Shown here: piece after piece, positions 1 to 53,973 of the stretch
How the letters are laid out: each line of letters begins with the position of its first letter
Numbering within the stretch: the first letter of the stretch is position 1
Source: a virus
Lineage: Duplodnaviria > Caudoviricetes
DNA length: 53,973 bases
Strand: one strand, 5' to 3'
Virus record (IMG/VR): IMGVR_UViG_3300042294_003360
Span: 1-53,973 of that record
Made by a program: the position numbers and the translations under genes
The notes under the pieces: generated by a model
Databases searched by the model: none
The model's input: only the letters and a program-made list of their open reading frames with translations
What the model was told of the DNA's origin: nothing

Positions 1-196
1 TATGAGTAGCAAGCATTCCAACCAAGACCCTGCTTGCTGCCCCCCGACACAGGCCCTGCATAGCAACCCATCAAGGACGCGAACGACGCGTGACCAACCC
101 CATAGCAGTGAGACAGCGAGTAGCGGCTGCCGAGTAGACCCTTCCCATAGGTCGATTTATCACCTGTGGGGCAACATAAGGGAGCTCGGTAGTGAC

Positions 197-252
197 GCGT
201 GTCCGCGACTACATTCGTCGCGCTGAAGATGGGGCAGCACCCCGAAACACGT
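197..252 (+). ncRNA. Hammerhead ribozyme, type III (HH0)
   Basis: GCGTG-TC | stem I CGCGAC/GTCGCG (204-222) | CTGAAGA (223-229) | extra T | stem II GGGG-cagca-CCCC | GAAA | CACGT. Predicted cleavage after C203 (GUC). Confidence 0.8.
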
Positions 253-264
253 AAACCGAACGAC

Positions 265-468
265 ATGAACTACGCACAGGCACTTAAAACGCTCCGCTTC
301 GCCAAAGAAATTTATGTTTATGTGGTCTACTCAAATGTCGGCACGTTCGTCAAACTTGACAAAACGGCCATCGTAAAGCAGTTCCTTGAAATGGATGAAG
401 AAGAGTTCGATGGCGTTGAATTCAATGTCCGCCTTGTGGACGATGGCACGACTGCTCTCATCGGTTGA
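265..468 (+). CDS. Small early hypothetical protein (MNYAQALK...)
   Basis: In-frame ATG at 265 of ORF 199..468, just after HH0. Confidence 0.75.
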   Translation: MNYAQALKTLRFAKEIYVYVVYSNVGTFVKLDKTAIVKQFLEMDEEEFDGVEFNVRLVDDGTTALIG

Positions 469-509
469 TGCAGATATACTGACATTACTTGGATGTCATT
501 TGACATTCT

Positions 510-548
510 ACCCTGCACTGGTTGGGCGGTTCGATTCCGCAGCAGGGT
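510..548 (+). ncRNA. Mini-tRNA-like element T1
   Basis: ACCCTGC/GCAGGGT stem, linker ACTGGTTGG, GCGG-TTCGATT-CCGC T-arm, followed by CTAAA. Confidence 0.8.
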
Positions 549-562
549 CTAAATTCATTCCC

Positions 563-733
563 ATGTACACCATCACGGAAGTGACACACTACATCACGGG
601 AGAGCGCGGATATGCCGTCATCGACGAAAACGGGATGTATGCCGATGGCGAGTTCTATTCCAGTGAGAGCGAGGCTCTTGCAGCAGCCGCTGACCTTGAG
701 TTGTATGATTCCCCCGCCCCACAGGTGAACTGA
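563..733 (+). CDS. Small acidic early hypothetical protein (MYTITEV...)
   Basis: ATG at 563. Its stop is the TGA within the CTGATGA core of HH1. Confidence 0.7.
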   Translation: MYTITEVTHYITGERGYAVIDENGMYADGEFYSSESEALAAAADLELYDSPAPQVN

Positions 734-775
734 TGAGGCTTTATGAGCCGAAACCGCCACATGGCGGTCTTCACC
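724..775 (+). ncRNA. Hammerhead ribozyme, type I (HH1)
   Basis: GGTGAA-CTGATGA-GGCT(ttatg)AGCC-GAAA-CCGCC(acat)GGCGG-TC-TTCACC. Canonical core, predicted cleavage after C769. Confidence 0.95.
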
Positions 776-788
776 AAAAAATACACGC

Positions 789-1079
789 ATGTCAAAATCA
801 GCAACCCCCTTCAAGCACAACAACGGGTTCTTTCGCTACATGGACTGCTCCACATGCCACATCCGCAAGGATGTAAGCAAATCCATCACGGACATTGAAT
901 CTCTCATCGTATATCCCCATGATTACGGATGGTGGGTCTTTGTTCCCGAGGAAATTTATGACGATGTACCCAAGTGCCTTCGTGACATCCTCTTTTACGC
1001 ACGGGGCGGCAACGCTCAGTGGGTCAAGTTGGATGTAGATGGATGGACATGGGACGCTCTGCCCAAGTATAATTGGTAG
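789..1079 (+). CDS. Early hypothetical protein
   Basis: 96-aa ORF starting 19 nt after the HH1 cleavage site. Confidence 0.8.
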   Translation: MSKSATPFKHNNGFFRYMDCSTCHIRKDVSKSITDIESLIVYPHDYGWWVFVPEEIYDDVPKCLRDILFYARGGNAQWVKLDVDGWTWDALPKYNW

Positions 1080-1093
1080 TCCACAGACCTACA

Positions 1094-1145
1094 GGTTAAC
1101 TGATGAGCGGTCAATCCGCGAAACCGCCCACGGGCGGTCTTAACC
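1094..1145 (+). ncRNA. Hammerhead ribozyme, type I (HH2)
   Basis: GGTTAA-CTGATGA-GCGG(tcaat)CCGC-GAAA-CCGCC(cacg)GGCGG-TC-TTAACC. Predicted cleavage after C1139. Confidence 0.95.
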
Positions 1146-1158
1146 AAAAAAACGCGCA

Positions 1159-1563
1159 ATGAAGTACGTAATCGTCCACACATGGAACGGAGAGGGCTAC
1201 TCTTCGGGAAACACCGCAGAGGTGATGGAGTTCTCTTCCGATGACAAGGCGCAGCAGTACATCGTCGAGCAGGCGCAGCAGGAAGCCAATGCGCTTGCTG
1301 AATTCACGGAAGAATGGGGCAATGTATCCTTCGACGATGACGAAGACCAAGGCTCGGTTCAATGGTTCGCGTTCACCACCGACACCTATGGGGTGGTCAT
1401 CCGAACCAACGTCAACGAGGCGCAACTCGTGAACGAGCAGGAGTACCACGAGCAGCTGAAGGCAGCCCTCGCGCAGGCCGACCCCGAGGAGGAGGTTGAG
1501 GATGAGAATCCGTTCATCTCCGCGTACGATGGGGAGTACGATTATCAGTTCATCAAGTTCTGA
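1159..1563 (+). CDS. Highly acidic early hypothetical protein
   Basis: 134-aa D/E-rich ORF, 19 nt after the HH2 cleavage site. Confidence 0.85.
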   Translation: MKYVIVHTWNGEGYSSGNTAEVMEFSSDDKAQQYIVEQAQQEANALAEFTEEWGNVSFDDDEDQGSVQWFAFTTDTYGVVIRTNVNEAQLVNEQEYHEQLKAALAQADPEEEVEDENPFISAYDGEYDYQFIKF

Positions 1564-1578
1564 TTCCCCCGACCCACA

Positions 1579-1628
1579 GGTTAACTGACGAGCCTTCAGT
1601 AGGCGAAACCCCTTCGGGGGTCTTAACC
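1579..1628 (+). ncRNA. Hammerhead ribozyme, type I (HH3)
   Basis: GGTTAA-CTGACGA-GCCT(tcagt)AGGC-GAAA-CCCC(ttcg)GGGG-TC-TTAACC. Predicted cleavage after C1622. Confidence 0.95.
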
Positions 1629-1642
1629 ATAAAAAACGCGCC

Positions 1643-1822
1643 ATGAGCAAACGCAAAAGCTACCTGCTGATTGCCGCCATCATCATCTTGGCGGCTCTCG
1701 CGGACAACCTGTCCGACAATCCGCAGGATCACCCAAAAGAGCCTGCGCACACCTGCACCGATACAACCCACGCCACCTGCGATGGGCAGTGCCAGTGTGA
1801 TGGAATGGAATGCACGGAGTGA
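1643..1822 (+). CDS. 59-aa protein with hydrophobic N-terminus and Cys-rich C-terminus (not in ORF track)
   Basis: MSKRKSYLLIAAIIILAALA...CTDTTHATCDGQCQCDGMECTE*, 20 nt after the HH3 cleavage site. Confidence 0.75.
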   Translation: MSKRKSYLLIAAIIILAALADNLSDNPQDHPKEPAHTCTDTTHATCDGQCQCDGMECTE

Positions 1823-1855
1823 TGGTCTTCGGTCGGTTCGACTCCGACCGCTCCG
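1815..1855 (+). ncRNA. Mini-tRNA-like element T2
   Basis: CGGAGT/GCTCCG, linker GATGGTCTTC, GGTCGG-TTCGACT-CCGACC, then CTAAA. Confidence 0.8.
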
Positions 1856-1894
1856 CTAAACTGCGCTGCACAGAATCATGCAGCACCGCGCACC

Positions 1895-2068
1895 ATGGAA
1901 CAAGTAAAAAAAGCCGCCATCACGGCACAACTAAAGAACCTCGAAGAGGCGTATGCCATCCTCGAGCAGTGGGCCACATCAGTAGGTGGTGACGAGGTAG
2001 CAAAAGAGGCCAACTCCATTTGGCAGAGGGCTATCCTCGATTTGTTGGCCGCAATGGATGGCGAATAG
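1895..2068 (+). CDS. 57-aa early hypothetical protein (MEQVKKAA...; not in ORF track)
   Basis: ATG 1895 to TAG 2068, filling the slot between T2 and T3. Confidence 0.75.
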   Translation: MEQVKKAAITAQLKNLEEAYAILEQWATSVGGDEVAKEANSIWQRAILDLLAAMDGE

Positions 2069-2077
2069 CCCCCCCCC

Positions 2078-2122
2078 AACCTGCTCCCGCAGAGGGCAGC
2101 CAGTTCGTGACTGGCGCAGGTT
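2078..2122 (+). ncRNA. Mini-tRNA-like element T3
   Basis: AACCTGC/GCAGGTT, linker with mini-stem CCC-gcaga-GGG, GCCAG-TTCGTGA-CTGGC. Preceded by a poly-C tract. Confidence 0.75.
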
Positions 2123-2133
2123 CAAAAAAAGCT

Positions 2134-2165
2134 TTTGCAGTTTTCCACAAACCATTCTACATTTG
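2134..2165 (+). promoter_or_regulatory. Bacteroidota primary-sigma promoter
   Basis: TTTG (2134-2137), 20-nt spacer, TACATTTG (2158-2165). Matches the -33/-7 consensus TTTG-N19-21-TAnnTTTG. Confidence 0.75.
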
Positions 2166-2181
2166 TCAAAAATCACCCACC

Positions 2182-2517
2182 ATGAACACCTACAAGTTCC
2201 AATTCAAGTCCAAGTCGGGCACTTGGGCAGACGTTCACACGATGAACTTCTACGCCGCGAATCTTGACGATGCCGTCAAGCAGGCCAACCTGTACAAGTC
2301 GCAGCACGACATCGTCCACATGATGTTCCTGTCCGTTAGTGATGTTCGCAGAACCATCTCGGTTGGCGAACTTATCGACCGGCTGATGCAGGTAGAGGAC
2401 AAGTCGCTCCCTGTGTTCATCTACAACGATGGCGAAAGGCACGAGTTGTGCGAGTCCGTCCCTGTGGATGACACAATCGAGGGGCAGGTCGATATCAATG
2501 TAAAGATCGAGAACTGA
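2182..2517 (+). CDS. Early hypothetical protein (MNTYKFQF...)
   Basis: In-frame ATG 2182 of ORF 2020..2517. Confidence 0.8.
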   Translation: MNTYKFQFKSKSGTWADVHTMNFYAANLDDAVKQANLYKSQHDIVHMMFLSVSDVRRTISVGELIDRLMQVEDKSLPVFIYNDGERHELCESVPVDDTIEGQVDINVKIEN

Positions 2518-2553
2518 TTGGATGCAGGCGGGGTTCGACTCCCCGCCCAGTTC
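2511..2553 (+). ncRNA. Mini-tRNA-like element T4
   Basis: GAACTG/CAGTTC, linker ATTGGATGCA, GGCGGGG-TTCGACT-CCCCGCC, then CTAAA. Confidence 0.85.
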
Positions 2554-2567
2554 CTAAACTATCCACC

Positions 2568-2834
2568 ATGAAGCGCATCAGCAAGCAAGCAAAAGCCATC
2601 GCGGACGCCCACATTGAGGCCCGCAAGTCCGGCAACTTTGACAACCCTCGCTGCACCACCCGAGATGAGGTCATAGCTGCCCTCCGCGAGGGCAAGACCA
2701 TCGAGGCCGTCCTCGATCAAGTGGAGACCAAGTTCACCTCCATCCATGCCATCATCCTGTCAAGGGTTCTCTTCCATGAGAGCCACAACTACAGGTCGGG
2801 AGTCTACAAGGGTTTCCGTATCCTGCTCGACTGA
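2568..2834 (+). CDS. Early hypothetical protein
   Basis: 88-aa ORF between T4 and T5. Confidence 0.8.
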   Translation: MKRISKQAKAIADAHIEARKSGNFDNPRCTTRDEVIAALREGKTIEAVLDQVETKFTSIHAIILSRVLFHESHNYRSGVYKGFRILLD

Positions 2835-2841
2835 TTCCCCC

Positions 2842-2885
2842 GAACTGCTATGGTATCCGATCGGGTTCGACTCCCGATGCAGTTC
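2842..2885 (+). ncRNA. Mini-tRNA-like element T5
   Basis: GAACTGC/GCAGTTC, linker TATGGTATCCG, ATCGGG-TTCGACT-CCCGAT, then CTAAA. Confidence 0.85.
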
Positions 2886-2900
2886 CTAAACTACACCACC

Positions 2901-3080
2901 ATGACACACGAAAATGTCAGCACCGCGTCCGGCCTCACCGAAGAGCAGAAGAAGGTCATCCTGTATGCCTACCTCGACCTCAAAGGTTCGATGGAATCTC
3001 CCAACGACCACGATTACGATGGTCAGAAGCAGACCATCAAGGAACTTGAGGAGATGTTCCCCTTCGTCAAGGAGGCATAG
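2901..3080 (+). CDS. Small early hypothetical protein (MTHENVST...)
   Basis: In-frame ATG 2901. Confidence 0.8.
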   Translation: MTHENVSTASGLTEEQKKVILYAYLDLKGSMESPNDHDYDGQKQTIKELEEMFPFVKEA

Positions 3081-3088
3081 TCCCCCCC

Positions 3089-3134
3089 GAACTGATAGCA
3101 TAGGGCGCAGGCGGTTCGACTCCGCCATCAGTTC
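3089..3134 (+). ncRNA. Mini-tRNA-like element T6
   Basis: GAACTGAT/ATCAGTTC, linker AGCATAGGGCGCA, GGCGG-TTCGACT-CCGCC. Confidence 0.85.
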
Positions 3135-3153
3135 CTCAACAAACCAAACACGC

Positions 3154-3549
3154 ATGAAACACATGAACGACATCGACGGCAACATCCTCCGCAAAGGAGA
3201 CTCTGTAGTAGTACTTGATACCTCCGAACTGGAAGGCGAGACGCCCATCCGAGGCATGCTCCTGCATGTGGCAGGAGGTGACCCCGAATCCAACTACATC
3301 GACTTCGGTTCGTACGGATTCTACGGCCACCGGGTTCTCAAAATAAAGGGGAATCTCTACCCCACTGACTACGTCATCTTCGATGGCACGGACGCGGTCC
3401 GTTTCAGCAACGGAGACATCATCGTCTATTCCGACATGATGGAGGCGGTTCGCGACTCCGAAGGGGTTGTAGGTTGGGGCGTCACCCCCTGCACCTCTCT
3501 CCCTGTACACCTACAGGAGGAATTGCGCAGGCAGGTGGCGCAGAACTGA
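3154..3549 (+). CDS. Early hypothetical protein (MKHMNDID...)
   Basis: In-frame ATG 3154 of ORF 2914..3549. Confidence 0.8.
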   Translation: MKHMNDIDGNILRKGDSVVVLDTSELEGETPIRGMLLHVAGGDPESNYIDFGSYGFYGHRVLKIKGNLYPTDYVIFDGTDAVRFSNGDIIVYSDMMEAVRDSEGVVGWGVTPCTSLPVHLQEELRRQVAQN

Positions 3550-3556
3550 TCCCCCC

Positions 3557-3602
3557 GAACTGGCAGGAAAGACCGAACGCAGAGCGATACTGCGGCCAGT
3601 TC
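3557..3602 (+). ncRNA. Mini-tRNA-like element T7 (variant loop)
   Basis: GAACTGGC/GCCAGTTC, linker AGGAAAGACCGAA, CGCAG-AGCGATA-CTGCG, then CTAAA. Confidence 0.7.
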
Positions 3603-3617
3603 CTAAAACCAAACACC

Positions 3618-4058
3618 ATGAAGTACACGCACAGGATTACGGCAAGCGTCCCGACCATTTATCAGTACGGCAGCATCAACAGGCTGATGGCAGCCGATGT
3701 AAAGAAATGGCCGGACGGCTCGTTCCACGCCCACATCGACTTCCTCGACTACGAGTCGGCAGAGCTTCACCTTCTCGCCCTCGCCATCAAACTGGCAGAG
3801 AACGACAAGGAGCAGGAGGCGATGGAGGAGGAGGTTCAGAGGTATGGTCAGCTGACATACGACAACTGCACCGCCAATCTCGTGGAGATCGACTACCCTT
3901 GGGCCGTCGAAATCCGCAGCAACGGCGAGGTTCTCGGAGAGTTTGAAACCTACGAGGAGGCGGCGGCCTACCTGCATGAACAGGAGCAGGATGACAGGGA
4001 CAACGACCAGTACGAGGAGGACTACTACTACCTCCGCAGGGTCGGTTGGCCGGCATGA
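3618..4058 (+). CDS. Acidic early hypothetical protein (MKYTHRIT...)
   Basis: In-frame ATG 3618 of ORF 3474..4058. Confidence 0.8.
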   Translation: MKYTHRITASVPTIYQYGSINRLMAADVKKWPDGSFHAHIDFLDYESAELHLLALAIKLAENDKEQEAMEEEVQRYGQLTYDNCTANLVEIDYPWAVEIRSNGEVLGEFETYEEAAAYLHEQEQDDRDNDQYEEDYYYLRRVGWPA

Positions 4059-4059
4059 C

Positions 4060-4100
4060 AGGGCGATGGTCGCAGGGGAGGCTCGACTCCTCCCCGCCCT
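4060..4100 (+). ncRNA. Mini-tRNA-like element T8
   Basis: AGGGC/GCCCT, linker GATGGTCGCA, GGGGAGG-CTCGACT-CCTCCCC, then TCTAAA. Confidence 0.8.
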
Positions 4101-4116
4101 TCTAAATCAACACACC

Positions 4117-4530
4117 ATGAACATGGGAATCTCAAGGGTTGAAGGCCACCCCGACGAATTGGTCTTGAAGTACAACCAGTACCTGCACACATTAGGTACT
4201 GAAAAAATGCTGGCTGCTATGGAGAGGTTCATCGTAAGTGACGCGATGCCCGAACTGATTGGGCACATACAGGACGAGGTCTTCGCAGACCTGTCAAGTA
4301 TGGTCTATGCCCTCGACGAGGGGTGGGTTCTTACCTACACAAGCACGGACACATACCGACTTGAAAAGGAGGACGGCTCGGACAGGTTCGCATCTGATGC
4401 ACAGGCAGTCGAGCACGTCTACAGGGAGGCGTTCTACGGATCGAAAATCCACAAGGAGGCGGTAGCATTCATGGCTGCCCATGCGACACCCGATGAGATT
4501 AAATTCATCGCGCGGTGCGCAAGCGTCTGA
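4117..4530 (+). CDS. Early hypothetical protein (MNMGISRV...)
   Basis: In-frame ATG 4117 of ORF 3943..4530. Confidence 0.8.
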   Translation: MNMGISRVEGHPDELVLKYNQYLHTLGTEKMLAAMERFIVSDAMPELIGHIQDEVFADLSSMVYALDEGWVLTYTSTDTYRLEKEDGSDRFASDAQAVEHVYREAFYGSKIHKEAVAFMAAHATPDEIKFIARCASV

Positions 4531-4573
4531 CAGGGCGATGGTCGCAGGAGGGGTTCGTCTCCCCTCCGCCCTG
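4531..4573 (+). ncRNA. Mini-tRNA-like element T9
   Basis: CAGGGC/GCCCTG, linker GATGGTCGCA, GGAGGGG-TTCGTCT-CCCCTCC, then CTAAA. Confidence 0.8.
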
Positions 4574-4610
4574 CTAAACTGAGTCCGGCAGCATCCGGAC
4601 ATCAACAACC

Positions 4611-4814
4611 ATGACAAACAGAGACAAAGACCTGCTCGAGGTGCTGTACCTCTTCCTCGAGCAGAACGAGGCCAAGCTCCGCGAGGAGTACGAAGAGGTT
4701 CGGGAGGGTCTTGAGGCCATGAACCACCCGATGACCTACCCGCAGTTCTGCGTGACCATGTTTACCGGATTCATGGAGGACAAACAGGTCAACATCACCT
4801 CACAATTAAACTGA
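4611..4814 (+). CDS. Small early hypothetical protein
   Basis: 67-aa ORF after T9. Confidence 0.8.
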   Translation: MTNRDKDLLEVLYLFLEQNEAKLREEYEEVREGLEAMNHPMTYPQFCVTMFTGFMEDKQVNITSQLN

Positions 4815-4815
4815 C

Positions 4816-4905
4816 ATGTACGCAGCAACCATCGCACTCATCATCATCGCAGCAGCCGCAGCAGCCAAGGGTCTCAACGGCCCGGAGGACATCACCAAAT
4901 ACTGA
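4816..4905 (+). CDS. 29-aa hydrophobic peptide (MYAATIALIIIAAAAAAKG...)
   Basis: ATG 1 nt after the previous stop, ends just before a terminator hairpin. Confidence 0.5.
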   Translation: MYAATIALIIIAAAAAAKGLNGPEDITKY

Positions 4906-4911
4906 ACACAA

Positions 4912-4947
4912 CCCCCGAGGGTTACACTTCGGGGGCGTTCATTTTTT
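4912..4947 (+). terminator. Intrinsic terminator closing the early cassette array
   Basis: CCCCCGAGG-gttaca-CTTCGGGGG hairpin, then TTTTTT after a short gap. Confidence 0.6.
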
Positions 4948-4959
4948 AAAAAAGAAAAC

Positions 4960-5157
4960 ATGCAAGACTTAACATTCGAGCAGTGGCTCGTTCACATCAG
5001 ACGCGAATTAGGTTACCAACCCGAAATGATCAAAAGGTATGAAGCAGCAATCGGAACTACGCAAGGTATTCAGAGCGGTACACAACGCCCTGCAAGAACT
5101 GGAAGGAATGACTCCAAGCAAAAGAAAAAAGACCATCCTGTCGCTGATGGAGATTAA
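4960..5157 (+). CDS. Hypothetical protein
   Basis: ATG after an A-rich leader. Overlaps the next ORF. Confidence 0.55.
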   Translation: MQDLTFEQWLVHIRRELGYQPEMIKRYEAAIGTTQGIQSGTQRPARTGRNDSKQKKKDHPVADGD

Positions 5158-5239
5158 CATGGACTTGGAAGAAAAGATTATCGAACATCTAAACAAATCC
5201 AATGAGAGAGTATCAGAAGATTCGCCAGTACATTCTTGA
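5039..5239 (+). CDS. Hypothetical protein
   Basis: 66-aa helical-looking ORF. Confidence 0.6.
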   Translation: MKQQSELRKVFRAVHNALQELEGMTPSKRKKTILSLMEINMDLEEKIIEHLNKSNERVSEDSPVHS

Positions 5240-5546
5240 GAAGTACCTCATCGACATCAACGACAGGTGCAGGGCTTTGCCTCGAGCCTATCTGAAGGCC
5301 ATCGCAAGCAATGTCCTCAACAAGATGTACGACTTTAACCACGCACAGATATCAGCATGGCTCGGCATCCACCGAACCACCATCTACCACTACCTCGAGC
5401 ATCACGATGGGAAGTACCAGTGCCATCCCGGCTATGGAGAGATGTTCGATGACGTGTGGGGATACATGATGGGGCAGCCGGACATCGTGGTCAATCTAAA
5501 CGAGATAAAGCAAATCCTATGCGATACATTCGGGACGGAAGAGTAA
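5202..5546 (+). CDS. HTH DNA-binding protein resembling the DnaA C-terminal domain
   Basis: AQISAWLGIHRTTIYHY resembles the DnaA domain IV HTH (EIG..FGGRDHTTV.HA). Confidence 0.6.
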   Translation: MREYQKIRQYILEKYLIDINDRCRALPRAYLKAIASNVLNKMYDFNHAQISAWLGIHRTTIYHYLEHHDGKYQCHPGYGEMFDDVWGYMMGQPDIVVNLNEIKQILCDTFGTEE

Positions 5547-6634
5547 TCGTCGTGAAGGACGGAATGACGCACGACACAGGCATCCGCGCGTATCACCACA
5601 GGTTCGGCAGCAGGGGGTGTTTCCTTGGCGAATTCTCCTACACCCAATGGGCGAACACGGCCATCGACAAGTTCTCCAATGGAGAACCGATAGGCGAATG
5701 GAAGGACGATTCAATCGGTGGGTACTGCGAGAGGTACGTGCATCAAATGCACACAGGGGAGATTCGTTCCAACAGGGGGACGCCCTACTCGGCCAACTCC
5801 ATCAAGACCTACTCCAACGCAGCCTCCTGCCTATACAGGTACGGCAAAGGAATCCGACTGGACTCCGACAGGAAAGCCTACAGGGAATTCTTCAAGTCAT
5901 TCGAGCATTGGCTCGAGCGTTCGATGAATGCCAAGAGTAGGTTCGAGATCGTGAACGCCATCCGCATCATGGTTCGTTACTGGTGCAGGGAGTTAGACCT
6001 GCCCATCCCGGAGACACACCGCATGGCCAAGACCGAGAAGCCCATCGTGGTCGTTCCCCCCGAACTGATATCCAAGGTGGTCAGCGATGACAGGTTCATG
6101 GGCACTCTCATCCAACCCCATTGGGAGGTGGCGGTGACCATCCTTCTGACCACGCTTCGCCTTTCGGACATCCAGTCGCTGCGACCCGAGCATCTCGAGG
6201 GTGGGTTCATCGTGAAGGACACACAAAAGACCGGGCAGAGGGTGACCATCCCGATCCCCGAGAGGCTGCGTGAAATCTTCAGCCGAAACCTAAAGAACGG
6301 GAGCCTGTGGTCGGGCCCGATCGACAACATCCATGGCGGTCTGAAGTTGGTTTTCCAAAAGTATCCCGAGATGTGGGAGATGCACACCGCAGGGGTTACC
6401 CAGTACCTGTGGGAATTCGTCACCCCCCACATGCTGCGAAAGTCAGCCATCACAGGTCTGATTTTTTTCGGGGTGGATCACATCAGTGTCCGCCATGCCT
6501 CCGGCCACAGCCAAAACTCTTCCGCATTTTGGAAGTACGTCAAGGTCGTGGACTCAAGGTTCAAGTCAGCCATCTCGGACGGGCATGCTGCGATGTTGAA
6601 AACTATTTCCACAACCAGTTCGCAACCTTCCTAA
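5519..6634 (+). CDS. Tyrosine recombinase/integrase family protein
   Basis: Catalytic set: TTLRLSD (R), QKTG (K), HMLRKS (HxxR), SGHS (H), WKYV (Y). Start uncertain. Confidence 0.85.
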   Translation: MRYIRDGRVIVVKDGMTHDTGIRAYHHRFGSRGCFLGEFSYTQWANTAIDKFSNGEPIGEWKDDSIGGYCERYVHQMHTGEIRSNRGTPYSANSIKTYSNAASCLYRYGKGIRLDSDRKAYREFFKSFEHWLERSMNAKSRFEIVNAIRIMVRYWCRELDLPIPETHRMAKTEKPIVVVPPELISKVVSDDRFMGTLIQPHWEVAVTILLTTLRLSDIQSLRPEHLEGGFIVKDTQKTGQRVTIPIPERLREIFSRNLKNGSLWSGPIDNIHGGLKLVFQKYPEMWEMHTAGVTQYLWEFVTPHMLRKSAITGLIFFGVDHISVRHASGHSQNSSAFWKYVKVVDSRFKSAISDGHAAMLKTISTTSSQPS

Positions 6635-6639
6635 CTTTG
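6632..6639 (+). promoter_or_regulatory. Bacteroidota -7 promoter box
   Basis: TAACTTTG, 4 nt before ATG 6644. Confidence 0.55.
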
Positions 6640-6643
6640 GAAC

Positions 6644-6868
6644 ATGGAATTCAATTACAACGAGGATACCATGAAGGTAGGTCGGGTTACCTACGACCTC
6701 AAGGAATACCGAAGGTGGCTTTTGAACGAGCACCCTGCCCTGTGTCAGAACCACTTCATCAAGGCGATTCGGAAGCAGGGGAAAACCGTTTTCACCTACG
6801 ACTGGATGAGCATCTACTCGACCGCAAGAGAATATCGTTTACACATACAATTCATCAATCAACTATGA
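6644..6868 (+). CDS. Hypothetical protein
   Basis: 74-aa ORF coupled by ATGA overlap to the ERF gene. Confidence 0.75.
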   Translation: MEFNYNEDTMKVGRVTYDLKEYRRWLLNEHPALCQNHFIKAIRKQGKTVFTYDWMSIYSTAREYRLHIQFINQL

Positions 6869-7428
6869 GTTTACTCAAATCACTGGCTCAGTTTCAGAAG
6901 AGCGTCAAGCCTATCGTCCGCAGCGCGGCGAATCCGTTTTTCAAAAGCAAGTACGCACCTTTGTCTGACATTCAGAAGCACATCAAGCCCGACCTCGAGT
7001 CCGCAGGGCTGGTCATCACACAAGCCTGTGAGTTCAACGACAACGGCCTGTTCGTGGTGACCAAGGTCATCCACGTCGAGTCGGGGGAGTCGCTTCAGTC
7101 GGTGTTCCCGGTCGTGACCAAGGGGCAGACATCGCAGGACTACGGAAGCGCGGTGTCTTACGCCAAGAGGTATTCCCTCACCGGCCTGCTGAACTTGATC
7201 GTGTCCGACGAGGACGATGACGGAAACCGGGCGGCAGCCACCTCCGAAAAGCCTGTCCTCGGGGACGAGCAGCTGGCAGGGATGTTTGACTTTATCAGCA
7301 AGGGCAAGAGCCGCGAGGTGCTGACCGCCCTCAACAGGTACGAGGTGACCGAGCAGCAGCGCAAGTCCATCAACGATGCCATCAACAACTTCAAAGCCGA
7401 GTCAACCAAAAAAGCGGCAAGCAAATGA
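6865..7428 (+). CDS. erf: ERF-family ssDNA annealing protein
   Basis: NPFFKSKYAPL and GSAVSYAKRYSLTGLLNL...DDDG motifs. ATG 6865. Confidence 0.9.
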   Translation: MSLLKSLAQFQKSVKPIVRSAANPFFKSKYAPLSDIQKHIKPDLESAGLVITQACEFNDNGLFVVTKVIHVESGESLQSVFPVVTKGQTSQDYGSAVSYAKRYSLTGLLNLIVSDEDDDGNRAAATSEKPVLGDEQLAGMFDFISKGKSREVLTALNRYEVTEQQRKSINDAINNFKAESTKKAASK

Positions 7429-8417
7429 AACTGACACGCATACCGACAAGAAACCTGTCTGAACAGGAGTGGCAGGAAGTCCGCAAGGAATTAACCACAA
7501 GAGGAATGGTCGGGGGCAGCGATGCCTCCACCCTCCTCGGGTTGAACCAGTACAAGTCCCCCATCAACATGTTCTACCAAGCGGTGGGACTGGTGGACCA
7601 GCCGAACAAGATGAACTCGGCAATGCTCCACGGAAAGCAGCTCGAGGACTACGTTGCCAAGTGTTGGCAGTACTGGGATGGGACTGAAGAGGGATGGGTG
7701 AACAACACCAACACCGGTAACAAAATCAAGAAGTACCGGAAGGTAAAGGCGATCATCATCAACCCGAAGTTCCCGTCCCTGTTCGCAAACATCGACGGCA
7801 GGATAGTCCAACACCCGGACCGAACCGACCCCGGCATCCTCGAGGTCAAAACCATGTCCGGATATTCCGCCGACATGTGGGAGGCAGGAATCCCTCCGGG
7901 ATACTACGCACAGATTCAGCACTACATGCTCGTGACCGGACTGAAGTGGGGTGAACTGGTGTACTTGAAGGACGGAAGGGAACTGGGAGTGGTGAAGTTC
8001 GAGGAGGATAAGGACATGCAGAACAGAATCCTTGATGCGGCCAACGAGTTCAAGGAGAGGGTCGAGATGGCATACGCTGCCATCAAGGACGCCCGATCCC
8101 CCGAGGAGGCGATGCAACTGGCCTCCAACTATGAGCCCCCGGCGGACAACACGGACGCGTTCAGCAAGTTCATCTCCGAAAAGCACAAGGCCCGGCAGGA
8201 CGAGGTTCACATACACGGAGGCATCGAACTGGCCAAGTGGATGGACGAGTACCGCGAAGCGTCCGAGACGATCAAGGAGCAGGAGTTACGCAAGACTCTC
8301 GCGTCGAACACCCTGCGTCAGCACATGGAGAAGGAGGGGGCAACAGCGATGACCCTGCCGAACGGAAAGATTACATGGCGTCAAAAATTCACGGTGAAGT
8401 ATGAACAAGTTGCGTGA
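7425..8417 (+). CDS. YqaJ-like viral recombinase exonuclease
   Basis: GGSDAS.LLG.N.YKSP, ANIDG, LEVKT and YYAQIQHYM motifs. Confidence 0.9.
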   Translation: MKLTRIPTRNLSEQEWQEVRKELTTRGMVGGSDASTLLGLNQYKSPINMFYQAVGLVDQPNKMNSAMLHGKQLEDYVAKCWQYWDGTEEGWVNNTNTGNKIKKYRKVKAIIINPKFPSLFANIDGRIVQHPDRTDPGILEVKTMSGYSADMWEAGIPPGYYAQIQHYMLVTGLKWGELVYLKDGRELGVVKFEEDKDMQNRILDAANEFKERVEMAYAAIKDARSPEEAMQLASNYEPPADNTDAFSKFISEKHKARQDEVHIHGGIELAKWMDEYREASETIKEQELRKTLASNTLRQHMEKEGATAMTLPNGKITWRQKFTVKYEQVA

Positions 8418-8763
8418 CTTGGAGGCAGCGATGAAGGCCCAGTTCGTTTGGAGCAAAGAGCCTGTCCGGCACATGCAGACAGACGAATTCTACGAGGGCA
8501 GTACAGAGTCAGCGAGGATAGTTTTTATAGGGCTGTCGGACTTCTATAAGTTCGAGCCTCTCGATGTGTGCGACCATCTCGACATCACCTACGAGACATA
8601 CCTCTCCCGGGTGAAGGAGTTCAAGGCCATGTACAAGGCCGCACAAAAAGGAGAGGCATTGACATCGCAGGAGAAGAGGCTGTACGCCAAGACCCGGCTT
8701 TGTCTGAACGCCATATGGACATCGACAAGACGAAACCCCTACTTGAAATTCGACGAGGAATGA
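8401..8763 (+). CDS. Hypothetical protein, possibly HTH
   Basis: 120-aa ORF coupled to both neighbours. Confidence 0.7.
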   Translation: MNKLRDLEAAMKAQFVWSKEPVRHMQTDEFYEGSTESARIVFIGLSDFYKFEPLDVCDHLDITYETYLSRVKEFKAMYKAAQKGEALTSQEKRLYAKTRLCLNAIWTSTRRNPYLKFDEE

Positions 8764-9317
8764 CAACCACCATAGACCACTCGGTAAGAGAGAACCTCGG
8801 CTTGAACCTTGGCCAGTATGTCGTAGCTGACTACTGCGCCAAGGCTCGGCCAATGCTTGCGCCGACAGGGATCAAGGTTGTTTCCGAAAGACTCGGCCTT
8901 TCAGCAGGGCAGGCGTCTGACGCAATGAAGGAATTGATAGGCATGTCTCTGCTCGAGAAGAAGGAGAACGGATTCTACTATCCCACCCACGCTTGGTACG
9001 AGGCTCACCTTGGGATAGACGTTGAGTTGAGAAGTCTGGAGGCGGCTTTTGCCCACGAGGTGATCTCCCTGTTCAACACGATCAACGGCTCAAGATATCA
9101 GCCTCATCCGTATCAGAACCGGATCAAGGTGCTGATGAAGAGGTACACGATCGACCACTTCAAGAGCGTGTTCACACACAAGAAAGAGACTTGGGGTGTA
9201 GACCCGAAGATGTCGGAGTACAACAGGCCGGCCACTATTCTGTCCACTAAATTCGATAAATATTTGGACGACGCTAACCATTACTGGATTCAAAAACTGA
9301 AGAATGCAGCCCAATGA
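8760..9317 (+). CDS. Putative replication initiator (HTH plus conserved phage C-terminal domain)
   Basis: W..DPKMSEYNRPATILSTKFDKYL resembles the Phg_2220_C-type domain. Lies upstream of the primase-helicase. Confidence 0.7.
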   Translation: MTTTIDHSVRENLGLNLGQYVVADYCAKARPMLAPTGIKVVSERLGLSAGQASDAMKELIGMSLLEKKENGFYYPTHAWYEAHLGIDVELRSLEAAFAHEVISLFNTINGSRYQPHPYQNRIKVLMKRYTIDHFKSVFTHKKETWGVDPKMSEYNRPATILSTKFDKYLDDANHYWIQKLKNAAQ

Positions 9318-9543
9318 AATGTACTACCTATTGGACGTTACGACAGACGATCTGTTGAAGTACGGGCCCATGAATCGCAAGGACATCGAGGAGTTCATAC
9401 TGCGCAAGTACGAAGAGCAGCCGCTCAAGTACTTCAATCAGAACAAGAGGCTGAAAATCTTTCATCCGCCCTCCGGCATACACTGGTCGGCACAGCTGAA
9501 CGTGGTATTCAAAAGCGATGAAACCGATAAGAGTAATAGTTAA
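9304..9543 (+). CDS. Hypothetical protein
   Basis: 79-aa ORF in the operon. Confidence 0.7.
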   Translation: MQPNEMYYLLDVTTDDLLKYGPMNRKDIEEFILRKYEEQPLKYFNQNKRLKIFHPPSGIHWSAQLNVVFKSDETDKSNS

Positions 9544-9637
9544 CGCACTGATCATCACGTTCCTTGTCCTGTTCTTTCTTTTTCACATCATCCAATATCT
9601 CAAAGAGAATTTCGCCAAACTAATTCTTGGACTATGA
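9518..9637 (+). CDS. 39-aa membrane peptide (MKPIRVIVNALIITFLVLFFLF...)
   Basis: Fills the gap, stop overlaps the primase ATG (ATGA). Confidence 0.55.
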   Translation: MKPIRVIVNALIITFLVLFFLFHIIQYLKENFAKLILGL

Positions 9638-11403
9638 TAGACCGGCTACGAGAGTACGGAATCAACGTGAGACCGGGCTCAAGGGGGGACGTAAAAGTCC
9701 TGTGCCCGAAGTGCAGCCACACGCGCAAGCACAAGACCGACCCATGCCTGTCTGTGAACGTGGAAAAAGGGATATGGAACTGCCACAACTGCGACTTCAA
9801 GGGTGCTGTCCGGGAGGAGAAGGAGTACGTAAAGCCCCCGTTGGAACTGAAGAAAGTCAGCCAGCCCGTGATCGATTGGTTTGCAGGTCGGGGGATTTCG
9901 AATCAAACCCTGCTCCGGTATCAGGTTACCGAGGGGCTGGACTACATGCCGCAGGTCGGGCAGGAGGTTAAAACCATCCACTTCAACTACTTCTACAATG
10001 GGGAATTGGTTAACGTCAAGTATCGGGACAGCGGCAAGAATTTTAAGATGGTCGCTGGTGCTCGTCTTGTTCCCTATGGTGTTGATGTCCTGCTCGATAA
10101 TACTGGCGGCGATGTGGTTATCGTCGAGGGAGAAATAGATGTCCTGTCCTTCTACGAGGTGGGCATCCCGGCCATCTCAGTACCCAACGGCGCCTCCAAC
10201 AGGCAGCTTGACTGGCTGCACGAACTGGCACACCTCTTCGATGGCAAGAGGATCCTGCTTGCTACCGACATGGACGCACCCGGGCAGGCCCTCCGGGAGG
10301 AACTTGCTCGGAGACTGGGCAGGGAGAACTGCTGGATCGTGGATCTCCCCCGGAAGGATGCCAACGAGGTGCTCTGTGAGCTCGGTAGAGACGCATTACG
10401 GGCCTGTATCGATCAGGCCAAGCCGTACCCTGTCGAAGGGATTGAGGACGCAGGAAGCGTACAGGGAGAGCTCCTGTCCATGTTCGAGCAGGGCCCCCCG
10501 AGCGGCTGGGAATCCATGGAGTTTGTTTGGCATCCCGGGCAGGTGACGATCGTCACCGGGATCCCCGGCCATGGTAAATCCACCTACGTCAAGAACGTGG
10601 TTGCCCGGCTGGCCGAGCAGCACGGCTTGAAGTTCTTCATCTACTCGGCAGAGGAGGCCAGCACGGCCACCGCCTTGGCCGACCTGTTTGCCATCCGTAC
10701 CGGGAAGGGGTTCTACGAGTCCCACTACGGGCCGCGCATGACCCGGGAGGAGATGGAGGAGGCGATGCCCTTCGTGACCGATCACTTTAAGTACTACCGC
10801 CTGTCGGACAACGACCTCACCATAGAGGGGATACTGGCCAAGGCCAAGGAGATGGTGCGCCAGTACGGAATCCATGGGCTGGTGATCGACAACATGTCCA
10901 CCGTAGAGAAGAGCATGAGCCACAAGAACGACGCCCGGAACAATCAGATACAGGCCATGCTGTCCGACATCACCCGGTTTGCAAAGAACCACGGGGTGCA
11001 CGTTTTCCTCGTGGCCCACCCGAAGAAGATGGTGGAGATCCGGACGGGGATCTACAAGGTCCCGAACGGGTACGACATCTCCGACTCGGCACACTGGTAC
11101 AACCTTCCGGACAATGGGTTCACCGTGTACCGGAACTTCGAGACGATGCAGACGGAGATACATAGATGGAAAGTAAGACACAGGCACTCCGGGATACTGG
11201 GGACTGAGTACTACGAGTTCACACCATACAATTCAACCTACCACAAGACCCAAAAGCTTAACGATGGAAGTGACAGGACTCTCTTCGTCGGACAACCAAC
11301 GAATCAGAAAGACATTGAGGGATTCGCCAAACTCGCAGATTCTCCTCAAGGAAAGATGGGTCAAGCTGCCAAGCGGGGGACAGGTACTGGAATACCGCGT
11401 TGA
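9634..11403 (+). CDS. DNA primase-helicase (T7 gp4/Twinkle-like)
   Basis: CPKC...CHNC zinc finger, TOPRIM (VEGEIDVLS, ATDMD), Walker A GIPGHGKS, LVID and VAHP helicase motifs. Confidence 0.95.
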   Translation: MIDRLREYGINVRPGSRGDVKVLCPKCSHTRKHKTDPCLSVNVEKGIWNCHNCDFKGAVREEKEYVKPPLELKKVSQPVIDWFAGRGISNQTLLRYQVTEGLDYMPQVGQEVKTIHFNYFYNGELVNVKYRDSGKNFKMVAGARLVPYGVDVLLDNTGGDVVIVEGEIDVLSFYEVGIPAISVPNGASNRQLDWLHELAHLFDGKRILLATDMDAPGQALREELARRLGRENCWIVDLPRKDANEVLCELGRDALRACIDQAKPYPVEGIEDAGSVQGELLSMFEQGPPSGWESMEFVWHPGQVTIVTGIPGHGKSTYVKNVVARLAEQHGLKFFIYSAEEASTATALADLFAIRTGKGFYESHYGPRMTREEMEEAMPFVTDHFKYYRLSDNDLTIEGILAKAKEMVRQYGIHGLVIDNMSTVEKSMSHKNDARNNQIQAMLSDITRFAKNHGVHVFLVAHPKKMVEIRTGIYKVPNGYDISDSAHWYNLPDNGFTVYRNFETMQTEIHRWKVRHRHSGILGTEYYEFTPYNSTYHKTQKLNDGSDRTLFVGQPTNQKDIEGFAKLADSPQGKMGQAAKRGTGTGIPR

Positions 11404-11587
11404 CCAGATGGGGCAGGGGCTCCTTGTCCCTGTCAATCTGAGCGCCGTCAAACCAAACACCCCCTACTACATGCAGATGCCGATGCAGAAGCACATGTTC
11501 CAACCGATCGTGTTCGACCCGGCAGTCAACTGGTCGACCATCGATGAGTTCACACGAAAAAAAGCTATATGGCAAACGGCAGGGTAA
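11264..11587 (+). CDS. Hypothetical protein (start uncertain)
   Basis: Bridges the helicase and resolvase genes. Confidence 0.55.
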   Translation: MEVTGLSSSDNQRIRKTLRDSPNSQILLKERWVKLPSGGQVLEYRVDQMGQGLLVPVNLSAVKPNTPYYMQMPMQKHMFQPIVFDPAVNWSTIDEFTRKKAIWQTAG

Positions 11588-11901
11588 AGGGCCACACCTT
11601 CGAACGGCAGATGGCAAAGCTGTTCCGGGACATGGGATGGGAGAAGTGCGTCACCTCCCGTCTGGAGTCCAAGGCCAAAGACGATGCCGGCATAGACCTG
11701 TGCAACACCGATCCTTTCAGCGTCCAGTGCAAGGCGGTAGAGAAACTCGGTAGCCTGCACGATGTGCTTGCCAAGATGCCGCAGGACAGCAACTACAACA
11801 TCGTCCTGCACAAACGAAACAGGTCGGGGGTTATCGTGGCCATGACACTCGAGGACTTCCAAGAGATTGTGGAAAAGTTAAAGGCAAACAAGATTCTATG
11901 A
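11569..11901 (+). CDS. Holliday junction resolvase-like PD-(D/E)XK nuclease
   Basis: KGHTFER...GIDL...VQCK pattern. Confidence 0.75.
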   Translation: MANGRVKGHTFERQMAKLFRDMGWEKCVTSRLESKAKDDAGIDLCNTDPFSVQCKAVEKLGSLHDVLAKMPQDSNYNIVLHKRNRSGVIVAMTLEDFQEIVEKLKANKIL

Positions 11902-12122
11902 GCTACATAATTAAGGATCTTTACAGCGGCAACCACGTTATCTACTACGTGGACGCCGACAGCCCCAGCATGGAGGACTTCATCATATCGGTTCAAAACA
12001 GGTACAGGTGGCCGGACATGAACTACAAGAAGTTCCCGGATCGGGAACAGGCTATCAAGTGGAGGGATTACATCAACAAACAAACCAAGAAAAAATTCCT
12101 AGTCCATGAAAGTAACGATTGA
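11898..12122 (+). CDS. Hypothetical protein
   Basis: 74-aa coupled ORF. Confidence 0.7.
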   Translation: MSYIIKDLYSGNHVIYYVDADSPSMEDFIISVQNRYRWPDMNYKKFPDREQAIKWRDYINKQTKKKFLVHESND

Positions 12123-12243
12123 GATGGGCAAGCTCGACGACAAGGCCATCGCTTTCGCCCCGCTTGTCATCAACGACCGAAGCATCGAGCTGTTCGGCAT
12201 CTACCTCCTAACGCATTTCATCACGATTAAAATCAGCATATGA
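12106..12243 (+). CDS. 45-aa hypothetical protein (MKVTIEMG...)
   Basis: Fills the gap, ATGA overlap with the next gene. Confidence 0.55.
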   Translation: MKVTIEMGKLDDKAIAFAPLVINDRSIELFGIYLLTHFITIKISI

Positions 12244-12473
12244 GCAGCAACAAAGAGGCGGCAGGAGCCGCATGGAAGAAGGTGGTCAACACCAAGAACG
12301 GAGAGGTGGAAGTCCTCAGCGTCCAGATCGGTGACAAGAGGTACACGGCTTGGCCGAACACCTTCAAGAAGCCGGGCGAGAAGACACCGGACTACCGCCT
12401 GCAGGAGGACAACTACGTCCCCAAAGAAAAAACAGAGCAGCCCAAGTCCTTCGCTGGAGACCTGCCGTTCTAA
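12240..12473 (+). CDS. Small putative ssDNA-binding protein (DUF736-like)
   Basis: GAAWKK...PDYR pattern and SSB-type C-terminal DLPF. Confidence 0.6.
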   Translation: MSSNKEAAGAAWKKVVNTKNGEVEVLSVQIGDKRYTAWPNTFKKPGEKTPDYRLQEDNYVPKEKTEQPKSFAGDLPF

Positions 12474-12481
12474 CCTAGGTA

Positions 12482-12572
12482 TGCGGGGTGGCAGAATGGC
12501 AAATGCAGGCTCATGGCATTAGTCTGGACACAAGAAGCCCAGTCCACGCAGGTTCGATTCCTGCCCCCGCAG
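12482..12572 (+). tRNA. Atypical tRNA-like RNA (long variable arm, degenerate anticodon arm, nominal GGC)
   Basis: TGCGGGG/CCCCGCA acceptor, D arm GCA-gaatggcaaa-TGC, T arm GCAGG-TTCGATT-CCTGC. Confidence 0.7.
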
Positions 12573-12625
12573 CAGTTTGTTTCATGGTGTATTTTTCCCG
12601 GGGCGTTTCTACGCCCGGGGTTTAT

Positions 12626-12721
12626 CGGAGGGTGGCGGAATGGAAGACGCGCCGAAAGGTAGGTACGGTATGAATCCCGATTAAACAATCCTTATTGCAG
12701 GTTCGATTCCTGCCCCTCCGG
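12626..12721 (+). tRNA. Atypical tRNA-like RNA without a canonical anticodon arm
   Basis: CGGAGGG/CCCTCCG acceptor, D arm GCG-gaatggaaga-CGC, T arm GCAGG-TTCGATT-CCTGC. Irregular middle. Confidence 0.7.
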
Positions 12722-12780
12722 CAACAGCAGTTGGTTTTACCGGCCCGTTTCCACGGGCTGGATTTCTAAAAGACTAAGCA

Positions 12781-12885
12781 TCCCGGTTGGCGTAAGCCCC
12801 AATGAATAAGGCTCAAGGTAACGCCCCAACAGGAATCCCCTCCTTAATAGGTTGGGAGATGCGGGTTCGAGTCCCGCACCGGGAG
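12781..12885 (+). tRNA. Atypical tRNA-like RNA with expanded D and anticodon loops
   Basis: TCCCGGT/ACCGGGA acceptor, GCGT/ACGC D stem with inserted hairpin, CCAAC/GTTGG stem with 20-nt loop, T arm GCGGG-TTCGAGT-CCCGC. Confidence 0.7.
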
Positions 12886-12898
12886 CAAAAAAACAAAC

Positions 12899-13945
12899 AT
12901 GACACACGGATCATTATTTTCAGGCATCGGAGGATTCGATTTGGCAGCCCAATGGATGGGTTGGGAAAATGTTTTCCATTGTGAATTGAATCCATTCGGT
13001 CAAAAAATTCTTAACCATTATTGGCCTAACGCAAAAAGTTATGAAGACATCACTAAAACAGACTTCACTATTCACAGGGGAACTGTCGACATCATCAGCG
13101 GCGGATTCCCATGCCAGCCATTTTCAACAGCCGGTGCGCGCAAGGGTACGGATGACTCCAGATACCTTTGGCCGGAAATGCTCCGCGTTATACGAGAAGT
13201 TCGCCCCCGTTGGATCGTGGGAGAGAATGTTTATGGACTTGTTAATTGGAGCGGAGGACTGGTTTTCGACACGGTGTGCGCTGACTTGGAAAATGAAGGC
13301 TTCGAAGTCATCCCGGTTGTTCTGCCAGCTGCAGGTGTCGGCTCTGTCCATCGCCGAGACAGGATCTGGTTTGTCGCCTACAATAACAGCCTCGTTCGGA
13401 GAGAGGGGCGGGAAGTTGAATCCGGAAAGCAATCACGACACGGAGAAAGCGATGAGGTTGGCAATACCGAAACTACTCAAAACACCTTGTGCAGCGGACG
13501 CGCACACGGAGAACATGAGCAAGAAGGAACAAAAGTTCGGCAATTCGGGAACATTGGCCCAAGAGGTGCAGACGGGATTCATATATCAAAGGGGGATGCT
13601 GCCGACACCGCCGGCAACCGATTACAAGGGGGCATACAGTCCGGAGGCGATGGTGAGCAAGGATGGGATAAACAGAGCGAATCTATTACGGAACGTATAC
13701 ATACACTTTGGGGAGGAATGGAAGCAAAAAGATGGGAAAACTTCCCAACTCAATCCCCGATTTGTGGCGGAGATGATGGGCTTCCCACCCAACTGGACGG
13801 AATCACCTTTTCAAAGTGGAGAAACGAATCCATAAAAGGATACGGGAATGCGATTGTGCCGCAAATCGTATACACCATATTCCAAACCATAGAGGAATTC
13901 GAAAAAAGAAACGCATGTACATTGAAGCAGTCACGGTTTGTGTAA
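12899..13945 (+). CDS. DNA (cytosine-5) methyltransferase, large subunit
   Basis: SLFSGIGG (I), GGFPCQPFS (IV), ENV (VI), HRRDRIW (VIII), GNAIVP (X). Confidence 0.93.
   Translation: MTHGSLFSGIGGFDLAAQWMGWENVFHCELNPFGQKILNHYWPNAKSYEDITKTDFTIHRGTVDIISGGFPCQPFSTAGARKGTDDSRYLWPEMLRVIREVRPRWIVGENVYGLVNWSGGLVFDTVCADLENEGFEVIPVVLPAAGVGSVHRRDRIWFVAYNNSLVRREGREVESGKQSRHGESDEVGNTETTQNTLCSGRAHGEHEQEGTKVRQFGNIGPRGADGIHISKGDAADTAGNRLQGGIQSGGDGEQGWDKQSESITERIHTLWGGMEAKRWENFPTQSPICGGDDGLPTQLDGITFSKWRNESIKGYGNAIVPQIVYTIFQTIEEFEKRNACTLKQSRFV
13041..13835 (+). CDS. Nested out-of-frame methyltransferase small subunit (TRD repeats plus motif IX)
   Basis: 264-aa +1 frame ORF with LSPT/LLKTP/MLPTP repeats, ending LNPRFVAEMMGFPPNWT. 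Confidence 0.75.
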   Translation: MKTSLKQTSLFTGELSTSSAADSHASHFQQPVRARVRMTPDTFGRKCSALYEKFAPVGSWERMFMDLLIGAEDWFSTRCALTWKMKASKSSRLFCQLQVSALSIAETGSGLSPTITASFGERGGKLNPESNHDTEKAMRLAIPKLLKTPCAADAHTENMSKKEQKFGNSGTLAQEVQTGFIYQRGMLPTPPATDYKGAYSPEAMVSKDGINRANLLRNVYIHFGEEWKQKDGKTSQLNPRFVAEMMGFPPNWTESPFQSGETNP

Positions 13946-14754
13946 ACTACTCAGACTTCTTAGCGCACACCCTGCCCCTGAACCGGGTGCACTTCGACCA
14001 CTATGTGGTGATCACATCCCGGGATGACAAGGAAACCCAGAAGCTGTGCCGTCATCACAATGTGGAGTGCCTGATCACCGACAGGTTCACCGAGGGTGGT
14101 CAGCCGTTCAACAAGGCCAAGGGCATCAACGAGGGGCTGCTGTACCACAGCAAGCGAGACTGGATGGTACACCTAGACGCAGACATCGTCCTTCCCGCCC
14201 AGTTCCGGGAGATCGTCCAGAAGATCGACCTCGACAAGAACGGGATCTACGGCTGCGACCGGCTGATGTGCCCGGACTTCAAGTCTTGGATGGCGCACGT
14301 GAAGAACCCCCGACCCGTCTACGATCAGTGGATCTACATCCACCTCAACTCGTTCCCCATCGCCTCCCGGGTGGCCGACTACAACGGCAAGGGCTACGCA
14401 CCCATAGGGTTCTTTCAGATGTGGCATCCCAACACTTCGAAGAAGCTGATCTACCCGGAGGAGCACGGAGCTGCTGACCGCACGGACATGATGTTCGCCA
14501 AGCAGTGGGACAGGCGCAACAGGCATTTGCTCCCCGAGCTGGTGGCCATCCACCTCGACTCCGAGAACGCCACGGTCGAGAACATGGGAAAGAACTGGCA
14601 GGGCAGGCAGACCGTACCCTTCGGATACGAGGGGACACCCCCGCCCAAGGAGAAGAAGAACTGGGGCAGGCACATCCTGTGGGGGGTACTCATACTGGCG
14701 GCCTCCGCAGGGATAGGATACGCGATCTACACATACCAGCATTTGCTATTCTAA
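13915..14754 (+). CDS. Glycosyltransferase family 2 with C-terminal TM helix
   Basis: FNKAKGINEG and HLDAD (DxD) motifs, hydrophobic C-terminus. ATG 13915. Confidence 0.85.
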   Translation: MYIEAVTVCVNYSDFLAHTLPLNRVHFDHYVVITSRDDKETQKLCRHHNVECLITDRFTEGGQPFNKAKGINEGLLYHSKRDWMVHLDADIVLPAQFREIVQKIDLDKNGIYGCDRLMCPDFKSWMAHVKNPRPVYDQWIYIHLNSFPIASRVADYNGKGYAPIGFFQMWHPNTSKKLIYPEEHGAADRTDMMFAKQWDRRNRHLLPELVAIHLDSENATVENMGKNWQGRQTVPFGYEGTPPPKEKKNWGRHILWGVLILAASAGIGYAIYTYQHLLF

Positions 14755-14762
14755 TCTATGCC

Positions 14763-15614
14763 ATGAAGATAATAACTAGTGTTTCTGGCGGTACAACATC
14801 CGCATACATAGCCGCCAACTATCCATCTGATTATTTGCTTTTTGCCTTGGTCAGAATTGAGGACGAGAACTGCAGGTTCAAGGACGAGTCAATAAGGAGA
14901 GTAGTGGAGGATAGAATACAGGCGCCATTCATAGCTACGACAGAGGATGACAAAATCATATACACGATGCTCGATCTCGAGCAATACCTTGGCAGGGAAA
15001 TTGTCTGGGTCACCGGCATGACATTCGAGCAGACCATAGCATACAAGAGTGGATTCCTACCGAACAAGGTCACTAGGTATTGCACTACATTGATGAAGAT
15101 CGATCCGATGTTCAGGTGGTGGCACAAGAATATAGGTGAGCCGATTGTTATGCAAATAGGTTACAGGGCCAACGAACAGGAAAGGGCTGTCAACATGCTT
15201 AACAGGTGCGATGAGAATGGACTTGTATCATACAAGGTTACCCTTGAAAAAAGACCTGATGGCAGGAACAAATGGGAAACGATAGCATGGCAAAAACCAG
15301 AGTTCCCATTGATAAGAGATGGCATATACAAAGACAAAATAATTAAATACTGGGAAGACAAGCCAGTGAGGTTTGCATCCTATAATAATTGCGTAGGATG
15401 TTTTCACAGAAACCCAGCCTTTCTTAGGTTCATGTACCAAGAACATCCGGAAAAGATGGAATGGTTCGAGAAGCGAGAGGGGGGCAAAAGTGGATACTGG
15501 AAAAGCGTCGATGGTCAGGTGATAAAGTATGAGAGAATTAAAAGAATGCTATCTCAGCACACCTTGTTTGACTCCGACTTTACGAGTTGTGATGCAGGGT
15601 ATTGTGGAATATGA
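14763..15614 (+). CDS. PAPS reductase-like (PP-loop, Cys-rich) protein
   Basis: SVSGGTTS PP-loop, RYCT..MK, NNCVGCF, terminal C...YCG. More AT-rich than neighbours. Confidence 0.75.
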   Translation: MKIITSVSGGTTSAYIAANYPSDYLLFALVRIEDENCRFKDESIRRVVEDRIQAPFIATTEDDKIIYTMLDLEQYLGREIVWVTGMTFEQTIAYKSGFLPNKVTRYCTTLMKIDPMFRWWHKNIGEPIVMQIGYRANEQERAVNMLNRCDENGLVSYKVTLEKRPDGRNKWETIAWQKPEFPLIRDGIYKDKIIKYWEDKPVRFASYNNCVGCFHRNPAFLRFMYQEHPEKMEWFEKREGGKSGYWKSVDGQVIKYERIKRMLSQHTLFDSDFTSCDAGYCGI

Positions 15615-15668
15615 TTAGTTCGGATGACTAGCAGCAGGCCCGCCGCTGAGAGTTGCGGGCACACTTTT

Positions 15669-16277
15669 ATGATCATAGGAATCTCGGGATACATCGGATC
15701 CGGTAAGGACACGATCGCCAACATCATCAGAGACCACGACCCGAGGTGGGAGGTGGTGAAGTTCGCAGACAAGCTGAAGGAGGTGGCGGCCATCATCCTC
15801 GGTGTTCCCAGACACAACTTTGAGGACAGGGGCTACAAGCTATCCGAACTCCCTGATGAGTGGAACGTGTGGGACAAGAGGCCGACAAGCGGCGGCCATG
15901 ATGTGGAGCCGTTCTACAACAACGACCCGGTCATGCGAAGGATGACAGTTCGGGAGTTCCTTCAGAAGCTGGGTACTGACGCCATACGTACCGGCCTGCA
16001 TGAAGACACATGGGTGAACGCGACCATGGCAGGGTATGACTCCAAGCGTACGCCCCCGAACTGGATCATCACCGACGTCCGCTTCCCCAACGAATTCAAC
16101 GCCATCAAGAAGAGGGGCGGCACCATGGTCCGGGTATTCCGACACGGCATGACCAGCTCTCACATATCGGAGACCGCGCTCGATACCTACGAGCACGACA
16201 TATGCATATCGAATAAGGGCAATATCGATGATCTAGTCGATAAAGTCAGAATATCGATCCTAGAGTCGATACTATAG
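15669..16277 (+). CDS. Deoxynucleoside monophosphate kinase
   Basis: IIGISGYIGSGKDT P-loop, FADKLK, REFLQKLGTD, ITDVRFPNE, HISE. Confidence 0.9.
   Translation: MIIGISGYIGSGKDTIANIIRDHDPRWEVVKFADKLKEVAAIILGVPRHNFEDRGYKLSELPDEWNVWDKRPTSGGHDVEPFYNNDPVMRRMTVREFLQKLGTDAIRTGLHEDTWVNATMAGYDSKRTPPNWIITDVRFPNEFNAIKKRGGTMVRVFRHGMTSSHISETALDTYEHDICISNKGNIDDLVDKVRISILESIL
16221..16271. repeat. Two 22-bp palindromic repeats AATATCGAT-N5-AGTCGATA
   Basis: 16221-16242 and 16250-16271, each containing TATCGA-N8-TCGATA. Confidence 0.7.
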
Positions 16278-16324
16278 TTTTCCACACTGTTTGTCTTGAT
16301 TCATAACCTCATAACTTTACACCC

Positions 16325-16477
16325 ATGAAATGGTACTGGCACATCCCACTTGTCAACATCTTCTTCATCGAAGAGTACGCCAACTGGGCGATGGAAAACA
16401 AACAGCAGACCGGGTTCATCAACAGCATGGTGACCGACCTGCTGATTGTGATACTCACGATAATCGTAGTGGCATGA
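16325..16477 (+). CDS. 50-aa membrane protein (MKWYWHIP...)
   Basis: Follows the near-consensus box TAACTTTA (16312-16319). ATGA overlap with the next gene. Confidence 0.6.
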   Translation: MKWYWHIPLVNIFFIEEYANWAMENKQQTGFINSMVTDLLIVILTIIVVA

Positions 16478-16665
16478 TACCGGAAGAGCTAATTGATGCA
16501 TCATATTCGAATGGTGTATCAGACGGCAAGAAGATCGCCATAGATAAACTCCGGGAGCTGAACGACAGGACTCCTCCGGAGTATCTTTGGATCAAGATGC
16601 AGATCGAATCAACAATCAAACAGATACAAGATGGACATCGAGAAGACACTGGTCCCGGTAAATGA
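16474..16665 (+). CDS. Hypothetical protein (MIPEELID...)
   Basis: In-frame ATG 16474 of ORF 16330..16665. Confidence 0.6.
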   Translation: MIPEELIDASYSNGVSDGKKIAIDKLRELNDRTPPEYLWIKMQIESTIKQIQDGHREDTGPGK

Positions 16666-16960
16666 GACCAAGAAACTGTGGGACGCTGGGTTCAGGGGGG
16701 ACTGTATCGATGGGGAGCATGGCTATAACCAGCCAACCTATCAGCAGGCCCTTACATTCCTCAGGAAGAAAGGATTGTACTGCTGGGTCCAACCTAGGTT
16801 TACCCCGCACGGAGAGCCTAGGGTAGGCCAGTGGGTGATCAACATCTACAAAGGGAAGGGATCCGAAGGATCATACGTGTACGATCTAAACAAGGTCTAC
16901 AAATCAGAAACACAGGCACAGCTTGCCTGCATCCGTGAATGCATAAAACTACTCAAGTGA
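16631..16960 (+). CDS. Hypothetical protein
   Basis: 109-aa ORF. Confidence 0.75.
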   Translation: MDIEKTLVPVNETKKLWDAGFRGDCIDGEHGYNQPTYQQALTFLRKKGLYCWVQPRFTPHGEPRVGQWVINIYKGKGSEGSYVYDLNKVYKSETQAQLACIRECIKLLK

Positions 16961-17136
16961 AACAATCAATCCTCGTGGCGGTGCTGGCCACCTTCATCCT
17001 GTTCCTCGCGTTCGGGGCTGCCATGATCGTCTATGTCAAGGTCGGACCGCAGGAAGGAGCCAACACCATGTTCGGAATATCGGTTTGCATACTTCTCTGC
17101 GCCGCATACGCAGTGTACGATACCTGCAAGCGATGA
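16957..17136 (+). CDS. Small two-TM membrane protein
   Basis: GTG start overlapping the previous stop, two hydrophobic stretches. Confidence 0.65.
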   Translation: MKQSILVAVLATFILFLAFGAAMIVYVKVGPQEGANTMFGISVCILLCAAYAVYDTCKR

Positions 17137-17183
17137 ACGACGATCAGAAGCGCAGGCTGGAGGAGTTCATCAATGCGATGTGA

Positions 17184-20100
17184 TTACCTGTTCTCCTGCA
17201 TCCACTGCTTCAGACTCTCAGTCAGAGACTTAGACAGATCCACCAGTTCTCTCTTGGACTGCTCCAGCGCCATCGGGTCTGTGATATCCATTGCCTTGTC
17301 GACCTCTGCGTTGAACGACTTGTAGATCTTTGTCCCGGTGAGCTTGTTGTCCTTTGCGAACTTCCTGAACTCCAGTATGGCCGGCTCGTCAAGGCCAAGT
17401 GCAGCCTCCTTGGCTTCCTTGTCTTTCTTGTCCTTGATGTATTGCTCCAGTTCCTGCTTGACCCGGGGCGCCTCGTCGATCAGATCCCTTCCGTAGCGGG
17501 CACGTTCTGCCTTGTCCTCGATGGTGAAGTAGAACTCCACCTTGTCGTTGAATGTCTTGAACGGCTTGGAGTTTGCTACTCCCTTGCCCTTGGCAAACTT
17601 GAACAGATCCTGCAGTGACTTGGAACTGTAGGCCGAGAACTCCTTGGCAAAACCGGTATCGTTCAGACCGAACTTTGTCCTTGCGTCTATCTCTCCCAAG
17701 TTGGAAGCCTTGATCGCCAAGTTTCCGAAGTAAGAAAACTGACCCTTGATAAAGAAGTCAACCATCCTAGGGTCGGTCTCTTTGAATACAGACACAGCGC
17801 CGGATATGAACTTTCCCAAGTTGGACGCCGTAGTTGTTCCCTTTCTCTCCTCGATGTCGAGCTGGTATTCGTACGGAGATATGATGTTCTTCTCCCGGAA
17901 GAAGTCGTAGTTCGCCTGAACCTCGATGATCTTCTGGTACGGACCGGCAAGGTCTGACTCCTCGAACATGAACATGCTCTTGGCTATCGTACCCCCGAAC
18001 CCATCGAATGCCTTCTCTCTCCCGTTCACGTAGCTGAGTGCCCTGTCTATGGAGGCGGCTATCACACCTAGTTCGAACGGCTTTGGTATGGACATCCAAA
18101 CATCTCCAACCTTGAAGTTGTAGAACATGTCCCTCTGGTAGTCCAGAAGATCCTCGTATTCTTTCTCGTCATCCTCGTCAGAGTGGTTCAGATACCACAG
18201 AGCGACCTGAGGAAGTACGGTAAACAGTGCGGTCCTAGCCACGAACGATCCCGGCGATTCTGTCACCCTTTTGTACGCAGACCTCAGACCCTGCACCGCT
18301 GCGTTTGAGAACGGAACAAGCTGGTTGATCCACTTCATGTGCCTTCCTGCCACGGCAAAGTCTATCAGACTCCTAGCCTTTGAAGAGGCAAGAACCGTAG
18401 CACTTACCGGGTCCATCCCTTCCTTGATCGCCTTGTCGTATGCGTTCTTGTACTCGGCTATCCTGTTGGCGTTCTCACTCCTGTACAGGAAGTTTTGGTA
18501 CTTCGTCCAAATCTTTGGCAGGTACTCCTTCGTGGTGACTATCGTTCCGGCTTTGCTTATCTTCTGCTCTGCATCCTTGAGAAGGGAGTAGTACATCTCC
18601 TTGCTCTTGAAGTACATGCCTGAGTTAAGGGCCCCCGATCTGGCAGCCTTGTCGTGTTCATCCTTGCTGTAGACCAGTGCCCTGACCTGATCAAATAGGT
18701 TACCCTCGTTGGATATGATTATCCTGTGCTGCGTGTCCCTCACTATGTTCCTCATGGCGAACACAGGGAAGTTGGTAACCGTCCACCGAAGCATCCGGGG
18801 AAGTGCAGTAAGAAGCGGAGGCAAGTTGTACGATGCCTCGCCTATCCCCTTGATGGCATTAGCCACGTCTGTATGGAACTTCCAATACTCCGGCTTGCCA
18901 TTGACAAACACGGTAACCACGTCTTTACCCGGACCGGACACAAGGTATCCTATGTCTGACATTCTGTTGGGCTGACCCTGACCCATCATCCTAGGGTCGA
19001 CAAGCAAGTTCCTGAAGTTCAAAAGAACCTCATTCCTGTCGGCCTCCCTGTAACCCCTGTACACGTTGTCGAACATAGACACATACGGATTCTGTATGGT
19101 CTTGGTAGACCCCTGTATGGCCATCAGAACCTCATCCTTTGATCCAAGGTTCTTAGGCGATCCGAACTTCGACTCTATGATCTGACCCGGCTCAGTCTCC
19201 TGTATGCGGTTCATGGCCACATAGTGCAGGTTGTTCTGCTTGATGAACAGGTACCCCCCGATCAGATTGCCATCGGCGTCGTACTCATCGTAGGCCAGCC
19301 TGCCCTTGTCGACCATGTAACGGAGCACGGCGTCAGACATCTCCCTGTACCTCCTGACAGCCTCAACAAGCTTGTCGTAGTCTGCCCTTAACCGAATCTG
19401 ATTGATCGCCTCCTCGGCAGTCTCGAAGTCAGTAAAGATCCCACCTCCGATACCGCTAAGTATGTCGGCCCTTTTGAATCTGAAACCAAGCTCGACAGTC
19501 CTCTCTGCCACCATCAAGGCAACCATGGCGTTCATCCTATCCTTCAGCACCTCTCCGTCCATGGCAACCACCCTCCCATTGGAATTGTAGTCTGCAATCG
19601 GATCCAACAGCCAAGACACGTTCATCACATTGCCACTGTCCAGTACCCTCTCGAAGGTGCTGTCGATGAGACCGTTCTCCATCATGTCTCCGAACTTGGC
19701 ATCGAATCCGCCGAGCAGCCTAAGGAGTATCTCGGGATCGTTCTTTGGGACGATGGTGTCCATCCCACGTATGCCCATCAAGTGCTTGATGGCGTTGTCG
19801 AATATGTAGAACTCATCCAAGAACGCCGTGCCCAGCCTGTCCCAGTAGCTGATTGAGAAGTTTCCGGACTTCTTCTTCTTGAACATCTGTGCCAGTGTGC
19901 CCGGCAATTTCTCCGGATCCATCTGCACGTTGGACATAATCCTGTCAATTCCAGACATGCCGGCCCAGCCCCTTATGTCGTCAGAAAATGCCTTCAGATT
20001 TTCCCTTGTGGCGTCCGGAACGACTTGGTTGAATATCCTAGCAATGTTCGGAGCGGCAACAACCGTTGCGTCTGGGTTCACCAAGTACGCCCTCATAAAC

Positions 20101-23100
20101 TCAGCAAAGCCCTCCCCCCTTATGTAGGCCGCAGGATCAGGGTGGTTAGCCGGAGGCTTGCTGCCAAACACAGCGAACTGGTTCAGCTCGGCAACCGCAG
20201 CCTGATCGGCCTCTATTTCGGCCATCACGGAGAACTCGTCGTCTATTGAGTGACCTATCTCGTGCGCCGTGGTAGGCAGGTCGTTGTTGAAACTTATCCT
20301 TACTAGCTTCAGTGACGGGTTGTATGATCCGAGGGCCCTCTTTGATTTTCCGTAGGAAATCTTCTGATTCAGGCCCTTGGACAGATCGAACACTATGTCC
20401 TTCAGCATCTTCCTCTTTGCGCCGGGAACCGGAGCCACCGGTATGTTTCTAGGCGAAAACCGGGAACCGGAGCCACCCATGAAGCTCTCGTTGGTTATCG
20501 ATCCGCCCCACACGTCCGGGTCTGTGGCAAACAGTCTGGCAGCGATCGGCTCCATGCCAAGCCTGTCCATGAGATCCTTCTCGATCTCCTCTTGGGTCAT
20601 CCCCTTCTGCTTCTGCCCCTTCACGTAGTCGGTGACTCTGGACTTCTCCTGAGAGACTGACATCTGTATCCTAGGGTCGGTAGTTGAGAAGGCACCGACG
20701 TTTTCTGTGGCGGACTTGATTTGTGTGGGGGATTTGACCATATAAACTATCCCCGCATCACGGCTTATCCTACCTTTCATGGCCCATGTATCGCCATCTC
20801 CTATTCGTCTGCCTTGAGGCCCGCCAACAGTCATGTCAGACATGGATTCAGCCTTCAAGAAAACCGGAATCACATTTCTTCCATAGGTTGATGCCTCATC
20901 TTGACTTGTGGTAAAATAGAAACCCCTACCCCACCTACGATCCTTTTGTTTTTTTGTATCAAATGCGTCTATCGTTTCATCGGTTCCATGGTACACCACC
21001 ATGGGCTCTCCGTTCTCATCAACTATTTTACTTGCATTCATCGGGTCGGCCTCCCAGTCACCGAACCAATTCTTGAATTCGGAAGTGCGGACAGTTGCCC
21101 ACTGTGATTCTGTTAGGTTGGTGGGCTTGCCGTTGGGGGCCTTCATGTATGTGCCGGCAGCCTTGGAATCGGATATGATTCTGTCAAGGTTTCTGTTTCC
21201 GACTGATGCTTGGGTTCCCCCGATTGCTGACTCCACTTGACTGACAAACTCTGGGTTAGAACCGTCAGCCTTGGCCTTTAGATAAGCATCGGCGATTGAC
21301 TCATCAACCGAATTTCCTATCAGTTCATATGCATCCGCCAAGGTTGAAAGTTCTTGTCGCTCAAAATCCTCAACTCCTTTCCTTACCAGTGCCGCAAGTA
21401 TCTGCCTGTCCACCTCAGGCATCTCCATCGGGCTGTCATACCCGAGTCGGTTCAGACCTTCGTCATTGAAGAAGTTCCAAACCTCCATCTTACTGTTGAA
21501 TTCCTTCTGAAAGATTTCATTCTCACTCTCCTCTAAACCATTACCATCCTCATACTTGTCTTGGTTTCTCTTTTTGATTATTTCTTCAGGTGTCGACAGC
21601 CTAAGTTCAAGACCATTGTCTTCTCCAACCTTCTTCAAATCTTCCCACGAATCATAACTATCCCCCATCGCATCTTGGTAGGTTCCATCCGGCATCCTAA
21701 AGAACATCCAACCATCACCAGCTGTAACGGCAGAAGGCTCGGACATTTTTTTGAGCTCCTGTTTCTTCACGGGATCCACCCTTGACAATGACCGAACAAC
21801 CAAGCCTCTGTTCCCAGCAGAGAACTGAACCCGCGCTCCTGCCGCATCGAACAATCCCTTGACGGAGTAGGCTTGGTCTGTCCATTTCCCGTATACAGGG
21901 TTCTTCGCATACACCAATCCCCCGACCTGAATCACCTCTTCAGCCGACACTATCGGTCTTCCCATGTCGGTGTTCCTGTCGTAGAAGTAGGAATGTCGGA
22001 ACGGGTTCATACCGACCTGAACGTATGCAGGATCATCCACGATATCCTGAACTATCTTCTTGGCATTCTCAGCCTGTTCAGTCATGCTGGCACCGGGGAT
22101 GTTCTTCCATTTGCCGTATATCCTATTGATTGGAGCCTTCGCTGTTCCTGCTGCAATGGCAAGTGAAGCCTTCGGTTCTACACCGAACCTGACATCCGTT
22201 ATCCTTGCCACGTTCCTGTATGATATGGACTTTCCAGCTTTGGTGTCACCCTCATGTACGGACACAACCCAAGTGTTGTTGTTCTTGTACGCCGGTATGT
22301 CCAACCTCAAGCCTACCATCGTGCCGTCATCTATGGGACTGTTTGCCTTGAGTGCTTGATTCTTATCGAGCGCCCTGCTCACTTCATCCTCCGTTGCAGG
22401 CTCAAAGAATCTTGTGATGGGTGTAATTGGGCTGTTAGCGGATACCGTTGCACGATACTCATCGTTGGTTATCTTGCCGGTCGACAGGTCTTGTGCTGCC
22501 TTTGTCACTATGGGTGACCTTGCAGATATAGACGGGTCGCCCTTCCCTTCCGGGGACTTCTCCCAGTTTATCTGGCCAACAAGATTGCGCCCGCCGACTG
22601 ACATCTGTATCCTAGGATCTGTGGTGGAAAATGCGCCGATGTTTTCTGTGGCGGATTTGATTTGGGTGGGGTTGAATGCGACTATTTCAAATCCGGAAAT
22701 GTTATTGCTTCCTTCGAACATTATCCCGTCATATCCAAGTTCTCTCCAAGCCTTATTTACCAAGTCTATATTTTCCTCTTCTTCAGTTCGGTAATCCAAA
22801 TAAGAAATATTATTATCGCTATCCCAACTACCTCTATTTTTGCTTTCAATCTCCCATGCTTTGGTCTTTTCAACATCTTCAGATATACTAGATATGTTGC
22901 TATCTGTAATAGGTTTTTTTATGTTTAGAAAAACCTCATACATCTTCTCACCAAACTCTTTAGTGTCTTCTACATTGCTTGCAAAGTATATTCCCTCTCC
23001 CCAACCCTCTGCCTTTGAAGACATAAACGTGTCGAAACTATTACTAGAACCATGATAAACCACCATCGGCTCTCCATTCTCATCCACCACCTTACTCGCA

Positions 23101-26100
23101 TTGGCCGGATCATTCTCCCAGTCGCCGAACCAGTTCTTGAACTCGGGCGTTCGCACGGTTACCCACTGATCCTCAGTCAGATTTGTCTGCTGTCCGTTGG
23201 GGGCTTTGAGGTAGGTTCCATCTGCCTTGGCTTGGTCAATGATGAGCTGGCGGTTGCCGACGGACATCTGGACACCAACTGGCTCACCATATGTCTTGGC
23301 ACCGGAAGGTATTTGCCCGGCGGGAGCTTCAGCTTTCATCCTTCCAACCGGATAGAAAGACTGTTTTTTTGATACACCCTTCTCTCTTACTGAATCAAAT
23401 ACATCATTGGCTCCAAAATACTTTTCGCCTACCCCAATATTTTCCCCCTTGACAATAATAGGATACGATTCATGGCTTGGCATCCCATCAATAAACTCCA
23501 TGACATACCCATCACCAAGCTCCTTGCCCTTGTACTGATCAAAAATTTCCCTAGAAGATGTGTATATGATCTTGTCTGTAAAGGGTTTAACGTACTTTAT
23601 TATGTCTCCAGTTTCGGCATTCTTAAAATAGTCCTCAGATATTGCATCAGAAATTTCAGACAGGGTTGGTATCCCAAGATCGTAATGTAGGAATACGTGC
23701 GATTCTCTAGTTGACTTTGTTATTTTTGTTGGCTTGTCCTGAAGCATAAGGCTATGTATCTGATTCCTTATCCCAAAAGACATACCTGATATTACATTTT
23801 TATACAGGTCTTGAATAGTCCGAACGGGCTTCATTTTTTCCTTAGCCCTGTCGATTGCGGATATGTCAGAGCTGTTCGTTATGGACGATCTTAGAGCATC
23901 AAGCGTATCTGAAAATATACTTACAACCCTCTTAATATCCTTACTGTTCCTGACTGATATTTGGAACTGACCGGAAGGGCCCCAGAGTATATCTCTTGTA
24001 GTTATGTTTCCCAAATGTGCAGTAAGAGGATTTTGCATAGCAACTCCCATTGCAGAATCTGGGTAAAGCCTAGCGCGATTAACAAGCTGTATTGCACTTG
24101 CGACATTTGTAAAGGCAAGAAGAGACTTGGTATTGATAGCCTCCTCCTGATATGAATAACCAAACCCTCCCATTCCTTTTGCGCTAGACACCAAGTTTGG
24201 GCGAAGCCTGTTTTTAAGTTGTATGCCACCAACCTTTGTGTTGTCGTAGAATACAATTCTTGATATGCTATACTTAGATATTTCTTCCGGGCTGACCATT
24301 TTATCCCTAGTCAACCATCCACCATCAGATGGAGAAGAAGCTCCCTCTCCGACCTTTAATTGTACAGCTGTATCAAAGTCAACCGATCCATCTGGATTGG
24401 GTGAGTTGGCCGCAGAATTGTATGCGACATTTGAAAACTCCATCACATTCTCCGCCCCAACAATCTCAGATATGTCCCTTCCCGTTTTCAGTGCGTCTGC
24501 CACATCGGATGCCACCCTCTTGAATTCGGCAAGGTCCGTGTTTTTCAGGATGGGCTTAATGCCCAAGATGGCCGCAATCTTGTTTACGAAGTCTATGATT
24601 GTCTGCCTGAATCCAGTGTCTAGTGTAGATGGGTCGATCATCCCGGCGCCAATCCTTGCAACGGTCTCAACCATCGCCTCACCAAACTGCTCCTGTTCGC
24701 TCTTGCCCTCGTATCCTGCTTTGGCCCAAAGAACAGCCCTGTTGATCTGAACATTTTTCTTTGCAGCTTCCTGCATCCCGCGAATTACCCTATCATACAG
24801 AGGGCGATTCGTGTTCATAAGTATGTTCATAACAGGGTGGGCAGCCTCGTGCCACACAACAATCTTGGCGTCTATCGCGGTCTTCAGCCTTGCTTTGTTT
24901 ATGTATACCTTGCCGAGGTGAGACACGAATGCACCTTCTGCAGGCTTTCCGACAAGACGAGTCATCTCCGCGTCATCCTCCACAACCTGATACTCAATGG
25001 CCGTAGACGCAAGCGACTGAGACACCAGCGGTATCGTCTGCTCAAGCGTACGGTCTATGTCACTCCCGAACTGCTGGGCTTCCGCCTGTGATTCCCCGAT
25101 CTCGGCCCTAAGCGGATCAACCTTGCCGGAATACTCTCGCTCAATATCAGCTATGCGCTGCTGCTTCTGGTCTTCCGGTATGTCCTCCTGATTGACAGCC
25201 TCAATGTCTGCAAGTCTCTGATCGGACAGGTTGGCTATCTGGCGCCGGACCTCCCTCACTCTCCCCTCGCGGCTGACAGTGCGATCGCCAGCATCTGCTT
25301 GCGCGACCGGGGTTTGCCCGACGCCCCCCTCTCCTTGCCCGACTTCTGGTTGTCCTTCTTGAGCTCGCTCAGGTTGTACGACACCGCCTCCTGCACCGCC
25401 TTCTTGCTGCTGCCTGATGTTTTCTTTAATGGCATCTTCCATTTGTTTTTTCTCCCGAGTTGCTTGCTCAGGTGTTAACGCCCTGTAGTTACTGTCTATG
25501 AATACCTCCCTGTTCAGTATCTGCTTTCGGAGGTTCTCGCTTTCCTTGATCCTAGACTGCAGCTGAGACTTCAGTGCCGCGTCTTGGGTTGTGTTCATCT
25601 GCTGCATCAACAGCTTCTCGTTCGCCAGTGCGATGCTGTACTTCTGTGCAGCCCTTCCCCGGATGCCGGTATCGCGCATGATATAATCCATGTCGACAGC
25701 GTTCGTCTGTGACACCACGTCAACCACACGCATCTTTTCTACGGCCTCCTGAGTGGTCATGTTGCCGGCAAGAACCTGAGCGTTGATCAGAGACTTGACC
25801 GACTCGGTCATTCCCTTGGTAACGCCGAGCTGTGAGAGGGCTGGTATACCAACATTGTTTGCCCTGTACCTTCCGGCTCCGGCAAATGCAGCCACCAGCC
25901 ATCCGTCAGAGAACATCATGGCGGCAGTATCGACAGCGTCCTTGACGGCCTCTGACATCTCGAACTTGGCAGGAGCCAACAGCAACTTTGCGGTGCTGGT
26001 ACCTACGCTCGTAGCTACCTCTTCGGTCGTCTCCTTGAGATTCTCTATTCCGGTAAGCTTGACAAACTCGAACCCTGCCTTTACTATGTCCTTGACCTTG

Positions 26101-28160
26101 GAAGACACCAGCTGCTGAGACAGTTTGTTTGCGCTTATGTCCTCAACAAGCCTGACAACGTTTGGGGCAACCTGACGCTTGAATGCGTCGAATACTTTTT
26201 CATCTTTGAATATCCTTTCCGTAAGAGCGTTCAGCGAGCCTACGGTGGTTGCAAAGATCTTTCTCTTAGCGGGATCGTCGGGGAACAGAGACAAAGCGTC
26301 CATGTCGGCAGCATCGTAGCTGCTTGCAAAAGCAACAGCGGCACCGGCCACGTTGTACATGTCTGCCATGGTCAATCCGCCGGATACGGCAGTGGAAGCT
26401 ATTGACTCTGCAGCACCGCCAAGTCCAGTGGCGGCAGCCGCCTTAGTGGGCATGGATGCGATACCAAGCGATCTAGCACCTTGGAACAGACCGCCGCCAA
26501 TGCCCCTTGTCATCAAAGCCTGATACAGAACCTGACCGGCCAGTCCGAAACTTCCGTCTATTATTTCGCTAGGCGTTGATCTGACATTGGTGAAAGTCTC
26601 AAGGTCTGCCTTTTCGTTCAGCTCATCTACAGTCAGATCCTTTTTTGCGTTAAGCTCCTTCAGTCTGTTGACATCTGCAGGGTTGGCTCCGACACCTTCG
26701 TATCTTGTCTGGAACGGACGGTCTAGGGTGTTCTTGGCTATGTCCGACTCTGACATCTGACCCCCGAGCCGGTTCAGGTAGTTTACCGTCTGAAAGTTCG
26801 TGGTCTCGAACTGCCTGTACAACTGATTAATTGCTCCGGTCTGAGGGATCTGAGATAGAAACCCTCTCTTGCCCTTGATGTGTTTCTCGTACACAGACCT
26901 GTAGTAGTCCGGCAACTGTTGGGATGCCTTGTCCAACTCTTCGTCGGTGGGGTTTCTGTTTAGCAGCCAGTTGCTTGTAGATATCTCTCCGCTCTTGTAT
27001 ATCTCTGCGCCGAGTCTTCTGTAGGTTTCCGCTACCGCCTTGTCCGGTGACCTGTCGGTTATGACGTTCTCCTCCTCTCTGATGTTCGCCAGCTGATTGA
27101 TGTCGCCTGCGTTGGCGTACTTGATGTTCACCCCCACCTGCATGAGGTCGCTGTCAACCGCAGTCTGAAGGTTGGCCTTGCTCCTCATCTTATACAGATC
27201 AGGGTTGGCGTACTTCATGTACTTCAGTCCAACGTCCTTCGGATCTATTCCCGGTAGCTTAGCATCCAGAGATGCAGCGGCGGCAGAGACACCTACGATC
27301 GCCTTTTCTATCCGATCGTGTTTGGCCTTTAGTTCTGCCAGTTCTACCTTGTACTGATCTTCGTTCTCCCTGTATGGCTCAAGCTCAAATCCACCGATCT
27401 CCGCCATAGCGGAAGTACCCCTGTACTTTATCGGATATTTTTTTTCAAGATCGTCAGATGACTGCTTCTTTATTTTCCTGAGATTGTCTGCAACAGACTG
27501 TGCGTAAGAGTCATCGCGCAGCATATCCCGGTTGAGATCCGGGATAAATGACTCGGCCAAATCAAGGGCCTTGCCGAAGTTTTCCCTGTGTGATTTCGCC
27601 GTTTGTAATAGACTGTTCTCCTTGTTGTTCACAAGGAACTGGTCTATCTCGACCTCATTTATCGGCGTCTTCGGATCAATCGTCTTTGCGTCCGGGGGGG
27701 CCATGATCTGCTTGGCCACTATGGGTGCAGCATCAGCCACATACTTCAGGTCGCCCTTTGATATTACTCCGGTTCCACTGTACTTCTTGGCTATACTTGC
27801 AACCTTCCCCTCCCGGGACTGGTCGATCTTAGCCATCTTTTCGTACTGACCGACAAAATCTGGAAGGCCGCTCTTTGTTTTAAGCGTCAGAGCGTCTTGT
27901 GCGGCGGAGTCGTACTGCTGGACTATCTGATTGTAGTCCATGCCCTTGATCTGCTGGTGCCTTCTTGCTTTTTCCTGCGGTGACTGAGATGGCAAAGGAA
28001 GCGGAGCGGCTACTCCACCATCTTTTTTTTTACCAAACAACTTGACAAACTCTGCAGAATACTTCATCACATCCTGCTCTGTCGCCCCTTCTTTAAGCAT
28101 AAGCCTGATGTTGGAATCAAGCTGTTTCATTCTGGACTGGTCAAGAATGGATACCGGCAT
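17184..28160 (-). CDS. Giant polyvalent virion/ejection protein (two ART-like domains, two HExxH motifs, LPD38-like C-terminal region)
   Basis: Two VRTxEFKNWFGDW...GEPMVVYHG modules, WHEAAH and AHEIGH motifs, LVPFSNAAVQG and IPKPFELG. Start taken at MPVSILDQ. Confidence 0.8.
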   Translation of the reverse strand: MPVSILDQSRMKQLDSNIRLMLKEGATEQDVMKYSAEFVKLFGKKKDGGVAAPLPLPSQSPQEKARRHQQIKGMDYNQIVQQYDSAAQDALTLKTKSGLPDFVGQYEKMAKIDQSREGKVASIAKKYSGTGVISKGDLKYVADAAPIVAKQIMAPPDAKTIDPKTPINEVEIDQFLVNNKENSLLQTAKSHRENFGKALDLAESFIPDLNRDMLRDDSYAQSVADNLRKIKKQSSDDLEKKYPIKYRGTSAMAEIGGFELEPYRENEDQYKVELAELKAKHDRIEKAIVGVSAAAASLDAKLPGIDPKDVGLKYMKYANPDLYKMRSKANLQTAVDSDLMQVGVNIKYANAGDINQLANIREEENVITDRSPDKAVAETYRRLGAEIYKSGEISTSNWLLNRNPTDEELDKASQQLPDYYRSVYEKHIKGKRGFLSQIPQTGAINQLYRQFETTNFQTVNYLNRLGGQMSESDIAKNTLDRPFQTRYEGVGANPADVNRLKELNAKKDLTVDELNEKADLETFTNVRSTPSEIIDGSFGLAGQVLYQALMTRGIGGGLFQGARSLGIASMPTKAAAATGLGGAAESIASTAVSGGLTMADMYNVAGAAVAFASSYDAADMDALSLFPDDPAKRKIFATTVGSLNALTERIFKDEKVFDAFKRQVAPNVVRLVEDISANKLSQQLVSSKVKDIVKAGFEFVKLTGIENLKETTEEVATSVGTSTAKLLLAPAKFEMSEAVKDAVDTAAMMFSDGWLVAAFAGAGRYRANNVGIPALSQLGVTKGMTESVKSLINAQVLAGNMTTQEAVEKMRVVDVVSQTNAVDMDYIMRDTGIRGRAAQKYSIALANEKLLMQQMNTTQDAALKSQLQSRIKESENLRKQILNREVFIDSNYRALTPEQATREKKQMEDAIKENIRQQQEGGAGGGVVQPERAQEGQPEVGQGEGGVGQTPVAQADAGDRTVSREGRVREVRRQIANLSDQRLADIEAVNQEDIPEDQKQQRIADIEREYSGKVDPLRAEIGESQAEAQQFGSDIDRTLEQTIPLVSQSLASTAIEYQVVEDDAEMTRLVGKPAEGAFVSHLGKVYINKARLKTAIDAKIVVWHEAAHPVMNILMNTNRPLYDRVIRGMQEAAKKNVQINRAVLWAKAGYEGKSEQEQFGEAMVETVARIGAGMIDPSTLDTGFRQTIIDFVNKIAAILGIKPILKNTDLAEFKRVASDVADALKTGRDISEIVGAENVMEFSNVAYNSAANSPNPDGSVDFDTAVQLKVGEGASSPSDGGWLTRDKMVSPEEISKYSISRIVFYDNTKVGGIQLKNRLRPNLVSSAKGMGGFGYSYQEEAINTKSLLAFTNVASAIQLVNRARLYPDSAMGVAMQNPLTAHLGNITTRDILWGPSGQFQISVRNSKDIKRVVSIFSDTLDALRSSITNSSDISAIDRAKEKMKPVRTIQDLYKNVISGMSFGIRNQIHSLMLQDKPTKITKSTRESHVFLHYDLGIPTLSEISDAISEDYFKNAETGDIIKYVKPFTDKIIYTSSREIFDQYKGKELGDGYVMEFIDGMPSHESYPIIVKGENIGVGEKYFGANDVFDSVREKGVSKKQSFYPVGRMKAEAPAGQIPSGAKTYGEPVGVQMSVGNRQLIIDQAKADGTYLKAPNGQQTNLTEDQWVTVRTPEFKNWFGDWENDPANASKVVDENGEPMVVYHGSSNSFDTFMSSKAEGWGEGIYFASNVEDTKEFGEKMYEVFLNIKKPITDSNISSISEDVEKTKAWEIESKNRGSWDSDNNISYLDYRTEEEENIDLVNKAWRELGYDGIMFEGSNNISGFEIVAFNPTQIKSATENIGAFSTTDPRIQMSVGGRNLVGQINWEKSPEGKGDPSISARSPIVTKAAQDLSTGKITNDEYRATVSANSPITPITRFFEPATEDEVSRALDKNQALKANSPIDDGTMVGLRLDIPAYKNNNTWVVSVHEGDTKAGKSISYRNVARITDVRFGVEPKASLAIAAGTAKAPINRIYGKWKNIPGASMTEQAENAKKIVQDIVDDPAYVQVGMNPFRHSYFYDRNTDMGRPIVSAEEVIQVGGLVYAKNPVYGKWTDQAYSVKGLFDAAGARVQFSAGNRGLVVRSLSRVDPVKKQELKKMSEPSAVTAGDGWMFFRMPDGTYQDAMGDSYDSWEDLKKVGEDNGLELRLSTPEEIIKKRNQDKYEDGNGLEESENEIFQKEFNSKMEVWNFFNDEGLNRLGYDSPMEMPEVDRQILAALVRKGVEDFERQELSTLADAYELIGNSVDESIADAYLKAKADGSNPEFVSQVESAIGGTQASVGNRNLDRIISDSKAAGTYMKAPNGKPTNLTESQWATVRTSEFKNWFGDWEADPMNASKIVDENGEPMVVYHGTDETIDAFDTKKQKDRRWGRGFYFTTSQDEASTYGRNVIPVFLKAESMSDMTVGGPQGRRIGDGDTWAMKGRISRDAGIVYMVKSPTQIKSATENVGAFSTTDPRIQMSVSQEKSRVTDYVKGQKQKGMTQEEIEKDLMDRLGMEPIAARLFATDPDVWGGSITNESFMGGSGSRFSPRNIPVAPVPGAKRKMLKDIVFDLSKGLNQKISYGKSKRALGSYNPSLKLVRISFNNDLPTTAHEIGHSIDDEFSVMAEIEADQAAVAELNQFAVFGSKPPANHPDPAAYIRGEGFAEFMRAYLVNPDATVVAAPNIARIFNQVVPDATRENLKAFSDDIRGWAGMSGIDRIMSNVQMDPEKLPGTLAQMFKKKKSGNFSISYWDRLGTAFLDEFYIFDNAIKHLMGIRGMDTIVPKNDPEILLRLLGGFDAKFGDMMENGLIDSTFERVLDSGNVMNVSWLLDPIADYNSNGRVVAMDGEVLKDRMNAMVALMVAERTVELGFRFKRADILSGIGGGIFTDFETAEEAINQIRLRADYDKLVEAVRRYREMSDAVLRYMVDKGRLAYDEYDADGNLIGGYLFIKQNNLHYVAMNRIQETEPGQIIESKFGSPKNLGSKDEVLMAIQGSTKTIQNPYVSMFDNVYRGYREADRNEVLLNFRNLLVDPRMMGQGQPNRMSDIGYLVSGPGKDVVTVFVNGKPEYWKFHTDVANAIKGIGEASYNLPPLLTALPRMLRWTVTNFPVFAMRNIVRDTQHRIIISNEGNLFDQVRALVYSKDEHDKAARSGALNSGMYFKSKEMYYSLLKDAEQKISKAGTIVTTKEYLPKIWTKYQNFLYRSENANRIAEYKNAYDKAIKEGMDPVSATVLASSKARSLIDFAVAGRHMKWINQLVPFSNAAVQGLRSAYKRVTESPGSFVARTALFTVLPQVALWYLNHSDEDDEKEYEDLLDYQRDMFYNFKVGDVWMSIPKPFELGVIAASIDRALSYVNGREKAFDGFGGTIAKSMFMFEESDLAGPYQKIIEVQANYDFFREKNIISPYEYQLDIEERKGTTTASNLGKFISGAVSVFKETDPRMVDFFIKGQFSYFGNLAIKASNLGEIDARTKFGLNDTGFAKEFSAYSSKSLQDLFKFAKGKGVANSKPFKTFNDKVEFYFTIEDKAERARYGRDLIDEAPRVKQELEQYIKDKKDKEAKEAALGLDEPAILEFRKFAKDNKLTGTKIYKSFNAEVDKAMDITDPMALEQSKRELVDLSKSLTESLKQWMQENR

Positions 28161-28170
28161 TTTGTATTGT

Positions 28171-29244
28171 TTACTTGAAGATCGGTAAGCCTGTAGCAGG
28201 ATCAATCCCCATAAATGTTCTGGTTGTTGATTTCTTTTTGGTTGTTGTTTTTGCAGCAGCCCTAGGCTGTGCTGGCTTGGCCTTCTGCTGCGTTACGCCA
28301 AGATCAAACGATCCGACCTTCACAAGATCAATCTGATCAGTCAGGTATTTCCTTCGGTATAGGTCGACCGCCATCTCATTGTTAGGGTCTATGTACGACT
28401 TGTCCGAAGGATCTTTGCCAAAATTGTTCAGCATTATTTCATTCATCGCCCCAGCGTCGATCCACGTCTTCATGACAAAGTCAAGATCAGACCTCTTGTT
28501 GTTGTAAATGTACTCAAAAACATCTGCACGGACAAGTCCGTCGGCATCCTTTTTAAGGACAGGCTTTTCAGATTTAACGCCAGTCTTTTTATCGACAACC
28601 GTTTCGAAGTCGTATATCCATGGCATGGTAGACCTCCAGTCAGAAGCTTTCTTTTCAAGGCCGGTTGGATTCATGCTAGAGCTTCCTGCGGAAGTGTACC
28701 TTGGCGCCTCCTTCATGATCTGAAGGAACCTGTTAACTCCGAGCTTATTGTCAACTATTACCCCGGGATCTTTTTTTATGGCATCGTTTATGAACGCGAT
28801 GGGATCGGACAATTTTTCCGGGTCCATAGCATTTGTCGCAATGTATCCGGACAGTATCTGAGAAGCCCTACCCTTTTCTATTCCGAGGTTTGGCGCCATC
28901 TTGTTGATGTATTCCATCCCATGATCACGGAAGTTCTTTATCGAGTTCGACTTTACGTTGAGGTCATTAAGGTATTCGGCGGCAATTCTTTTGGCATCCG
29001 CCAACCCAACCCTTCCCGGTCCGACCGCCATGGTCAGATCGTTTACGTACTGCCGGCCAAGTCCGTCAGCTACCACCCGATCCAGATTCCTGATCTGCCT
29101 AGCAAAGTCATACGGTATGGCCGACGCCGCCTTCTGGTCGGCAATCTCCGCCCTCTGCATGAGGAGATCCTGCCTGCTTTGCATCTGCCTAAGACTAAGC
29201 AGGGCCTGTGCGGGAGCGTCACTGTATTGAATGGGTACCGGCAT
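28171..29244 (-). CDS. Putative internal virion protein
   Basis: 357-aa ORF between the pilot-like and giant proteins. Confidence 0.65.
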   Translation of the reverse strand: MPVPIQYSDAPAQALLSLRQMQSRQDLLMQRAEIADQKAASAIPYDFARQIRNLDRVVADGLGRQYVNDLTMAVGPGRVGLADAKRIAAEYLNDLNVKSNSIKNFRDHGMEYINKMAPNLGIEKGRASQILSGYIATNAMDPEKLSDPIAFINDAIKKDPGVIVDNKLGVNRFLQIMKEAPRYTSAGSSSMNPTGLEKKASDWRSTMPWIYDFETVVDKKTGVKSEKPVLKKDADGLVRADVFEYIYNNKRSDLDFVMKTWIDAGAMNEIMLNNFGKDPSDKSYIDPNNEMAVDLYRRKYLTDQIDLVKVGSFDLGVTQQKAKPAQPRAAAKTTTKKKSTTRTFMGIDPATGLPIFK

Positions 29245-29245
29245 G

Positions 29246-30046
29246 TTATCTTCTGAGTAGTGTGTTTACGTCTGGTCGACGGGTGGCCTGAAGAATACCG
29301 GGCAGACTGGATAGGCCAACACCAAACGACCTTCCCGGGGCTTGCGGCCTGAGGGCGGAAGGAAGTTGCGCCATGGTTCCCATGCTATAGGCGGACTGGG
29401 GAGACATTCTCTGCGGAAACAAGGAAGATGCTTGGGATGTAGCCATGCCCTGAGTTAATCTAGGGATGTCCACTATGTCCGCAGATGGCGCCCCCCTGCC
29501 GGGCAGAAACTCAGAACCGGCGATCATTGAGGTTGCAGCATTCTGAACCCCACCGATTATGCTTTGCCAGCCGGCGTTAGCCATGGCCTCCTTCATCTGC
29601 ACATCCTGCAGCCTCTTGGTTTCGTCCAGCTCCCACTTCATGCCCTCCTGCTGCTGCAGGTTCTGCTCGGCTCCGAACAGTGTGGCCAGCCTCTGCTGGT
29701 ACATCTGCTGCTCCTGCATGGCCTGCTCTGCCATGGCTTGGTTAGTTCCCGCCTGAAGACCTGCAGCCGCCGCAAGGGCCTGAGACGAGCTCTGAGCGGC
29801 CCTCTGTGTGCCGGCCATGGCACCGGCCTGAGAGGCCAGAAGACCGCGCTGCTGGGCAGCTGCTCCCGGTACCCGGGCGTTGAGCTGGGCCTGAGCCAGA
29901 CCCTGCATCCTGCGGGCGCCTTGGGAAATCTCAAACGGCTTGTACTCGGCGGGCTTTATCTTCTTGGAGCGACTGATGTCCGATATGCCTTTGACGATAC
30001 CGGTAGCCGCCCCTATCCCTGCCAAAACCAATCCACCTAGTGGCAT
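29246..30046 (-). CDS. Putative ejection/pilot protein
   Basis: Gly/Ala hydrophobic N-terminus and A/Q-rich coiled coil, as in podovirus ejection proteins. Confidence 0.65.
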   Translation of the reverse strand: MPLGGLVLAGIGAATGIVKGISDISRSKKIKPAEYKPFEISQGARRMQGLAQAQLNARVPGAAAQQRGLLASQAGAMAGTQRAAQSSSQALAAAAGLQAGTNQAMAEQAMQEQQMYQQRLATLFGAEQNLQQQEGMKWELDETKRLQDVQMKEAMANAGWQSIIGGVQNAATSMIAGSEFLPGRGAPSADIVDIPRLTQGMATSQASSLFPQRMSPQSAYSMGTMAQLPSALRPQAPGRSFGVGLSSLPGILQATRRPDVNTLLRR

Positions 30047-30438
30047 AGTACTGTTATTTTGTTTCCTTCGTATTCTACTTCCTTTTCAACCCGCATGCCC
30101 ATCTTCTTGAGCCATCCTATACCCCTCCTGTTCTTCGACCAAAGCATGCACTCAAATGTTCCCCCGAGCTCGGCCACTATCGCATCCCAGAACTCGGCCA
30201 GCCGTTCGGGGGTCCTGCTCTTCCTGTTCAGTCCGAAGCTCACCAGAGTCCCCGGCATGTAGCAGAAGTATCCATCCGGCAGCTCAACGAACTTGAACTG
30301 GTACAGGAGCTCGTACTCAACGAGCTTTCGGTAGATATCCTCCACCACCTCGTCAATAAACCTCACCTCAACCGTCGGGTCATAGAGCTTTACAATCTCA
30401 TCGTCACCTTCAAATGCCGTATGGATTGACTGCTTCAA
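30037..30438 (-). CDS. GNAT-fold-like virion morphogenesis protein
   Basis: LWSKNRRGIGWLKKMGM matches the GNAT N.RA..WL...G motif. TTG start inferred. Confidence 0.55.
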   Translation of the reverse strand: MKQSIHTAFEGDDEIVKLYDPTVEVRFIDEVVEDIYRKLVEYELLYQFKFVELPDGYFCYMPGTLVSFGLNRKSRTPERLAEFWDAIVAELGGTFECMLWSKNRRGIGWLKKMGMRVEKEVEYEGNKITVLCH

Positions 30439-30440
30439 AG

Positions 30441-31310
30441 TTACTGAATTGTTTTGTGACCACGGCTTGCTATGAACCCAATGTCCACCGTTCTCAGGAC
30501 CCTTATCATCGCAGCCAGTTGGCTCCATGTGAATTGGAACAGGGAGTAGTTCCCGCGCATGGGATCACCCTTGACCTCCTTCTCGTTGGCCGTGCCGGTC
30601 GCGTTCGGACTCAGCCTGTCCCTCTTGATGGACGCGTAGACCATGTCCTCCCGGAGGCGGAAGTCGCCGTCTCGGTTCTGCGGGAAGTCCTCGTAGGGAT
30701 CGTAGGTGTTGTGGACGAGTGAAGAGGACTGGGGGTGGTTCGGCTCGGTTCGGATGTGGACGCCGCAATATACCCCCGAGTTGTTCATCGCCAACCCGGT
30801 ATAGACATTCGTCTGTGCCGATGCCTCGTTGTGGACAAATGCCAGCACCGAGTCGTCGGTCGTCTGACCATAGAATGAGTTGGCCGGGCTGTTGGAAATC
30901 GCCGTGTAGTACACGTACTCCGTGGGTGCGATGTGAATGTAGGGCTTGCCGTTCTTGAACGTGACCAGCCTACCCCCGACCATGCTCATCCACTCCGGCC
31001 TGTAACTGTACCTGCTCGTCCACCTGTCAATGTTCCTCTGAAACGACCAAGTACCCCCCGAACCGTCATACGCATCGTAGTAGGATCTGGTGAACTCGGT
31101 CAGGGTTATGTCCTGTGAAACAGTAACAATTTGGCCGGTCTCTATAACCGCATCAGTGGTGTCGTTCGCCACGAAGTACCCTATGGCTCCGGTCCCAAAC
31201 ACGAGTTTCCCACTGTAGTAGACCTTTACTCCGGCAGGGGCGGTAATCTTGTACAGGCCGTCTGGCCTGATATTCGGGAGCGATATGGTAGTGTAGAATG
31301 GCATCAGCAT
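30441..31310 (-). CDS. Tail stabilisation/nozzle protein, C-terminal part
   Basis: WTSRYSYRPEWM...TFKNG..YIH...NSFYG, recalled as the C-terminal region of crAss-like tail stabilisation proteins. Confidence 0.6.
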   Translation of the reverse strand: MLMPFYTTISLPNIRPDGLYKITAPAGVKVYYSGKLVFGTGAIGYFVANDTTDAVIETGQIVTVSQDITLTEFTRSYYDAYDGSGGTWSFQRNIDRWTSRYSYRPEWMSMVGGRLVTFKNGKPYIHIAPTEYVYYTAISNSPANSFYGQTTDDSVLAFVHNEASAQTNVYTGLAMNNSGVYCGVHIRTEPNHPQSSSLVHNTYDPYEDFPQNRDGDFRLREDMVYASIKRDRLSPNATGTANEKEVKGDPMRGNYSLFQFTWSQLAAMIRVLRTVDIGFIASRGHKTIQ

Positions 31311-34300
31311 TGATCTGCGGACTCACCGATAACCGACCCGTCTGCCGGGTTGATGTCCCAGTTCCGCCCGTTCATAAAGATGTGGGTGTAGCCCAGTAGC
31401 CTTGTAGGAGACGTGGTTCGATTTATGAAAACGATAGACGCCGGGCCGAAGGTCAGTGGGTCGTTGTACGAGTACAGGGTTATTGGGAACCCGGTAGCCA
31501 TAGAGCACGACTCTGAAACGCTGAGTCCGTATCCGCTGCCCGGGTACCAGTATATGGTAGGCGTACCCCCGACCGGCAGCACTTGGCCGCTGACCGTGAC
31601 AGTCGCAGACGCGCCGCCTCCGGAAATGGATATCTCCTGCAGGCTGTAGTTGCCCTCCGGTTTACCCGCCCTAAGCCTGACCCATACCTGATTGCTTGCC
31701 AGTGTATTTCCTCCGGTATACGCGATGACGGCGCTCGATGTGGTGAATCCGCCGGGACCGGGCCCAACTGTTGATATCTCGTAATCGGTCGGAGGGATAA
31801 TGGTGATGTTACCCGAAGACGGCGATAGGGACGATACGGAGATTGTAAACAACTCGGCCGGCGCACTCGGCCCGGACCCCTCGGTGTACGAGAATCCGCC
31901 GATGGAAAGTCTCGATGGGGTTATTGAAGGGGTTACGGATACGGACACCGTACCCGAAACGGACAGGTTTGCCGAAGCCCCGCCACCGACAACGGTCACG
32001 TTTGCCGCAGCCACGGATCCTGCAAGTATACCTGCCTTCATCCTGACACGGAAGTTTCCGGTAGCGGAGGTATTCAAGTATGTGAACGTTATGGAATTCC
32101 CGAAAGTGATGTTGTCCTTCGATACCTCGAAGGCGCTTGGAGCCGTGATGGTCACGGTACCGTTGATGCTCAGATTGGTACCACTAAAAGTGAACTGCTG
32201 GCTGGTGGACGGACCCGAACCCTGCTGATAGGTGAACGGGGTGCTTGACGGTGTGACCGACATGGCAGCTGCCGCCGTGGTAAACGGATAATTCCAAGAA
32301 CTAAGCGGCATGTCCTCGAGGACCAAGTTCTTCGGCTCGAGATACATCCTCGGCATCGAGGACAGGTACTCCTCATGGAACGGATCCGCACCCCCGAGCA
32401 CCCGGATGGGCAGGTTTGGATTGGCGAGGTTGTACTCTGAAGGGTTCTGCAGGTACTTCATTATGTCCTGACCGCACTTCTTGAAGTACTTGGTCATCTT
32501 GTAGGACGAGTAGGGGAACAGGCCGTTCACGTTGTACCTCACCCAAGATCCTGCGTTGGCGTCAAAGAACATCACCTCACCCTTCCACTTGAAGACGGAT
32601 TCGGGATTGATTGTTCCGTAACTTCCCCTCAGTATGTTGATGGTTCCTATGATGCCTGTCGTGGTGGCAAGGAACGCCTCCCCCGAGCTGTCGAGTATCT
32701 GGGCCTCCCCAATGTACACACTCGCAGTCTCCTGCTCTCCTATCGCCAACAGGACATTGCCCTCTGCGTTGACCTTTGTGGACAGGATGAGCCTCTGTAT
32801 CTGCTTCATCTCTATCGGGAGATTGTTCGTGTCGAGAGCGTCGAATGTGCTTAGGCCGTTTATCTCCGTGCCCTGAATGATCTGATTCGAGTACGAAACA
32901 CCTGTCGGCAGACTTTCCTGACCTGCCCTGACGACCGATGACACACGACCGATGTCGGTGTTCCAGTTCTTCCACAGCTTGTCATTGGGACTCATCACCT
33001 CTGTCAGGTATGCGCCTCTGGACAGAAGGTATGTGTCGCCACGGAACGAGCCGGTCACCACGCTGTAGCGTCTGGTGTTCAGTCCGGGGTTGTTTATCTT
33101 GTAGACCTGACCCACCTCGAAGTAAGGCTCTACGTCAGACCTTACATAGGGCGTGTAGATTTCGAACAAGATGTCCTTGGAAGTGCTGTCGAGGTTAATA
33201 AGGTCTGCGATGACATAACTCCCGGTCTGATCCTTTACCGCCAATGTGTATGGTGCAACCACACCGGAGACGTAGAGCTTGACCAAGTCGCCCTCCTGAT
33301 ACTGATATCCGAGACCCACACTGAACAGGCCGCTGATGTCTATGGCGACACCGAACGCGCCGGGAGTATGCGTGTCGCTCGGGGGATCATACTCACCCGT
33401 CTCTGCGTTCTTCGATATGTACTTGAGCTTGGTCGGAGAACGCAACTGCTGGAAGAACGATGTCCTCAAGCACTTGGTCCTGACAACAGCATAGTGGGTA
33501 GCCCATGTTGGAATCTCCGAGAACTGCAGGTTGTCGAGAGACCAGTTTATCTCCCGGACAAACGAGACCGTATCATACGCCCTGTCCGGTATCGCCCTGA
33601 CTGCGTTCGCGTTTGTGACGACACCGGACTTTCTTCCTGCCTCGTCAAAGAATACCACGCCCGCCCTGTATGATGAGTCGGTCTTGAATATCGGGGTGTT
33701 CGCCAGCGAGGAAGAGGTGATGCCGGTGATGGTTATGTCTGCGTCGACATAGTACAGCTGGAAGATGTCCTGCGGCTGGATGCCAAGGTATGCAGCGATT
33801 GCATTTATGTTTGCTCCGACAAGGTTCAAAGAAGCGAACGAAGCAGATGTCGGGAAAGCACTCGGGTTCGGCTGCGTGGCAGGCTCGTAGTATCCGGGTT
33901 CTGCAGGGTGTGCAACATCGAACAGGTAGACGTAGTACTTTGTGAGTGTCACTCCGTCCGCCCTGTAGATGATCTTGTACCACTGACCGGACACCTGAGA
34001 CGATCCGGCCACGGCCGAAGACAGTGTCAATGATGTTGAGGTTGGGGTATCGTATCCGTCCACATTGTTGCCCAAGAACAATCGGTTCTTGACGACCTCC
34101 AATGTCTTGGACCTTACAGGGATTGAGTCGAACTGCTTTACGGATGTCGCATTGTCAACCGCCACACCTACCGAGTCGTTGTAGAACTTAAACGACAGGG
34201 CTGTCACTCCGTTGTTGTGCGTGTCGAATCCGCTATCGAATGTTTTGATGACGAACACATTCCCCCCGAGCACATACCTTACCGCAACCTCCACGTACTT

Positions 34301-35080
34301 AACGTCCTGAGTAATTTTACTCAGTGTCGGTATGGTGACCTGTATGGCATTGATGCCATTCGTGTTGTCGGTGGATGTGTTGTAGTTCGCCGTGACTGAC
34401 AGTGGAGAGAACGTGCTGACCTCGTTGTCCCTGTACACAAATCTGTACATGAACTGGAACGCCTCCTCCTTGATGAAGTTGTTGGGGTATCCGGCATCAG
34501 CAATCTTTTCTATGCTCGGCGGTGCCCATGGCTGGTTCCGGATAAGGCTGATGACGGACGACAGCATCTTGTTCTGACCCGACTCGACCGTGTCCAACAC
34601 ATACGGAGCAACCGCAGTATTGTACGCCGGGTGGTTCAGTTTGATTCCCGCCTCGACATTGATACGGCGCTGCGGATTCTGCCCGTCAGTAAAGTACAAT
34701 AGATTTCCAACCATAGCAACGCTATGGATGAAGGGACCGAAACCCAACCCGCCAACCACCTGAGATGATAGTAGCACAGTGTAGGCATTCCCATCATCCG
34801 CATCGTAACAATAAATGCCGTGGCTGCTATTCGAATTCTGATTGAAGAAGAAGAGCCTGCGATTCGGTGTGTCCTCATATGCGCCTATGCAGATATTGAC
34901 GCCGGACGGAAGGGTTATGGTGATGGCTACGTTTCCCTCGATGTTGCTAACCTCTCCCACCTTGCCATGCTCGGACGAGGTGAAACGGATGTTCAATCCA
35001 TTGAGGTACTCCTCCTTGGCAACGAGCATGTACCCGTCGTCTTGATTTATTCCGCCGGTGAAGAGCTTCTTTGTGATCAT
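31304..35080 (-). CDS. Tail stabilisation/nozzle protein, N-terminal part with added Ig-like repeats
   Basis: FTGGINQD...EYLNGLNIR...GEVSNIEGN, LLYFTDG.N..RRIN, FQFMYRFVY.DNE.S, GNNVDGYD. Confidence 0.7.
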   Translation of the reverse strand: MITKKLFTGGINQDDGYMLVAKEEYLNGLNIRFTSSEHGKVGEVSNIEGNVAITITLPSGVNICIGAYEDTPNRRLFFFNQNSNSSHGIYCYDADDGNAYTVLLSSQVVGGLGFGPFIHSVAMVGNLLYFTDGQNPQRRINVEAGIKLNHPAYNTAVAPYVLDTVESGQNKMLSSVISLIRNQPWAPPSIEKIADAGYPNNFIKEEAFQFMYRFVYRDNEVSTFSPLSVTANYNTSTDNTNGINAIQVTIPTLSKITQDVKYVEVAVRYVLGGNVFVIKTFDSGFDTHNNGVTALSFKFYNDSVGVAVDNATSVKQFDSIPVRSKTLEVVKNRLFLGNNVDGYDTPTSTSLTLSSAVAGSSQVSGQWYKIIYRADGVTLTKYYVYLFDVAHPAEPGYYEPATQPNPSAFPTSASFASLNLVGANINAIAAYLGIQPQDIFQLYYVDADITITGITSSSLANTPIFKTDSSYRAGVVFFDEAGRKSGVVTNANAVRAIPDRAYDTVSFVREINWSLDNLQFSEIPTWATHYAVVRTKCLRTSFFQQLRSPTKLKYISKNAETGEYDPPSDTHTPGAFGVAIDISGLFSVGLGYQYQEGDLVKLYVSGVVAPYTLAVKDQTGSYVIADLINLDSTSKDILFEIYTPYVRSDVEPYFEVGQVYKINNPGLNTRRYSVVTGSFRGDTYLLSRGAYLTEVMSPNDKLWKNWNTDIGRVSSVVRAGQESLPTGVSYSNQIIQGTEINGLSTFDALDTNNLPIEMKQIQRLILSTKVNAEGNVLLAIGEQETASVYIGEAQILDSSGEAFLATTTGIIGTINILRGSYGTINPESVFKWKGEVMFFDANAGSWVRYNVNGLFPYSSYKMTKYFKKCGQDIMKYLQNPSEYNLANPNLPIRVLGGADPFHEEYLSSMPRMYLEPKNLVLEDMPLSSWNYPFTTAAAAMSVTPSSTPFTYQQGSGPSTSQQFTFSGTNLSINGTVTITAPSAFEVSKDNITFGNSITFTYLNTSATGNFRVRMKAGILAGSVAAANVTVVGGGASANLSVSGTVSVSVTPSITPSRLSIGGFSYTEGSGPSAPAELFTISVSSLSPSSGNITIIPPTDYEISTVGPGPGGFTTSSAVIAYTGGNTLASNQVWVRLRAGKPEGNYSLQEISISGGGASATVTVSGQVLPVGGTPTIYWYPGSGYGLSVSESCSMATGFPITLYSYNDPLTFGPASIVFINRTTSPTRLLGYTHIFMNGRNWDINPADGSVIGESADQC

Positions 35081-35838
35081 CAGTTCTTAATGGTTGGACC
35101 ATATGACCTGCGGATTACACGTGTGATATCCTCGGCGTCTATGGAGTTCATCCGGGCCCTAAGTATCCTGAGTGCGTTAAAGTATTCTGCCTCTGCAAGC
35201 TGCCTCTCCTGAAGTCCGTACTGCCTGCTGTTCTTCTTGTAGTTGAACACGATGTACTTCTTCAGTGTGTCTGCGGCATATGGGTGGATGGCGTTGGTCG
35301 AATCCACGGACAGACCGTCGCTGATGTAGTCCAGAACCATCTCGGTACCCACTATGCTCACATCTAGTTGTATCTCATCTCTCTCTCTGAGCACCTTGAA
35401 TGACTCTCGAGTAGACGAGAAATTATTGAAGATTCTTCCAAGATGTTCCCCCTTATCATTGATATAGTTAGTATACCAAAAACCTTCCCAGTTGTTAGGA
35501 AGTATACCGTTCTGTGCCTGTATGTCTCCATAGGGAACCTTGTTTCCGTTCGAGTCAAGCTTGTTCAGCCGGTTGAGGGTGTCCTTCTGCAACCATGGGT
35601 AGACATACTGACCGGCCTCGTTCCCAAGCCTAACCACATCAACGAAGTCGCACGGCAGTTTTACTGCCTTGTAAGAATTGACAGGTAGCCTTACGCTCTT
35701 GACCATCTGAAGCACGTCGAAGTTCAGCTCCCTCAGTCCAGTCACGCCGTACTGCAGGAACTGGATGTACCAGTGGAGCGTGTACCCCCGATCCGAGAGC
35801 GTTTCCCTTACCAGATTATCAAGAGTGTACGTTTTCAT
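35080..35838 (-). CDS. Tail ring/adaptor protein
   Basis: GLRELNFDV...LPCDFVD motif, position in the tail module. Confidence 0.6.
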   Translation of the reverse strand: MKTYTLDNLVRETLSDRGYTLHWYIQFLQYGVTGLRELNFDVLQMVKSVRLPVNSYKAVKLPCDFVDVVRLGNEAGQYVYPWLQKDTLNRLNKLDSNGNKVPYGDIQAQNGILPNNWEGFWYTNYINDKGEHLGRIFNNFSSTRESFKVLRERDEIQLDVSIVGTEMVLDYISDGLSVDSTNAIHPYAADTLKKYIVFNYKKNSRQYGLQERQLAEAEYFNALRILRARMNSIDAEDITRVIRRSYGPTIKN

Positions 35839-36458
35839 CAGTCCTTAGTTGTTTCGGCCCGGTCGGCAGGCGGAACCTGAACGAGCATGTTGTACACCAT
35901 CTGTATCGCCTGAGCCTCCATGTCCGCAGAAAGAGGGAACACGTCGTAGTCGCTCAGAACAGCAAGGTCAGCGCCGACCAGCCTGATGTACACATTGTTG
36001 ATGCTGAGTGCTGGCAGGTTCTTCGTGAATATGATTTCCTTCCCGGCAACCTCGTACCCTATGTTTCCCGACAGATCGCCGATCAACGCCTGAGGTTTGA
36101 TGACGCCGTAAAGGGATGTGGGTATCGGTATGAACGGGCAGTCGATGTCGTCCGTCTTTGACACATGCAGTACACCCATGTTCCTCGGAAGGCTGATGGG
36201 GATGGATGGAAGTATTGCCCTGCTCTTGCTGGTCTTGTACGTGGTTACCGGTACGTTGTCGTAGCTGTACACCATGCAGTTGTTCGGCACCGTATCGCCG
36301 GCAGGCATGTTGGCCTGAAAGTGGTCGGTCTTCAGGAGCTGGTTGCCCACCTGAACGACAAGCCTCTTCACGTCGTTCATATGGACGCGACCGCTGATGA
36401 CGGGATTGCCCTTCAGCATCCTCATTATCTGCTCGGATATGGAGTATATTGTCGTCAC
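35838..36458 (-). CDS. Tail ring/adaptor protein
   Basis: 206-aa coupled ORF (GTG start) in the tail module. Confidence 0.55.
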   Translation of the reverse strand: MTTIYSISEQIMRMLKGNPVISGRVHMNDVKRLVVQVGNQLLKTDHFQANMPAGDTVPNNCMVYSYDNVPVTTYKTSKSRAILPSIPISLPRNMGVLHVSKTDDIDCPFIPIPTSLYGVIKPQALIGDLSGNIGYEVAGKEIIFTKNLPALSINNVYIRLVGADLAVLSDYDVFPLSADMEAQAIQMVYNMLVQVPPADRAETTKD

Positions 36459-37153
36459 TGTCCTTCCTGAGTTTTAACCTGAGCGAACTGAACAACGTCA
36501 GCCGCAGACATGTTGAGACCGAAGTACGAGAGAGCTATGCTGATGATGTTGTTCACATCTATGTCCCTCCACTCGAGATCTACCGAATTGGCACTGTCAT
36601 ACGTTATGACCCTCCCGCTCTGCGTATACGCAAATACTGGCTTGGCCGGGCGGCGGAAGTAGTATACACCACCGGTGGCGCCGGTCGGGGGGAACAGCTG
36701 GATCTTGTCCTGCTTATTCATTATTGCAATCGGATCCCCCGAGCTGACCGGTATGATCTGAGACTCCAGCCTCTCAATCAGTTCCTCCTCGTTCAGAACC
36801 TGAACGCCGGAATATACATTCCTACCGAGTGTGCTGTTGTATAATGTCGTGTACAGAGAGATGAGGTGCTGGTAGTTTAGGTTTGGCGCCATTGTTATGA
36901 CACCACCCGGGGTGTCTACAGGGGCAAAGGTGTACAGCTCCTTGAACGGGGACAGTGCGTCGTCTATCCTCTGAGACTCCCCGTAAAGCGCAGCCTGAGT
37001 CTGTGCCGGCAATTTGGGATTGGTGTGGTACTGGTTGAACAGAACCATCTGCGCCCGGTCAAGAACCTCGTCTATCTCCTCGTGGGAGACGTACATGTTG
37101 TCATCCTTGTTCAGGTAGAAAAGCACCGTATCGTGTACCACCTTGATGTCCAT
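36455..37153 (-). CDS. Head-tail adaptor/ring protein
   Basis: LNK...Y...E....L.RAQ..LF and YFRRP.KP.FAY motifs. Confidence 0.6.
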   Translation of the reverse strand: MDIKVVHDTVLFYLNKDDNMYVSHEEIDEVLDRAQMVLFNQYHTNPKLPAQTQAALYGESQRIDDALSPFKELYTFAPVDTPGGVITMAPNLNYQHLISLYTTLYNSTLGRNVYSGVQVLNEEELIERLESQIIPVSSGDPIAIMNKQDKIQLFPPTGATGGVYYFRRPAKPVFAYTQSGRVITYDSANSVDLEWRDIDVNNIISIALSYFGLNMSAADVVQFAQVKTQEGQ

Positions 37154-37431
37154 CAGAATCTATTGTTGGGGATGTTCACGGTCTTTCCGATCTGTGATCC
37201 GTCCCTCCAGTTCTTGTCGTTGATGTATCCCTTCGGGCTGTCGTTCTTCGCGTGTCGAGCAAAGTAGCTCTTCACCTGACCCTCGGTCTTCCCGCCTTGG
37301 GTGCCCCACTTGCCACGGTGCTTGGCCTCGCCACCCTTCAGGGTAACCTCCCTGCCGGTCTTCGGGTTGACACCCTTGGCCTGCCAAGCATGCTTACCGT
37401 CCTTCGCTGCGTACACCTTGAAAAGGGCCAT
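37153..37431 (-). CDS. Small basic hypothetical protein
   Basis: 92 aa, K-rich, contains KSYFARH. Confidence 0.7.
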   Translation of the reverse strand: MALFKVYAAKDGKHAWQAKGVNPKTGREVTLKGGEAKHRGKWGTQGGKTEGQVKSYFARHAKNDSPKGYINDKNWRDGSQIGKTVNIPNNRF

Positions 37432-37657
37432 TGTTTACCTTTTGTTCGACGTTGTCCATACGTTTCTCGACGTTGTCTATCCTCCTTTCCATGGAAGGTA
37501 TGATCACCTCTGTCTGAGCCTTGGCCTCCAAAAGCTTCTTTAGGTCCGCCTTTATCTCGTTCACGGTGGACCATGAAATGATCCAGAAGCATGTGATAAG
37601 ACCCGGCGTTATCCATGCCTTGATCTCATTCTTCACGTTCTCAGACATCGTCGACAT
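37394..37657 (-). CDS. Single-TM coiled-coil protein (holin/antiholin-like)
   Basis: N-terminal TM plus coiled coil, next to lysis genes. Confidence 0.55.
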   Translation of the reverse strand: MSTMSENVKNEIKAWITPGLITCFWIISWSTVNEIKADLKKLLEAKAQTEVIIPSMERRIDNVEKRMDNVEQKVNNGPFQGVRSEGR

Positions 37658-37663
37658 TTTCTA

Positions 37664-37671
37664 CAAATTTA
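37664..37671 (-). promoter_or_regulatory. Bacteroidota -7 promoter box
   Basis: TAAATTTG on the minus strand, 6 nt before ATG 37657. Confidence 0.55.
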
Positions 37672-38244
37672 ACGCTTTGGCTTGAGCATTAGGTATATTA
37701 GAAGAATAAGCAACAGCAGAGACAGCACGAAAAGTATGGTCATTACCACCACCCTACTTCGGGCAAATGATACACGCTTGTCGGCCACCTCCAGATCGTA
37801 TGTGAGCTTGGCGTTCTTGTTCTCAAGATTGGTTGCGTACTCCCTGAGGGCAAATGTCTTGGCTTCGTCCTCACGGAATATGGTGTCGGTTATTCTCTCG
37901 TGGATGGTTACAACCCGGCCACACTCTTTTTTCATCTCGTCCAGTCTGGACAGGAGTCTCTCCTCTACCCTTCTGTCCCTGACACGGATGGTGTCCTTCT
38001 TCTGCATGATCAACGAGTCAATGATCGTAGACAGTATGTATGCTGTTTTTTCATCATATACAGTGTCTACAACAACGACAGTGTCGCTGACGATTCTCTC
38101 CTGTATAGGAAAGTGCATCGACACGAACGGGGCTATGATCGCCTTCTTTTTGGGAGTCACGTTCGGATCCGATGCAACCTTCCTGTACGGCTTAGTGGGG
38201 TTGCATGAAACGATAAGGAGCGCTATGAGTATGTACTTATTCAC
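37669..38244 (-). CDS. Putative unimolecular spanin
   Basis: Lipoprotein signal MNKYILIALLIVS-C plus C-terminal TM helix, next to the holin. Confidence 0.65.
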   Translation of the reverse strand: MNKYILIALLIVSCNPTKPYRKVASDPNVTPKKKAIIAPFVSMHFPIQERIVSDTVVVVDTVYDEKTAYILSTIIDSLIMQKKDTIRVRDRRVEERLLSRLDEMKKECGRVVTIHERITDTIFREDEAKTFALREYATNLENKNAKLTYDLEVADKRVSFARSRVVVMTILFVLSLLLLILLIYLMLKPKR

Positions 38245-38488
38245 TCACCCTCCTTTCGAGTTCGGAATAGTCCGACACGGTCAGCCTTGCCACACCGGCA
38301 GCGATGGCGCCAGCTACAGCAAGGTACCCAGCAATCTTGGAAAGGGCATCCGGAAGACCGACCTCAGGGAACTGGGACTGAAGTCCCATCAGGACAATGG
38401 ACAGTCCGGTAAGGAACGCGCCGAGCTTCTGGATCTTCACGAAGAAGGACGGAGAAGGAATCTGAAAACGAGCAATCAACTCTTTCAT
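38237..38488 (-). CDS. Putative holin (2 TM)
   Basis: RFQIPSPSFFVKIQ N-terminus and two hydrophobic helices. Confidence 0.7.
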   Translation of the reverse strand: MKELIARFQIPSPSFFVKIQKLGAFLTGLSIVLMGLQSQFPEVGLPDALSKIAGYLAVAGAIAAGVARLTVSDYSELERRVSE

Positions 38489-38499
38489 GTTACTTGGTT

Positions 38500-41400
38500 T
38501 TAGACTGGTATGAATTGAACGATATATACTATGTGAATCGGGAAGATAACGTAGTTGGCGCCACTCAAAGTGGCGGATGAAGTAACGGTATCAACCCTGA
38601 CCTGAACGTTCCCGTTGGTTAGAATCCGATATGCACATGCCCCTTCATAGAAGGCATCGTCAGCAAAATCGGTTCCGGATATGTTCTCATACTCGGTGCC
38701 GGTCACAAGATTCGGCAATGATCCGTACACCGTATGGTTCGGCCTCCATCCGGACGGGACTGTGGCAACGGTCACCCAAGAACCCGTGCTGAACGTGGCG
38801 GTCGTCTTGTACACAACGGCCTGAAGGGTGATGGTCATTATGTTGCCCTTGTTCGTCTTGACCAGTTCGTTGATTGAGTTCGCGGTAGTCAGGTCCCTAC
38901 CAAAGTTCCAACCAGAAGCAATAGTCAAGCTGGTGCTATCCATGTCGGCTCCGGAGCCTCCACTCGGAACGGCAGCCTTCTTGATCACTCCGTTTGCATC
39001 TGCATACAGCATGTTTATTGCACTAGCCGTAGAGTCTATCGTTGCCACACGAACCCTTCCACTTACATGCAGCTTTTCAGATGGTGATGTAGTTCCAATG
39101 CCGGTGTTTCCGGCAAAATAATTCTTGTCACTAGCTCCGGCCTGATACACACCCCACCTGTTTGTTATGCTCACAGGCTGGTCTCCATCGTTGAAGTCGT
39201 ACAAATCATTTATCAAAAGCCCGTAATAGTTTGTAAATGTTGTGGATTGAGTTCCGGCAACCGGGTAAACGCCATGGACAAACAGGCCAGCTCCATCTGA
39301 AACTTCGCCACCAGAAGCGGATGATTCAGTCTGAGTAAAAGCGGTTATTGCAGCCATAACCCTTTTGCCACCACCTGCACTTGGGCTCATCGTTATCGTT
39401 CCGGCATTAGAAAATGCGATCCTTTTAGTCCCAAACAGCCCTTGCAAATTCGCCCCTTCCTGAACAGTCGATGAACCAGAGAAATTGTACTTGATAAACG
39501 AACTAAATCCACTCCATACCTTACCGGAAGAGAATGAAGATCCGGCCCCTATCGTTCCAAGATCCACAGTAGAGTTGACCCCCATGTTTCCATTTGATCC
39601 ACTAAACGAAGGGCTAGACATTACCTGAAGCTTGGCTTCTGGCGATGTTGTTCCAATACCGACATTTGTTCCATTGTCAAATATCTGGCTGTTGCCAACC
39701 GTATTTCCGTTGGGTGTCCATTTGGCAACATAATTCAACGTGCCCGAACCGAATGGCTTCTGATTGACAATGCTCATAACAGAATCTACACCCTTCTGCC
39801 TCCACAGCCGTGTGGAAAGTAGGTTGCTATCCGCCACAAGGGTTCCGGTGGTGGTTATCGTTCCGCCGGAAAGTCCATACCCGGTAGCCACAGAAGTTAC
39901 GCCCGCAGGAACAGCCGTCTTGCGGAGGACACCGGATGCGTCAGCCCAAAGCATGTTGATAGGTGACGCCGAAGAGTCGATAGTTCTGACCCTGACCTTG
40001 CCGTCCACGTCCAGCCTCTCGGTCGGGGAGGTGGTGTTGATACCGACAAGGTTGCCGGACTGGAAGAGCCTCGATGTGTCTTGGGTGCTTGCCCCAGTCC
40101 ACCTTGCCATGTACCCACTTACGCCGGTTCCTGTGATTCTCGGGAGAGCCGCCACCGAGTCGATGCCTTTCTGAACCCTTGCCCGGGTAGCCATGGAAGA
40201 AGTGTCGAGAGCCAGCGTTCCCGATGTGGTAATGGTTCCGCCGGTCAGACCAAAACCCCCAGTCACCGAGGTGACCGTTCCGGTGCCTGCTGATATAGTC
40301 CAAGACCTGTCGGAACTGAGGTCGAACTGTGTGCCGTTGATTGTAAGGGTTCGAGACGTGGGCACACCCCCGAGTCCAGCCAAGGTATAGTTGGGGATGT
40401 TCAACGTATTGCTGCCGAATGTAGATGCTCCGCTGCTGCCGGTAGTGGTAAGCGAAATGTTGTTCTGTTTGATCGAGTTCAAAGAGTCAACCCCTTTCTG
40501 TCTCCATGCCCGAGTGGATAGAGCGACGGTATCGGCGCTTACGGTTCCGGTGTTGGTGATCGTAGAAAAATTCATTCCGGTGCCCGCCGCTACGGATGTT
40601 ACAGTTCCGGTTCCCGCCAAGATGTTCCACGCCCTGTCCGCAGACAGATCATAGGTGGTGCCATTGATTGTGAGATTCCTACTAGTCGGGACACCGCCGA
40701 GCCCGGACAGGGTGTATGTAGGCACATTCAGTGTGCTATTCACAAGTGTGGACGAACCGGAACTACCGGTTGTCGTCAGGGTCAGATTGTTCTGCTTGAC
40801 TGCAGACAGGCTGTCAACGGCCTTCTGAACCCGGGGTCTGGTGGCCAACACAGACGTGTCCGCACTGACAGATCCAGAGGATGTGATCGTTGAGAAGTTC
40901 ATGCCCGTTCCGGCAGATACAGACAGAACAGTTCCGCCACCAGAGCTAGCTATCAGGTTGACTACGCTATCTATCCCCTTCTGTCGCCATGCCCGGGTGG
41001 ACAAAGACAGGGTGTCCGCGTTTACCGTTCCGGTAGTTGTAATGGTTGAGAAGTTCATGCCAGTACCTGCAGCGACCGATGTTACCGTTCCGGAACCACT
41101 GCCGGATATCGTCCAAGACCTGTCTGCAGACAAGTCGTATGACGTGCCATTTATTGTCAGTGTTCGGGTTGTCGGGACACCACCAAGACCAGCCAATGTG
41201 TAATTGGGGACGTTGAGGGTGGTTCCATTAAATGTGGACGCGCCCGAACTGCCGGTGGTCGTTAGGGAGATATTGTTTTGCTTTATGGCTCCAAGGCTGT
41301 CGACCGCCTTTTGAGCCCGAGCCCTCGTGGCAAGTATAACAGTGTCTGCAGATACAGATCCGGAAGACGTGATCGTGGAAAAGTTCATGCCGGTACCAGA

Positions 41401-43812
41401 AGACACAGACAACACGGTTCCACCACCCGCACTAGAAATCAAATTCACAACCGAGTCGATACCTTTCTGCCTCCATGCCCGGGTTGAATACACCGTAGAG
41501 TCAACAGATCCTCCGGCAGGCACAGAGCTTTTCTTTATGGTTCCATCCAAGTCTTGGTATAGAATGTTCCTAGCCGTAGATGTGGAGTCTATCGTGTGTA
41601 TTTTTGCCCTGCCTTGGATTTTTATGCCGTTTGTTGGGCCAGCTATCCCCGCGCTATCAGAACCGATGCTGACACTGCCTGACACCGTCAACATATTATT
41701 ATCAACGCTGGTAGTATTGATTCCCCACCTAGCAACGCCAGAAAAGGTGGATCCGTATATGTATCCGGCATTACCCTGACCACGTATTGTGATCGGCCTG
41801 TCTGTCGGATCAAGGACGGGCCCGTTGCCATCCCTAGATATAACTAGGCCTCCGATCCTTGCATAGTCCCCGGATGATACGTATGGGATATCAAGATAGT
41901 ACAGCGGAGAGGTCGTGCCTATCCCAACCTTATTTCCAAGCTGGAATATCTGAGACGTGTCCATCGTCTTGGAGCCCGTCCACTTTGTTATGTACCCGGA
42001 GATTCCGGTTCCGCTGGCGTTTATGGCATTGACAGAATCAACCTGCTTCAACACCCTTGCGCGGGTGGCCATGACAGAGCTGTCGACAATTACGGATCCC
42101 GAGTTGGTTATCGTTGGGAAGCTGGTACCAAACCCGGCAGCCACAGAGGTGACAGTACCGAGCCCGCCACCGCTGATTAGCGAAGAAACGGAGTCTGCAA
42201 TTTTTTGCACCCTAGATCGTGTCGACAGTACAAACGTATCTGCAGACACCGTTCCAGTTGTGGTGATGGTTGGGAAGTTCATCCCAAGCCCGGCAGCCAC
42301 GGAGGTTACCGTTCCGGTTCCGGCCGAAATGGTCCATGTTCTGTCCGCGGATAGGTCGTAAGAGACTCCGTTGATTGTAAGGAACCTGTTCGTTGGTACG
42401 CCGCCCAGACCCGAAAGGGTATATGTCGGAACATTAAGGCTGTCTGACACCAGTGTCGACGAACCGGAGTTCCCGACCGTGGAAAGTTTCAGCTTGTTCT
42501 GCTTCGCGGATGAAAGGCTGTCGATTCCCTTCTGCCTCCACGCACGGGTTCCGATGACCGACGTATCTATGAAAGACACCGGAACCATTCCGGACCGGAC
42601 AACATCCCCACCGTTTGAGAACAGGATGCTCGTGGTCGGCGCCAACGAGTCAATGTTCGAAACATTCAGCGTACCAAGCAGATATGTCTTTGTGGTGGAT
42701 AAGTTGCCTATCGTTGTGGTGTTTGATCCGTTACCCCGGGAGGCATTTCCGATTACTATCTGGTTTGCCTGATTGTCGCCGGCCGGTCTAGAGTCTACGC
42801 CAACGAATACGCTCCCTATGGAGTTGATGTTGGGCTGACCGGTAGACCTGAGGTCTCCGGCCCCCGAGCCGATGTACACATTGTTCAGTCCGGCCACGTT
42901 GCTCTGTCCGGCATTGTATCCGATGGCCGTGTTGTTGGATACCGAAGACAAAGATGAAGACAGGGCGTTGTTGCCTATACCTACAGAGAACTGGTTTGTG
43001 TTCTGTATGGTCGCACCACCAGACACACCCACCCTGATCCTTTCGTTGAAGATCTTCTCTCCGGAAAAGGTCTGATTCCCAATCGTCACCACCCCCCCGA
43101 AGGTGGCAGATGCCGGCTGGAGGCGGAGGGTGTCGCCGAACTTGGACATCCCGTTGGCGTTCGGGACAGATCCTATGGCCGCGATGTTCCTTATGAAACC
43201 CGTACCCGGGCTGTAGTTGGGGATGTTCAGGACGCTCCCCGCAAGGGTGGCGGGACCGGCAGTACCGAGCGTTGTCAGAGTAAGCTTGTCCTGCTTGATA
43301 GAGCTCAGGCTGTCCACGCCCTTTTGAACCCGGGCCCTAGTGCCCATGATTATGGTGTCGACAGATACGGCACCGGAGGTCTTGATGGTGTCGAACTTCA
43401 TTCCCAGCCCGGAGAATACAGATGTGACCCGGGCTATGGATGCCACTGAGTCGATTCCTTTTTGGCGCCACGCTCTGGTCGAGATGGTGAGCGTGTCCAC
43501 GGATACGGCGCTAAATTGCCTCCACCTTACGGCCGTGCTGTCCCAGTAGAGGAACCCGTCCCGCTGGAGGGAGAATATCAGAAGACCGTGCCGGCGGGGT
43601 TGGACTACCACGCTGGTGTCAGACACCATGGGAACCATAAGGCCCTTGTTTGCCCCCCGAGCCGGGCCAATAGACATGTAGGCAGAATTGTCAGTAGCGG
43701 TGGACCGCCCGGCAGACAGGCTCCCCTTGAACACCATGTCCGGGACAGGGTTTATGACCTGAGACCTGACCAAAAAGGGGAAGAGCAACAAAAAGAATAG
43801 GATCCTTTTCAT
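38500..43812 (-). CDS. Repeat-rich fibre/adhesin-like protein with N-terminal signal peptide
   Basis: MKRILFFLLLFPFLVRSQ. Repeats STRAWRQKGIDS, GTVTSVAAG, VPT.R.LTING..YDLSADR.W and GIGTTSP. Confidence 0.75.
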   Translation of the reverse strand: MKRILFFLLLFPFLVRSQVINPVPDMVFKGSLSAGRSTATDNSAYMSIGPARGANKGLMVPMVSDTSVVVQPRRHGLLIFSLQRDGFLYWDSTAVRWRQFSAVSVDTLTISTRAWRQKGIDSVASIARVTSVFSGLGMKFDTIKTSGAVSVDTIIMGTRARVQKGVDSLSSIKQDKLTLTTLGTAGPATLAGSVLNIPNYSPGTGFIRNIAAIGSVPNANGMSKFGDTLRLQPASATFGGVVTIGNQTFSGEKIFNERIRVGVSGGATIQNTNQFSVGIGNNALSSSLSSVSNNTAIGYNAGQSNVAGLNNVYIGSGAGDLRSTGQPNINSIGSVFVGVDSRPAGDNQANQIVIGNASRGNGSNTTTIGNLSTTKTYLLGTLNVSNIDSLAPTTSILFSNGGDVVRSGMVPVSFIDTSVIGTRAWRQKGIDSLSSAKQNKLKLSTVGNSGSSTLVSDSLNVPTYTLSGLGGVPTNRFLTINGVSYDLSADRTWTISAGTGTVTSVAAGLGMNFPTITTTGTVSADTFVLSTRSRVQKIADSVSSLISGGGLGTVTSVAAGFGTSFPTITNSGSVIVDSSVMATRARVLKQVDSVNAINASGTGISGYITKWTGSKTMDTSQIFQLGNKVGIGTTSPLYYLDIPYVSSGDYARIGGLVISRDGNGPVLDPTDRPITIRGQGNAGYIYGSTFSGVARWGINTTSVDNNMLTVSGSVSIGSDSAGIAGPTNGIKIQGRAKIHTIDSTSTARNILYQDLDGTIKKSSVPAGGSVDSTVYSTRAWRQKGIDSVVNLISSAGGGTVLSVSSGTGMNFSTITSSGSVSADTVILATRARAQKAVDSLGAIKQNNISLTTTGSSGASTFNGTTLNVPNYTLAGLGGVPTTRTLTINGTSYDLSADRSWTISGSGSGTVTSVAAGTGMNFSTITTTGTVNADTLSLSTRAWRQKGIDSVVNLIASSGGGTVLSVSAGTGMNFSTITSSGSVSADTSVLATRPRVQKAVDSLSAVKQNNLTLTTTGSSGSSTLVNSTLNVPTYTLSGLGGVPTSRNLTINGTTYDLSADRAWNILAGTGTVTSVAAGTGMNFSTITNTGTVSADTVALSTRAWRQKGVDSLNSIKQNNISLTTTGSSGASTFGSNTLNIPNYTLAGLGGVPTSRTLTINGTQFDLSSDRSWTISAGTGTVTSVTGGFGLTGGTITTSGTLALDTSSMATRARVQKGIDSVAALPRITGTGVSGYMARWTGASTQDTSRLFQSGNLVGINTTSPTERLDVDGKVRVRTIDSSASPINMLWADASGVLRKTAVPAGVTSVATGYGLSGGTITTTGTLVADSNLLSTRLWRQKGVDSVMSIVNQKPFGSGTLNYVAKWTPNGNTVGNSQIFDNGTNVGIGTTSPEAKLQVMSSPSFSGSNGNMGVNSTVDLGTIGAGSSFSSGKVWSGFSSFIKYNFSGSSTVQEGANLQGLFGTKRIAFSNAGTITMSPSAGGGKRVMAAITAFTQTESSASGGEVSDGAGLFVHGVYPVAGTQSTTFTNYYGLLINDLYDFNDGDQPVSITNRWGVYQAGASDKNYFAGNTGIGTTSPSEKLHVSGRVRVATIDSTASAINMLYADANGVIKKAAVPSGGSGADMDSTSLTIASGWNFGRDLTTANSINELVKTNKGNIMTITLQAVVYKTTATFSTGSWVTVATVPSGWRPNHTVYGSLPNLVTGTEYENISGTDFADDAFYEGACAYRILTNGNVQVRVDTVTSSATLSGANYVIFPIHIVYIVQFIPV

Positions 43813-43816
43813 GTTG

Positions 43817-43824
43817 CAAATTTA
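43817..43824 (-). promoter_or_regulatory. Bacteroidota -7 promoter box
   Basis: TAAATTTG on the minus strand, 4 nt before ATG 43812. Confidence 0.6.
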
Positions 43825-43864
43825 ATAAGAATCCATCAGATACCCCCCGCAAGGAGCACCCCCC

Positions 43865-45040
43865 CTACCTTAGTCTGTGCCAACCCATCTTGTCGGATAC
43901 GGTAGATTCATATACGGCGTACAGATCCTCGAACCACTTTTGGAACTCCAGCTTTACATTGTCCATCAAGAACCGTTCACCGTACTCACGAACCGCCCTG
44001 TGATCCACGCCCTTCGCATCCCTTGCGGCATCCACAAAATCCTGAAGCGTATTGCACCTGTATCCAACCACCCCATTCAAGTGGTCCGGTATTGTTCCCG
44101 GGAATACGGCAAAGTTGGTAGTGATGGGCGGCGTCCCATGGAGCATACTTTCTATGTGTGTGCCGGCAAAACACTCGAGATATTCAGTCGGGGTGAAAGT
44201 GGCAATCGCCCCACCCATGAGCCTCTTCCTGTCCTCCACGCCGGCATATCCAAAGTACTCCCACGTTCCGGGCGGCAATTCAAAGTCGGGGTCTGTGTTT
44301 GGTACCAAATAGCCCCTGCTATCGACATGGGCCCCCTGACCAACAATGATCAGCTTCTTGTTCAGGTAGTTGCATGCAAGGGCCGCCGTCAGGATACCCT
44401 TCCTCTTGATCATCCTGCCTATGAAAAGATAGTAGTCCTCTTTTTTATCAGAGTACTCCACATCCTCGGGGTCAAAGTAGTTTGGTATCACCCTGTCATA
44501 GTAGCTGCCGTTGATGCTCTCGTACGGATGTTCGCTTCCATACGTAAAGTTCTGTATGTAGCTGCTCTCAAATGCCCTGAACCTCCCCCTGATAGACCCC
44601 CTGTACCCTATGCCGGGCTCACACGTAAGGAACAAACCGACGGAATCGGCGATTGGCGAGTGGTAGACGCCCTGTGTGCACAGAAGGAAGTCGTCGCCCC
44701 TCTTGTGCTTGTTGATGTAGTCTATTGAAACGCTGTAGAACTTCTGTGTCGTTGGTGTTTTGGGGGAATTGAAGTCGTGCCGGAAGTCGGTGTTCGTCCA
44801 GTCGTATCCCAACTCAAACCTGTTGTCACCGTCACCCCACTCCTTTTGGATATCCGCAAGCGTGTGGGTCTGTATGAACTCCGTACATGGAACATCCGAA
44901 CCTTCCGCGCCGTAATAGAACACCTCGTGTCCGAGGCTCAACAGCATCCTTGCCAACTTGTGGTTCTTCTGCGTGAAGGCGCATGACATGTACGTCCTGC
45001 TGCATGGCAGGTGAACAAGACCGAGAAGATGGAACCTCAT
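43865..45040 (-). CDS. Glycosyltransferase (GT-B, GT4-like)
   Basis: LFIGRMIKRKG and ECFAGTHIESMLHGTP (Ex7E). ATG 45040. Confidence 0.88.
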   Translation of the reverse strand: MRFHLLGLVHLPCSRTYMSCAFTQKNHKLARMLLSLGHEVFYYGAEGSDVPCTEFIQTHTLADIQKEWGDGDNRFELGYDWTNTDFRHDFNSPKTPTTQKFYSVSIDYINKHKRGDDFLLCTQGVYHSPIADSVGLFLTCEPGIGYRGSIRGRFRAFESSYIQNFTYGSEHPYESINGSYYDRVIPNYFDPEDVEYSDKKEDYYLFIGRMIKRKGILTAALACNYLNKKLIIVGQGAHVDSRGYLVPNTDPDFELPPGTWEYFGYAGVEDRKRLMGGAIATFTPTEYLECFAGTHIESMLHGTPPITTNFAVFPGTIPDHLNGVVGYRCNTLQDFVDAARDAKGVDHRAVREYGERFLMDNVKLEFQKWFEDLYAVYESTVSDKMGWHRLR

Positions 45041-45636
45041 AGTTTGTAGTGTTTCCCCTTGAATATGCCCCAGTATGCCTGACCGACGCAGGGGCCGACG
45101 CTGATGTAGTCGGTCTTCCCGTGCCCACCAAGCCACCGGTCAAGATTGCTGGCATGAAGATCGTGGATGTGCCCGTCTGATACTCCTTGATCAACCCATT
45201 CAAATATCCTAACTATCCTTGAACATGACAAAACATTTTCTATGATCTTTTGTGGATCTATGGTATGTTGCAGGCAGTTGTAGATGAGGGCTTCATCGAA
45301 AATGTGATCAGAGCTGAACGACTCTGCAGGCTCCTGCCTGATGGATACATTTGCCGATTCGTACCTCATCATAACCCAGTCCGGATATGGGCATGGATCT
45401 ATACCGACCTTGAGGCCGGCATTACTTTTCATCAGAATGGAGTACGGCCCGCAGCCCACATCAAGGATGTGCTTTCCGCCGAAGTCCCACCCCATCTGTC
45501 CAAAGTAGTTGGTCTTGTACACATCAAGACCCATCAATCTAGCGTAGATGTACTGCTTCGTCTCCTCGTTGTAGCTATTGACACAGTTGCCGTGCCATTC
45601 TTTTTCCCATTTTTGGGCTTCTTCCCATGTCTGCAT
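45037..45636 (-). CDS. Class I SAM-dependent methyltransferase
   Basis: ILDVGCGP, GIDP, NCLQH..DP motifs. Confidence 0.88.
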   Translation of the reverse strand: MQTWEEAQKWEKEWHGNCVNSYNEETKQYIYARLMGLDVYKTNYFGQMGWDFGGKHILDVGCGPYSILMKSNAGLKVGIDPCPYPDWVMMRYESANVSIRQEPAESFSSDHIFDEALIYNCLQHTIDPQKIIENVLSCSRIVRIFEWVDQGVSDGHIHDLHASNLDRWLGGHGKTDYISVGPCVGQAYWGIFKGKHYKL

Positions 45637-45647
45637 GTATTGGGTTT

Positions 45648-45983
45648 TTACAAATCTACGTCGATAAACTCAACTATAGAACACCCAATTTTATTTGAAA
45701 CTATCCTGTACAGATCCTCATCATTTGTTCCCCACGTAGCTAGGTCTTGACTTGAAAGGGTAATCGTATAATCATAAATGAATATATATGGGTAAGTCTG
45801 GGGCTCGTCAGAGGCAGATGGTGGTTCGTAATACCCAAAAGAAATTTTACAGTTGGTAAGATCAGCATTGGGTATATACGGGTTTATCTCAACACTCATG
45901 TATGGCGCATTCTTTATCGAATGCCCGAATGGATTGTCCTGTACTACTATTGACGACGGTGGATCTACTTTTGCAAGTAACAT
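45648..45983 (-). CDS. Hypothetical protein (AT-rich)
   Basis: 111-aa ORF. Confidence 0.65.
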   Translation of the reverse strand: MLLAKVDPPSSIVVQDNPFGHSIKNAPYMSVEINPYIPNADLTNCKISFGYYEPPSASDEPQTYPYIFIYDYTITLSSQDLATWGTNDEDLYRIVSNKIGCSIVEFIDVDL

Positions 45984-45994
45984 AATTATTGGAA

Positions 45995-46692
45995 TTAAAG
46001 ACCAAATCTAGATTTGATGGCATTGTAATTTTGGGCTTCTTCGGTCGTGGATAGTGCTCTATTGTAATAAAGTAAAATAGCATACTTACCCGCAAAAACA
46101 TTACCACTTGTTGGAAGTCTTGATAACATCCAAGCGTCTGTTGGGGTGAAATTAGGTAACGACCCATAAGTGTTAGTGACCCTTGCTGCTCCATTTACGG
46201 AGATTGACATTGAAAAATTTGCAGTATTCCTAACGGCTGAGACATAAGTCCAAGCACCATTACCAAGTTCATTAGGCCAAGTGGCAAGTCGACCGCCAGA
46301 ATCAGAATAAAATATTAATCTTCTTTGAGTGCCACCAAAACTCCCATTGGTCAAGTACATACCATTTGATGCTCCTTGATATGCAAATATATTTATGTCC
46401 GTTGCTTGGTTTCCTTCATATGCAAAAAAGGCTTGTATAGTACAGCTTCCTATTGCACTTGTATTGGGACTATTAACATTTATGCGACTACTATTATTTG
46501 CAAATCCTGTAAAATGTCCTCCATTACCGCTATTGAAAGAAAATGTACCTGTTATTGCTGCTGTTTTGGCACTCGCGCTTACATCAGTCCATGTAGTGCC
46601 ACTACCGGGATAGGAGCGTCTCTGCGCTGCATCAAAATGCAACTGCAATCCACTTGTGATGATTTTCTGACCACTATCTAATACTGCTGGCA

Positions 46693-46696
<4 letters not shown>
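45995..46696 (-). CDS. LamG/concanavalin A-like domain protein
   Basis: GLQLHFDA...SYPGSGTTW.D.S and YNRALS..E..QNY. AT-rich. Confidence 0.8.
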
Positions 46697-50214
<3,518 letters not shown>

Positions 50215-50218
50215 GAAA

Positions 50219-50226
50219 CAAAATTA
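50219..50226 (-). promoter_or_regulatory. Bacteroidota -7 promoter box
   Basis: TAATTTTG on the minus strand, 4 nt before ATG 50214. Confidence 0.6.
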
Positions 50227-50241
50227 GGCATTCTGGTTGTT

Positions 50242-50280
50242 AAAATAGAAATCCCCAGCCAAGAATGGCCGGGGAGTTTC
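50242..50280 (-). terminator. Intrinsic terminator
   Basis: Minus strand TCCCCGGCCA-ttct-TGGCTGGGGA followed by TTTCTATTTT. Confidence 0.75.
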
Positions 50281-50302
50281 AACAACCAAACTAAGAGAGA
50301 AC

Positions 50303-51139
50303 CTATTTGGATTTTGCCTTTGATTGAATTGTCTGGTATACCTTTTCTCCCTTAGCGGAGCTCACACAGAACGAGATGAGCTCTTCGATATTGTCACCGC
50401 CGGTCGTCCTAGCCACCGTGAGGATTGCCTCGCCGTTCGGCCAGCTGAACCTAGACTGCTCCTCGTTGAACAGGATGATACCCTTGCTGAGGGCCCGGTT
50501 GATGGTGGCCTTCATCAGGGCCTGCTTGTTGCCGATGAGCTCAAGGAAGTCTGCCGGGCTCTTGTCGGCCAAGTCTTCCAGATGGTTCCTGAGAACCTCC
50601 AGATTGCCGCTGTCGTCCCTTCCGAGGGCGGCGGTGTAGTTGCGGACATCGTCTGCCGTCAGATCTGCGGCTGCGTTCAGAGCTTCGCGCTTGATGTTGC
50701 GAGTCTTCCTCTCAACCTCAGACTTGGCCTTCTCGTCAACCAGTTCGAAGATCGCCTCCTTGTTGGGGTCACGATTCGGGTTCGATACGTTGTAGTTACA
50801 CAGCGACAGGTAGGAGTGAATCTCCTGATCAGCCGCCCTCCCCCCGACCAGCACGATTTCGCCGGCGGATGTGATGGAGAAAGAAAGATCGTGGTAGGTG
50901 TGGGCTCCGTCGGATGATACAGCCCTTACGGCTGCGATGTCGACGTACTCGTCTTTTTGGGGATCGTAGATCTGATCCATCACCGGCACCTGCCGGATTG
51001 CAGGGATGGCCTTCTTGGACGGATCCATCGGATGTGGGGGCAGGTCATATAACCTGTACCTTACACTTTCTCCGGGCTTCAATTTGGTCGAGTCGACCAG
51101 TTCCTTTGATAGGTCGTTGAACAGTTCTGTCTTTCTCAC
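50303..51139 (-). CDS. Capsid-associated protein downstream of the major capsid gene
   Basis: 278 aa, GTG start, position after the capsid gene. Confidence 0.65.
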   Translation of the reverse strand: MRKTELFNDLSKELVDSTKLKPGESVRYRLYDLPPHPMDPSKKAIPAIRQVPVMDQIYDPQKDEYVDIAAVRAVSSDGAHTYHDLSFSITSAGEIVLVGGRAADQEIHSYLSLCNYNVSNPNRDPNKEAIFELVDEKAKSEVERKTRNIKREALNAAADLTADDVRNYTAALGRDDSGNLEVLRNHLEDLADKSPADFLELIGNKQALMKATINRALSKGIILFNEEQSRFSWPNGEAILTVARTTGGDNIEELISFCVSSAKGEKVYQTIQSKAKSK

Positions 51140-51195
51140 TTGTTTGGGTTTTATGGTTTAAGTAAGGGGAGGAGGAAAATCCCCCTCCCACTTAT

Positions 51196-52503
51196 CTACT
51201 TGAGCTTGAACATCTGCTGAGCACCGAGAATCTCCAAGCCCTGAATGGACTCGTAGTGGATCTCGAGGACAGAGCGCTCACTGGTCGGAACCGGGGCCAG
51301 ACCGCCAAGCAGGATTTCCCTGTACTTGAAGTCGGTGCCACCCTCGGCCATGAAGCGAACCTGCATGCGGTCGACCATCTGACCGTCGTTGGTCTTGATC
51401 TTGCTGGCAGGAACACCGTAGGCAGCGTCCTTGGCGTTGTAACCACCGGTGAAGTTCACGATGTTCTTGTGGTCAAGGATCGGGAGGAACTTCTTGTAGT
51501 AGGTACGGCCATAGATCTTGATGGTGTCGATTCCGAGCTCGATCTGACGACCGGCGATCTGGAAGCGGGCACCCTGAGACAGGAGGGCCGAGTTGCCAAG
51601 GTTATTGAACAGGTCATCCCACAGGATGTTCTGAGCGGTACCGACGAACAGGAAGTACTCCTGCGGAGCGCGGTCAACGTTCAGGGTCTGTGTGAGGGCC
51701 TTGATGTCGGCCAGAGCGACAGAGCCGGAAGTCAGCAGGCTGAGGTCCTTGCCCAGAGTGGTAGCGTACTGGTCGAGACCCATAGTGGTCTGAACAGGCT
51801 TGCTCTCTGCGTCCACGAGGACGGGGTTGGCATCAGCGAACTTGGTCGTGCTCTTCTTGCCGAAGATCATGGCGGCGGAGATGTCGGCGCGGAACTTCAT
51901 CAGGCTCTCGTGCTGTCCCTTGTACATGTAGAAGGGCTTGCCTTGGAATTCAACTTCCACCTTGGAAGCCTTCTGTACGTCCGTGACCTCGAACTTACCC
52001 TTGAAGATCTGCACTTGGTTGGCATACTTCGTGACGCCCCACCTCTTGGCAGCCGGGGAGAGCGAACCCTCGCCGTTGGCGTTGGAGAAGAAGGACACCT
52101 TGTCGGCAGCGGTCAGGGTGATGTTGGTTCCGTCTACGCTGTGTACGACGATGTTGGTCGTGGCGGCCTTGGACTTCACCATACCTACCTTACCGTTGGT
52201 GAACAGGACGAGTTCGCCCGGGGTCACGTAGGCATAGGAGGTGGCGTCGATCGTGGCGGTTACAGCGGTGGTACCGGATCCGGTTACTGCAGTGACAGTG
52301 GCCAGAACGTACAGCTCTTCGTTTACGAAGTGGTGGTACTCAGGCACGGAGGTCACCTTGGAGCGACCGGTCAGTTCCATTACGTCGATGAAAGACAGCT
52401 CTTCATTCGTGATGTCGAGCACCTTGTTCAGGATTTCCCTCTGGTCGAGGAATTCGATTGAGGACACATATGATTTATTAAGTCCTCCGAGTGTACCGGG
52501 CAT
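51196..52503 (-). CDS. Major capsid protein
   Basis: 435 aa after the scaffold, N..QIFK...V.D and TTMGL motifs, strong C/G-ending codon bias. GC hairpin follows at about 51166-51189. Confidence 0.8.
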   Translation of the reverse strand: MPGTLGGLNKSYVSSIEFLDQREILNKVLDITNEELSFIDVMELTGRSKVTSVPEYHHFVNEELYVLATVTAVTGSGTTAVTATIDATSYAYVTPGELVLFTNGKVGMVKSKAATTNIVVHSVDGTNITLTAADKVSFFSNANGEGSLSPAAKRWGVTKYANQVQIFKGKFEVTDVQKASKVEVEFQGKPFYMYKGQHESLMKFRADISAAMIFGKKSTTKFADANPVLVDAESKPVQTTMGLDQYATTLGKDLSLLTSGSVALADIKALTQTLNVDRAPQEYFLFVGTAQNILWDDLFNNLGNSALLSQGARFQIAGRQIELGIDTIKIYGRTYYKKFLPILDHKNIVNFTGGYNAKDAAYGVPASKIKTNDGQMVDRMQVRFMAEGGTDFKYREILLGGLAPVPTSERSVLEIHYESIQGLEILGAQQMFKLK

Positions 52504-52521
52504 AGCGGTAAGTTTTAAAAA

Positions 52522-53493
52522 TTACTTGTGAATTCCGCGGGCTGCGAACGCCTGCAGGAGACCGGACCTGAAGTCCGATGCACCCTCGGTCGGAACATCG
52601 CCGGCGGTGTTTACTGTTGGGTTTTTGATCTCCTTTGCAATCTCCTGACGTCCTAGGGTTTTCCCGAAGTTGATGAGCGAACGCTCAAACTGCTCCGGGT
52701 TGTTGGAGTACGCGGCGACTTTGTACCACCTGTCGTAGTCCAGCTCGCCCTTTTCGTTGGCAAACTGCGCAAAAAATCGATCGTTGTCGAGTGTCATATC
52801 CAGCAGCGCGTTAGGTTCGACCTCGTAGTTGAACTCGCCGTCCTGAGTCTTGAGTGAGATCTTCTTGTTCTCAACCAAGCCCTTTGTCAGCGGGTTCGTC
52901 TTTACTTCTTGTTCGAACCTAGCCATCTGTTCGGCCATCTGCTTGTCGGCGTCGGTGGGTTCAGGTTCCGGAGCCTTGAACCCGTTCTGCCATTCAACGT
53001 ACTTGCTTCTGAGCTTTGACGCCTCAACCTTCATGAGCTCTCGCTCGAGCTGCGCGTCGTCCTCGGACCACTCATCGGGATCCAGCTTGTACTTGTCGAC
53101 CACCTGCTGCTTGTACAGACGCTCGAAAGCGCCGTCACTCAGCTCCGAATACTGCTCACGGAGTTCCCTTCTCAGGATCTCCTCGTCAGACATCTTGTTG
53201 AAGTCGACAGTCTTGGCCTGCAGATATGCTGTCAGATCACCCGTCTTTTCATAGAACTCTACGACCCCTTTGATGAAGTCGTCCTTGAACTTGTATTCTA
53301 CCGGATCTATCTTTGCCGGTTCGGGAGCCTTGTCATCCCCCGAGCTCTCAGGCTTAGGCGCCTCGGGCTCTTGCTGGGCTTCCGGTTGAGGGGCCGGTTC
53401 CGGCTCGACAACCTTTTCTACAGGCTCTTCGCGGCCGACCACCTTGAAGCTATCAATAGTGGCGCCGGTAAAATCCAAGGTTTCCTCTGACAT
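52522..53493 (-). CDS. Putative capsid scaffolding protein
   Basis: Acidic, P/E-rich N-terminus, between portal and capsid. Confidence 0.65.
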   Translation of the reverse strand: MSEETLDFTGATIDSFKVVGREEPVEKVVEPEPAPQPEAQQEPEAPKPESSGDDKAPEPAKIDPVEYKFKDDFIKGVVEFYEKTGDLTAYLQAKTVDFNKMSDEEILRRELREQYSELSDGAFERLYKQQVVDKYKLDPDEWSEDDAQLERELMKVEASKLRSKYVEWQNGFKAPEPEPTDADKQMAEQMARFEQEVKTNPLTKGLVENKKISLKTQDGEFNYEVEPNALLDMTLDNDRFFAQFANEKGELDYDRWYKVAAYSNNPEQFERSLINFGKTLGRQEIAKEIKNPTVNTAGDVPTEGASDFRSGLLQAFAARGIHK

Positions 53494-53510
53494 AGATTGG
53501 TTATTTGGTG

Positions 53511-53518
53511 CAAAAATA
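53511..53518 (-). promoter_or_regulatory. Bacteroidota -7 promoter box for the scaffold/capsid operon
   Basis: TATTTTTG on the minus strand, 17 nt before ATG 53493. Confidence 0.55.
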
Positions 53519-53544
53519 TAGTGGCATTTGATACTATCATCAAA

Positions 53545-53973
53545 TTAAGCCATAGGTGGCATCTGTTCCACGGGGAACGATTCCTCCATAGGCGCCTGAT
53601 TCATAAGCTCTTCGTCGTCCGGCATGCCCTTGTTCAGCTTGGCCACGCTCTTCTTGCCGGACTTCTCTATCTCCTTGGACTGGATCTTTCCGGTCTGCCT
53701 CATCTCCTCGAGCTGGAGTTCGAAGCCGTACTTCATCTCCATGAGCTTGGCGTCCAGCTCTTTCTCAACCTGAATGACCTGAGCCTTGACCTGACCCTCG
53801 ACCTGAAGCGTCTGCTGCTTGGCCTGCTCTGCGGCCATGGCAGACTGCTGCTGGACCTGAGCATTCATCTGCTGCATCCTCATGGCCTTGGCCTCCTCCT
53901 CCTCCCGGCGCTTGCGGATCTTGTAGGCAAGAAGCTGCTGGGCCACCTTCAGGTTGTCGGTGTTCTGTATGGT
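53545..53973 (-). CDS. Portal protein, C-terminal fragment (truncated by window)
   Basis: Open to the window edge, Q/E/A-rich coiled-coil tail, upstream of scaffold and capsid. Confidence 0.6.
   Translation of the reverse strand, partial: TIQNTDNLKVAQQLLAYKIRKRREEEEAKAMRMQQMNAQVQQQSAMAAEQAKQQTLQVEGQVKAQVIQVEKELDAKLMEMKYGFELQLEEMRQTGKIQSKEIEKSGKKSVAKLNKGMPDDEELMNQAPMEESFPVEQMPPMA

Follow-up and report, generated by a model that had tools for sequence, protein, structure and literature searches.

Hammerhead ribozymes that occur in clusters and flank single phage genes were published in 2011 together with the same processing idea that is considered here, and such clustered ribozymes cleave in vitro as parts of ~2-kb transcripts (PMC3088659). 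In plant mitochondria, t-elements direct cuts by RNase P and RNase Z that form mRNA ends, and an excised t-element, cut on both sides, carries an added C/A (PMC1920247). RNase Z cuts precursors that lack CCA directly past the discriminator (PMC8549757). The phage locus described below has hammerheads and, in addition, mini-tRNA mimics. A literature search found no description of mini-tRNA arrays or of a mixed hammerhead/mimic system, and only these two look undescribed.

The window, that is, the whole stretch of 53,973 nucleotides that was analysed, belongs to a phage whose host is probably a Bacteroidota species. The source of the phage is a lake. Structure-rule scans in Python located 13 elements on the + strand of 197-4947, namely four hammerheads (HH0, of type III, and HH1, HH2 and HH3, of type I) and nine mimics of an acceptor stem plus T arm (T1 to T9). 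The proposed order of HH0, T1, HH1, HH2, HH3 and T2-T9, one element for each of 13 genes, was confirmed by these scans. The operon may be an early one, judging by its position only. Upstream of the first device lies a conserved non-coding leader (1-196, + strand), which aligns with 5219-5440 of a complete 68-kb relative (L198), downstream of a promoter-like region. The contig starts inside the leader, and the promoter therefore lies outside the window.

The 13 frames preceded by an element, all on the + strand and each given from its ATG, encode small proteins. They are gene 0 (265-468, 67 aa, no known family), gene 1 (563-733, 56 aa), gene 2 (789-1079, 96 aa, with a DUF5983 C-terminal domain, E 7.3e-16), gene 3 (1159-1563, 134 aa), gene 4 (1643-1822, 59 aa, Cys-rich with a hydrophobic N-terminus), gene 5 (1895-2068, 57 aa), gene 6 (2182-2517, 111 aa), gene 7 (2568-2834, 88 aa), gene 8 (2901-3080, 59 aa), gene 9 (3154-3549, 131 aa), gene 10 (3618-4058, 146 aa), gene 11 (4117-4530, 137 aa) and gene 12 (4611-4814, 67 aa). 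A 14th frame, gene 13 (4816-4905, + strand, 29 aa, hydrophobic), has no element in front, and a device is also missing at one junction in the related locus L199. The unit is closed by an intrinsic-terminator-like hairpin (4912-4935) and a T run, together spanning 4912-4945 on the + strand.

A grammar shared by all slots, as first proposed, holds in part. The leaders are A/C-rich, and TGATTCCCCC stands before both HH3 and T5, in each case with its TGA as the stop codon of the upstream gene; it also precedes HH1, where the TGA is out of frame with gene 1. That gene stops inside HH1, at the UGA of the core CUGAUGA. The C tract is less general, since five or more C residues are found upstream of only 6 of the 13 elements. 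No Shine-Dalgarno-like purine run is present in any of the 13 leaders. Ahead of gene 6 lies a promoter-like site (2134-2165, + strand; TTTG, 20 nt, TAnnTTTG), which we take to be the Bacteroidota promoter consensus. It is the sole match to this pattern within the window; nevertheless, as 0.40 matches are expected by chance, the site is weak on its own.

The hammerheads are all on the + strand. HH0 (197-252, predicted cut after C203) was found by the structure-rule scan, and its three-way junction is the minimum-energy fold. It has one extra U after the CUGAAGA core (after A9), and a homologue with the same extra U fills the first slot of L199 (4365-4423). Between the two, 14 predicted pairs are common, 3 of them changed on both sides, in a comparison where stem I is misaligned. 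The counterpart of HH0 in L198 appears decayed when read by eye, so that the first device is dispensable. HH1 (724-775, predicted cut after C769), HH2 (1094-1145, after C1139) and HH3 (1579-1628, after C1622) were identified by scan, fold and alignment, and carry every core position of the published hammerhead consensus (PMC3088659). The hammerhead rule gave 4 matches in the window and none in 80 unrelated phage loci (~1.07 Mb). An Rfam scan of the window gave no match at the gathering score, and below that score only Hammerhead_3 matched, weakly and mis-threaded, at 698-759 (17.6 bits vs 48.5). The distance from the predicted cut to the ATG is mostly 19-31 nt. Against cleavage stand the core insertion of HH0 and the failure of Rfam models to recognise the hammerheads; in addition, stem I has only 6 bp and there is no obvious loop-loop contact; minimal hammerheads can be slow at cellular Mg2+.

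The mimics, all on the + strand, combine a stack of 12-13 bp with a loop of sequence UUCGA, and 13 nt past the loop comes the tail CUAAA. T1 (510-548), followed by CUAAAU, is a weak covariance-model match (E 0.088), and a lake variant of it has another T-arm sequence at its end, immediately ahead of position 542. T2 (1815-1855, E 5.4e-7) shares 8 nt with the end of gene 4, including the stop codon, and has a CUAAAC tail and then a small hairpin; its counterpart in L101/L198 shows, by eye, paired changes in both stems. T3 (2078-2122), supported by the structure rule and fold and missed by the covariance model R1, belongs to a subclass whose spacer contains a 3-bp hairpin and whose loop is UUCGUGA. 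In place of CUAAA it has the tail CAAAAAAA, and the promoter-like site then follows. A similar element is present in another locus (L195, 181-226), and two lake variants found on the same contigs, 2088 C>T and 2094 G>A, preserve a spacer pair of T3. T4 (2511-2553; structure rule, fold and covariance model) covers the final 7 nt of gene 6, again with its stop codon. T5 (2842-2885) matches the covariance model with E 3.4e-7. T6 (3089-3134, E 1e-4) and T7 (3557-3602) belong to a 46-nt class, with a 13-nt spacer that contains a 2-bp mini-hairpin in T6; T7 has a fold z of -4.1 and an R1 E value of only 3.5, and its loop, AGCGAUA, deviates from the T-loop consensus. T8 (4060-4100, E 1.7e-12) begins one base past the gene 10 stop codon, while T9 (4531-4573, covariance model) begins directly past that of gene 11 and has, like T2, a CUAAAC tail and a small hairpin.

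A loose T rule gave 13 matches in the window, 9 of them on one strand within 510-4573, compared with 0-9 (mean 3.65) in 20 shuffles of the whole window. The motif GGTTCRANYCC occurs 8 times against 0.51 expected; five of these occurrences belong to T elements and the other three to the tRNA-like genes near 12.5 kb. Within the element region ARAGORN reports no tRNA, and CCA is absent 3′ of the mimics and of the phage's own tRNA-like genes.

Mimics and hammerheads both recur as arrays in other viral contigs, which allows their pairing to be compared. The choice of loci was biased, since the retrieval patterns kept the T loop, the tail or parts of stem I constant; moreover, the structure rules themselves demand pairing, and alignment A4 is fitted to the model. 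For 31 mimics from the window and 15 other loci, 97.4% of 390 cells are paired, as opposed to 58.1% in shuffles and 44-56% with the partner slid; 12 of 13 pairs are changed on both sides, and none of 500 shuffles attains the covariation score. In the 46-nt class, whose alignment is free of gaps and fitted to no model, all 75 cells are paired and 7 of 15 pairs are compensatory. A hammerhead alignment of HH1-3 with 29 of 146 unique compact type I hammerheads from viral contigs retains pairing through changes on both sides at 11 of 15 predicted pairs. Non-Watson-Crick cells are G.U rather than A.C in mimics (10 vs 1) and hammerheads (9 vs 1), which argues that sense-strand RNA is under selection. 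The pattern is thus one of covarying stems with conserved loops and tails, and not of a primary sequence conserved without covariation. Among 44 elements with loop and tail, the stack measures 12 bp in 14, 13 bp in 25 and 10-11 bp in the remaining 5, with no stack above 13 bp; background matches, by contrast, drop steadily from 9 bp upward. In 38 unique elements, the CUAAA-like tail begins exactly 13 nt past the loop (CUAAA itself in 25), and the first ATG follows at 14-15 nt in 15 and at 10-26 nt in 29. In both devices the spacing to the following ATG is short and fixed.

Comparison with related phages shows slots that change element type. Orthologues of gene 4 follow a type I hammerhead in the window, a type III hammerhead in L199 and a T-like element in L198; gene 3 lies after HH2 here and after a T-like element in L194 (orthologue with 41% identity). 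Similarly, the gene 7 orthologue in L198 (86% identity) has a different element in front, and a gene 11 relative in L199 (33% identity) sits behind a mimic of another spacer class. This supports the functional equivalence of the devices and, with it, the proposal that two unrelated RNA devices fill the same slot. As they are swapped before the same gene, hammerheads and mimics probably both cut a long message into single-gene pieces.

We favour, at slightly better than even confidence, RNA punctuation of the phage polycistron by two interchangeable devices that would both cut at their 3′ edge; from the elements we infer the following steps, no RNA run having been found to contain the sequence. 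Host RNA polymerase would transcribe the operon, probably from a promoter upstream of the contig start. Type I hammerheads would self-cleave after GUC, leaving the compact ribozyme with a 2′,3′-cyclic phosphate at the 3′ end of the upstream message, and the downstream message would begin with a 5′-OH and a short unstructured leader. In the first slot, the type III hammerhead would cut at its own 5′ edge and detach only the long leader, so that the ribozyme body would remain on the downstream RNA. The mimics, whose GG-containing spacer may imitate the tRNA elbow and which encode no CCA, would be read by the host tRNA 3′-end machinery. RNase Z is the likeliest candidate, and it would cut past the discriminator, either immediately ahead of CUAAA or inside it. 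This would give products with the geometry of hammerhead products: a folded cap upstream and, on the next gene, a leader that is mostly 10-26 nt long. An RNase P cut on the 5′ side may follow later or never take place. A scan of 48 frames turned up no phage-encoded RNase P, RNase Z or RNA ligase, which implies host enzymes. In plant mitochondria, 5′ maturation reportedly precedes 3′ processing, and this may count against bacterial RNase Z acting on a mimic with a whole mRNA as its 5′ extension. The departures of T3 (tail, promoter-like site) and T7 (loop) and the genes that have no device also speak against the model.

The position of stop codons bears on which side is cut. With upstream frames assigned by a crude rule, 61 of 107 hammerheads contain the end of the upstream frame (27 via the TAA of stem I and 15 via the UGA of the core), as does the 5′ part of 13 of 40 mimics, T2 and T4 included. 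This fits cutting at the 3′ edge and argues against an obligatory RNase P cut, which had been suggested for the mimics and would remove all or part of these 13 stop codons. Full tRNA-type punctuation, with RNase P at the 5′ side and RNase Z at the 3′ side as in mitochondria, is accordingly unlikely, if still the strongest competitor. It might free mini-tRNAs of ~45 nt, perhaps decoys or sponges for tRNA-directed enzymes. RNase P measures the stack and T loop of minimal substrates, and the 12-13 bp stack and T loop of the mimics match that measure. Plant t-elements, cut on both sides with C/A added (PMC1920247), offer a precedent. The gap from stop codon to mimic is 2-20 nt in 21 of 40 cases, where a 5′ cut would be harmless, and a C tract directly precedes the six window devices mentioned above as well as 10 mimics out of the 38 in the wider collection. 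Nevertheless, a canonical RNase P cut would produce a stop-less message wherever the stop codon is inside the 5′ acceptor strand, and the acceptor stems vary freely, so that a sequence-specific role of the released RNA is unlikely.

Alternatively, only the hammerheads would cleave, and the mimics would stay uncut as folded insulators or as protein- or ribosome-binding modules between cistrons, for instance exonuclease blocks, sites for a tRNA-binding factor or re-initiation aids. The constant spacing to the ATG would suit such a role, and the conserved GG-containing spacer and tail could be a binding site. We regard this as improbable, because the mimics take the place of self-cleaving ribozymes before orthologous genes, which makes little sense if the outcomes differ, and the narrow 12-13 bp stack is the measure of tRNA-end enzymes.

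Still less probable is a role in DNA, as recombination joints or cassette boundaries that shuffle accessory genes in the manner of integron attC or tRNA-derived attachment sites. An array of small same-strand orphan genes split by folded repeats does adjoin a tyrosine recombinase gene (integrase; 5456-6634), relatives differ in gene-device pairings, and lake contigs carry the same hammerhead half on different flanks, which may only mark the end of similarity. However, tolerance of G.U but not of A.C indicates sense RNA, and the slot is shared with hammerheads, which are RNA devices. The element ends lack what we take to be the attC core motifs, the integrase matches a general phage integrase family and only weakly Xer models (26.4 bits vs a cut-off of 220), with no score at the level of integron integrases, and any repeat could yield shuffling as a side effect. 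Finally, functionless debris of decayed tRNA genes or attachment sites is very unlikely: five of the nine elements do carry the exact T-arm motif, and the genome has real tRNA-like genes in other places, but the nine copies are sense-oriented, one per gene, with compensatory changes and constant stack length and start-codon spacing, across at least 16 viral contigs of differing base composition.

If punctuation by two interchangeable devices is what takes place, its likely benefit, in a host that makes no use of Shine-Dalgarno sites, would be that every small gene has an unstructured, free 5′ end and a lifetime independent of the others.

All 13 devices that the sequence-only reading had placed ahead of consecutive early genes were recovered, in the order claimed, on the + strand of 197-4947 by sequence and structure-rule scans, and the array is real. 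It begins with a type III hammerhead (HH0, 197-252), followed by T1, a mini-tRNA mimic made of an acceptor stem and a T arm, then by three type I hammerheads (HH1-3) and finally by the mimics T2-T9. In these 13 slots, that is, the places between an upstream stop codon and the next ATG, the device lies 12 to ~60 nt from the ATG, and the frames opened are 56-146 aa long. A 14th frame, of 29 aa, is without an element, and the unit is closed by a terminator-like hairpin at 4912-4935. In six of the 13 slots, with devices of both kinds, a run of 5-8 C residues separates the stop codon from the device (711-715, 1566-1570, 2069-2076, 2837-2841, 3082-3088 and 3551-3556). Such runs also recur in L194, L198, L199 and L202, loci of related viral contigs that differ in base composition. 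Between their CUAAACUG tail and the ATG, T2 and T9 also have a small hairpin whose loop is CAGNA-like (1862-1890 and 4582-4604); it is kept, with paired changes, in a counterpart in L198 (6700-6730) and could be a 5′-end stabiliser of the cut message.

For hammerheads, the structure rule gave four matches in the window and none in ~1.07 Mb of unrelated phage loci, a control of 80 loci reached through an Erf-like protein, which contain no such elements. The loose mimic rule gave 13 matches in the window, nine of them on one strand inside 4 kb, against a mean of 3.65 on shuffles of the whole window. A covariance model built from six mimics, two of them from the window, recovered T8, T5, T2 and T6 at E <= 1e-4, while T1 was weak, T7 marginal and T3 missed; no further full-length match with E < 2 was present in the window. 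The window is a whole virus contig of 53,973 bases from freshwater, and at least part of its first 5 kb is present in 24 DNA runs, with no run recorded as RNA.

Relatives of the mimics were found with a pattern of T loop plus tail, through the primase protein and with the covariance model. The same mimics occur in arrays in at least 15 other viral loci of widely varied base composition. Although in each locus the loop and tail of one element are biased by the patterns used for retrieval, the remaining members of each retrieved array have the same loop and tail features. In an alignment of 31 mimics fitted to the covariance model, 97.4% of cells are paired, compared with 58% after shuffling and 44-56% after sliding of the partner, and two-sided changes are seen in 12 of 13 pairs. 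The 46-nt class, in a plain alignment free of gaps, has all 75 cells paired and compensatory changes in seven of 15 pairs, one of which sits in the 2-bp mini-hairpin of the spacer. Non-Watson-Crick cells are G.U in ten cases and A.C in one, which argues that selection acts on the sense RNA.

Of 44 elements, 14 have a stack of acceptor and T stems of 12 bp and 25 one of 13 bp; no stack exceeds this length. The T-arm motif GGTTCRANYCC is exact in five of the nine window mimics (T1, T2, T4, T5 and T6), one base off in T8 and T9, and further off in T3 and T7. No CCA is encoded behind the discriminator, which would leave RNase Z unblocked; instead, a CUAAA-like tail begins exactly 13 nt past the loop in 38 of 38 elements, a set chosen by requiring such a tail. 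The ATG comes 14-15 nt after the tail in 15 of these elements and 10-26 nt after it in 29. The spacer nearly always contains GG, which may build an elbow by analogy with the D loop of tRNA. Some mimics have little or no spacer and are plain minihelices with the same loop and a CUAAAC tail (L131, 1567-1607; L118, 1990-2029), and on the reverse strand of L202 two mimics stand in tandem with no gene between them (7800-7918). When genome collections were scanned with a spacer-plus-loop-plus-tail pattern, only one of 120 stretches contained a mimic (L298), and ARAGORN found no tRNA in the 120. The other stretches are chance matches, and the scan is therefore silent on hosts; it also gives no support to the spacer being a tRNA variable loop. 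The L298 genome is small, with one element and no RNase Z match above the cut-off.

The hammerhead core was judged by the criteria of PMC3088659 (C3 U4 G5 A6 N7 G8 A9, G12 A13 A14, A15.1-U16.1 and H17, together with the paired positions adjoining the core). In HH1-3 the core is complete, stem II is closed by a G-C pair, and GUC stands at the predicted cleavage site. They belong to a compact type I family with a 6-bp stem I and a 4-bp stem II, which Rfam leaves unscored and of which 146 unique copies were found in viral contigs, with as many as seven inside one 4-kb locus of a contig. When HH1-3 are aligned with 29 relatives (32 sequences), 11 of 15 pairs keep their pairing through two-sided changes. 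The core of HH0 has one extra U between A9 and stem II, an insertion shared by its homologue in L199; between the two, pairing is kept through two-sided changes in stem III (two) and stem II (one), in a two-sequence alignment in which stem I is misaligned. Both phages with a type III form, the one in the window and that of L199, have it in their first slot. As a separate observation, L335 and L336, loci of one viral contig, have nine or more compact type I hammerheads over ~5 kb, the same punctuation of genes in a form made of hammerheads alone.

Contigs of lake runs add population-level support. In these, a C>T plus G>A pair preserves the spacer helix of T3, and loose ends at 755 and 1609 have HH1- and HH3-like halves together with different sequences, the junctions being at the stem III position. 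The DNA contigs of these runs break at the repeats. Their 'joints' were rejected as evidence of rearrangement, as most have short sides and are probably cross-matches between repeats.

The claim that two devices fill the same slot was borne out by relatives, in which orthologous genes carry different devices. Gene 4, which encodes a small Cys-rich protein, is preceded in the window by a type I hammerhead, in L199 by a type III hammerhead that shares the extra U of HH0, and in L198 by a three-way-junction T-like element. Gene 3 is preceded by HH2 in the window and by a T-like element in L194, and genes 7 and 11 have other mimics ahead of them in relatives. The three-way T-like device is a third class in the same slot (L198, 6431-6487; L199, 4814-4870; L194, 1665-1721 and 4277-4333; L334, 1315-1371). 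Its closing stem of 7 bp covaries and encloses two hairpins, one of 4 bp and one that is short and invariant and has UUCGAU as its loop; CUAAA or CAAA comes after the device, and seven of its 14 pairs are compensatory. Mixed arrays are a minority, since a mimic is also present on only four of 115 hammerhead-bearing locus strands, one of them doubtful. No arrays were seen in Cellulophaga phage phi19:1 (first 16 kb) or phage PJN03 (27.5 kb), cultured Bacteroidota phages reached via the primase, whose early genes are tightly packed.

The position of stop codons bears on which side of the device is cut. By a crude rule for calling upstream frames, these end inside the device for 61 of 107 hammerheads and 13 of 40 mimics (T2 and T4 included). 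Among the 61 hammerheads, 27 frames end on the TAA of stem I and 15 on the UGA of the core, the latter being the stop codon of gene 1 in the window. Because a type I hammerhead cuts at its 3′ edge, it remains part of the upstream RNA, and the overlap is harmless. For mimics, internal stop codons fit a predicted cut just past the discriminator; they disfavour RNase P cutting as an obligatory step, since this would delete the upstream stop codon in those that overlap. Neither RNase P, RNase Z nor an RNA ligase of the phage was found among the 48 frames scanned. The idea that the early polycistron is diced into single-gene messages seems largely right in spirit, with its RNase P step and its novelty in need of correction.

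The most far-reaching proposal, which we hold tentatively and rate a little short of probable, is a modular punctuation kit of swappable cassettes in phages of Bacteroidota-like hosts, in which every device would cut immediately ahead of a short leader. The kit would comprise minimal tRNA mimics of several spacer classes, the three-way T-like variant, and type I and III hammerheads. The cuts would turn a polycistron of accessory genes into capped single-gene messages in these hosts, which do not use Shine-Dalgarno sites. A type III hammerhead would cut at its 5′ edge and, in the first slot, need only detach the long conserved leader.

Among other explanations, an integron attC array has small promoterless genes, folded repeats and an adjoining tyrosine recombinase in common with the operon. 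The recombinase matches the general phage integrase family; Xer-type models score far below cut-off, including one whose name contains 'integron integrase', and there is no match at the level of an integron integrase. Moreover, the ends of the elements do not fit the attC core motif, and selection on the fold acts through the sense RNA, so that this explanation was rejected. Nor are the mimics tRNA genes with a cloverleaf of D and anticodon arms. Only 5-17 nt separate the 5′ strand of the acceptor from the T stem, and both ARAGORN and the Rfam tRNA model were null: ARAGORN called no tRNA in 197-4947, its single call in the window being 12482-12573, and the Rfam model had no match at E up to 10. 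Terminators were rejected, as a scan for intrinsic terminators on the + strand marked no T or HH element; the only GC-rich hairpin with a clear T run directly after it is 4912-4935, and the one other site, 2026-2038, is inside gene 5. Phage attachment sites and RNase III sites were likewise considered for the devices and rejected.

Both kinds of element escape Rfam and tRNA finders, which leaves an annotation gap. Rfam gave no match at the gathering score, the hammerhead clan CL00010 included; the sole hammerhead match at relaxed settings was a mis-threaded Hammerhead_3 at 698-759, with 17.6 bits against 48.5, and HH0 had no Rfam match. A blastn search of 1-8000 against cultured phages gave no match.

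The host is probably a Bacteroidota species. The closest relatives of the primase are from Bacteroidota phages, at about 31-34% identity, a Shine-Dalgarno run is present in none of the 13 leaders, and a Bacteroidota-type promoter pattern has one match, before gene 6, against 0.40 expected, a weak excess. A long conserved non-coding leader, without an Rfam match, lies ahead of the first device in the window (1-196), L198 (5195-5540) and L199 (4040-4365). Positions 1-196 are part of it, with the promoter beyond the start of the contig. One leader hairpin has paired changes in its stem and an identical 17-nt loop between the window and L198; at the position of HH0, L198 has an apparently decayed hammerhead. 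Elsewhere in the window, 12482-12885 (+) holds three successive tRNA-like genes with long internal insertions and canonical T arms at 12551, 12700 and 12864. None encodes CCA, a GC-rich hairpin follows the first two, and the first alone is called by ARAGORN, as a 92-nt tRNA for Ala with anticodon GGC. At 17184-28205 (-) lies the gene of a polyvalent protein of 3673 aa, whose domains include ART-PolyVal (ADP-ribosyltransferase), DUF3990 and LPD38; it is not a virion RNA polymerase. The frame at 53548-53973 (-) runs off the right end without an in-frame continuation at position 1, and the record is thus probably an incomplete linear fragment and no closed circle.

Several known systems resemble parts of this arrangement. 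In animal mitochondria, tRNAs punctuate transcripts, as described by the tRNA punctuation model. In phage T7, host RNase III cuts early and late mRNAs between genes and leaves hairpins on their 3′ ends; the T7 sites are long double-stranded hairpins, whereas here they are tRNA mimics of 12-13 bp or self-cleaving RNAs. Minihelices of acceptor and T arm, 12 bp long, serve as model substrates for RNase P, RNase Z and the CCA-adding enzyme; these laboratory constructs have the same minimal architecture and 12-bp length as the mimics, and the literature searched showed no natural minihelix array in the mRNA of a bacterial virus. In RiboJ insulators and polycistronic tRNA-guide RNA arrays, a ribozyme or tRNA between units frees defined ends. 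These designs are man-made, and the phage array, if cut, would be a natural counterpart with both devices.

The closest match for the mimics, in the portion of Forner et al. 2007 (PMC1920247) drawn on here, is the t-elements of plant mitochondria, tRNA-like folds adjoining mRNA ends that act as RNase P and/or RNase Z signals. Both have the GGTTCRANYCC T arm, and in both tRNA enzymes shape mRNAs, as a prediction in the case of the mimics. In contrast to t-elements, which are organellar, scattered and mostly cloverleaf-like, the mimics form an ordered array with one per gene, measure 41-46 nt without D and anticodon arms, have a CUAAA tail and are swappable with ribozymes. For hammerheads, the relevant portions of Perreault et al. 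2011 (PMC3088659) describe clusters of types I-III between single phage genes or short blocks, often near integrase genes. They propose processing to single-gene mRNAs, report in vitro cleavage of ~2-kb transcripts and a 5′ end of one phage transcript that maps at a hammerhead site, and leave the function open. The claim to novelty is narrowed by those portions, which already contain the hammerhead clusters and the processing idea. The differences are that the same portions mention no tRNA-like elements in those slots, and that the window hammerheads are compact, unscored by Rfam and often contain the stop codon of the upstream frame. No description of mini-tRNA arrays or mixed hammerhead-mimic arrays in phages was found in the main texts of mostly non-subscription literature. 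What appears new is thus the mini-tRNA arrays and the mixed system, while phage hammerhead clusters and tRNA punctuation were known.

If cut as proposed, devices of only 41-52 nt could serve as compact gene separators in engineered Bacteroidota operons. The mimics would be the first natural counterpart in a bacterial virus of mitochondrial tRNA punctuation, which would extend from organelles to bacterial viruses. The role of the many phage hammerheads has been a question since 2011, and gene-for-gene swapping gives a testable answer, namely, the definition of mRNA ends; their equivalence with a signal for host enzymes would, if true, settle this long-unknown role. Finally, the arrangement points to a preference of hosts that lack Shine-Dalgarno sites for messages with short free leaders.

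What the first reader, a model, noticed from the sequence alone, without database searches (positions are those of the whole stretch)
510..4573. Family of nine anticodon-less mini-tRNA (elbow-mimic) RNAs
Seen: each has an outer stem stacked directly on a hairpin with a 7-nt loop (mostly TTCGACT-like). A 9-14 nt 5' linker usually holds TGG/GG like a D-loop, and the 3' side is usually CTAAA. Stem sequences differ but pairing is kept. The outer+inner split varies (7+5, 6+6, 6+7, 7+6, 8+5, 5+7) while the total stays 12-13 bp (T1 includes one mismatch). Known: 12 bp is the acceptor+T length measured by RNase P, RNase Z and the CCA-adding enzyme, and the tmRNA tRNA-like domain and mascRNA are similar reduced mimics. 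Inference: these are host-nuclease processing signals, released decoys for tRNA-targeting defences, or an unrecognised self-cleaving motif.
Basis: partly seen in the sequence, partly recalled or inferred. Interest (0 to 1): 0.9.

Follow-up and report, generated by a model that had tools for sequence, protein, structure and literature searches.

The report
Mini-tRNA punctuation marks in phage operon
A phage of Bacteroidota separates its small early genes with nine anticodon-less mini-tRNAs, which sit in the same slots as three hammerhead ribozymes and most likely let the host's tRNA-trimming enzymes cut the long transcript into single-gene messages.

Summary
Nine mini-tRNA-like elements lie on the + strand between small ORFs at 510-4573. 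Each is a 12-13 bp acceptor/T-type helix with a T-loop and a 9-14 nt D-loop-like 5' linker.

A covariance model built only from 17 elements of other phage contigs ranks all nine among its ten best hits in the window (E 1e-16 to 0.011). Rfam 15 has no matching family.

The family is large. A motif made only of linker plus T-loop gives 93 unique viral sequences, and 50 of them fold as predicted.

Several lines of context point to RNA processing by the host tRNA 3'-end machinery (RNase Z type), possibly with RNase P:
- Three type-I hammerheads occupy equivalent slots. Their cut-to-ATG distance (19-20 nt) matches the usual mini-tRNA helix-end-to-ATG distance (18-20 nt across the family; 14-19 for six of the nine here).
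- True phage tRNAs sit in the same slots.
- The base 14 nt after the T-loop is C in 88 of 106 elements. This gives N73-C74-U, the same trailer as phage tRNAs and as tRNA genes of two Bacteroidota genomes.
- In seven elements the upstream stop codon lies inside the 5' strand, so 5' cutting cannot be the constrained step.

No cleavage was shown. The closest analogues are plant mitochondrial t-elements and mascRNA. I rate it a new variant of a known kind.

The parts
510..548 (+). T1 mini-tRNA: outer 7 bp, 9-nt linker with TGG, inner 4 bp plus one unpaired A, loop TTCGATT, then CTAAA. ATG 14 nt after the helix end.
   Evidence: (E 4.4e-5)
1815..1855 (+). T2 mini-tRNA, 5+7 bp, linker TGATGGTCTT, loop TTCGACT. 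The upstream stop TGA 1820-1822 lies inside the element. An extra hairpin precedes the next ATG.
   Evidence: E 8.3e-5; orthologue in L009 with compensatory changes (by eye)
2078..2122 (+). T3 mini-tRNA, 7+5 bp. The 14-nt linker forms a 3-bp D-arm-like hairpin. Loop TTCGTGA, tail CAAAAAAA. A Bacteroidota-type promoter motif follows.
   Evidence: (E 0.011); same subclass in L039, L085, L138
2511..2553 (+). T4 mini-tRNA, 6+7 bp, linker ATTGGATGCA, loop TTCGACT, tail CTAAAC. The upstream stop TGA 2515-2517 overlaps the outer stem.
   Evidence: E 5.7e-8
2842..2885 (+). T5 mini-tRNA, 7+6 bp, linker TATGGTATCCG, loop TTCGACT, tail CTAAAC
   Evidence: E 1.2e-16
3089..3134 (+). T6 mini-tRNA, 8+5 bp, 13-nt mini-hairpin linker, loop TTCGACT, tail CTCAAC
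   Evidence: E 1.3e-9
3557..3602 (+). T7 mini-tRNA, 8+5 bp, 13-nt mini-hairpin linker, non-canonical loop AGCGATA, tail CTAAAA
   Evidence: E 3e-5
4060..4100 (+). T8 mini-tRNA, 5+7 bp, linker GATGGTCGCA, loop CTCGACT, then T + CTAAA
   Evidence: E 5.1e-4
4531..4573 (+). T9 mini-tRNA, 6+7 bp, linker GATGGTCGCA, loop TTCGTCT, tail CTAAAC. It starts directly after the upstream stop. An extra hairpin precedes the next ATG.
   Evidence: E 0.0048
724..775 (+). Type-I hammerhead-like motif HH1. Predicted cut between 769 and 770, 19 nt before ATG 789. The upstream stop lies in the CTGATGA core.
   Evidence: Rfam only 17.6 bits to Hammerhead_3
1094..1145 (+). Type-I hammerhead-like motif HH2. Predicted cut 1139/1140, 19 nt before ATG 1159.
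1579..1628 (+). Type-I hammerhead-like motif HH3 (core CTGACGA). Predicted cut 1622/1623, 20 nt before ATG 1643.
4912..4945 (+). Intrinsic-terminator-like hairpin plus T-run that closes the small-gene operon
12482..12886 (+). Three oversized tRNA-like genes without encoded CCA, lying between two ORFs. The last ends 13 nt before ATG 12899.

Best explanation
The nine elements are anticodon-less tRNA mimics: an acceptor stem stacked on a T-arm, with a D-loop-like linker. They act as punctuation marks in a phage early operon.

Proposed mechanism: as the polycistronic RNA folds, host tRNA-end-processing enzymes recognise each mimic by its shape. The cut that selection has fixed is on the 3' side, at or next to the discriminator (RNase Z type, before or after C74). 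That cut releases the downstream gene as an mRNA with a short, unstructured, A/C-rich leader. It leaves the upstream mRNA ending in a stable tRNA-like helix that could receive CCA. RNase P may also cut at the 5' edge.

The three hammerheads in the same operon do the same job by self-cleavage, and full tRNAs do it in related phages.

Shown here: the structure, the family, covariation, the slot rules, and the shared tail signature. Inferred: that cleavage occurs, which enzymes do it, and the benefit for translation or stability.
For: 1. tRNA-like anatomy.
- The closing G-C pair and loop TTCGAYT match the T-arm motif GGTTCRANYCC that Forner et al. used to find t-elements.
- ATGG in the linker is invariant in 13 of 13 aligned elements, and TGG in 8 of 8.

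2. Family evidence without circularity.
- Model R1, built from other contigs, finds all nine.
- A motif of linker plus loop only gives 93 unique viral sequences. In 69 all six inner pairs are Watson-Crick, and 50 also have at least 5 stacked outer pairs. The outer stems have many different sequences.
- 18 chance matches of a sequence pattern in bacterial genomes fold in 0 of 18 cases.

3. Slot rules over 51 unique elements.
- The upstream stop ends 6-7 nt before the element in 23 of 44.
- The ATG lies 14-21 nt after the helix in 33 of 45.

4. Same slots as self-cleavers.
- Five strict type-I hammerheads in the window, L017 and L054 have cut-to-ATG distances of 19, 19, 20, 19 and 22 nt.
- One more in L009 has 19 nt (by eye).

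5. Same slots as true tRNAs. In relatives, tRNAs lacking CCA are followed by an ATG 12-22 nt later.

6. Tail register.
- The base 14 nt after the loop is C in 31 of 38, 20 of 20 and 35 of 35 elements in the three main groups, and is mostly followed by T.
- Phage tRNAs have C74 in 7 of 8.
- In two Bacteroidota genomes, 23 of 29 tRNA genes read N73-C74 followed by A, T or G and never C; 6 of 29 encode CCA.
- RNase Z is over its cut-off in one of those two genomes.

7. In 5 whole related records, 26 model hits lie on one strand in one 2-4 kb cluster per record.

8. No RNA-processing enzyme was found among 45 window ORFs, so host enzymes are the likely actors.

9. A non-coding RNA, GOLLD, is followed within 8 nt or less by a mini-tRNA in 5 loci. 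This fits end-processing, not translation.
Against: - No RNA data: no RNA run was listed, so no end or cleavage is shown.
- The stop codon lies 1-8 nt inside the element in 7 of 44 cases, T2 and T4 among them. RNase P cutting at the 5' edge would there produce stop-less mRNAs, so at least that half of the model cannot be general.
- The tail register is not universal: C falls at position 13 in T1, T2, T3 and in 5 of 5 twelve-pair GAAC-type elements, and only 2 of 8 eleven-pair hits have C at position 14.
- Subclasses with loops such as AGCGATA lack the canonical T54/A58 letters.
- Long 5' extensions are reported to inhibit some RNase Z enzymes (recalled, not checked).
- One hammerhead-like motif in L012 appears to be type III, with its cut on the 5' side (by eye). 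That breaks the short-leader rule.
- The covariation counts come from sequences that were selected for pairing.
- RNase Z scored below its cut-off in the Muribaculaceae genome, which is an incomplete MAG.
Confidence: 0.55

Rival explanations
1. The product is the point. The mini-tRNAs are excised by RNase P and RNase Z, receive CCA, and act as abundant small RNAs of about 45 nt. They could be decoys or sponges for proteins that bind the tRNA acceptor/elbow, such as defence nucleases, modification enzymes or a synthetase. In that case mRNA punctuation is a by-product.
For: - Up to nine copies sit in one early operon, so output would be high.
- Elbow-type invariants are kept.
- The first pair is G-C in most GAAC-type elements, with 8+5 geometry in 11. 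This resembles the extra G(-1):C73 pair of tRNA-His (resemblance recalled, not tested).
- Copies also occur next to tRNA arrays and GOLLD in large phages, away from ORF starts.
Against: - The tight spacing to the stop and to the ATG, and the interchange with hammerheads, which yield no such product, are not explained.
- Stem sequences drift freely, so no sequence-specific partner is implied.
- Without an anticodon arm they cannot decoy anticodon nucleases.
- Stops inside 7 elements argue against routine 5' excision.
Confidence: 0.13
2. The elements are not cut. They are structural insulators or cassette borders: stable helices that block 3' exonucleases, uncouple neighbouring cistrons, or serve as conserved joints for shuffling early-gene cassettes by recombination. 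The promoter-stem-loop cassettes of T4-type phages would be the precedent (recalled, not checked).
For: - The flanks are highly conserved (C-run + GAAC ... GTTCC + A/C-rich leader) around variable genes.
- Gene order differs between the window and L009 while the elements travel with their genes.
- The helices are stable.
Against: - A plain hairpin would do this job. Keeping a T-loop, a D-loop-like GG, a 12-13 bp length and a C74-type tail across GC contents of 28-66% is not explained.
- The equivalence with hammerheads and true tRNAs points to cleavage.
Confidence: 0.2
3. The element is a new class of self-cleaving ribozyme that happens to look like a minihelix.
For: - It shares its neighbourhood with hammerheads. 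Association with known self-cleavers has led to new ribozyme classes before (recalled: Weinberg et al. 2015, not read here).
- It matches no Rfam family.
Against: - There is no common conserved junction. The linker changes from an unstructured 10-mer to a 13-nt mini-hairpin to a 14-16 nt hairpin, while only helix length, the loop C-G and the closing pair stay.
- The putative cut site lies at a helix end next to unconserved single strands.
- The features that are conserved are exactly those of tRNA.
Confidence: 0.05

Closest known systems
t-elements of plant mitochondria (Forner et al. 2007, PMC1920247; abstract and passages read)
   Same: - Non-canonical tRNA-like structures carrying the T-arm motif GGTTCRANYCC.
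- Embedded in mRNA precursors.
- Their ends coincide with mRNA 5' or 3' ends.
- Proposed RNase Z and/or RNase P signals, working alongside true tRNAs that do the same.
   Different: - The present elements are in phage, not organelle.
- They are much smaller (39-46 nt, with no anticodon-arm remnant).
- They are used serially, nine per operon, at fixed spacing to the stop and the ATG.
- They are mixed with hammerheads.
- Cleavage is not shown here.
mascRNA at the 3' end of MALAT1 and the MEN-beta tRNA-like element (recalled, not read here)
   Same: A tRNA-like element cut by RNase P and RNase Z that sets the end of a long RNA. The mini-tRNA directly 3' of GOLLD has the same layout.
   Different: mascRNA keeps a cloverleaf with a poorly conserved anticodon arm. 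It is eukaryotic and occurs as a single copy.
tRNA punctuation of animal mitochondrial transcripts (recalled; listings only)
   Same: tRNAs lie between genes and are excised to release the mRNAs. True tRNAs occupy the same slots in related phages.
   Different: Here most marks are not functional tRNAs, and ribozymes share the role.
Tandem hammerheads flanking genes in prophage polycistronic RNAs (Perreault et al. 2011, PMC3088659; passages read)
   Same: Several self-cleavers flank small genes in phage-derived operons and cut the polycistronic RNA in vitro and in E. coli.
   Different: That paper's passages mention no tRNA-like partner. Here hammerheads are the minority (3 of 12 marks).
tRNA-like domain of tmRNA
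   Same: An acceptor stem plus T-arm with a stem-less D-loop analogue containing GG.
   Different: There is no mRNA-like region, no pseudoknots and no 3' CCA end. ARAGORN finds no tmRNA in the window.

Membership tests
tRNA (Rfam RF00005) | Cloverleaf with D-arm, anticodon arm and T-arm that scores over the family threshold | tested here: not met
   There is no RF00005 hit on any of the nine, either at gathering or at E<=10. ARAGORN finds none. The same model does find true tRNAs in related loci.
tRNA-like processing signals (t-element / mascRNA kind) | Acceptor stem coaxial with a T-arm, about 12 bp in all, with a T-loop of the GGTTCRANYCC type | tested here: met
   - All nine have 12-13 helix positions.
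- Seven of nine loops fit YTCGWYT.
- The closing G-C pair is invariant in three alignments.
tRNA-like processing signals (t-element / mascRNA kind) | Located at the borders of mature RNAs within a longer precursor | tested here: inconclusive
   All nine are intergenic at fixed spacing and five relatives abut GOLLD. However, mature RNA ends were not seen, because no RNA run was listed.
tRNA-like processing signals (t-element / mascRNA kind) | Cleaved by RNase P and/or RNase Z | not testable with these tools
   The evidence is only indirect: the N73-C74-U tail shared with phage and host tRNA genes.
Hammerhead ribozyme (the three neighbours, not the nine) | Core CUGANGA ... GAAA, three stems, and a cleavage triplet ending in H | tested here: met
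   The sequence and fold fit a type-I hammerhead with a GUC triplet. Rfam scores stay under threshold: 17.6 vs 48.5 bits for one, and no hit for the other two. The core motif is recalled.
Known self-cleaving classes in Rfam (twister, twister-sister, pistol, hatchet, HDV-like, hairpin) | A match to the family covariance model | tested here: not met
   The nine have no hit at gathering or at E<=10. Related loci have none at gathering.
tmRNA tRNA-like domain | A tag reading frame and a 3' CCA-bearing acceptor end | tested here: not met
   ARAGORN finds no tmRNA. The elements are internal to an operon.
Intrinsic terminator | A GC-rich hairpin followed by a T-run | tested here: not met
   None of the nine is called. 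The only convincing + strand site is 4912-4935.

The most novel reading that the evidence does not exclude
Phages of Bacteroidota, and apparently other hosts, carry a large undescribed class of 39-46 nt anticodon-less mini-tRNAs. With these they borrow the host tRNA-maturation machinery as a general RNA-cutting service. The marks punctuate early operons interchangeably with hammerheads and full tRNAs, and they set the 3' end of giant non-coding GOLLD RNAs in the way mascRNA does for MALAT1. The excised, CCA-tailed minihelices may in addition be charged or bound as decoys.
Probability: 0.4. Interest if true: 0.85.

Novelty: new variant of a known kind. Interest (0 to 1): 0.72.

Why it matters
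If the cuts are real, four things follow.
- It would give a concrete answer to why hammerheads sit between phage genes. They would be one of three interchangeable ways (ribozyme, tRNA, mini-tRNA) to turn an operon into single-gene mRNAs with short leaders, in hosts that do not use Shine-Dalgarno pairing.
- It would extend tRNA punctuation from organelles to phages.
- It would add a widespread RNA family to annotation. The family is now invisible to Rfam and ARAGORN.
- It would offer a lead on how GOLLD RNAs get their 3' ends.

The elements are also compact natural parts for multi-gene expression, like the engineered tRNA and ribozyme arrays used to process guide RNAs (recalled).

Tried and rejected
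- RNA evidence: the look-up of sequencing runs for window 200-5000 listed no RNA holder, so no reads could be laid.
- Nucleotide search of window 1-6000 against 50,697 phage records: no match.
- Genome-contig scan for the GAAC-type pattern: 18 hits, all chance, and none folds. That subclass has no prophage copy in the species set.
- Cellulophaga phage phi19:1 (first 25.7 kb) and Riemerella phage PJN03 (29.8 kb): no mini-tRNA with model R1.
- A permissive G-U scan was useless as a statistic.
- Folding energy alone is weak.
- Terminator reading rejected.
- Remnants of tRNA-gene attachment sites were considered and rejected. There are nine copies with different, compensated stems, each including the 5' acceptor strand.
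- Ten literature searches found no description of such elements. The terms were: tRNA-like / hammerhead / bacteriophage / intergenic / RNase P; mini-tRNA + phage; tRNA punctuation + phage; self-cleaving + phage + polycistronic + ribozyme + Bacteroid; hammerhead ribozymes + human microbiome + structure-based search; tRNA-like + prophage + ribozyme + hammerhead + twister + 'processing of'; crAss + hammerhead; RNase Z + downstream uracil + tRNA maturation; tRNA-like + crAss-like; t-elements + RNase Z + RNase P + mRNA + tRNA-like.
- The GOLLD discovery paper (PMC4140389) is not held, so what it says about neighbouring tRNAs is only recalled.
- Supplements were not consulted.

Full report
**What the window is.**
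The window is a whole IMG/VR virus record of 53,973 bases, about 80% complete. Its ORFs include Erf-like and RecE-like recombination proteins, a primase/helicase, a DNA methyltransferase and tail proteins. Two ORFs hit crAss-virus muzzle-protein families, one of them below the curated cut-off. The nearest cultured relatives of the primase/helicase, at 31-34% identity, infect Bacteroidota: Riemerella, Cellulophaga, Tenacibaculum and Flavobacterium. Human faecal phage contigs are also among the best hits. After T3 there is a TTTG ... TAcaTTTG motif at 2134-2165, which fits the Bacteroides promoter consensus as I recall it.

**The observation.**
Positions 260-4905 hold a run of about 16 small + strand ORFs, closed by a terminator-like hairpin at 4912-4935. 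Twelve of the gaps between ORFs hold a compact structure. The other three are type-I hammerhead-like motifs at 724-775, 1094-1145 and 1579-1628, which were not part of the finding.
- A strict scan (7-nt loop, Watson-Crick pairs only, continuous 3' strand, 5-18 nt 5' linker, at least 11 pairs) finds eight of the nine on the + strand and nothing else there. It finds one hit on the - strand.
- T1 has one unpaired position. It is recovered by folding and by the covariance model.
- A scan that allows G-U pairs does not discriminate, and folding energies are only modestly better than shuffles.
- The case therefore rests on comparison with other sequences, not on thermodynamics.

**Relatives and the family.**
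A RecE-like protein search gave four related contigs at 59-62% identity. Three of them (L009/L010, which carry the same sequence, and L012) carry the same kind of element on the coding strand. Their stems differ, but the linkers recur.

A pattern for the common outer stem gave many viral loci. Most single hits are chance. A dozen contigs, however, hold several elements each. In all, 51 unique elements with at least 12 Watson-Crick pairs were collected. They fall into subclasses in which linker and loop change together:
- a 10-11 nt linker RATGGTYNYA with loop TTCGAYT;
- a 13-nt linker that forms a 2-3 bp mini-hairpin, with covarying pairs, and loops such as AGCGATA, ATCGAAA or CTCGTYA;
- a 14-16 nt linker with a 3-5 bp hairpin and loop YTCGTGA, to which T3 belongs.

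Every loop accepted by the scan has C-G at positions 3-4, which the loop filter required. The G-C pair that closes the loop is invariant in the three alignments.

The pair counts show many double changes, but those sequences had been selected for pairing. I therefore give more weight to three tests that avoid that circle:
1. Model R1, built from 17 elements of other contigs, has the nine window elements among its ten best hits (E 1.2e-16 to 0.011). The tenth is a tRNA-like gene at 12835-12895 (E 0.0037), and the next hits have E of 0.06 or more.
2. A motif made only of one linker type plus the loop gave 107 loci and 93 unique sequences. In 69, all six inner pairs are Watson-Crick. In 50, at least five outer pairs are stacked directly on them, with many unrelated outer-stem sequences and GC contents from 28 to 66%.
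3. Eighteen pattern matches in bacterial genomes, about the number expected by chance, fold in 0 of 18 cases.

Rfam 15 has no family for the elements. There are no hits at gathering in the window or in 50 related loci apart from tRNA, GOLLD and one permuted tmRNA. There is nothing on the nine at E<=10.

**Context rules.**
Over the 51 elements:
- The upstream stop codon ends 6-7 nt before the element in 23 of 44 cases that have a clear upstream ORF. The gap is usually filled by a run of C.
- The next ATG lies 14-21 nt after the helix in 33 of 45 cases, with a mode of 18-20 nt.
- The intervening leader is A/C-rich and G-poor.

For the nine window elements the helix-end-to-ATG distances are 14-19 nt for six (T1 and T4-T8). 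They are 37-59 nt for T2, T9 and T3, where an extra hairpin or a promoter motif intervenes.

In five whole related records, the 26 model hits lie on one strand, in one cluster of 2-4 kb per record. The model was partly built from these records.

**Why processing, and why the 3' side.**
- *Hammerheads.* They occupy the same slots in the window, L009, L017 and L054. Their predicted cut lies 19, 19, 20, 19 and 22 nt before the next ATG, and 19 nt in L009 (by eye). That is the distance from the mini-tRNA helix end to the ATG.
- *True tRNAs.* In related contigs they lack an encoded CCA and are followed by an ATG 12-22 nt later. The third oversized tRNA-like gene of the window ends 13 nt before the methyltransferase ATG.
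- *The tail.* It is in tRNA register. Counting from the loop, position 14 is C in 31 of 38 twelve-pair elements, 20 of 20 thirteen-pair elements with other stems, and 35 of 35 thirteen-pair GAAC-type elements. It is mostly followed by T. Position 14 corresponds to C74 of a tRNA, since 12 helix positions plus the discriminator come before it.
  - The phage tRNAs have C74 in 7 of 8, followed by T in 5.
  - In two Bacteroidota genomes reached through chance loci, 23 of 29 tRNA genes read N73-C74 followed by A (13), T (9) or G (1), and never by C. Six encode CCA.
  - The elements therefore copy the 3' processing site of CCA-less pre-tRNAs.
  - RNase Z is over its curated cut-off in one of the two genomes.
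  - A passage on human RNase Z says that the two C's of CCA are the anti-determinant (PMC11649783). C-U would therefore be permissive.
  - That a downstream U activates Bacillus RNase Z I know only from the title of Pellegrini et al. 2012, seen in a reference list, and from recall.
- *Stop codons.* In 7 of 44 elements, T2 and T4 included, the stop codon of the upstream ORF lies 1-8 nt inside the 5' strand. A cut at the 5' edge would strip it. The 5' cut by RNase P therefore cannot be the step that selection has fixed, though it may occur elsewhere.
- *No phage enzyme.* No RNA-processing enzyme appears among 45 window ORFs.

**Orthologous slots.**
The small Cys-rich membrane protein at 1643-1822 is preceded by hammerhead HH3. 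Its orthologue in L009 (41% identity) is preceded by a variant tRNA-like element with a 3-bp T-like arm. The orthologue in L012 is preceded by what looks like a type-III hammerhead (by eye). T2, which overlaps that gene's stop, is conserved in L009 with compensatory changes in the outer stem. Marks of different kinds thus replace one another in front of the same gene, although gene order also differs.

**Results that weaken the reading.**
- No cleavage is shown.
- The C74 register fails for T1, T2 and T3, for five twelve-pair GAAC-type elements, and for most eleven-pair hits.
- Several subclasses lack canonical T-loop letters.
- The L012 hammerhead-like motif, if real, cuts on its 5' side and leaves a structured leader.
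- The three window hammerheads do not reach Rfam thresholds.
- Many loci came from patterns that fix the outer stem and the C-run, so the stop-to-element spacing is partly selected.

**Wider picture.**
- The linker-plus-loop motif also finds elements beside tRNA arrays of large phages. In five loci one lies within 8 nt of the 3' end of a GOLLD RNA. In two further GOLLD loci a weak tRNA hit abuts GOLLD instead. That layout recalls MALAT1 and mascRNA, and argues for a general end-making role independent of translation.
- Model R1 also hits unannotated sequence in two cultured phages. One is Flavobacterium phage FL-1 (E 2e-6, 19 nt before a CDS). The other is Streptococcus phage Javan141 (E 2.6e-5), which has a second 8+5 element nearby by eye.

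**Comparison and novelty.**
The closest described things are:
- the t-elements of plant mitochondria, found with the same T-arm motif and assigned to RNase Z and P;
- mascRNA (recalled);
- mitochondrial tRNA punctuation;
- tandem hammerheads in prophage operons.

What is new here: the host (a phage of bacteria), the extreme reduction in size, the serial use at fixed spacing, and the mixing with ribozymes and true tRNAs. Ten literature searches found no description (listed under Tried and rejected). The word 'minihelix' was not searched, and subscription journals are mostly not held.

**Verdict.**
The processing-signal reading is the best supported (0.55). I rate it a new variant of a known kind, with interest 0.72.

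Noticed in passing
window 724-775, 1094-1145, 1579-1628: Three type-I hammerhead-like motifs (GGTKAA-CTGAYGA ... GAAA ... GTC | TTMACC) sit between small ORFs, each 19-20 nt before the next ATG. Rfam does not call them at gathering.
   Followed up: yes
window 12482-12886: Three oversized tRNA-like genes (92-106 nt), separated by hairpins and without encoded CCA. ARAGORN calls the second and third only when introns are allowed, and Rfam calls none. Their anticodon identity is unclear, and they fill one intergenic slot.
   Followed up: partly
window 1-260; L009 3300-3620; L012 about 1860-2300: A long conserved non-coding leader lies upstream of the first small ORF and shares blocks between the window and L009 (by eye). 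It may be a structured 5' RNA.
   Followed up: no
L201 1082-1535, L208 1070-1536, L230 1490-1947, L166 and L237 about 1490-1954: A GOLLD RNA (RF02032, 260-307 bits) is followed within 8 nt or less by a mini-tRNA. In L195 and L213 a weak tRNA hit abuts GOLLD instead.
   Followed up: partly
L269 3989-4045 (Flavobacterium phage FL-1, KY421186.2) and L270 about 2215-2275 and 2500-2532 (Streptococcus phage Javan141, MK448681.1): Cultured or named phages carry unannotated mini-tRNA-like elements. FL-1 offers a tractable system.
   Followed up: partly
L009 4189-4250 and 4517-4570; L012 2690-2745; L024 (- strand, near 1771-1815): A further variant class: a short hairpin, then TG, then a 3-bp arm with a TTCGAT loop whose pair covaries, then RA, all enclosed by an outer stem. 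It sits in the same slots.
   Followed up: no
L012 2236-2296: An apparent type-III hammerhead whose cut site lies on the 5' side. It ends 4 nt before an ATG and is not called by Rfam.
   Followed up: no
window 1856-1894 and 4574-4610; L009 4786-4818: An extra hairpin lies between the CTAAAC tail and the next ATG after T2 and T9. It is conserved in position in L009 and may be a 5' stabiliser of the released mRNA.
   Followed up: no
L041 3783-3861: A related phage encodes a tRNA with anticodon CTA (amber-reading), placed 14 nt before an ORF. This hints at stop-codon reassignment in that lineage.
   Followed up: no
window 2068-2077, 2835-2841, 3082-3088, 3550-3556 and most related elements: A run of 5-9 C lies between the upstream stop codon and the element. 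The hammerheads also have C-rich 5' flanks. Its purpose is unexplained.
   Followed up: no

Follow-up and report, generated by a model that had tools for sequence, protein, structure and literature searches.

Why should three small hammerhead ribozymes follow one another near the start of a phage record, each with its predicted cleavage site 19 or 20 nt ahead of a start codon? The record is that of a virus of the Caudoviricetes (IMGVR_UViG_3300042294_003360), and the window is the whole of the analysed stretch, 53,973 nt. The reading preferred here, with a probability of roughly 0.6, is that the three motifs, HH1, HH2 and HH3, punctuate an early polycistronic transcript by cutting themselves, and so give the downstream genes a short leader of set length that lacks a Shine-Dalgarno (SD) motif. 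The features of the locus are collected in Table 1.

Table 1. Predicted RNA elements, leaders, open reading frames and promoter-like motif in the first part of the window
Feature	Position	Strand	Description	Basis
Type III hammerhead, probable	197-252	+	cut after C203, ATG at 265	sequence, fold
tRNA-like minihelix	510-548	+	7-bp acceptor-like stem, 9-nt linker, T-arm with UUCGAUU loop	script
ORF	563-733	+	TGA 731-733 is U4-G5-A6 of the HH1 core	
HH1, type I hammerhead	724-775	+	predicted cut between C769 and U770	sequence, R1, fold
Leader after HH1	770-788	+	19 nt, A-rich, without SD motif, predicted unpaired	
ORF	789-1079	+	96 aa, DUF5983 C-terminal domain	Pfam PF19419, 58.7 bits vs cut-off 27
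HH2, type I hammerhead	1094-1145	+	predicted cut between C1139 and U1140	sequence, R1, fold
Leader after HH2	1140-1158	+	19 nt	
ORF	1159-1563	+	134 aa, no known family	PHROGs, Pfam
HH3, type I hammerhead	1579-1628	+	predicted cut between C1622 and U1623	sequence, R1, centroid fold
Leader after HH3	1623-1642	+	20 nt	
ORF	1643-1822	+	59 aa, hydrophobic N-terminus, Cys-rich C-terminus	
tRNA-like minihelix	1815-1855	+		script
tRNA-like variant	2078-2128	+		by eye
Bacteroidota-type promoter-like motif	2133-2165	+	TTTG, then TAnnTTTG at 2158, ahead of ATG 2182	
tRNA-like minihelix	2516-2552	+	acceptor-like stem better drawn 2510-2554 by eye	script
tRNA-like minihelix	2842-2885	+		script
tRNA-like minihelix	3089-3134	+		script
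tRNA-like variant	3555-3600	+		by eye
tRNA-like minihelix	4060-4100	+		script
tRNA-like minihelix	4531-4573	+		script

In HH1, stem I (724-729/770-775) encloses the core CUGAUGA (730-736), the stem II hairpin (737-749), GAAA (750-753), stem III (754-758/763-767), U768 and C769. HH2 has the same layout, and the core of HH3 reads CUGACGA, a difference at position 7, which is free to vary. The hammerhead core, C3 U4 G5 A6 N7 G8 A9, G12 A13 A14, A15.1-U16.1 and a nucleotide 17 other than G, is complete in all three copies as CUGA(U/C)GA, GAAA and U-C in the correct order and spacing, and the corresponding columns of the model alignment do not vary. Stem I is open and stems II and III are closed by loops, the topology of type I; in every copy stem I has 6 bp, and stems II and III have 4-5 bp each. 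All three helices are present with covariation: stems II and III are unlike among the copies, and their pairing is kept through compensatory changes. The hexamer ACAGGT precedes each hammerhead, and the predicted cuts stand 19, 19 and 20 nt ahead of the ATGs at 789, 1159 and 1643, respectively. The first-pass annotation had reported three type I hammerheads within 724-1642, this spacing, the shared ACAGGT and the compensatory differences. The ribozymes are confirmed by sequence, folds and an independent covariance model, the other points can be read directly from the sequence, and the spacing is common across a whole family.

A strict hammerhead pattern, run over both strands of the window with the backwards-read sequence as a control, gave three forward matches, none on the reverse strand and none in the control. 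Furthermore, 46 hammerheads from other viral contigs, taken from among the matches listed and not including those of the window, were used to build a covariance model (R1). R1 recovers HH1 at 722-777 (67.7 bits, E 5e-18), HH2 at 1092-1147 (61.9 bits, E 3.1e-16) and HH3 at 1577-1630 (65.2 bits, E 3.1e-17). The best match elsewhere reaches 13.5 bits (E 0.21), and chance as the origin of the motifs is ruled out by this gap. All three copies combine an R1 match with a start codon 18-28 nt past the cut, and on these two features they belong to a phage type I subclass, delimited in this work, with a stem I of 6 bp, a stem II of 4 bp and a start codon soon after the cut. Rfam, at the gathering score, has no match in the whole window. 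At E ≤ 10 in 400-2300, HH2 and HH3 were unmatched, and over HH1 there was a Hammerhead_3 match, out of register and of only 17.6 bits (threshold 48.5); all three copies therefore fall below the gathering thresholds of the Rfam hammerhead models (clan CL00010), which served as an operational classifier and not as the definition of the class. Because R1 scores the copies at 62-68 bits, the Rfam miss is read as a gap of the models for a short-stemmed phage subclass.

Minimum-energy folds of 70 nt give the three-way junction for HH1 (z -3.2) and HH2. For HH3 the junction appears in the centroid, with a z of -1.32 that is no better than shuffles. When about 35 nt of extra upstream sequence is included, the minimum-energy folds of HH1 and HH3 become competing structures that use the C-rich tract; that of HH2 remains a three-way junction.

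Judged by their sequence, HH1-3 are members of a large phage hammerhead class. In the 46 hammerheads from other phages, among the matches listed, 13 of the 16 pairs change on both sides, and 97.8% of cells are paired (shuffles, 61%; slid controls, 32-36%). The 46 rows had been pre-filtered for pairing, so that nothing but the variety of pair types can be learned from these figures. The position of the class relative to genes is regular. In a stem-I-selected sample, chosen by the 3′ strand GUCUUMACC, i.e., by the window's own stem I sequence, an ATG-initiated ORF begins 18-28 nt past the cut in 121 of 141 cases among the matches listed vs 208 of 2820 random positions, by which chance is ruled out as the source of the spacing. 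The distance has a sharp lower edge, only 6 of 147 lying below 18 nt (same sample, among the matches listed). When stem I was left unconstrained in sampling, a start codon is found 18-40 nt past the cut in 49 of 71 cases among the matches listed vs 276 of 1420. In SD-using hosts the distance extends to 25-40 nt and tracks the SD motif (among the matches listed). A short distance from cut to start could come from tight gene packing together with a minimum ribosome landing length.

In 80 of 134 cases, among the matches listed, the stop codon of the upstream ORF falls within the ribozyme, at +3 (44), +7 (25), +17 (10) or +35 (1); 44 of these 134 ORFs end at a UAA in stem I and 25 at the core UGA. 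HH1 is an example of the latter, as the first-pass annotation had noticed, and so is the hammerhead of a relative, L264. The stem I sequence GGUUAA/UUAACC was considered as a sequence-specific signal and rejected: the first scan had fixed its 3′ strand, and, left free, stem I covaries, with the exact sequence in 6 of 74 (7 with a near-variant) among the matches listed. With a view to a tertiary contact between stem I and loop II, which gives hammerheads fast cleavage at physiological Mg2+, the flanks of stem I and the loop were compared across the class. An unpaired A flanks stem I on its two sides in 146/147 and 144/146 of the stem-I-selected matches and, with stem I free, in 38/46 and 30/46, both among the matches listed. 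Loop II of the class, among the matches listed, is U-N-A-(A/G)-U-like; HH2 and HH3 conform to it, and HH1 departs from it.

What follows each predicted cut is also uniform. All three leaders begin with UU(C/A)ACCA, are A-rich and carry ACGC just ahead of the ATG. They are predicted to be unpaired in all three 70-nt folds, cut or uncut; because the leader is predicted to be single-stranded before cleavage, cleavage would not unmask the start codon. An SD word at -20 to -4 occurs in 4 of 50 window genes vs 12% of random 17-mers. The leader had been called unstructured and SD-less in the first-pass annotation. The folds agree with the former; the latter holds for the leaders of the window but not for the wider class, in which the ribozyme is often located upstream of a GGAG-type SD (among the matches listed). 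The SD-less leader is specific to this host, which is probably Bacteroidota-like and without SD pairing. A contig scan for the GGUUAA-type hammerhead gave only four stretches, all from metagenome-assembled contigs, and because these are labelled with four different phyla no host was assigned from them. Megablast of 1-8000 of the window against a phage collection gave no match. For the small genes, PHROGs and Pfam searches with 13 ORFs returned only the DUF5983 domain and one PHROG of unknown function (ORF 4117-4530), and a related-locus search with the 134-aa protein found no relatives.

The TAnnTTTG at 2158 is the only one on the + strand in 1-6000, and its absence from that strand in 1-2157 fits one transcript running through HH1-3. 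A window-wide excess of the motif was rejected (24 matches on both strands vs about 26 expected). What is telling is the placement alone, and not the total number: seven of the 24 matches are found no more than 40 nt ahead of a predicted start and on the strand of that gene, where less than one is expected. A sigma-70-like match of 11/12 at 1044-1073, just ahead of HH2, was considered as an argument against a polycistronic transcript and rejected, three such matches having been found vs a shuffle mean of 3.5.

The hammerheads are not the only RNA elements between these genes. In 197-4960, 13 of the 14 gene junctions have one: three type I hammerheads, one probable type III hammerhead and nine tRNA-like minihelices. 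The putative type III element consists of GUC (201-203), a stem I hairpin (204-222), CUGAAGA (223-229), an extra U230, stem II (231-243), GAAA (244-247) and stem III (248-252/197-201). Its fold has a z of only -0.74, and Rfam at E ≤ 10 gave no match for it in 100-400. The variant with the extra U recurs in viral contigs; a type III parse applies to 28 of 118 unique matches, 26 of them in viral contigs (among the matches listed). The tRNA-like elements of this lineage mostly end 14-20 nt ahead of an ATG, like the first minihelix, 14 nt past whose end ATG 563 is found. They are also carried by relatives, and a related motif is found in 78 viral stretches; ARAGORN scored none of the minihelices as a tRNA. 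Both hammerheads and tRNA-like elements are preceded by the same 5′ flank, a stop codon followed by a C-rich tract. Outside the lineage the two are seldom near each other (3/77 and 3/133 loci).

The junction ahead of gene 1643 differs among relatives. In the window it is occupied by HH3; in two relatives (L264, L265) a tRNA-like variant stands in its place, and in a third (L267) a type III hammerhead. Homologues of the 59-aa protein in L264 and L267 align from M1. In more distant homologues (L472, L473) the gene begins 4 nt past the previous stop with no element, and because of these the module is regarded as dispensable for gene 1643. Probably, type I, type III and tRNA-like elements are exchangeable punctuation modules of this phage lineage.

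If the punctuation reading is right, each ribozyme would fold during transcription and self-cleave, HH1 after C769, HH2 after C1139 and HH3 after C1622. The body of the ribozyme would remain with the upstream RNA, whose 3′ end would be the stem III hairpin carrying a 2′,3′-cyclic phosphate; that the upstream product retains a 3′ hairpin, as proposed in the first-pass annotation, is supported. The 6-bp, A/U-rich stem I would then dissociate, releasing a downstream cistron with a 5′-OH and an unpaired, A-rich leader of 19-20 nt without an SD motif. In this manner the ribozymes would split small neighbouring genes into RNAs of their own, set the leader length and insulate start sites from the upstream context, as with the synthetic RiboJ. 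Cleavage of HH1-3, separation of the products and whatever consequences follow for translation or RNA stability are what we infer, and the chemistry of the ends would be that established for hammerheads.

Stabilisation by a 5′-OH leader had been proposed in addition, but as the main purpose it is unlikely, since the lineage places tRNA-like elements and type III hammerheads at equivalent junctions. The former, if processed by host tRNA enzymes, would leave 5′-phosphate ends. A type III hammerhead stays at the 5′ end of the downstream RNA and makes it a structured one; its presence at equivalent places therefore indicates that the aim is not a naked 5′-OH leader in every case. The interpretation of the first-pass annotation is thus partly supported.

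Real, cutting hammerheads would also be compatible with another account, in which the 19-20-nt spacing is merely a leftover of minimal packing before the ribosome landing site and cutting serves other ends, such as a protected 3′ end for the upstream RNA or different decay rates of neighbouring genes. Phage gaps are short everywhere, and the frequent entry of upstream ORFs into the ribozyme fits such packing, as do the growth of the distance in SD-using hosts, the retention of type III ribozymes on the downstream RNA, and a leader predicted to be unpaired with or without cleavage. The sharp lower edge of the distance speaks against it. The 14-20 nt that mostly separate tRNA-like elements from the ATG point to a shared constraint on leader length, but minimal packing would also yield that. 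On balance, this account is somewhat unlikely.

Or the modules may be mainly DNA-level elements or selfish passengers, cassettes of about 50 nt promoting recombination and gene shuffling, with RNA cleavage neutral or secondary. A homologous junction with type I, type III, tRNA-like or no module would be expected of such cassettes, as would the common 5′ flank and flanked genes that are small, evolve quickly and for the most part have no known function. This is quite improbable, however: stems I-III vary freely with pairing kept, a sign that the RNA structure is under selection, and little identical DNA is left for recombination; the catalytic core does not vary; and the modules keep to one strand and to one place with respect to start codons, with no reverse match in the window. 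That HH1-3 are chance look-alikes or decayed, non-cutting ribozymes would account for the Rfam result, the weak fold of HH3, the competing folds in longer context and the loop II of HH1; against intact core positions in all three copies, the R1 scores, the compensatory differences and a single strand and place relative to genes, it is highly improbable.

The punctuation reading can be carried further. In a fully punctuated phage operon, nearly every small early-gene junction in 197-4960 would hold an exchangeable RNA-cutting module, and each gene would be released separately with an SD-less leader of 13-20 nt. The modules would be of type I, of type III with an extra U after A9, or tRNA-like minihelices lacking D and anticodon arms, as putative substrates of host RNase P or RNase Z. 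Such an arrangement might serve the choice of a start codon near a free 5′ end where ribosomes ignore the SD sequence, and termination of the upstream ORF within a ribozyme would couple cutting to translation. This extension is tentative and on the doubtful side.

That phages carry clustered hammerheads has been known since 2011; the positional regularities described here are new. Perreault et al. (2011, PMC3088659) described clustered hammerheads flanking genes in prophages and phages, three triple arrangements of which cleave during in vitro transcription of fragments of about 2 kb, and proposed the processing of long phage transcripts; one archaeal-virus variant is located 13 nt ahead of a start codon. 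Those hammerheads and the ones in the window have in common a canonical core, an intergenic location on the strand of the genes, and several copies flanking single genes or short blocks. The portions of that paper compared here state no general cut-to-start rule, upstream-stop overlap or exchange with tRNA-like elements; of these, the first two are found in the class to which HH1-3 belong and the third in the lineage of this phage. The Rfam models of the same lineage do not detect the copies in the window, so that current models miss a common phage hammerhead subclass. In fungal RNA viruses, according to sections of a 2026 paper (PMC13725137), type I hammerheads located just upstream of ORFs are linked to translation initiation, with 5′ ends at the cut confirmed by RACE and one cut 7 nt ahead of the next start codon. 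They resemble HH1-3 in type, in a stable helix III and in occupying a small intergenic region, but they occur in RNA viruses of eukaryotes, with eukaryotic ribosomes, whereas the window comes from a DNA phage that infects a bacterium and its leaders, at 19-20 nt, are longer. The roles of hammerheads in phage and prophage genomes are called unsettled in passages of a 2019 review (PMC6765202) and of the 2026 paper, and passages from the open-licence PMC and bioRxiv literature yielded neither a cut-to-start rule for phage hammerheads nor tRNA-like punctuation in phage operons. A fixed short cut-to-start distance, an upstream gene often ending in the ribozyme and, in one lineage, a module swap at one junction make the function of phage hammerheads experimentally addressable.

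The arrangement also has a synthetic likeness and an organellar one. The predicted cut in the window would leave a constant short leader with a 5′-OH, much as RiboJ does. RiboJ is an engineered plant-satellite hammerhead with an added hairpin that, placed in a 5′-UTR, removes variable upstream RNA and remains on the downstream RNA. The type I ribozymes of the window, in contrast, are natural, lie between cistrons, and would remain with the upstream RNA, so that the downstream product has a bare leader. Synthetic-biology insulators made of ribozymes, RiboJ among them, were reportedly described by Lou et al. in 2012 and Clifton et al. in 2018; to these the present elements could add natural, compact insulator parts for hosts without SD use. 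In mitochondrial tRNA punctuation and plant t-elements, structured RNAs between genes define the cutting sites of a polycistronic transcript; there the substrates are genuine tRNAs or t-elements, and the enzymes are RNase P and RNase Z. The tRNA-like minihelices of the window, alternating with hammerheads between genes, are similar, but three or four of its junctions use a predicted self-cleaving RNA instead. If nearly every junction proved to be cut in one way or the other, the operon would correspond, in a phage, to the tRNA punctuation of mitochondria.

Three type I hammerhead ribozymes (HH1, HH2 and HH3) are situated at the far left of the window, within a run of small plus-strand genes of unknown function, and are very probably genuine. 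Read off the sequence, all three sites possess the full core (CUGANGA, GAAA and U-C) together with an open 6-bp stem I and 4–5-bp hairpins as stems II and III, which constitute the type I topology. Compensatory changes distinguish the stems among the three, and ACAGGT precedes each ribozyme. A strict pattern has three matches on the plus strand of the window, none on the minus strand and none in the backwards-read control. Furthermore, R1, a covariance model based on 46 type I hammerheads taken from viral contigs other than the window (obtained by a scan with stem I free), returned precisely these three sites when run over the whole window with filters off. They score 67.7, 65.2 and 61.9 bits (E 5e-18 to 3e-16), and the next-best match has 13.5 bits (E 0.21). 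The complete cores, the stems and these scores bear out the first-pass annotation, which had recognized three type I hammerheads here. Rfam gives no match in the window at gathering score, and at E ≤ 10 only a mis-registered 17.6-bit Hammerhead_3 match over HH1.

Features of the window discussed in the text
Feature	Position	Strand	Predicted cut after	Next in-frame start	Remarks
HH1	724–775	+	C769	789	stop of upstream ORF (563–733) at 731–733
HH2	1094–1145	+	C1139	1159	upstream stop 1077–1079
HH3	1579–1628	+	C1622	1643	upstream stop 1561–1563
Candidate type III hammerhead	197–252	+	C203	265	extra U between A9 and stem II
tRNA-like minihelices	510–548, 1815–1855, 2516–2552, 2842–2885, 3089–3134, 4060–4100, 4531–4573				found by script
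tRNA-like variants	2078–2128, 3555–3600				found by eye
Stop codon and C-rich tract	706–722, 1561–1577, 2066–2078, 2832–2842, 3078–3089, 3547–3555
TAnnTTTG	2158, 6632	+			4–27 nt ahead of predicted starts
TAnnTTTG	53518, 50226, 46010, 45658, 43824	-			4–27 nt ahead of predicted starts
Sigma-70-like match	1044–1073	+			TGGACA, 18-nt spacer, TATAAT; 11/12
Intrinsic-terminator-like hairpin	4912–4945
Non-coding left end	1–170				about 80% identical to L264 2306–2490
Integrase-like, Erf-like annealing protein, RecE-like exonuclease, primase/helicase, DNA methyltransferase, dNMP kinase	5.4–16.3 kb	+			PHROG
Virion and tail-fibre proteins		-			PHROG
Very long ORF, structural-gene block	17184–28205	-			3673 aa
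Very long ORF, structural-gene block	38500–43812	-			1770 aa
tRNA-Ala (GGC)	12482–12573				92 nt, ARAGORN
T-arm-like repeats	12697–12723, 12861–12887				149 and 164 nt downstream; neither called a tRNA by ARAGORN

The three-way junction is the minimum-energy fold predicted by RNAfold for 70-nt pieces of HH1 (z -3.2) and HH2 (z -2.3) and the centroid for HH3 (z -1.3), with the leader unpaired in all three. With about 35 further bases on the upstream side, HH1 and HH3 are predicted to adopt minimum-energy folds in which competing pairings form with a C-rich tract. Such a tract directly after the stop codon (e.g. UGAUUCCCCCG) is found ahead of hammerheads and tRNA-like elements alike; at HH1 the stop and C-rich sequence are read as coding, since the ORF continues to the core UGA.

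The same kind of ribozyme is widespread in viral contigs. A scan for the core plus the 3′ strand of the window's stem I found at least 133 stretches, and the matches listed contain 147 distinct ribozymes, the window's three included. Among these, stem II has 4 bp in 127 and stem III 4–11 bp in 143; 109 different sequences make up stem II and 115 stem III. The bases adjoining stem I were unconstrained by the scan pattern, yet they are almost invariant, being A on the 5′ side in 146/147 and on the 3′ side in 144/146 of the matches listed. With stem I left free, at least 135 matches were obtained, of which 81 have 3 bp or more in both stem II and stem III; in 74 of the 81, stem I is open and has 4 bp or more. 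In this set, stem I is usually 6 bp long and variable in sequence. GGUUAA/UUAACC was considered as a signal in itself and rejected, because exactly that stem I occurs in only 6 of the 74 among the matches listed. In the 46-sequence alignment, both sides change in 13 of 16 pairs, and 97.8% of cells pair vs 61% in shuffles and 32–36% with slid partners; as the rows were pre-filtered for pairing, the percentage paired, unlike the spread of pair types, is a consequence of that selection.

The first-pass annotation had given leaders of 19, 19 and 20 nt, and the cut sites and starts agree with these lengths; each leader begins with UU(C/A)ACCA, is A-rich and has ACGC just ahead of the ATG. This spacing turns out to be real and class-wide, because it is commoner than at random positions in both samples: among the matches listed, an ATG of an ORF of at least 30 codons lies 18–28 nt past the cut in 121 of 141 stem-I-selected ribozymes with enough flank (random positions in the same loci, 208/2820), and a start (ATG, GTG or TTG) lies 18–40 nt past it in 49 of 71 stem-I-free ones (276/1420). 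The description of the leaders as lacking a Shine-Dalgarno (SD) sequence holds for the window's host but not for the class, in which a GGAG-type SD is common between cut and start of the stem-I-free ribozymes. In the window, an SD word at -20 to -4 is found ahead of only 4 of 50 predicted genes, vs 12% of random 17-mers. Moreover, 7 of 24 TAnnTTTG motifs, which we take to be the Bacteroidota -7 promoter element, are on the strand of a predicted gene and no more than 40 nt ahead of its start, where our own arithmetic expects fewer than one; their placement suggests that several genes have promoters of Bacteroidota type and a very short leader or none. Bacteroidetes mRNAs are reported to have no SD, mRNA structure and the nucleotides upstream adjusting initiation instead (PMC6847099). 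A Bacteroidota-like host is thus plausible for this phage. The window is an entire IMG/VR virus record, linear (53,973 nt, 80% complete by CheckV estimate), and PHROG matches identify a tailed dsDNA phage.

The upstream genes often end within the ribozyme. In HH1, the core TGA is indeed the stop codon of the preceding ORF, as had been noticed at first pass, while the ORFs ahead of HH2 and HH3 stop 15–16 nt before stem I. Among the matches listed, 134 class members follow an open frame of 40 codons or more, and its stop is the stem I UAA in 44, the core UGA in 25, deeper within the ribozyme in 11 and 2–57 nt upstream in 54. L264, a related viral locus, has a hammerhead at 2813–2866 with a 19-nt leader and, like HH1, the core UGA as upstream stop. 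Because such an ORF ends at the core UGA, the terminating ribosome would cover stem I and the core, and folding could be affected, as proposed in the first-pass annotation.

The hammerheads are not the only elements between these early genes. The candidate type III hammerhead is predicted to cut 61 nt ahead of an ATG; it is without Rfam match and folds no better than shuffles (z -0.74). Its extra-U variant recurs in at least 119 viral-contig stretches, with 118 distinct copies including those of the window and L267, another related locus; 28 of the 118 among the matches listed parse as type III, and many others are type I by eye. In the two probable type III hammerheads of the window and L267 (1243–1294), the end of stem III lies 6–12 nt before the start codon. 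At nine further junctions in the window are tRNA-like minihelices, consisting of an acceptor-like stem of 6–8 bp, a linker of about 7–14 nt (often AUGGU) and a T-arm, in most with a UUCGANU loop, without D or anticodon arm and followed by a short A/C-rich leader. The gap to the ATG is 14–19 nt in five of the seven script-found copies and 37–39 nt in two, and the minihelices, including those of L264, L267 and the matched loci L272–L349, have a start codon 14–40 nt downstream. Neither ARAGORN nor Rfam calls any of them; host RNase P or RNase Z may act on them. In 78 viral-contig stretches there is a related motif, whose linker is AUGGUCGCAG (71 distinct copies; acceptor stem at least 6 bp in 60, T stem 6–7 bp in 60), many copies lying ahead of an SD motif and ATG. 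Altogether, 13 of 14 junctions between 197 and 4960, counted by eye, carry an RNA element, the exception being a 2-nt gap (4815–4816). The promoter-like TAnnTTTG at 2158 and the intrinsic-terminator-like hairpin set two transcription units. Just upstream of HH2 is a sigma-70-like match, and such matches are no commoner in the region than in shuffles. The non-coding left end of the window resembles L264 (the RecE-like protein is only 59% identical); it has no Rfam match and, lying upstream of the early operon, may represent a control region or a conserved non-coding RNA.

In front of one gene family, these elements replace one another. Four viral contigs with a RecE-like protein 59–62% identical to the window's bear the same tRNA-like elements, and two of them, L264 and L265, a type I hammerhead too. 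Five other loci encode homologues of the small Cys-rich protein behind HH3 (ORF 1643–1822). A variant tRNA-like element stands ahead of the homologue in L264 and L265, two loci that hardly differ here, and a type III hammerhead, again with the extra U, does so in L267; in L472 and L473 there is no element, and the previous stop is 4 nt away. Because homologues thus follow different modules or none, the module in front of this one gene family is, judged from sequence, exchangeable and dispensable. Outside the window's lineage, hammerheads and tRNA-like elements are rarely close together: among the matches listed, 3 of 77 loci centred on tRNA-like elements contain a hammerhead by R1, and 3 of 133 hammerhead-centred loci contain a tRNA-like element by the script, with 0 on the opposite strand.

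Hammerhead cleavage leaves a 2′,3′-cyclic phosphate on the upstream fragment and a 5′-OH on the downstream one (PMC8782182). In a type I ribozyme, the body and stem III hairpin would remain on the upstream RNA, and the downstream RNA would retain only the 3′ strand of stem I (six bases) and the A-rich leader; once cut, a stem I of 6 bp that is rich in A/U should melt, which makes product release likely. HH1–HH3 would then be self-cleaving punctuation of a polycistronic early transcript, fixing a short leader for each gene. We infer that they cleave in vivo, and give this operon punctuation a probability of roughly 0.6. The reading as leader setters and insulators is plausible, and the family-wide position data back it; that tRNA-like elements and type III hammerheads can take their place argues for cutting between genes as the common function.

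The first-pass annotation had also inferred a 5′-OH end that resists decay, which is a weak argument. In E. coli, 5′-OH ends do escape RNase E stimulated by 5′-monophosphate, yet RNase J1 of Bacillus subtilis accepts the 5′-OH product of the glmS ribozyme, so protection is host-dependent. The 5′-OH end as the purpose of cutting is weakened because tRNA-type processing of the exchange modules would give a 5′-phosphate and, in type III copies, the 5′ end left behind is structured. Nor would translation gain by unmasking, because the leader is predicted to be unpaired both before and after cleavage; any gain would be due to a nearby 5′ end that is free and to the loss of upstream structure and ribosomes.

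The engineered insulator RiboJ uses the same working principle as leader-fixing hammerheads. HH1–HH3 are of the same kind as the known prophage hammerheads, of which multiple copies flank single genes or short blocks; three arrangements cleaved during in vitro transcription, processing to gene-length mRNAs was proposed, and one halovirus variant lies 13 nt ahead of a start codon (Perreault et al., 2011; PMC3088659). The supplementary alignments of that paper may already contain the present subclass. A 2019 review still called the purpose of phage hammerheads open (PMC6765202). In fungal RNA viruses, type I hammerheads occur in 5′ and intergenic untranslated regions, one of them cutting 7 nt ahead of an ORF, and have been tied to translation initiation (2026; PMC13725137). 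As far as the literature searches go, three points appear to be unpublished: the quantitative cut-to-start rule, the frequent termination of upstream ORFs within the ribozyme, and the replacement by tRNA-like minihelices at a single gene junction.
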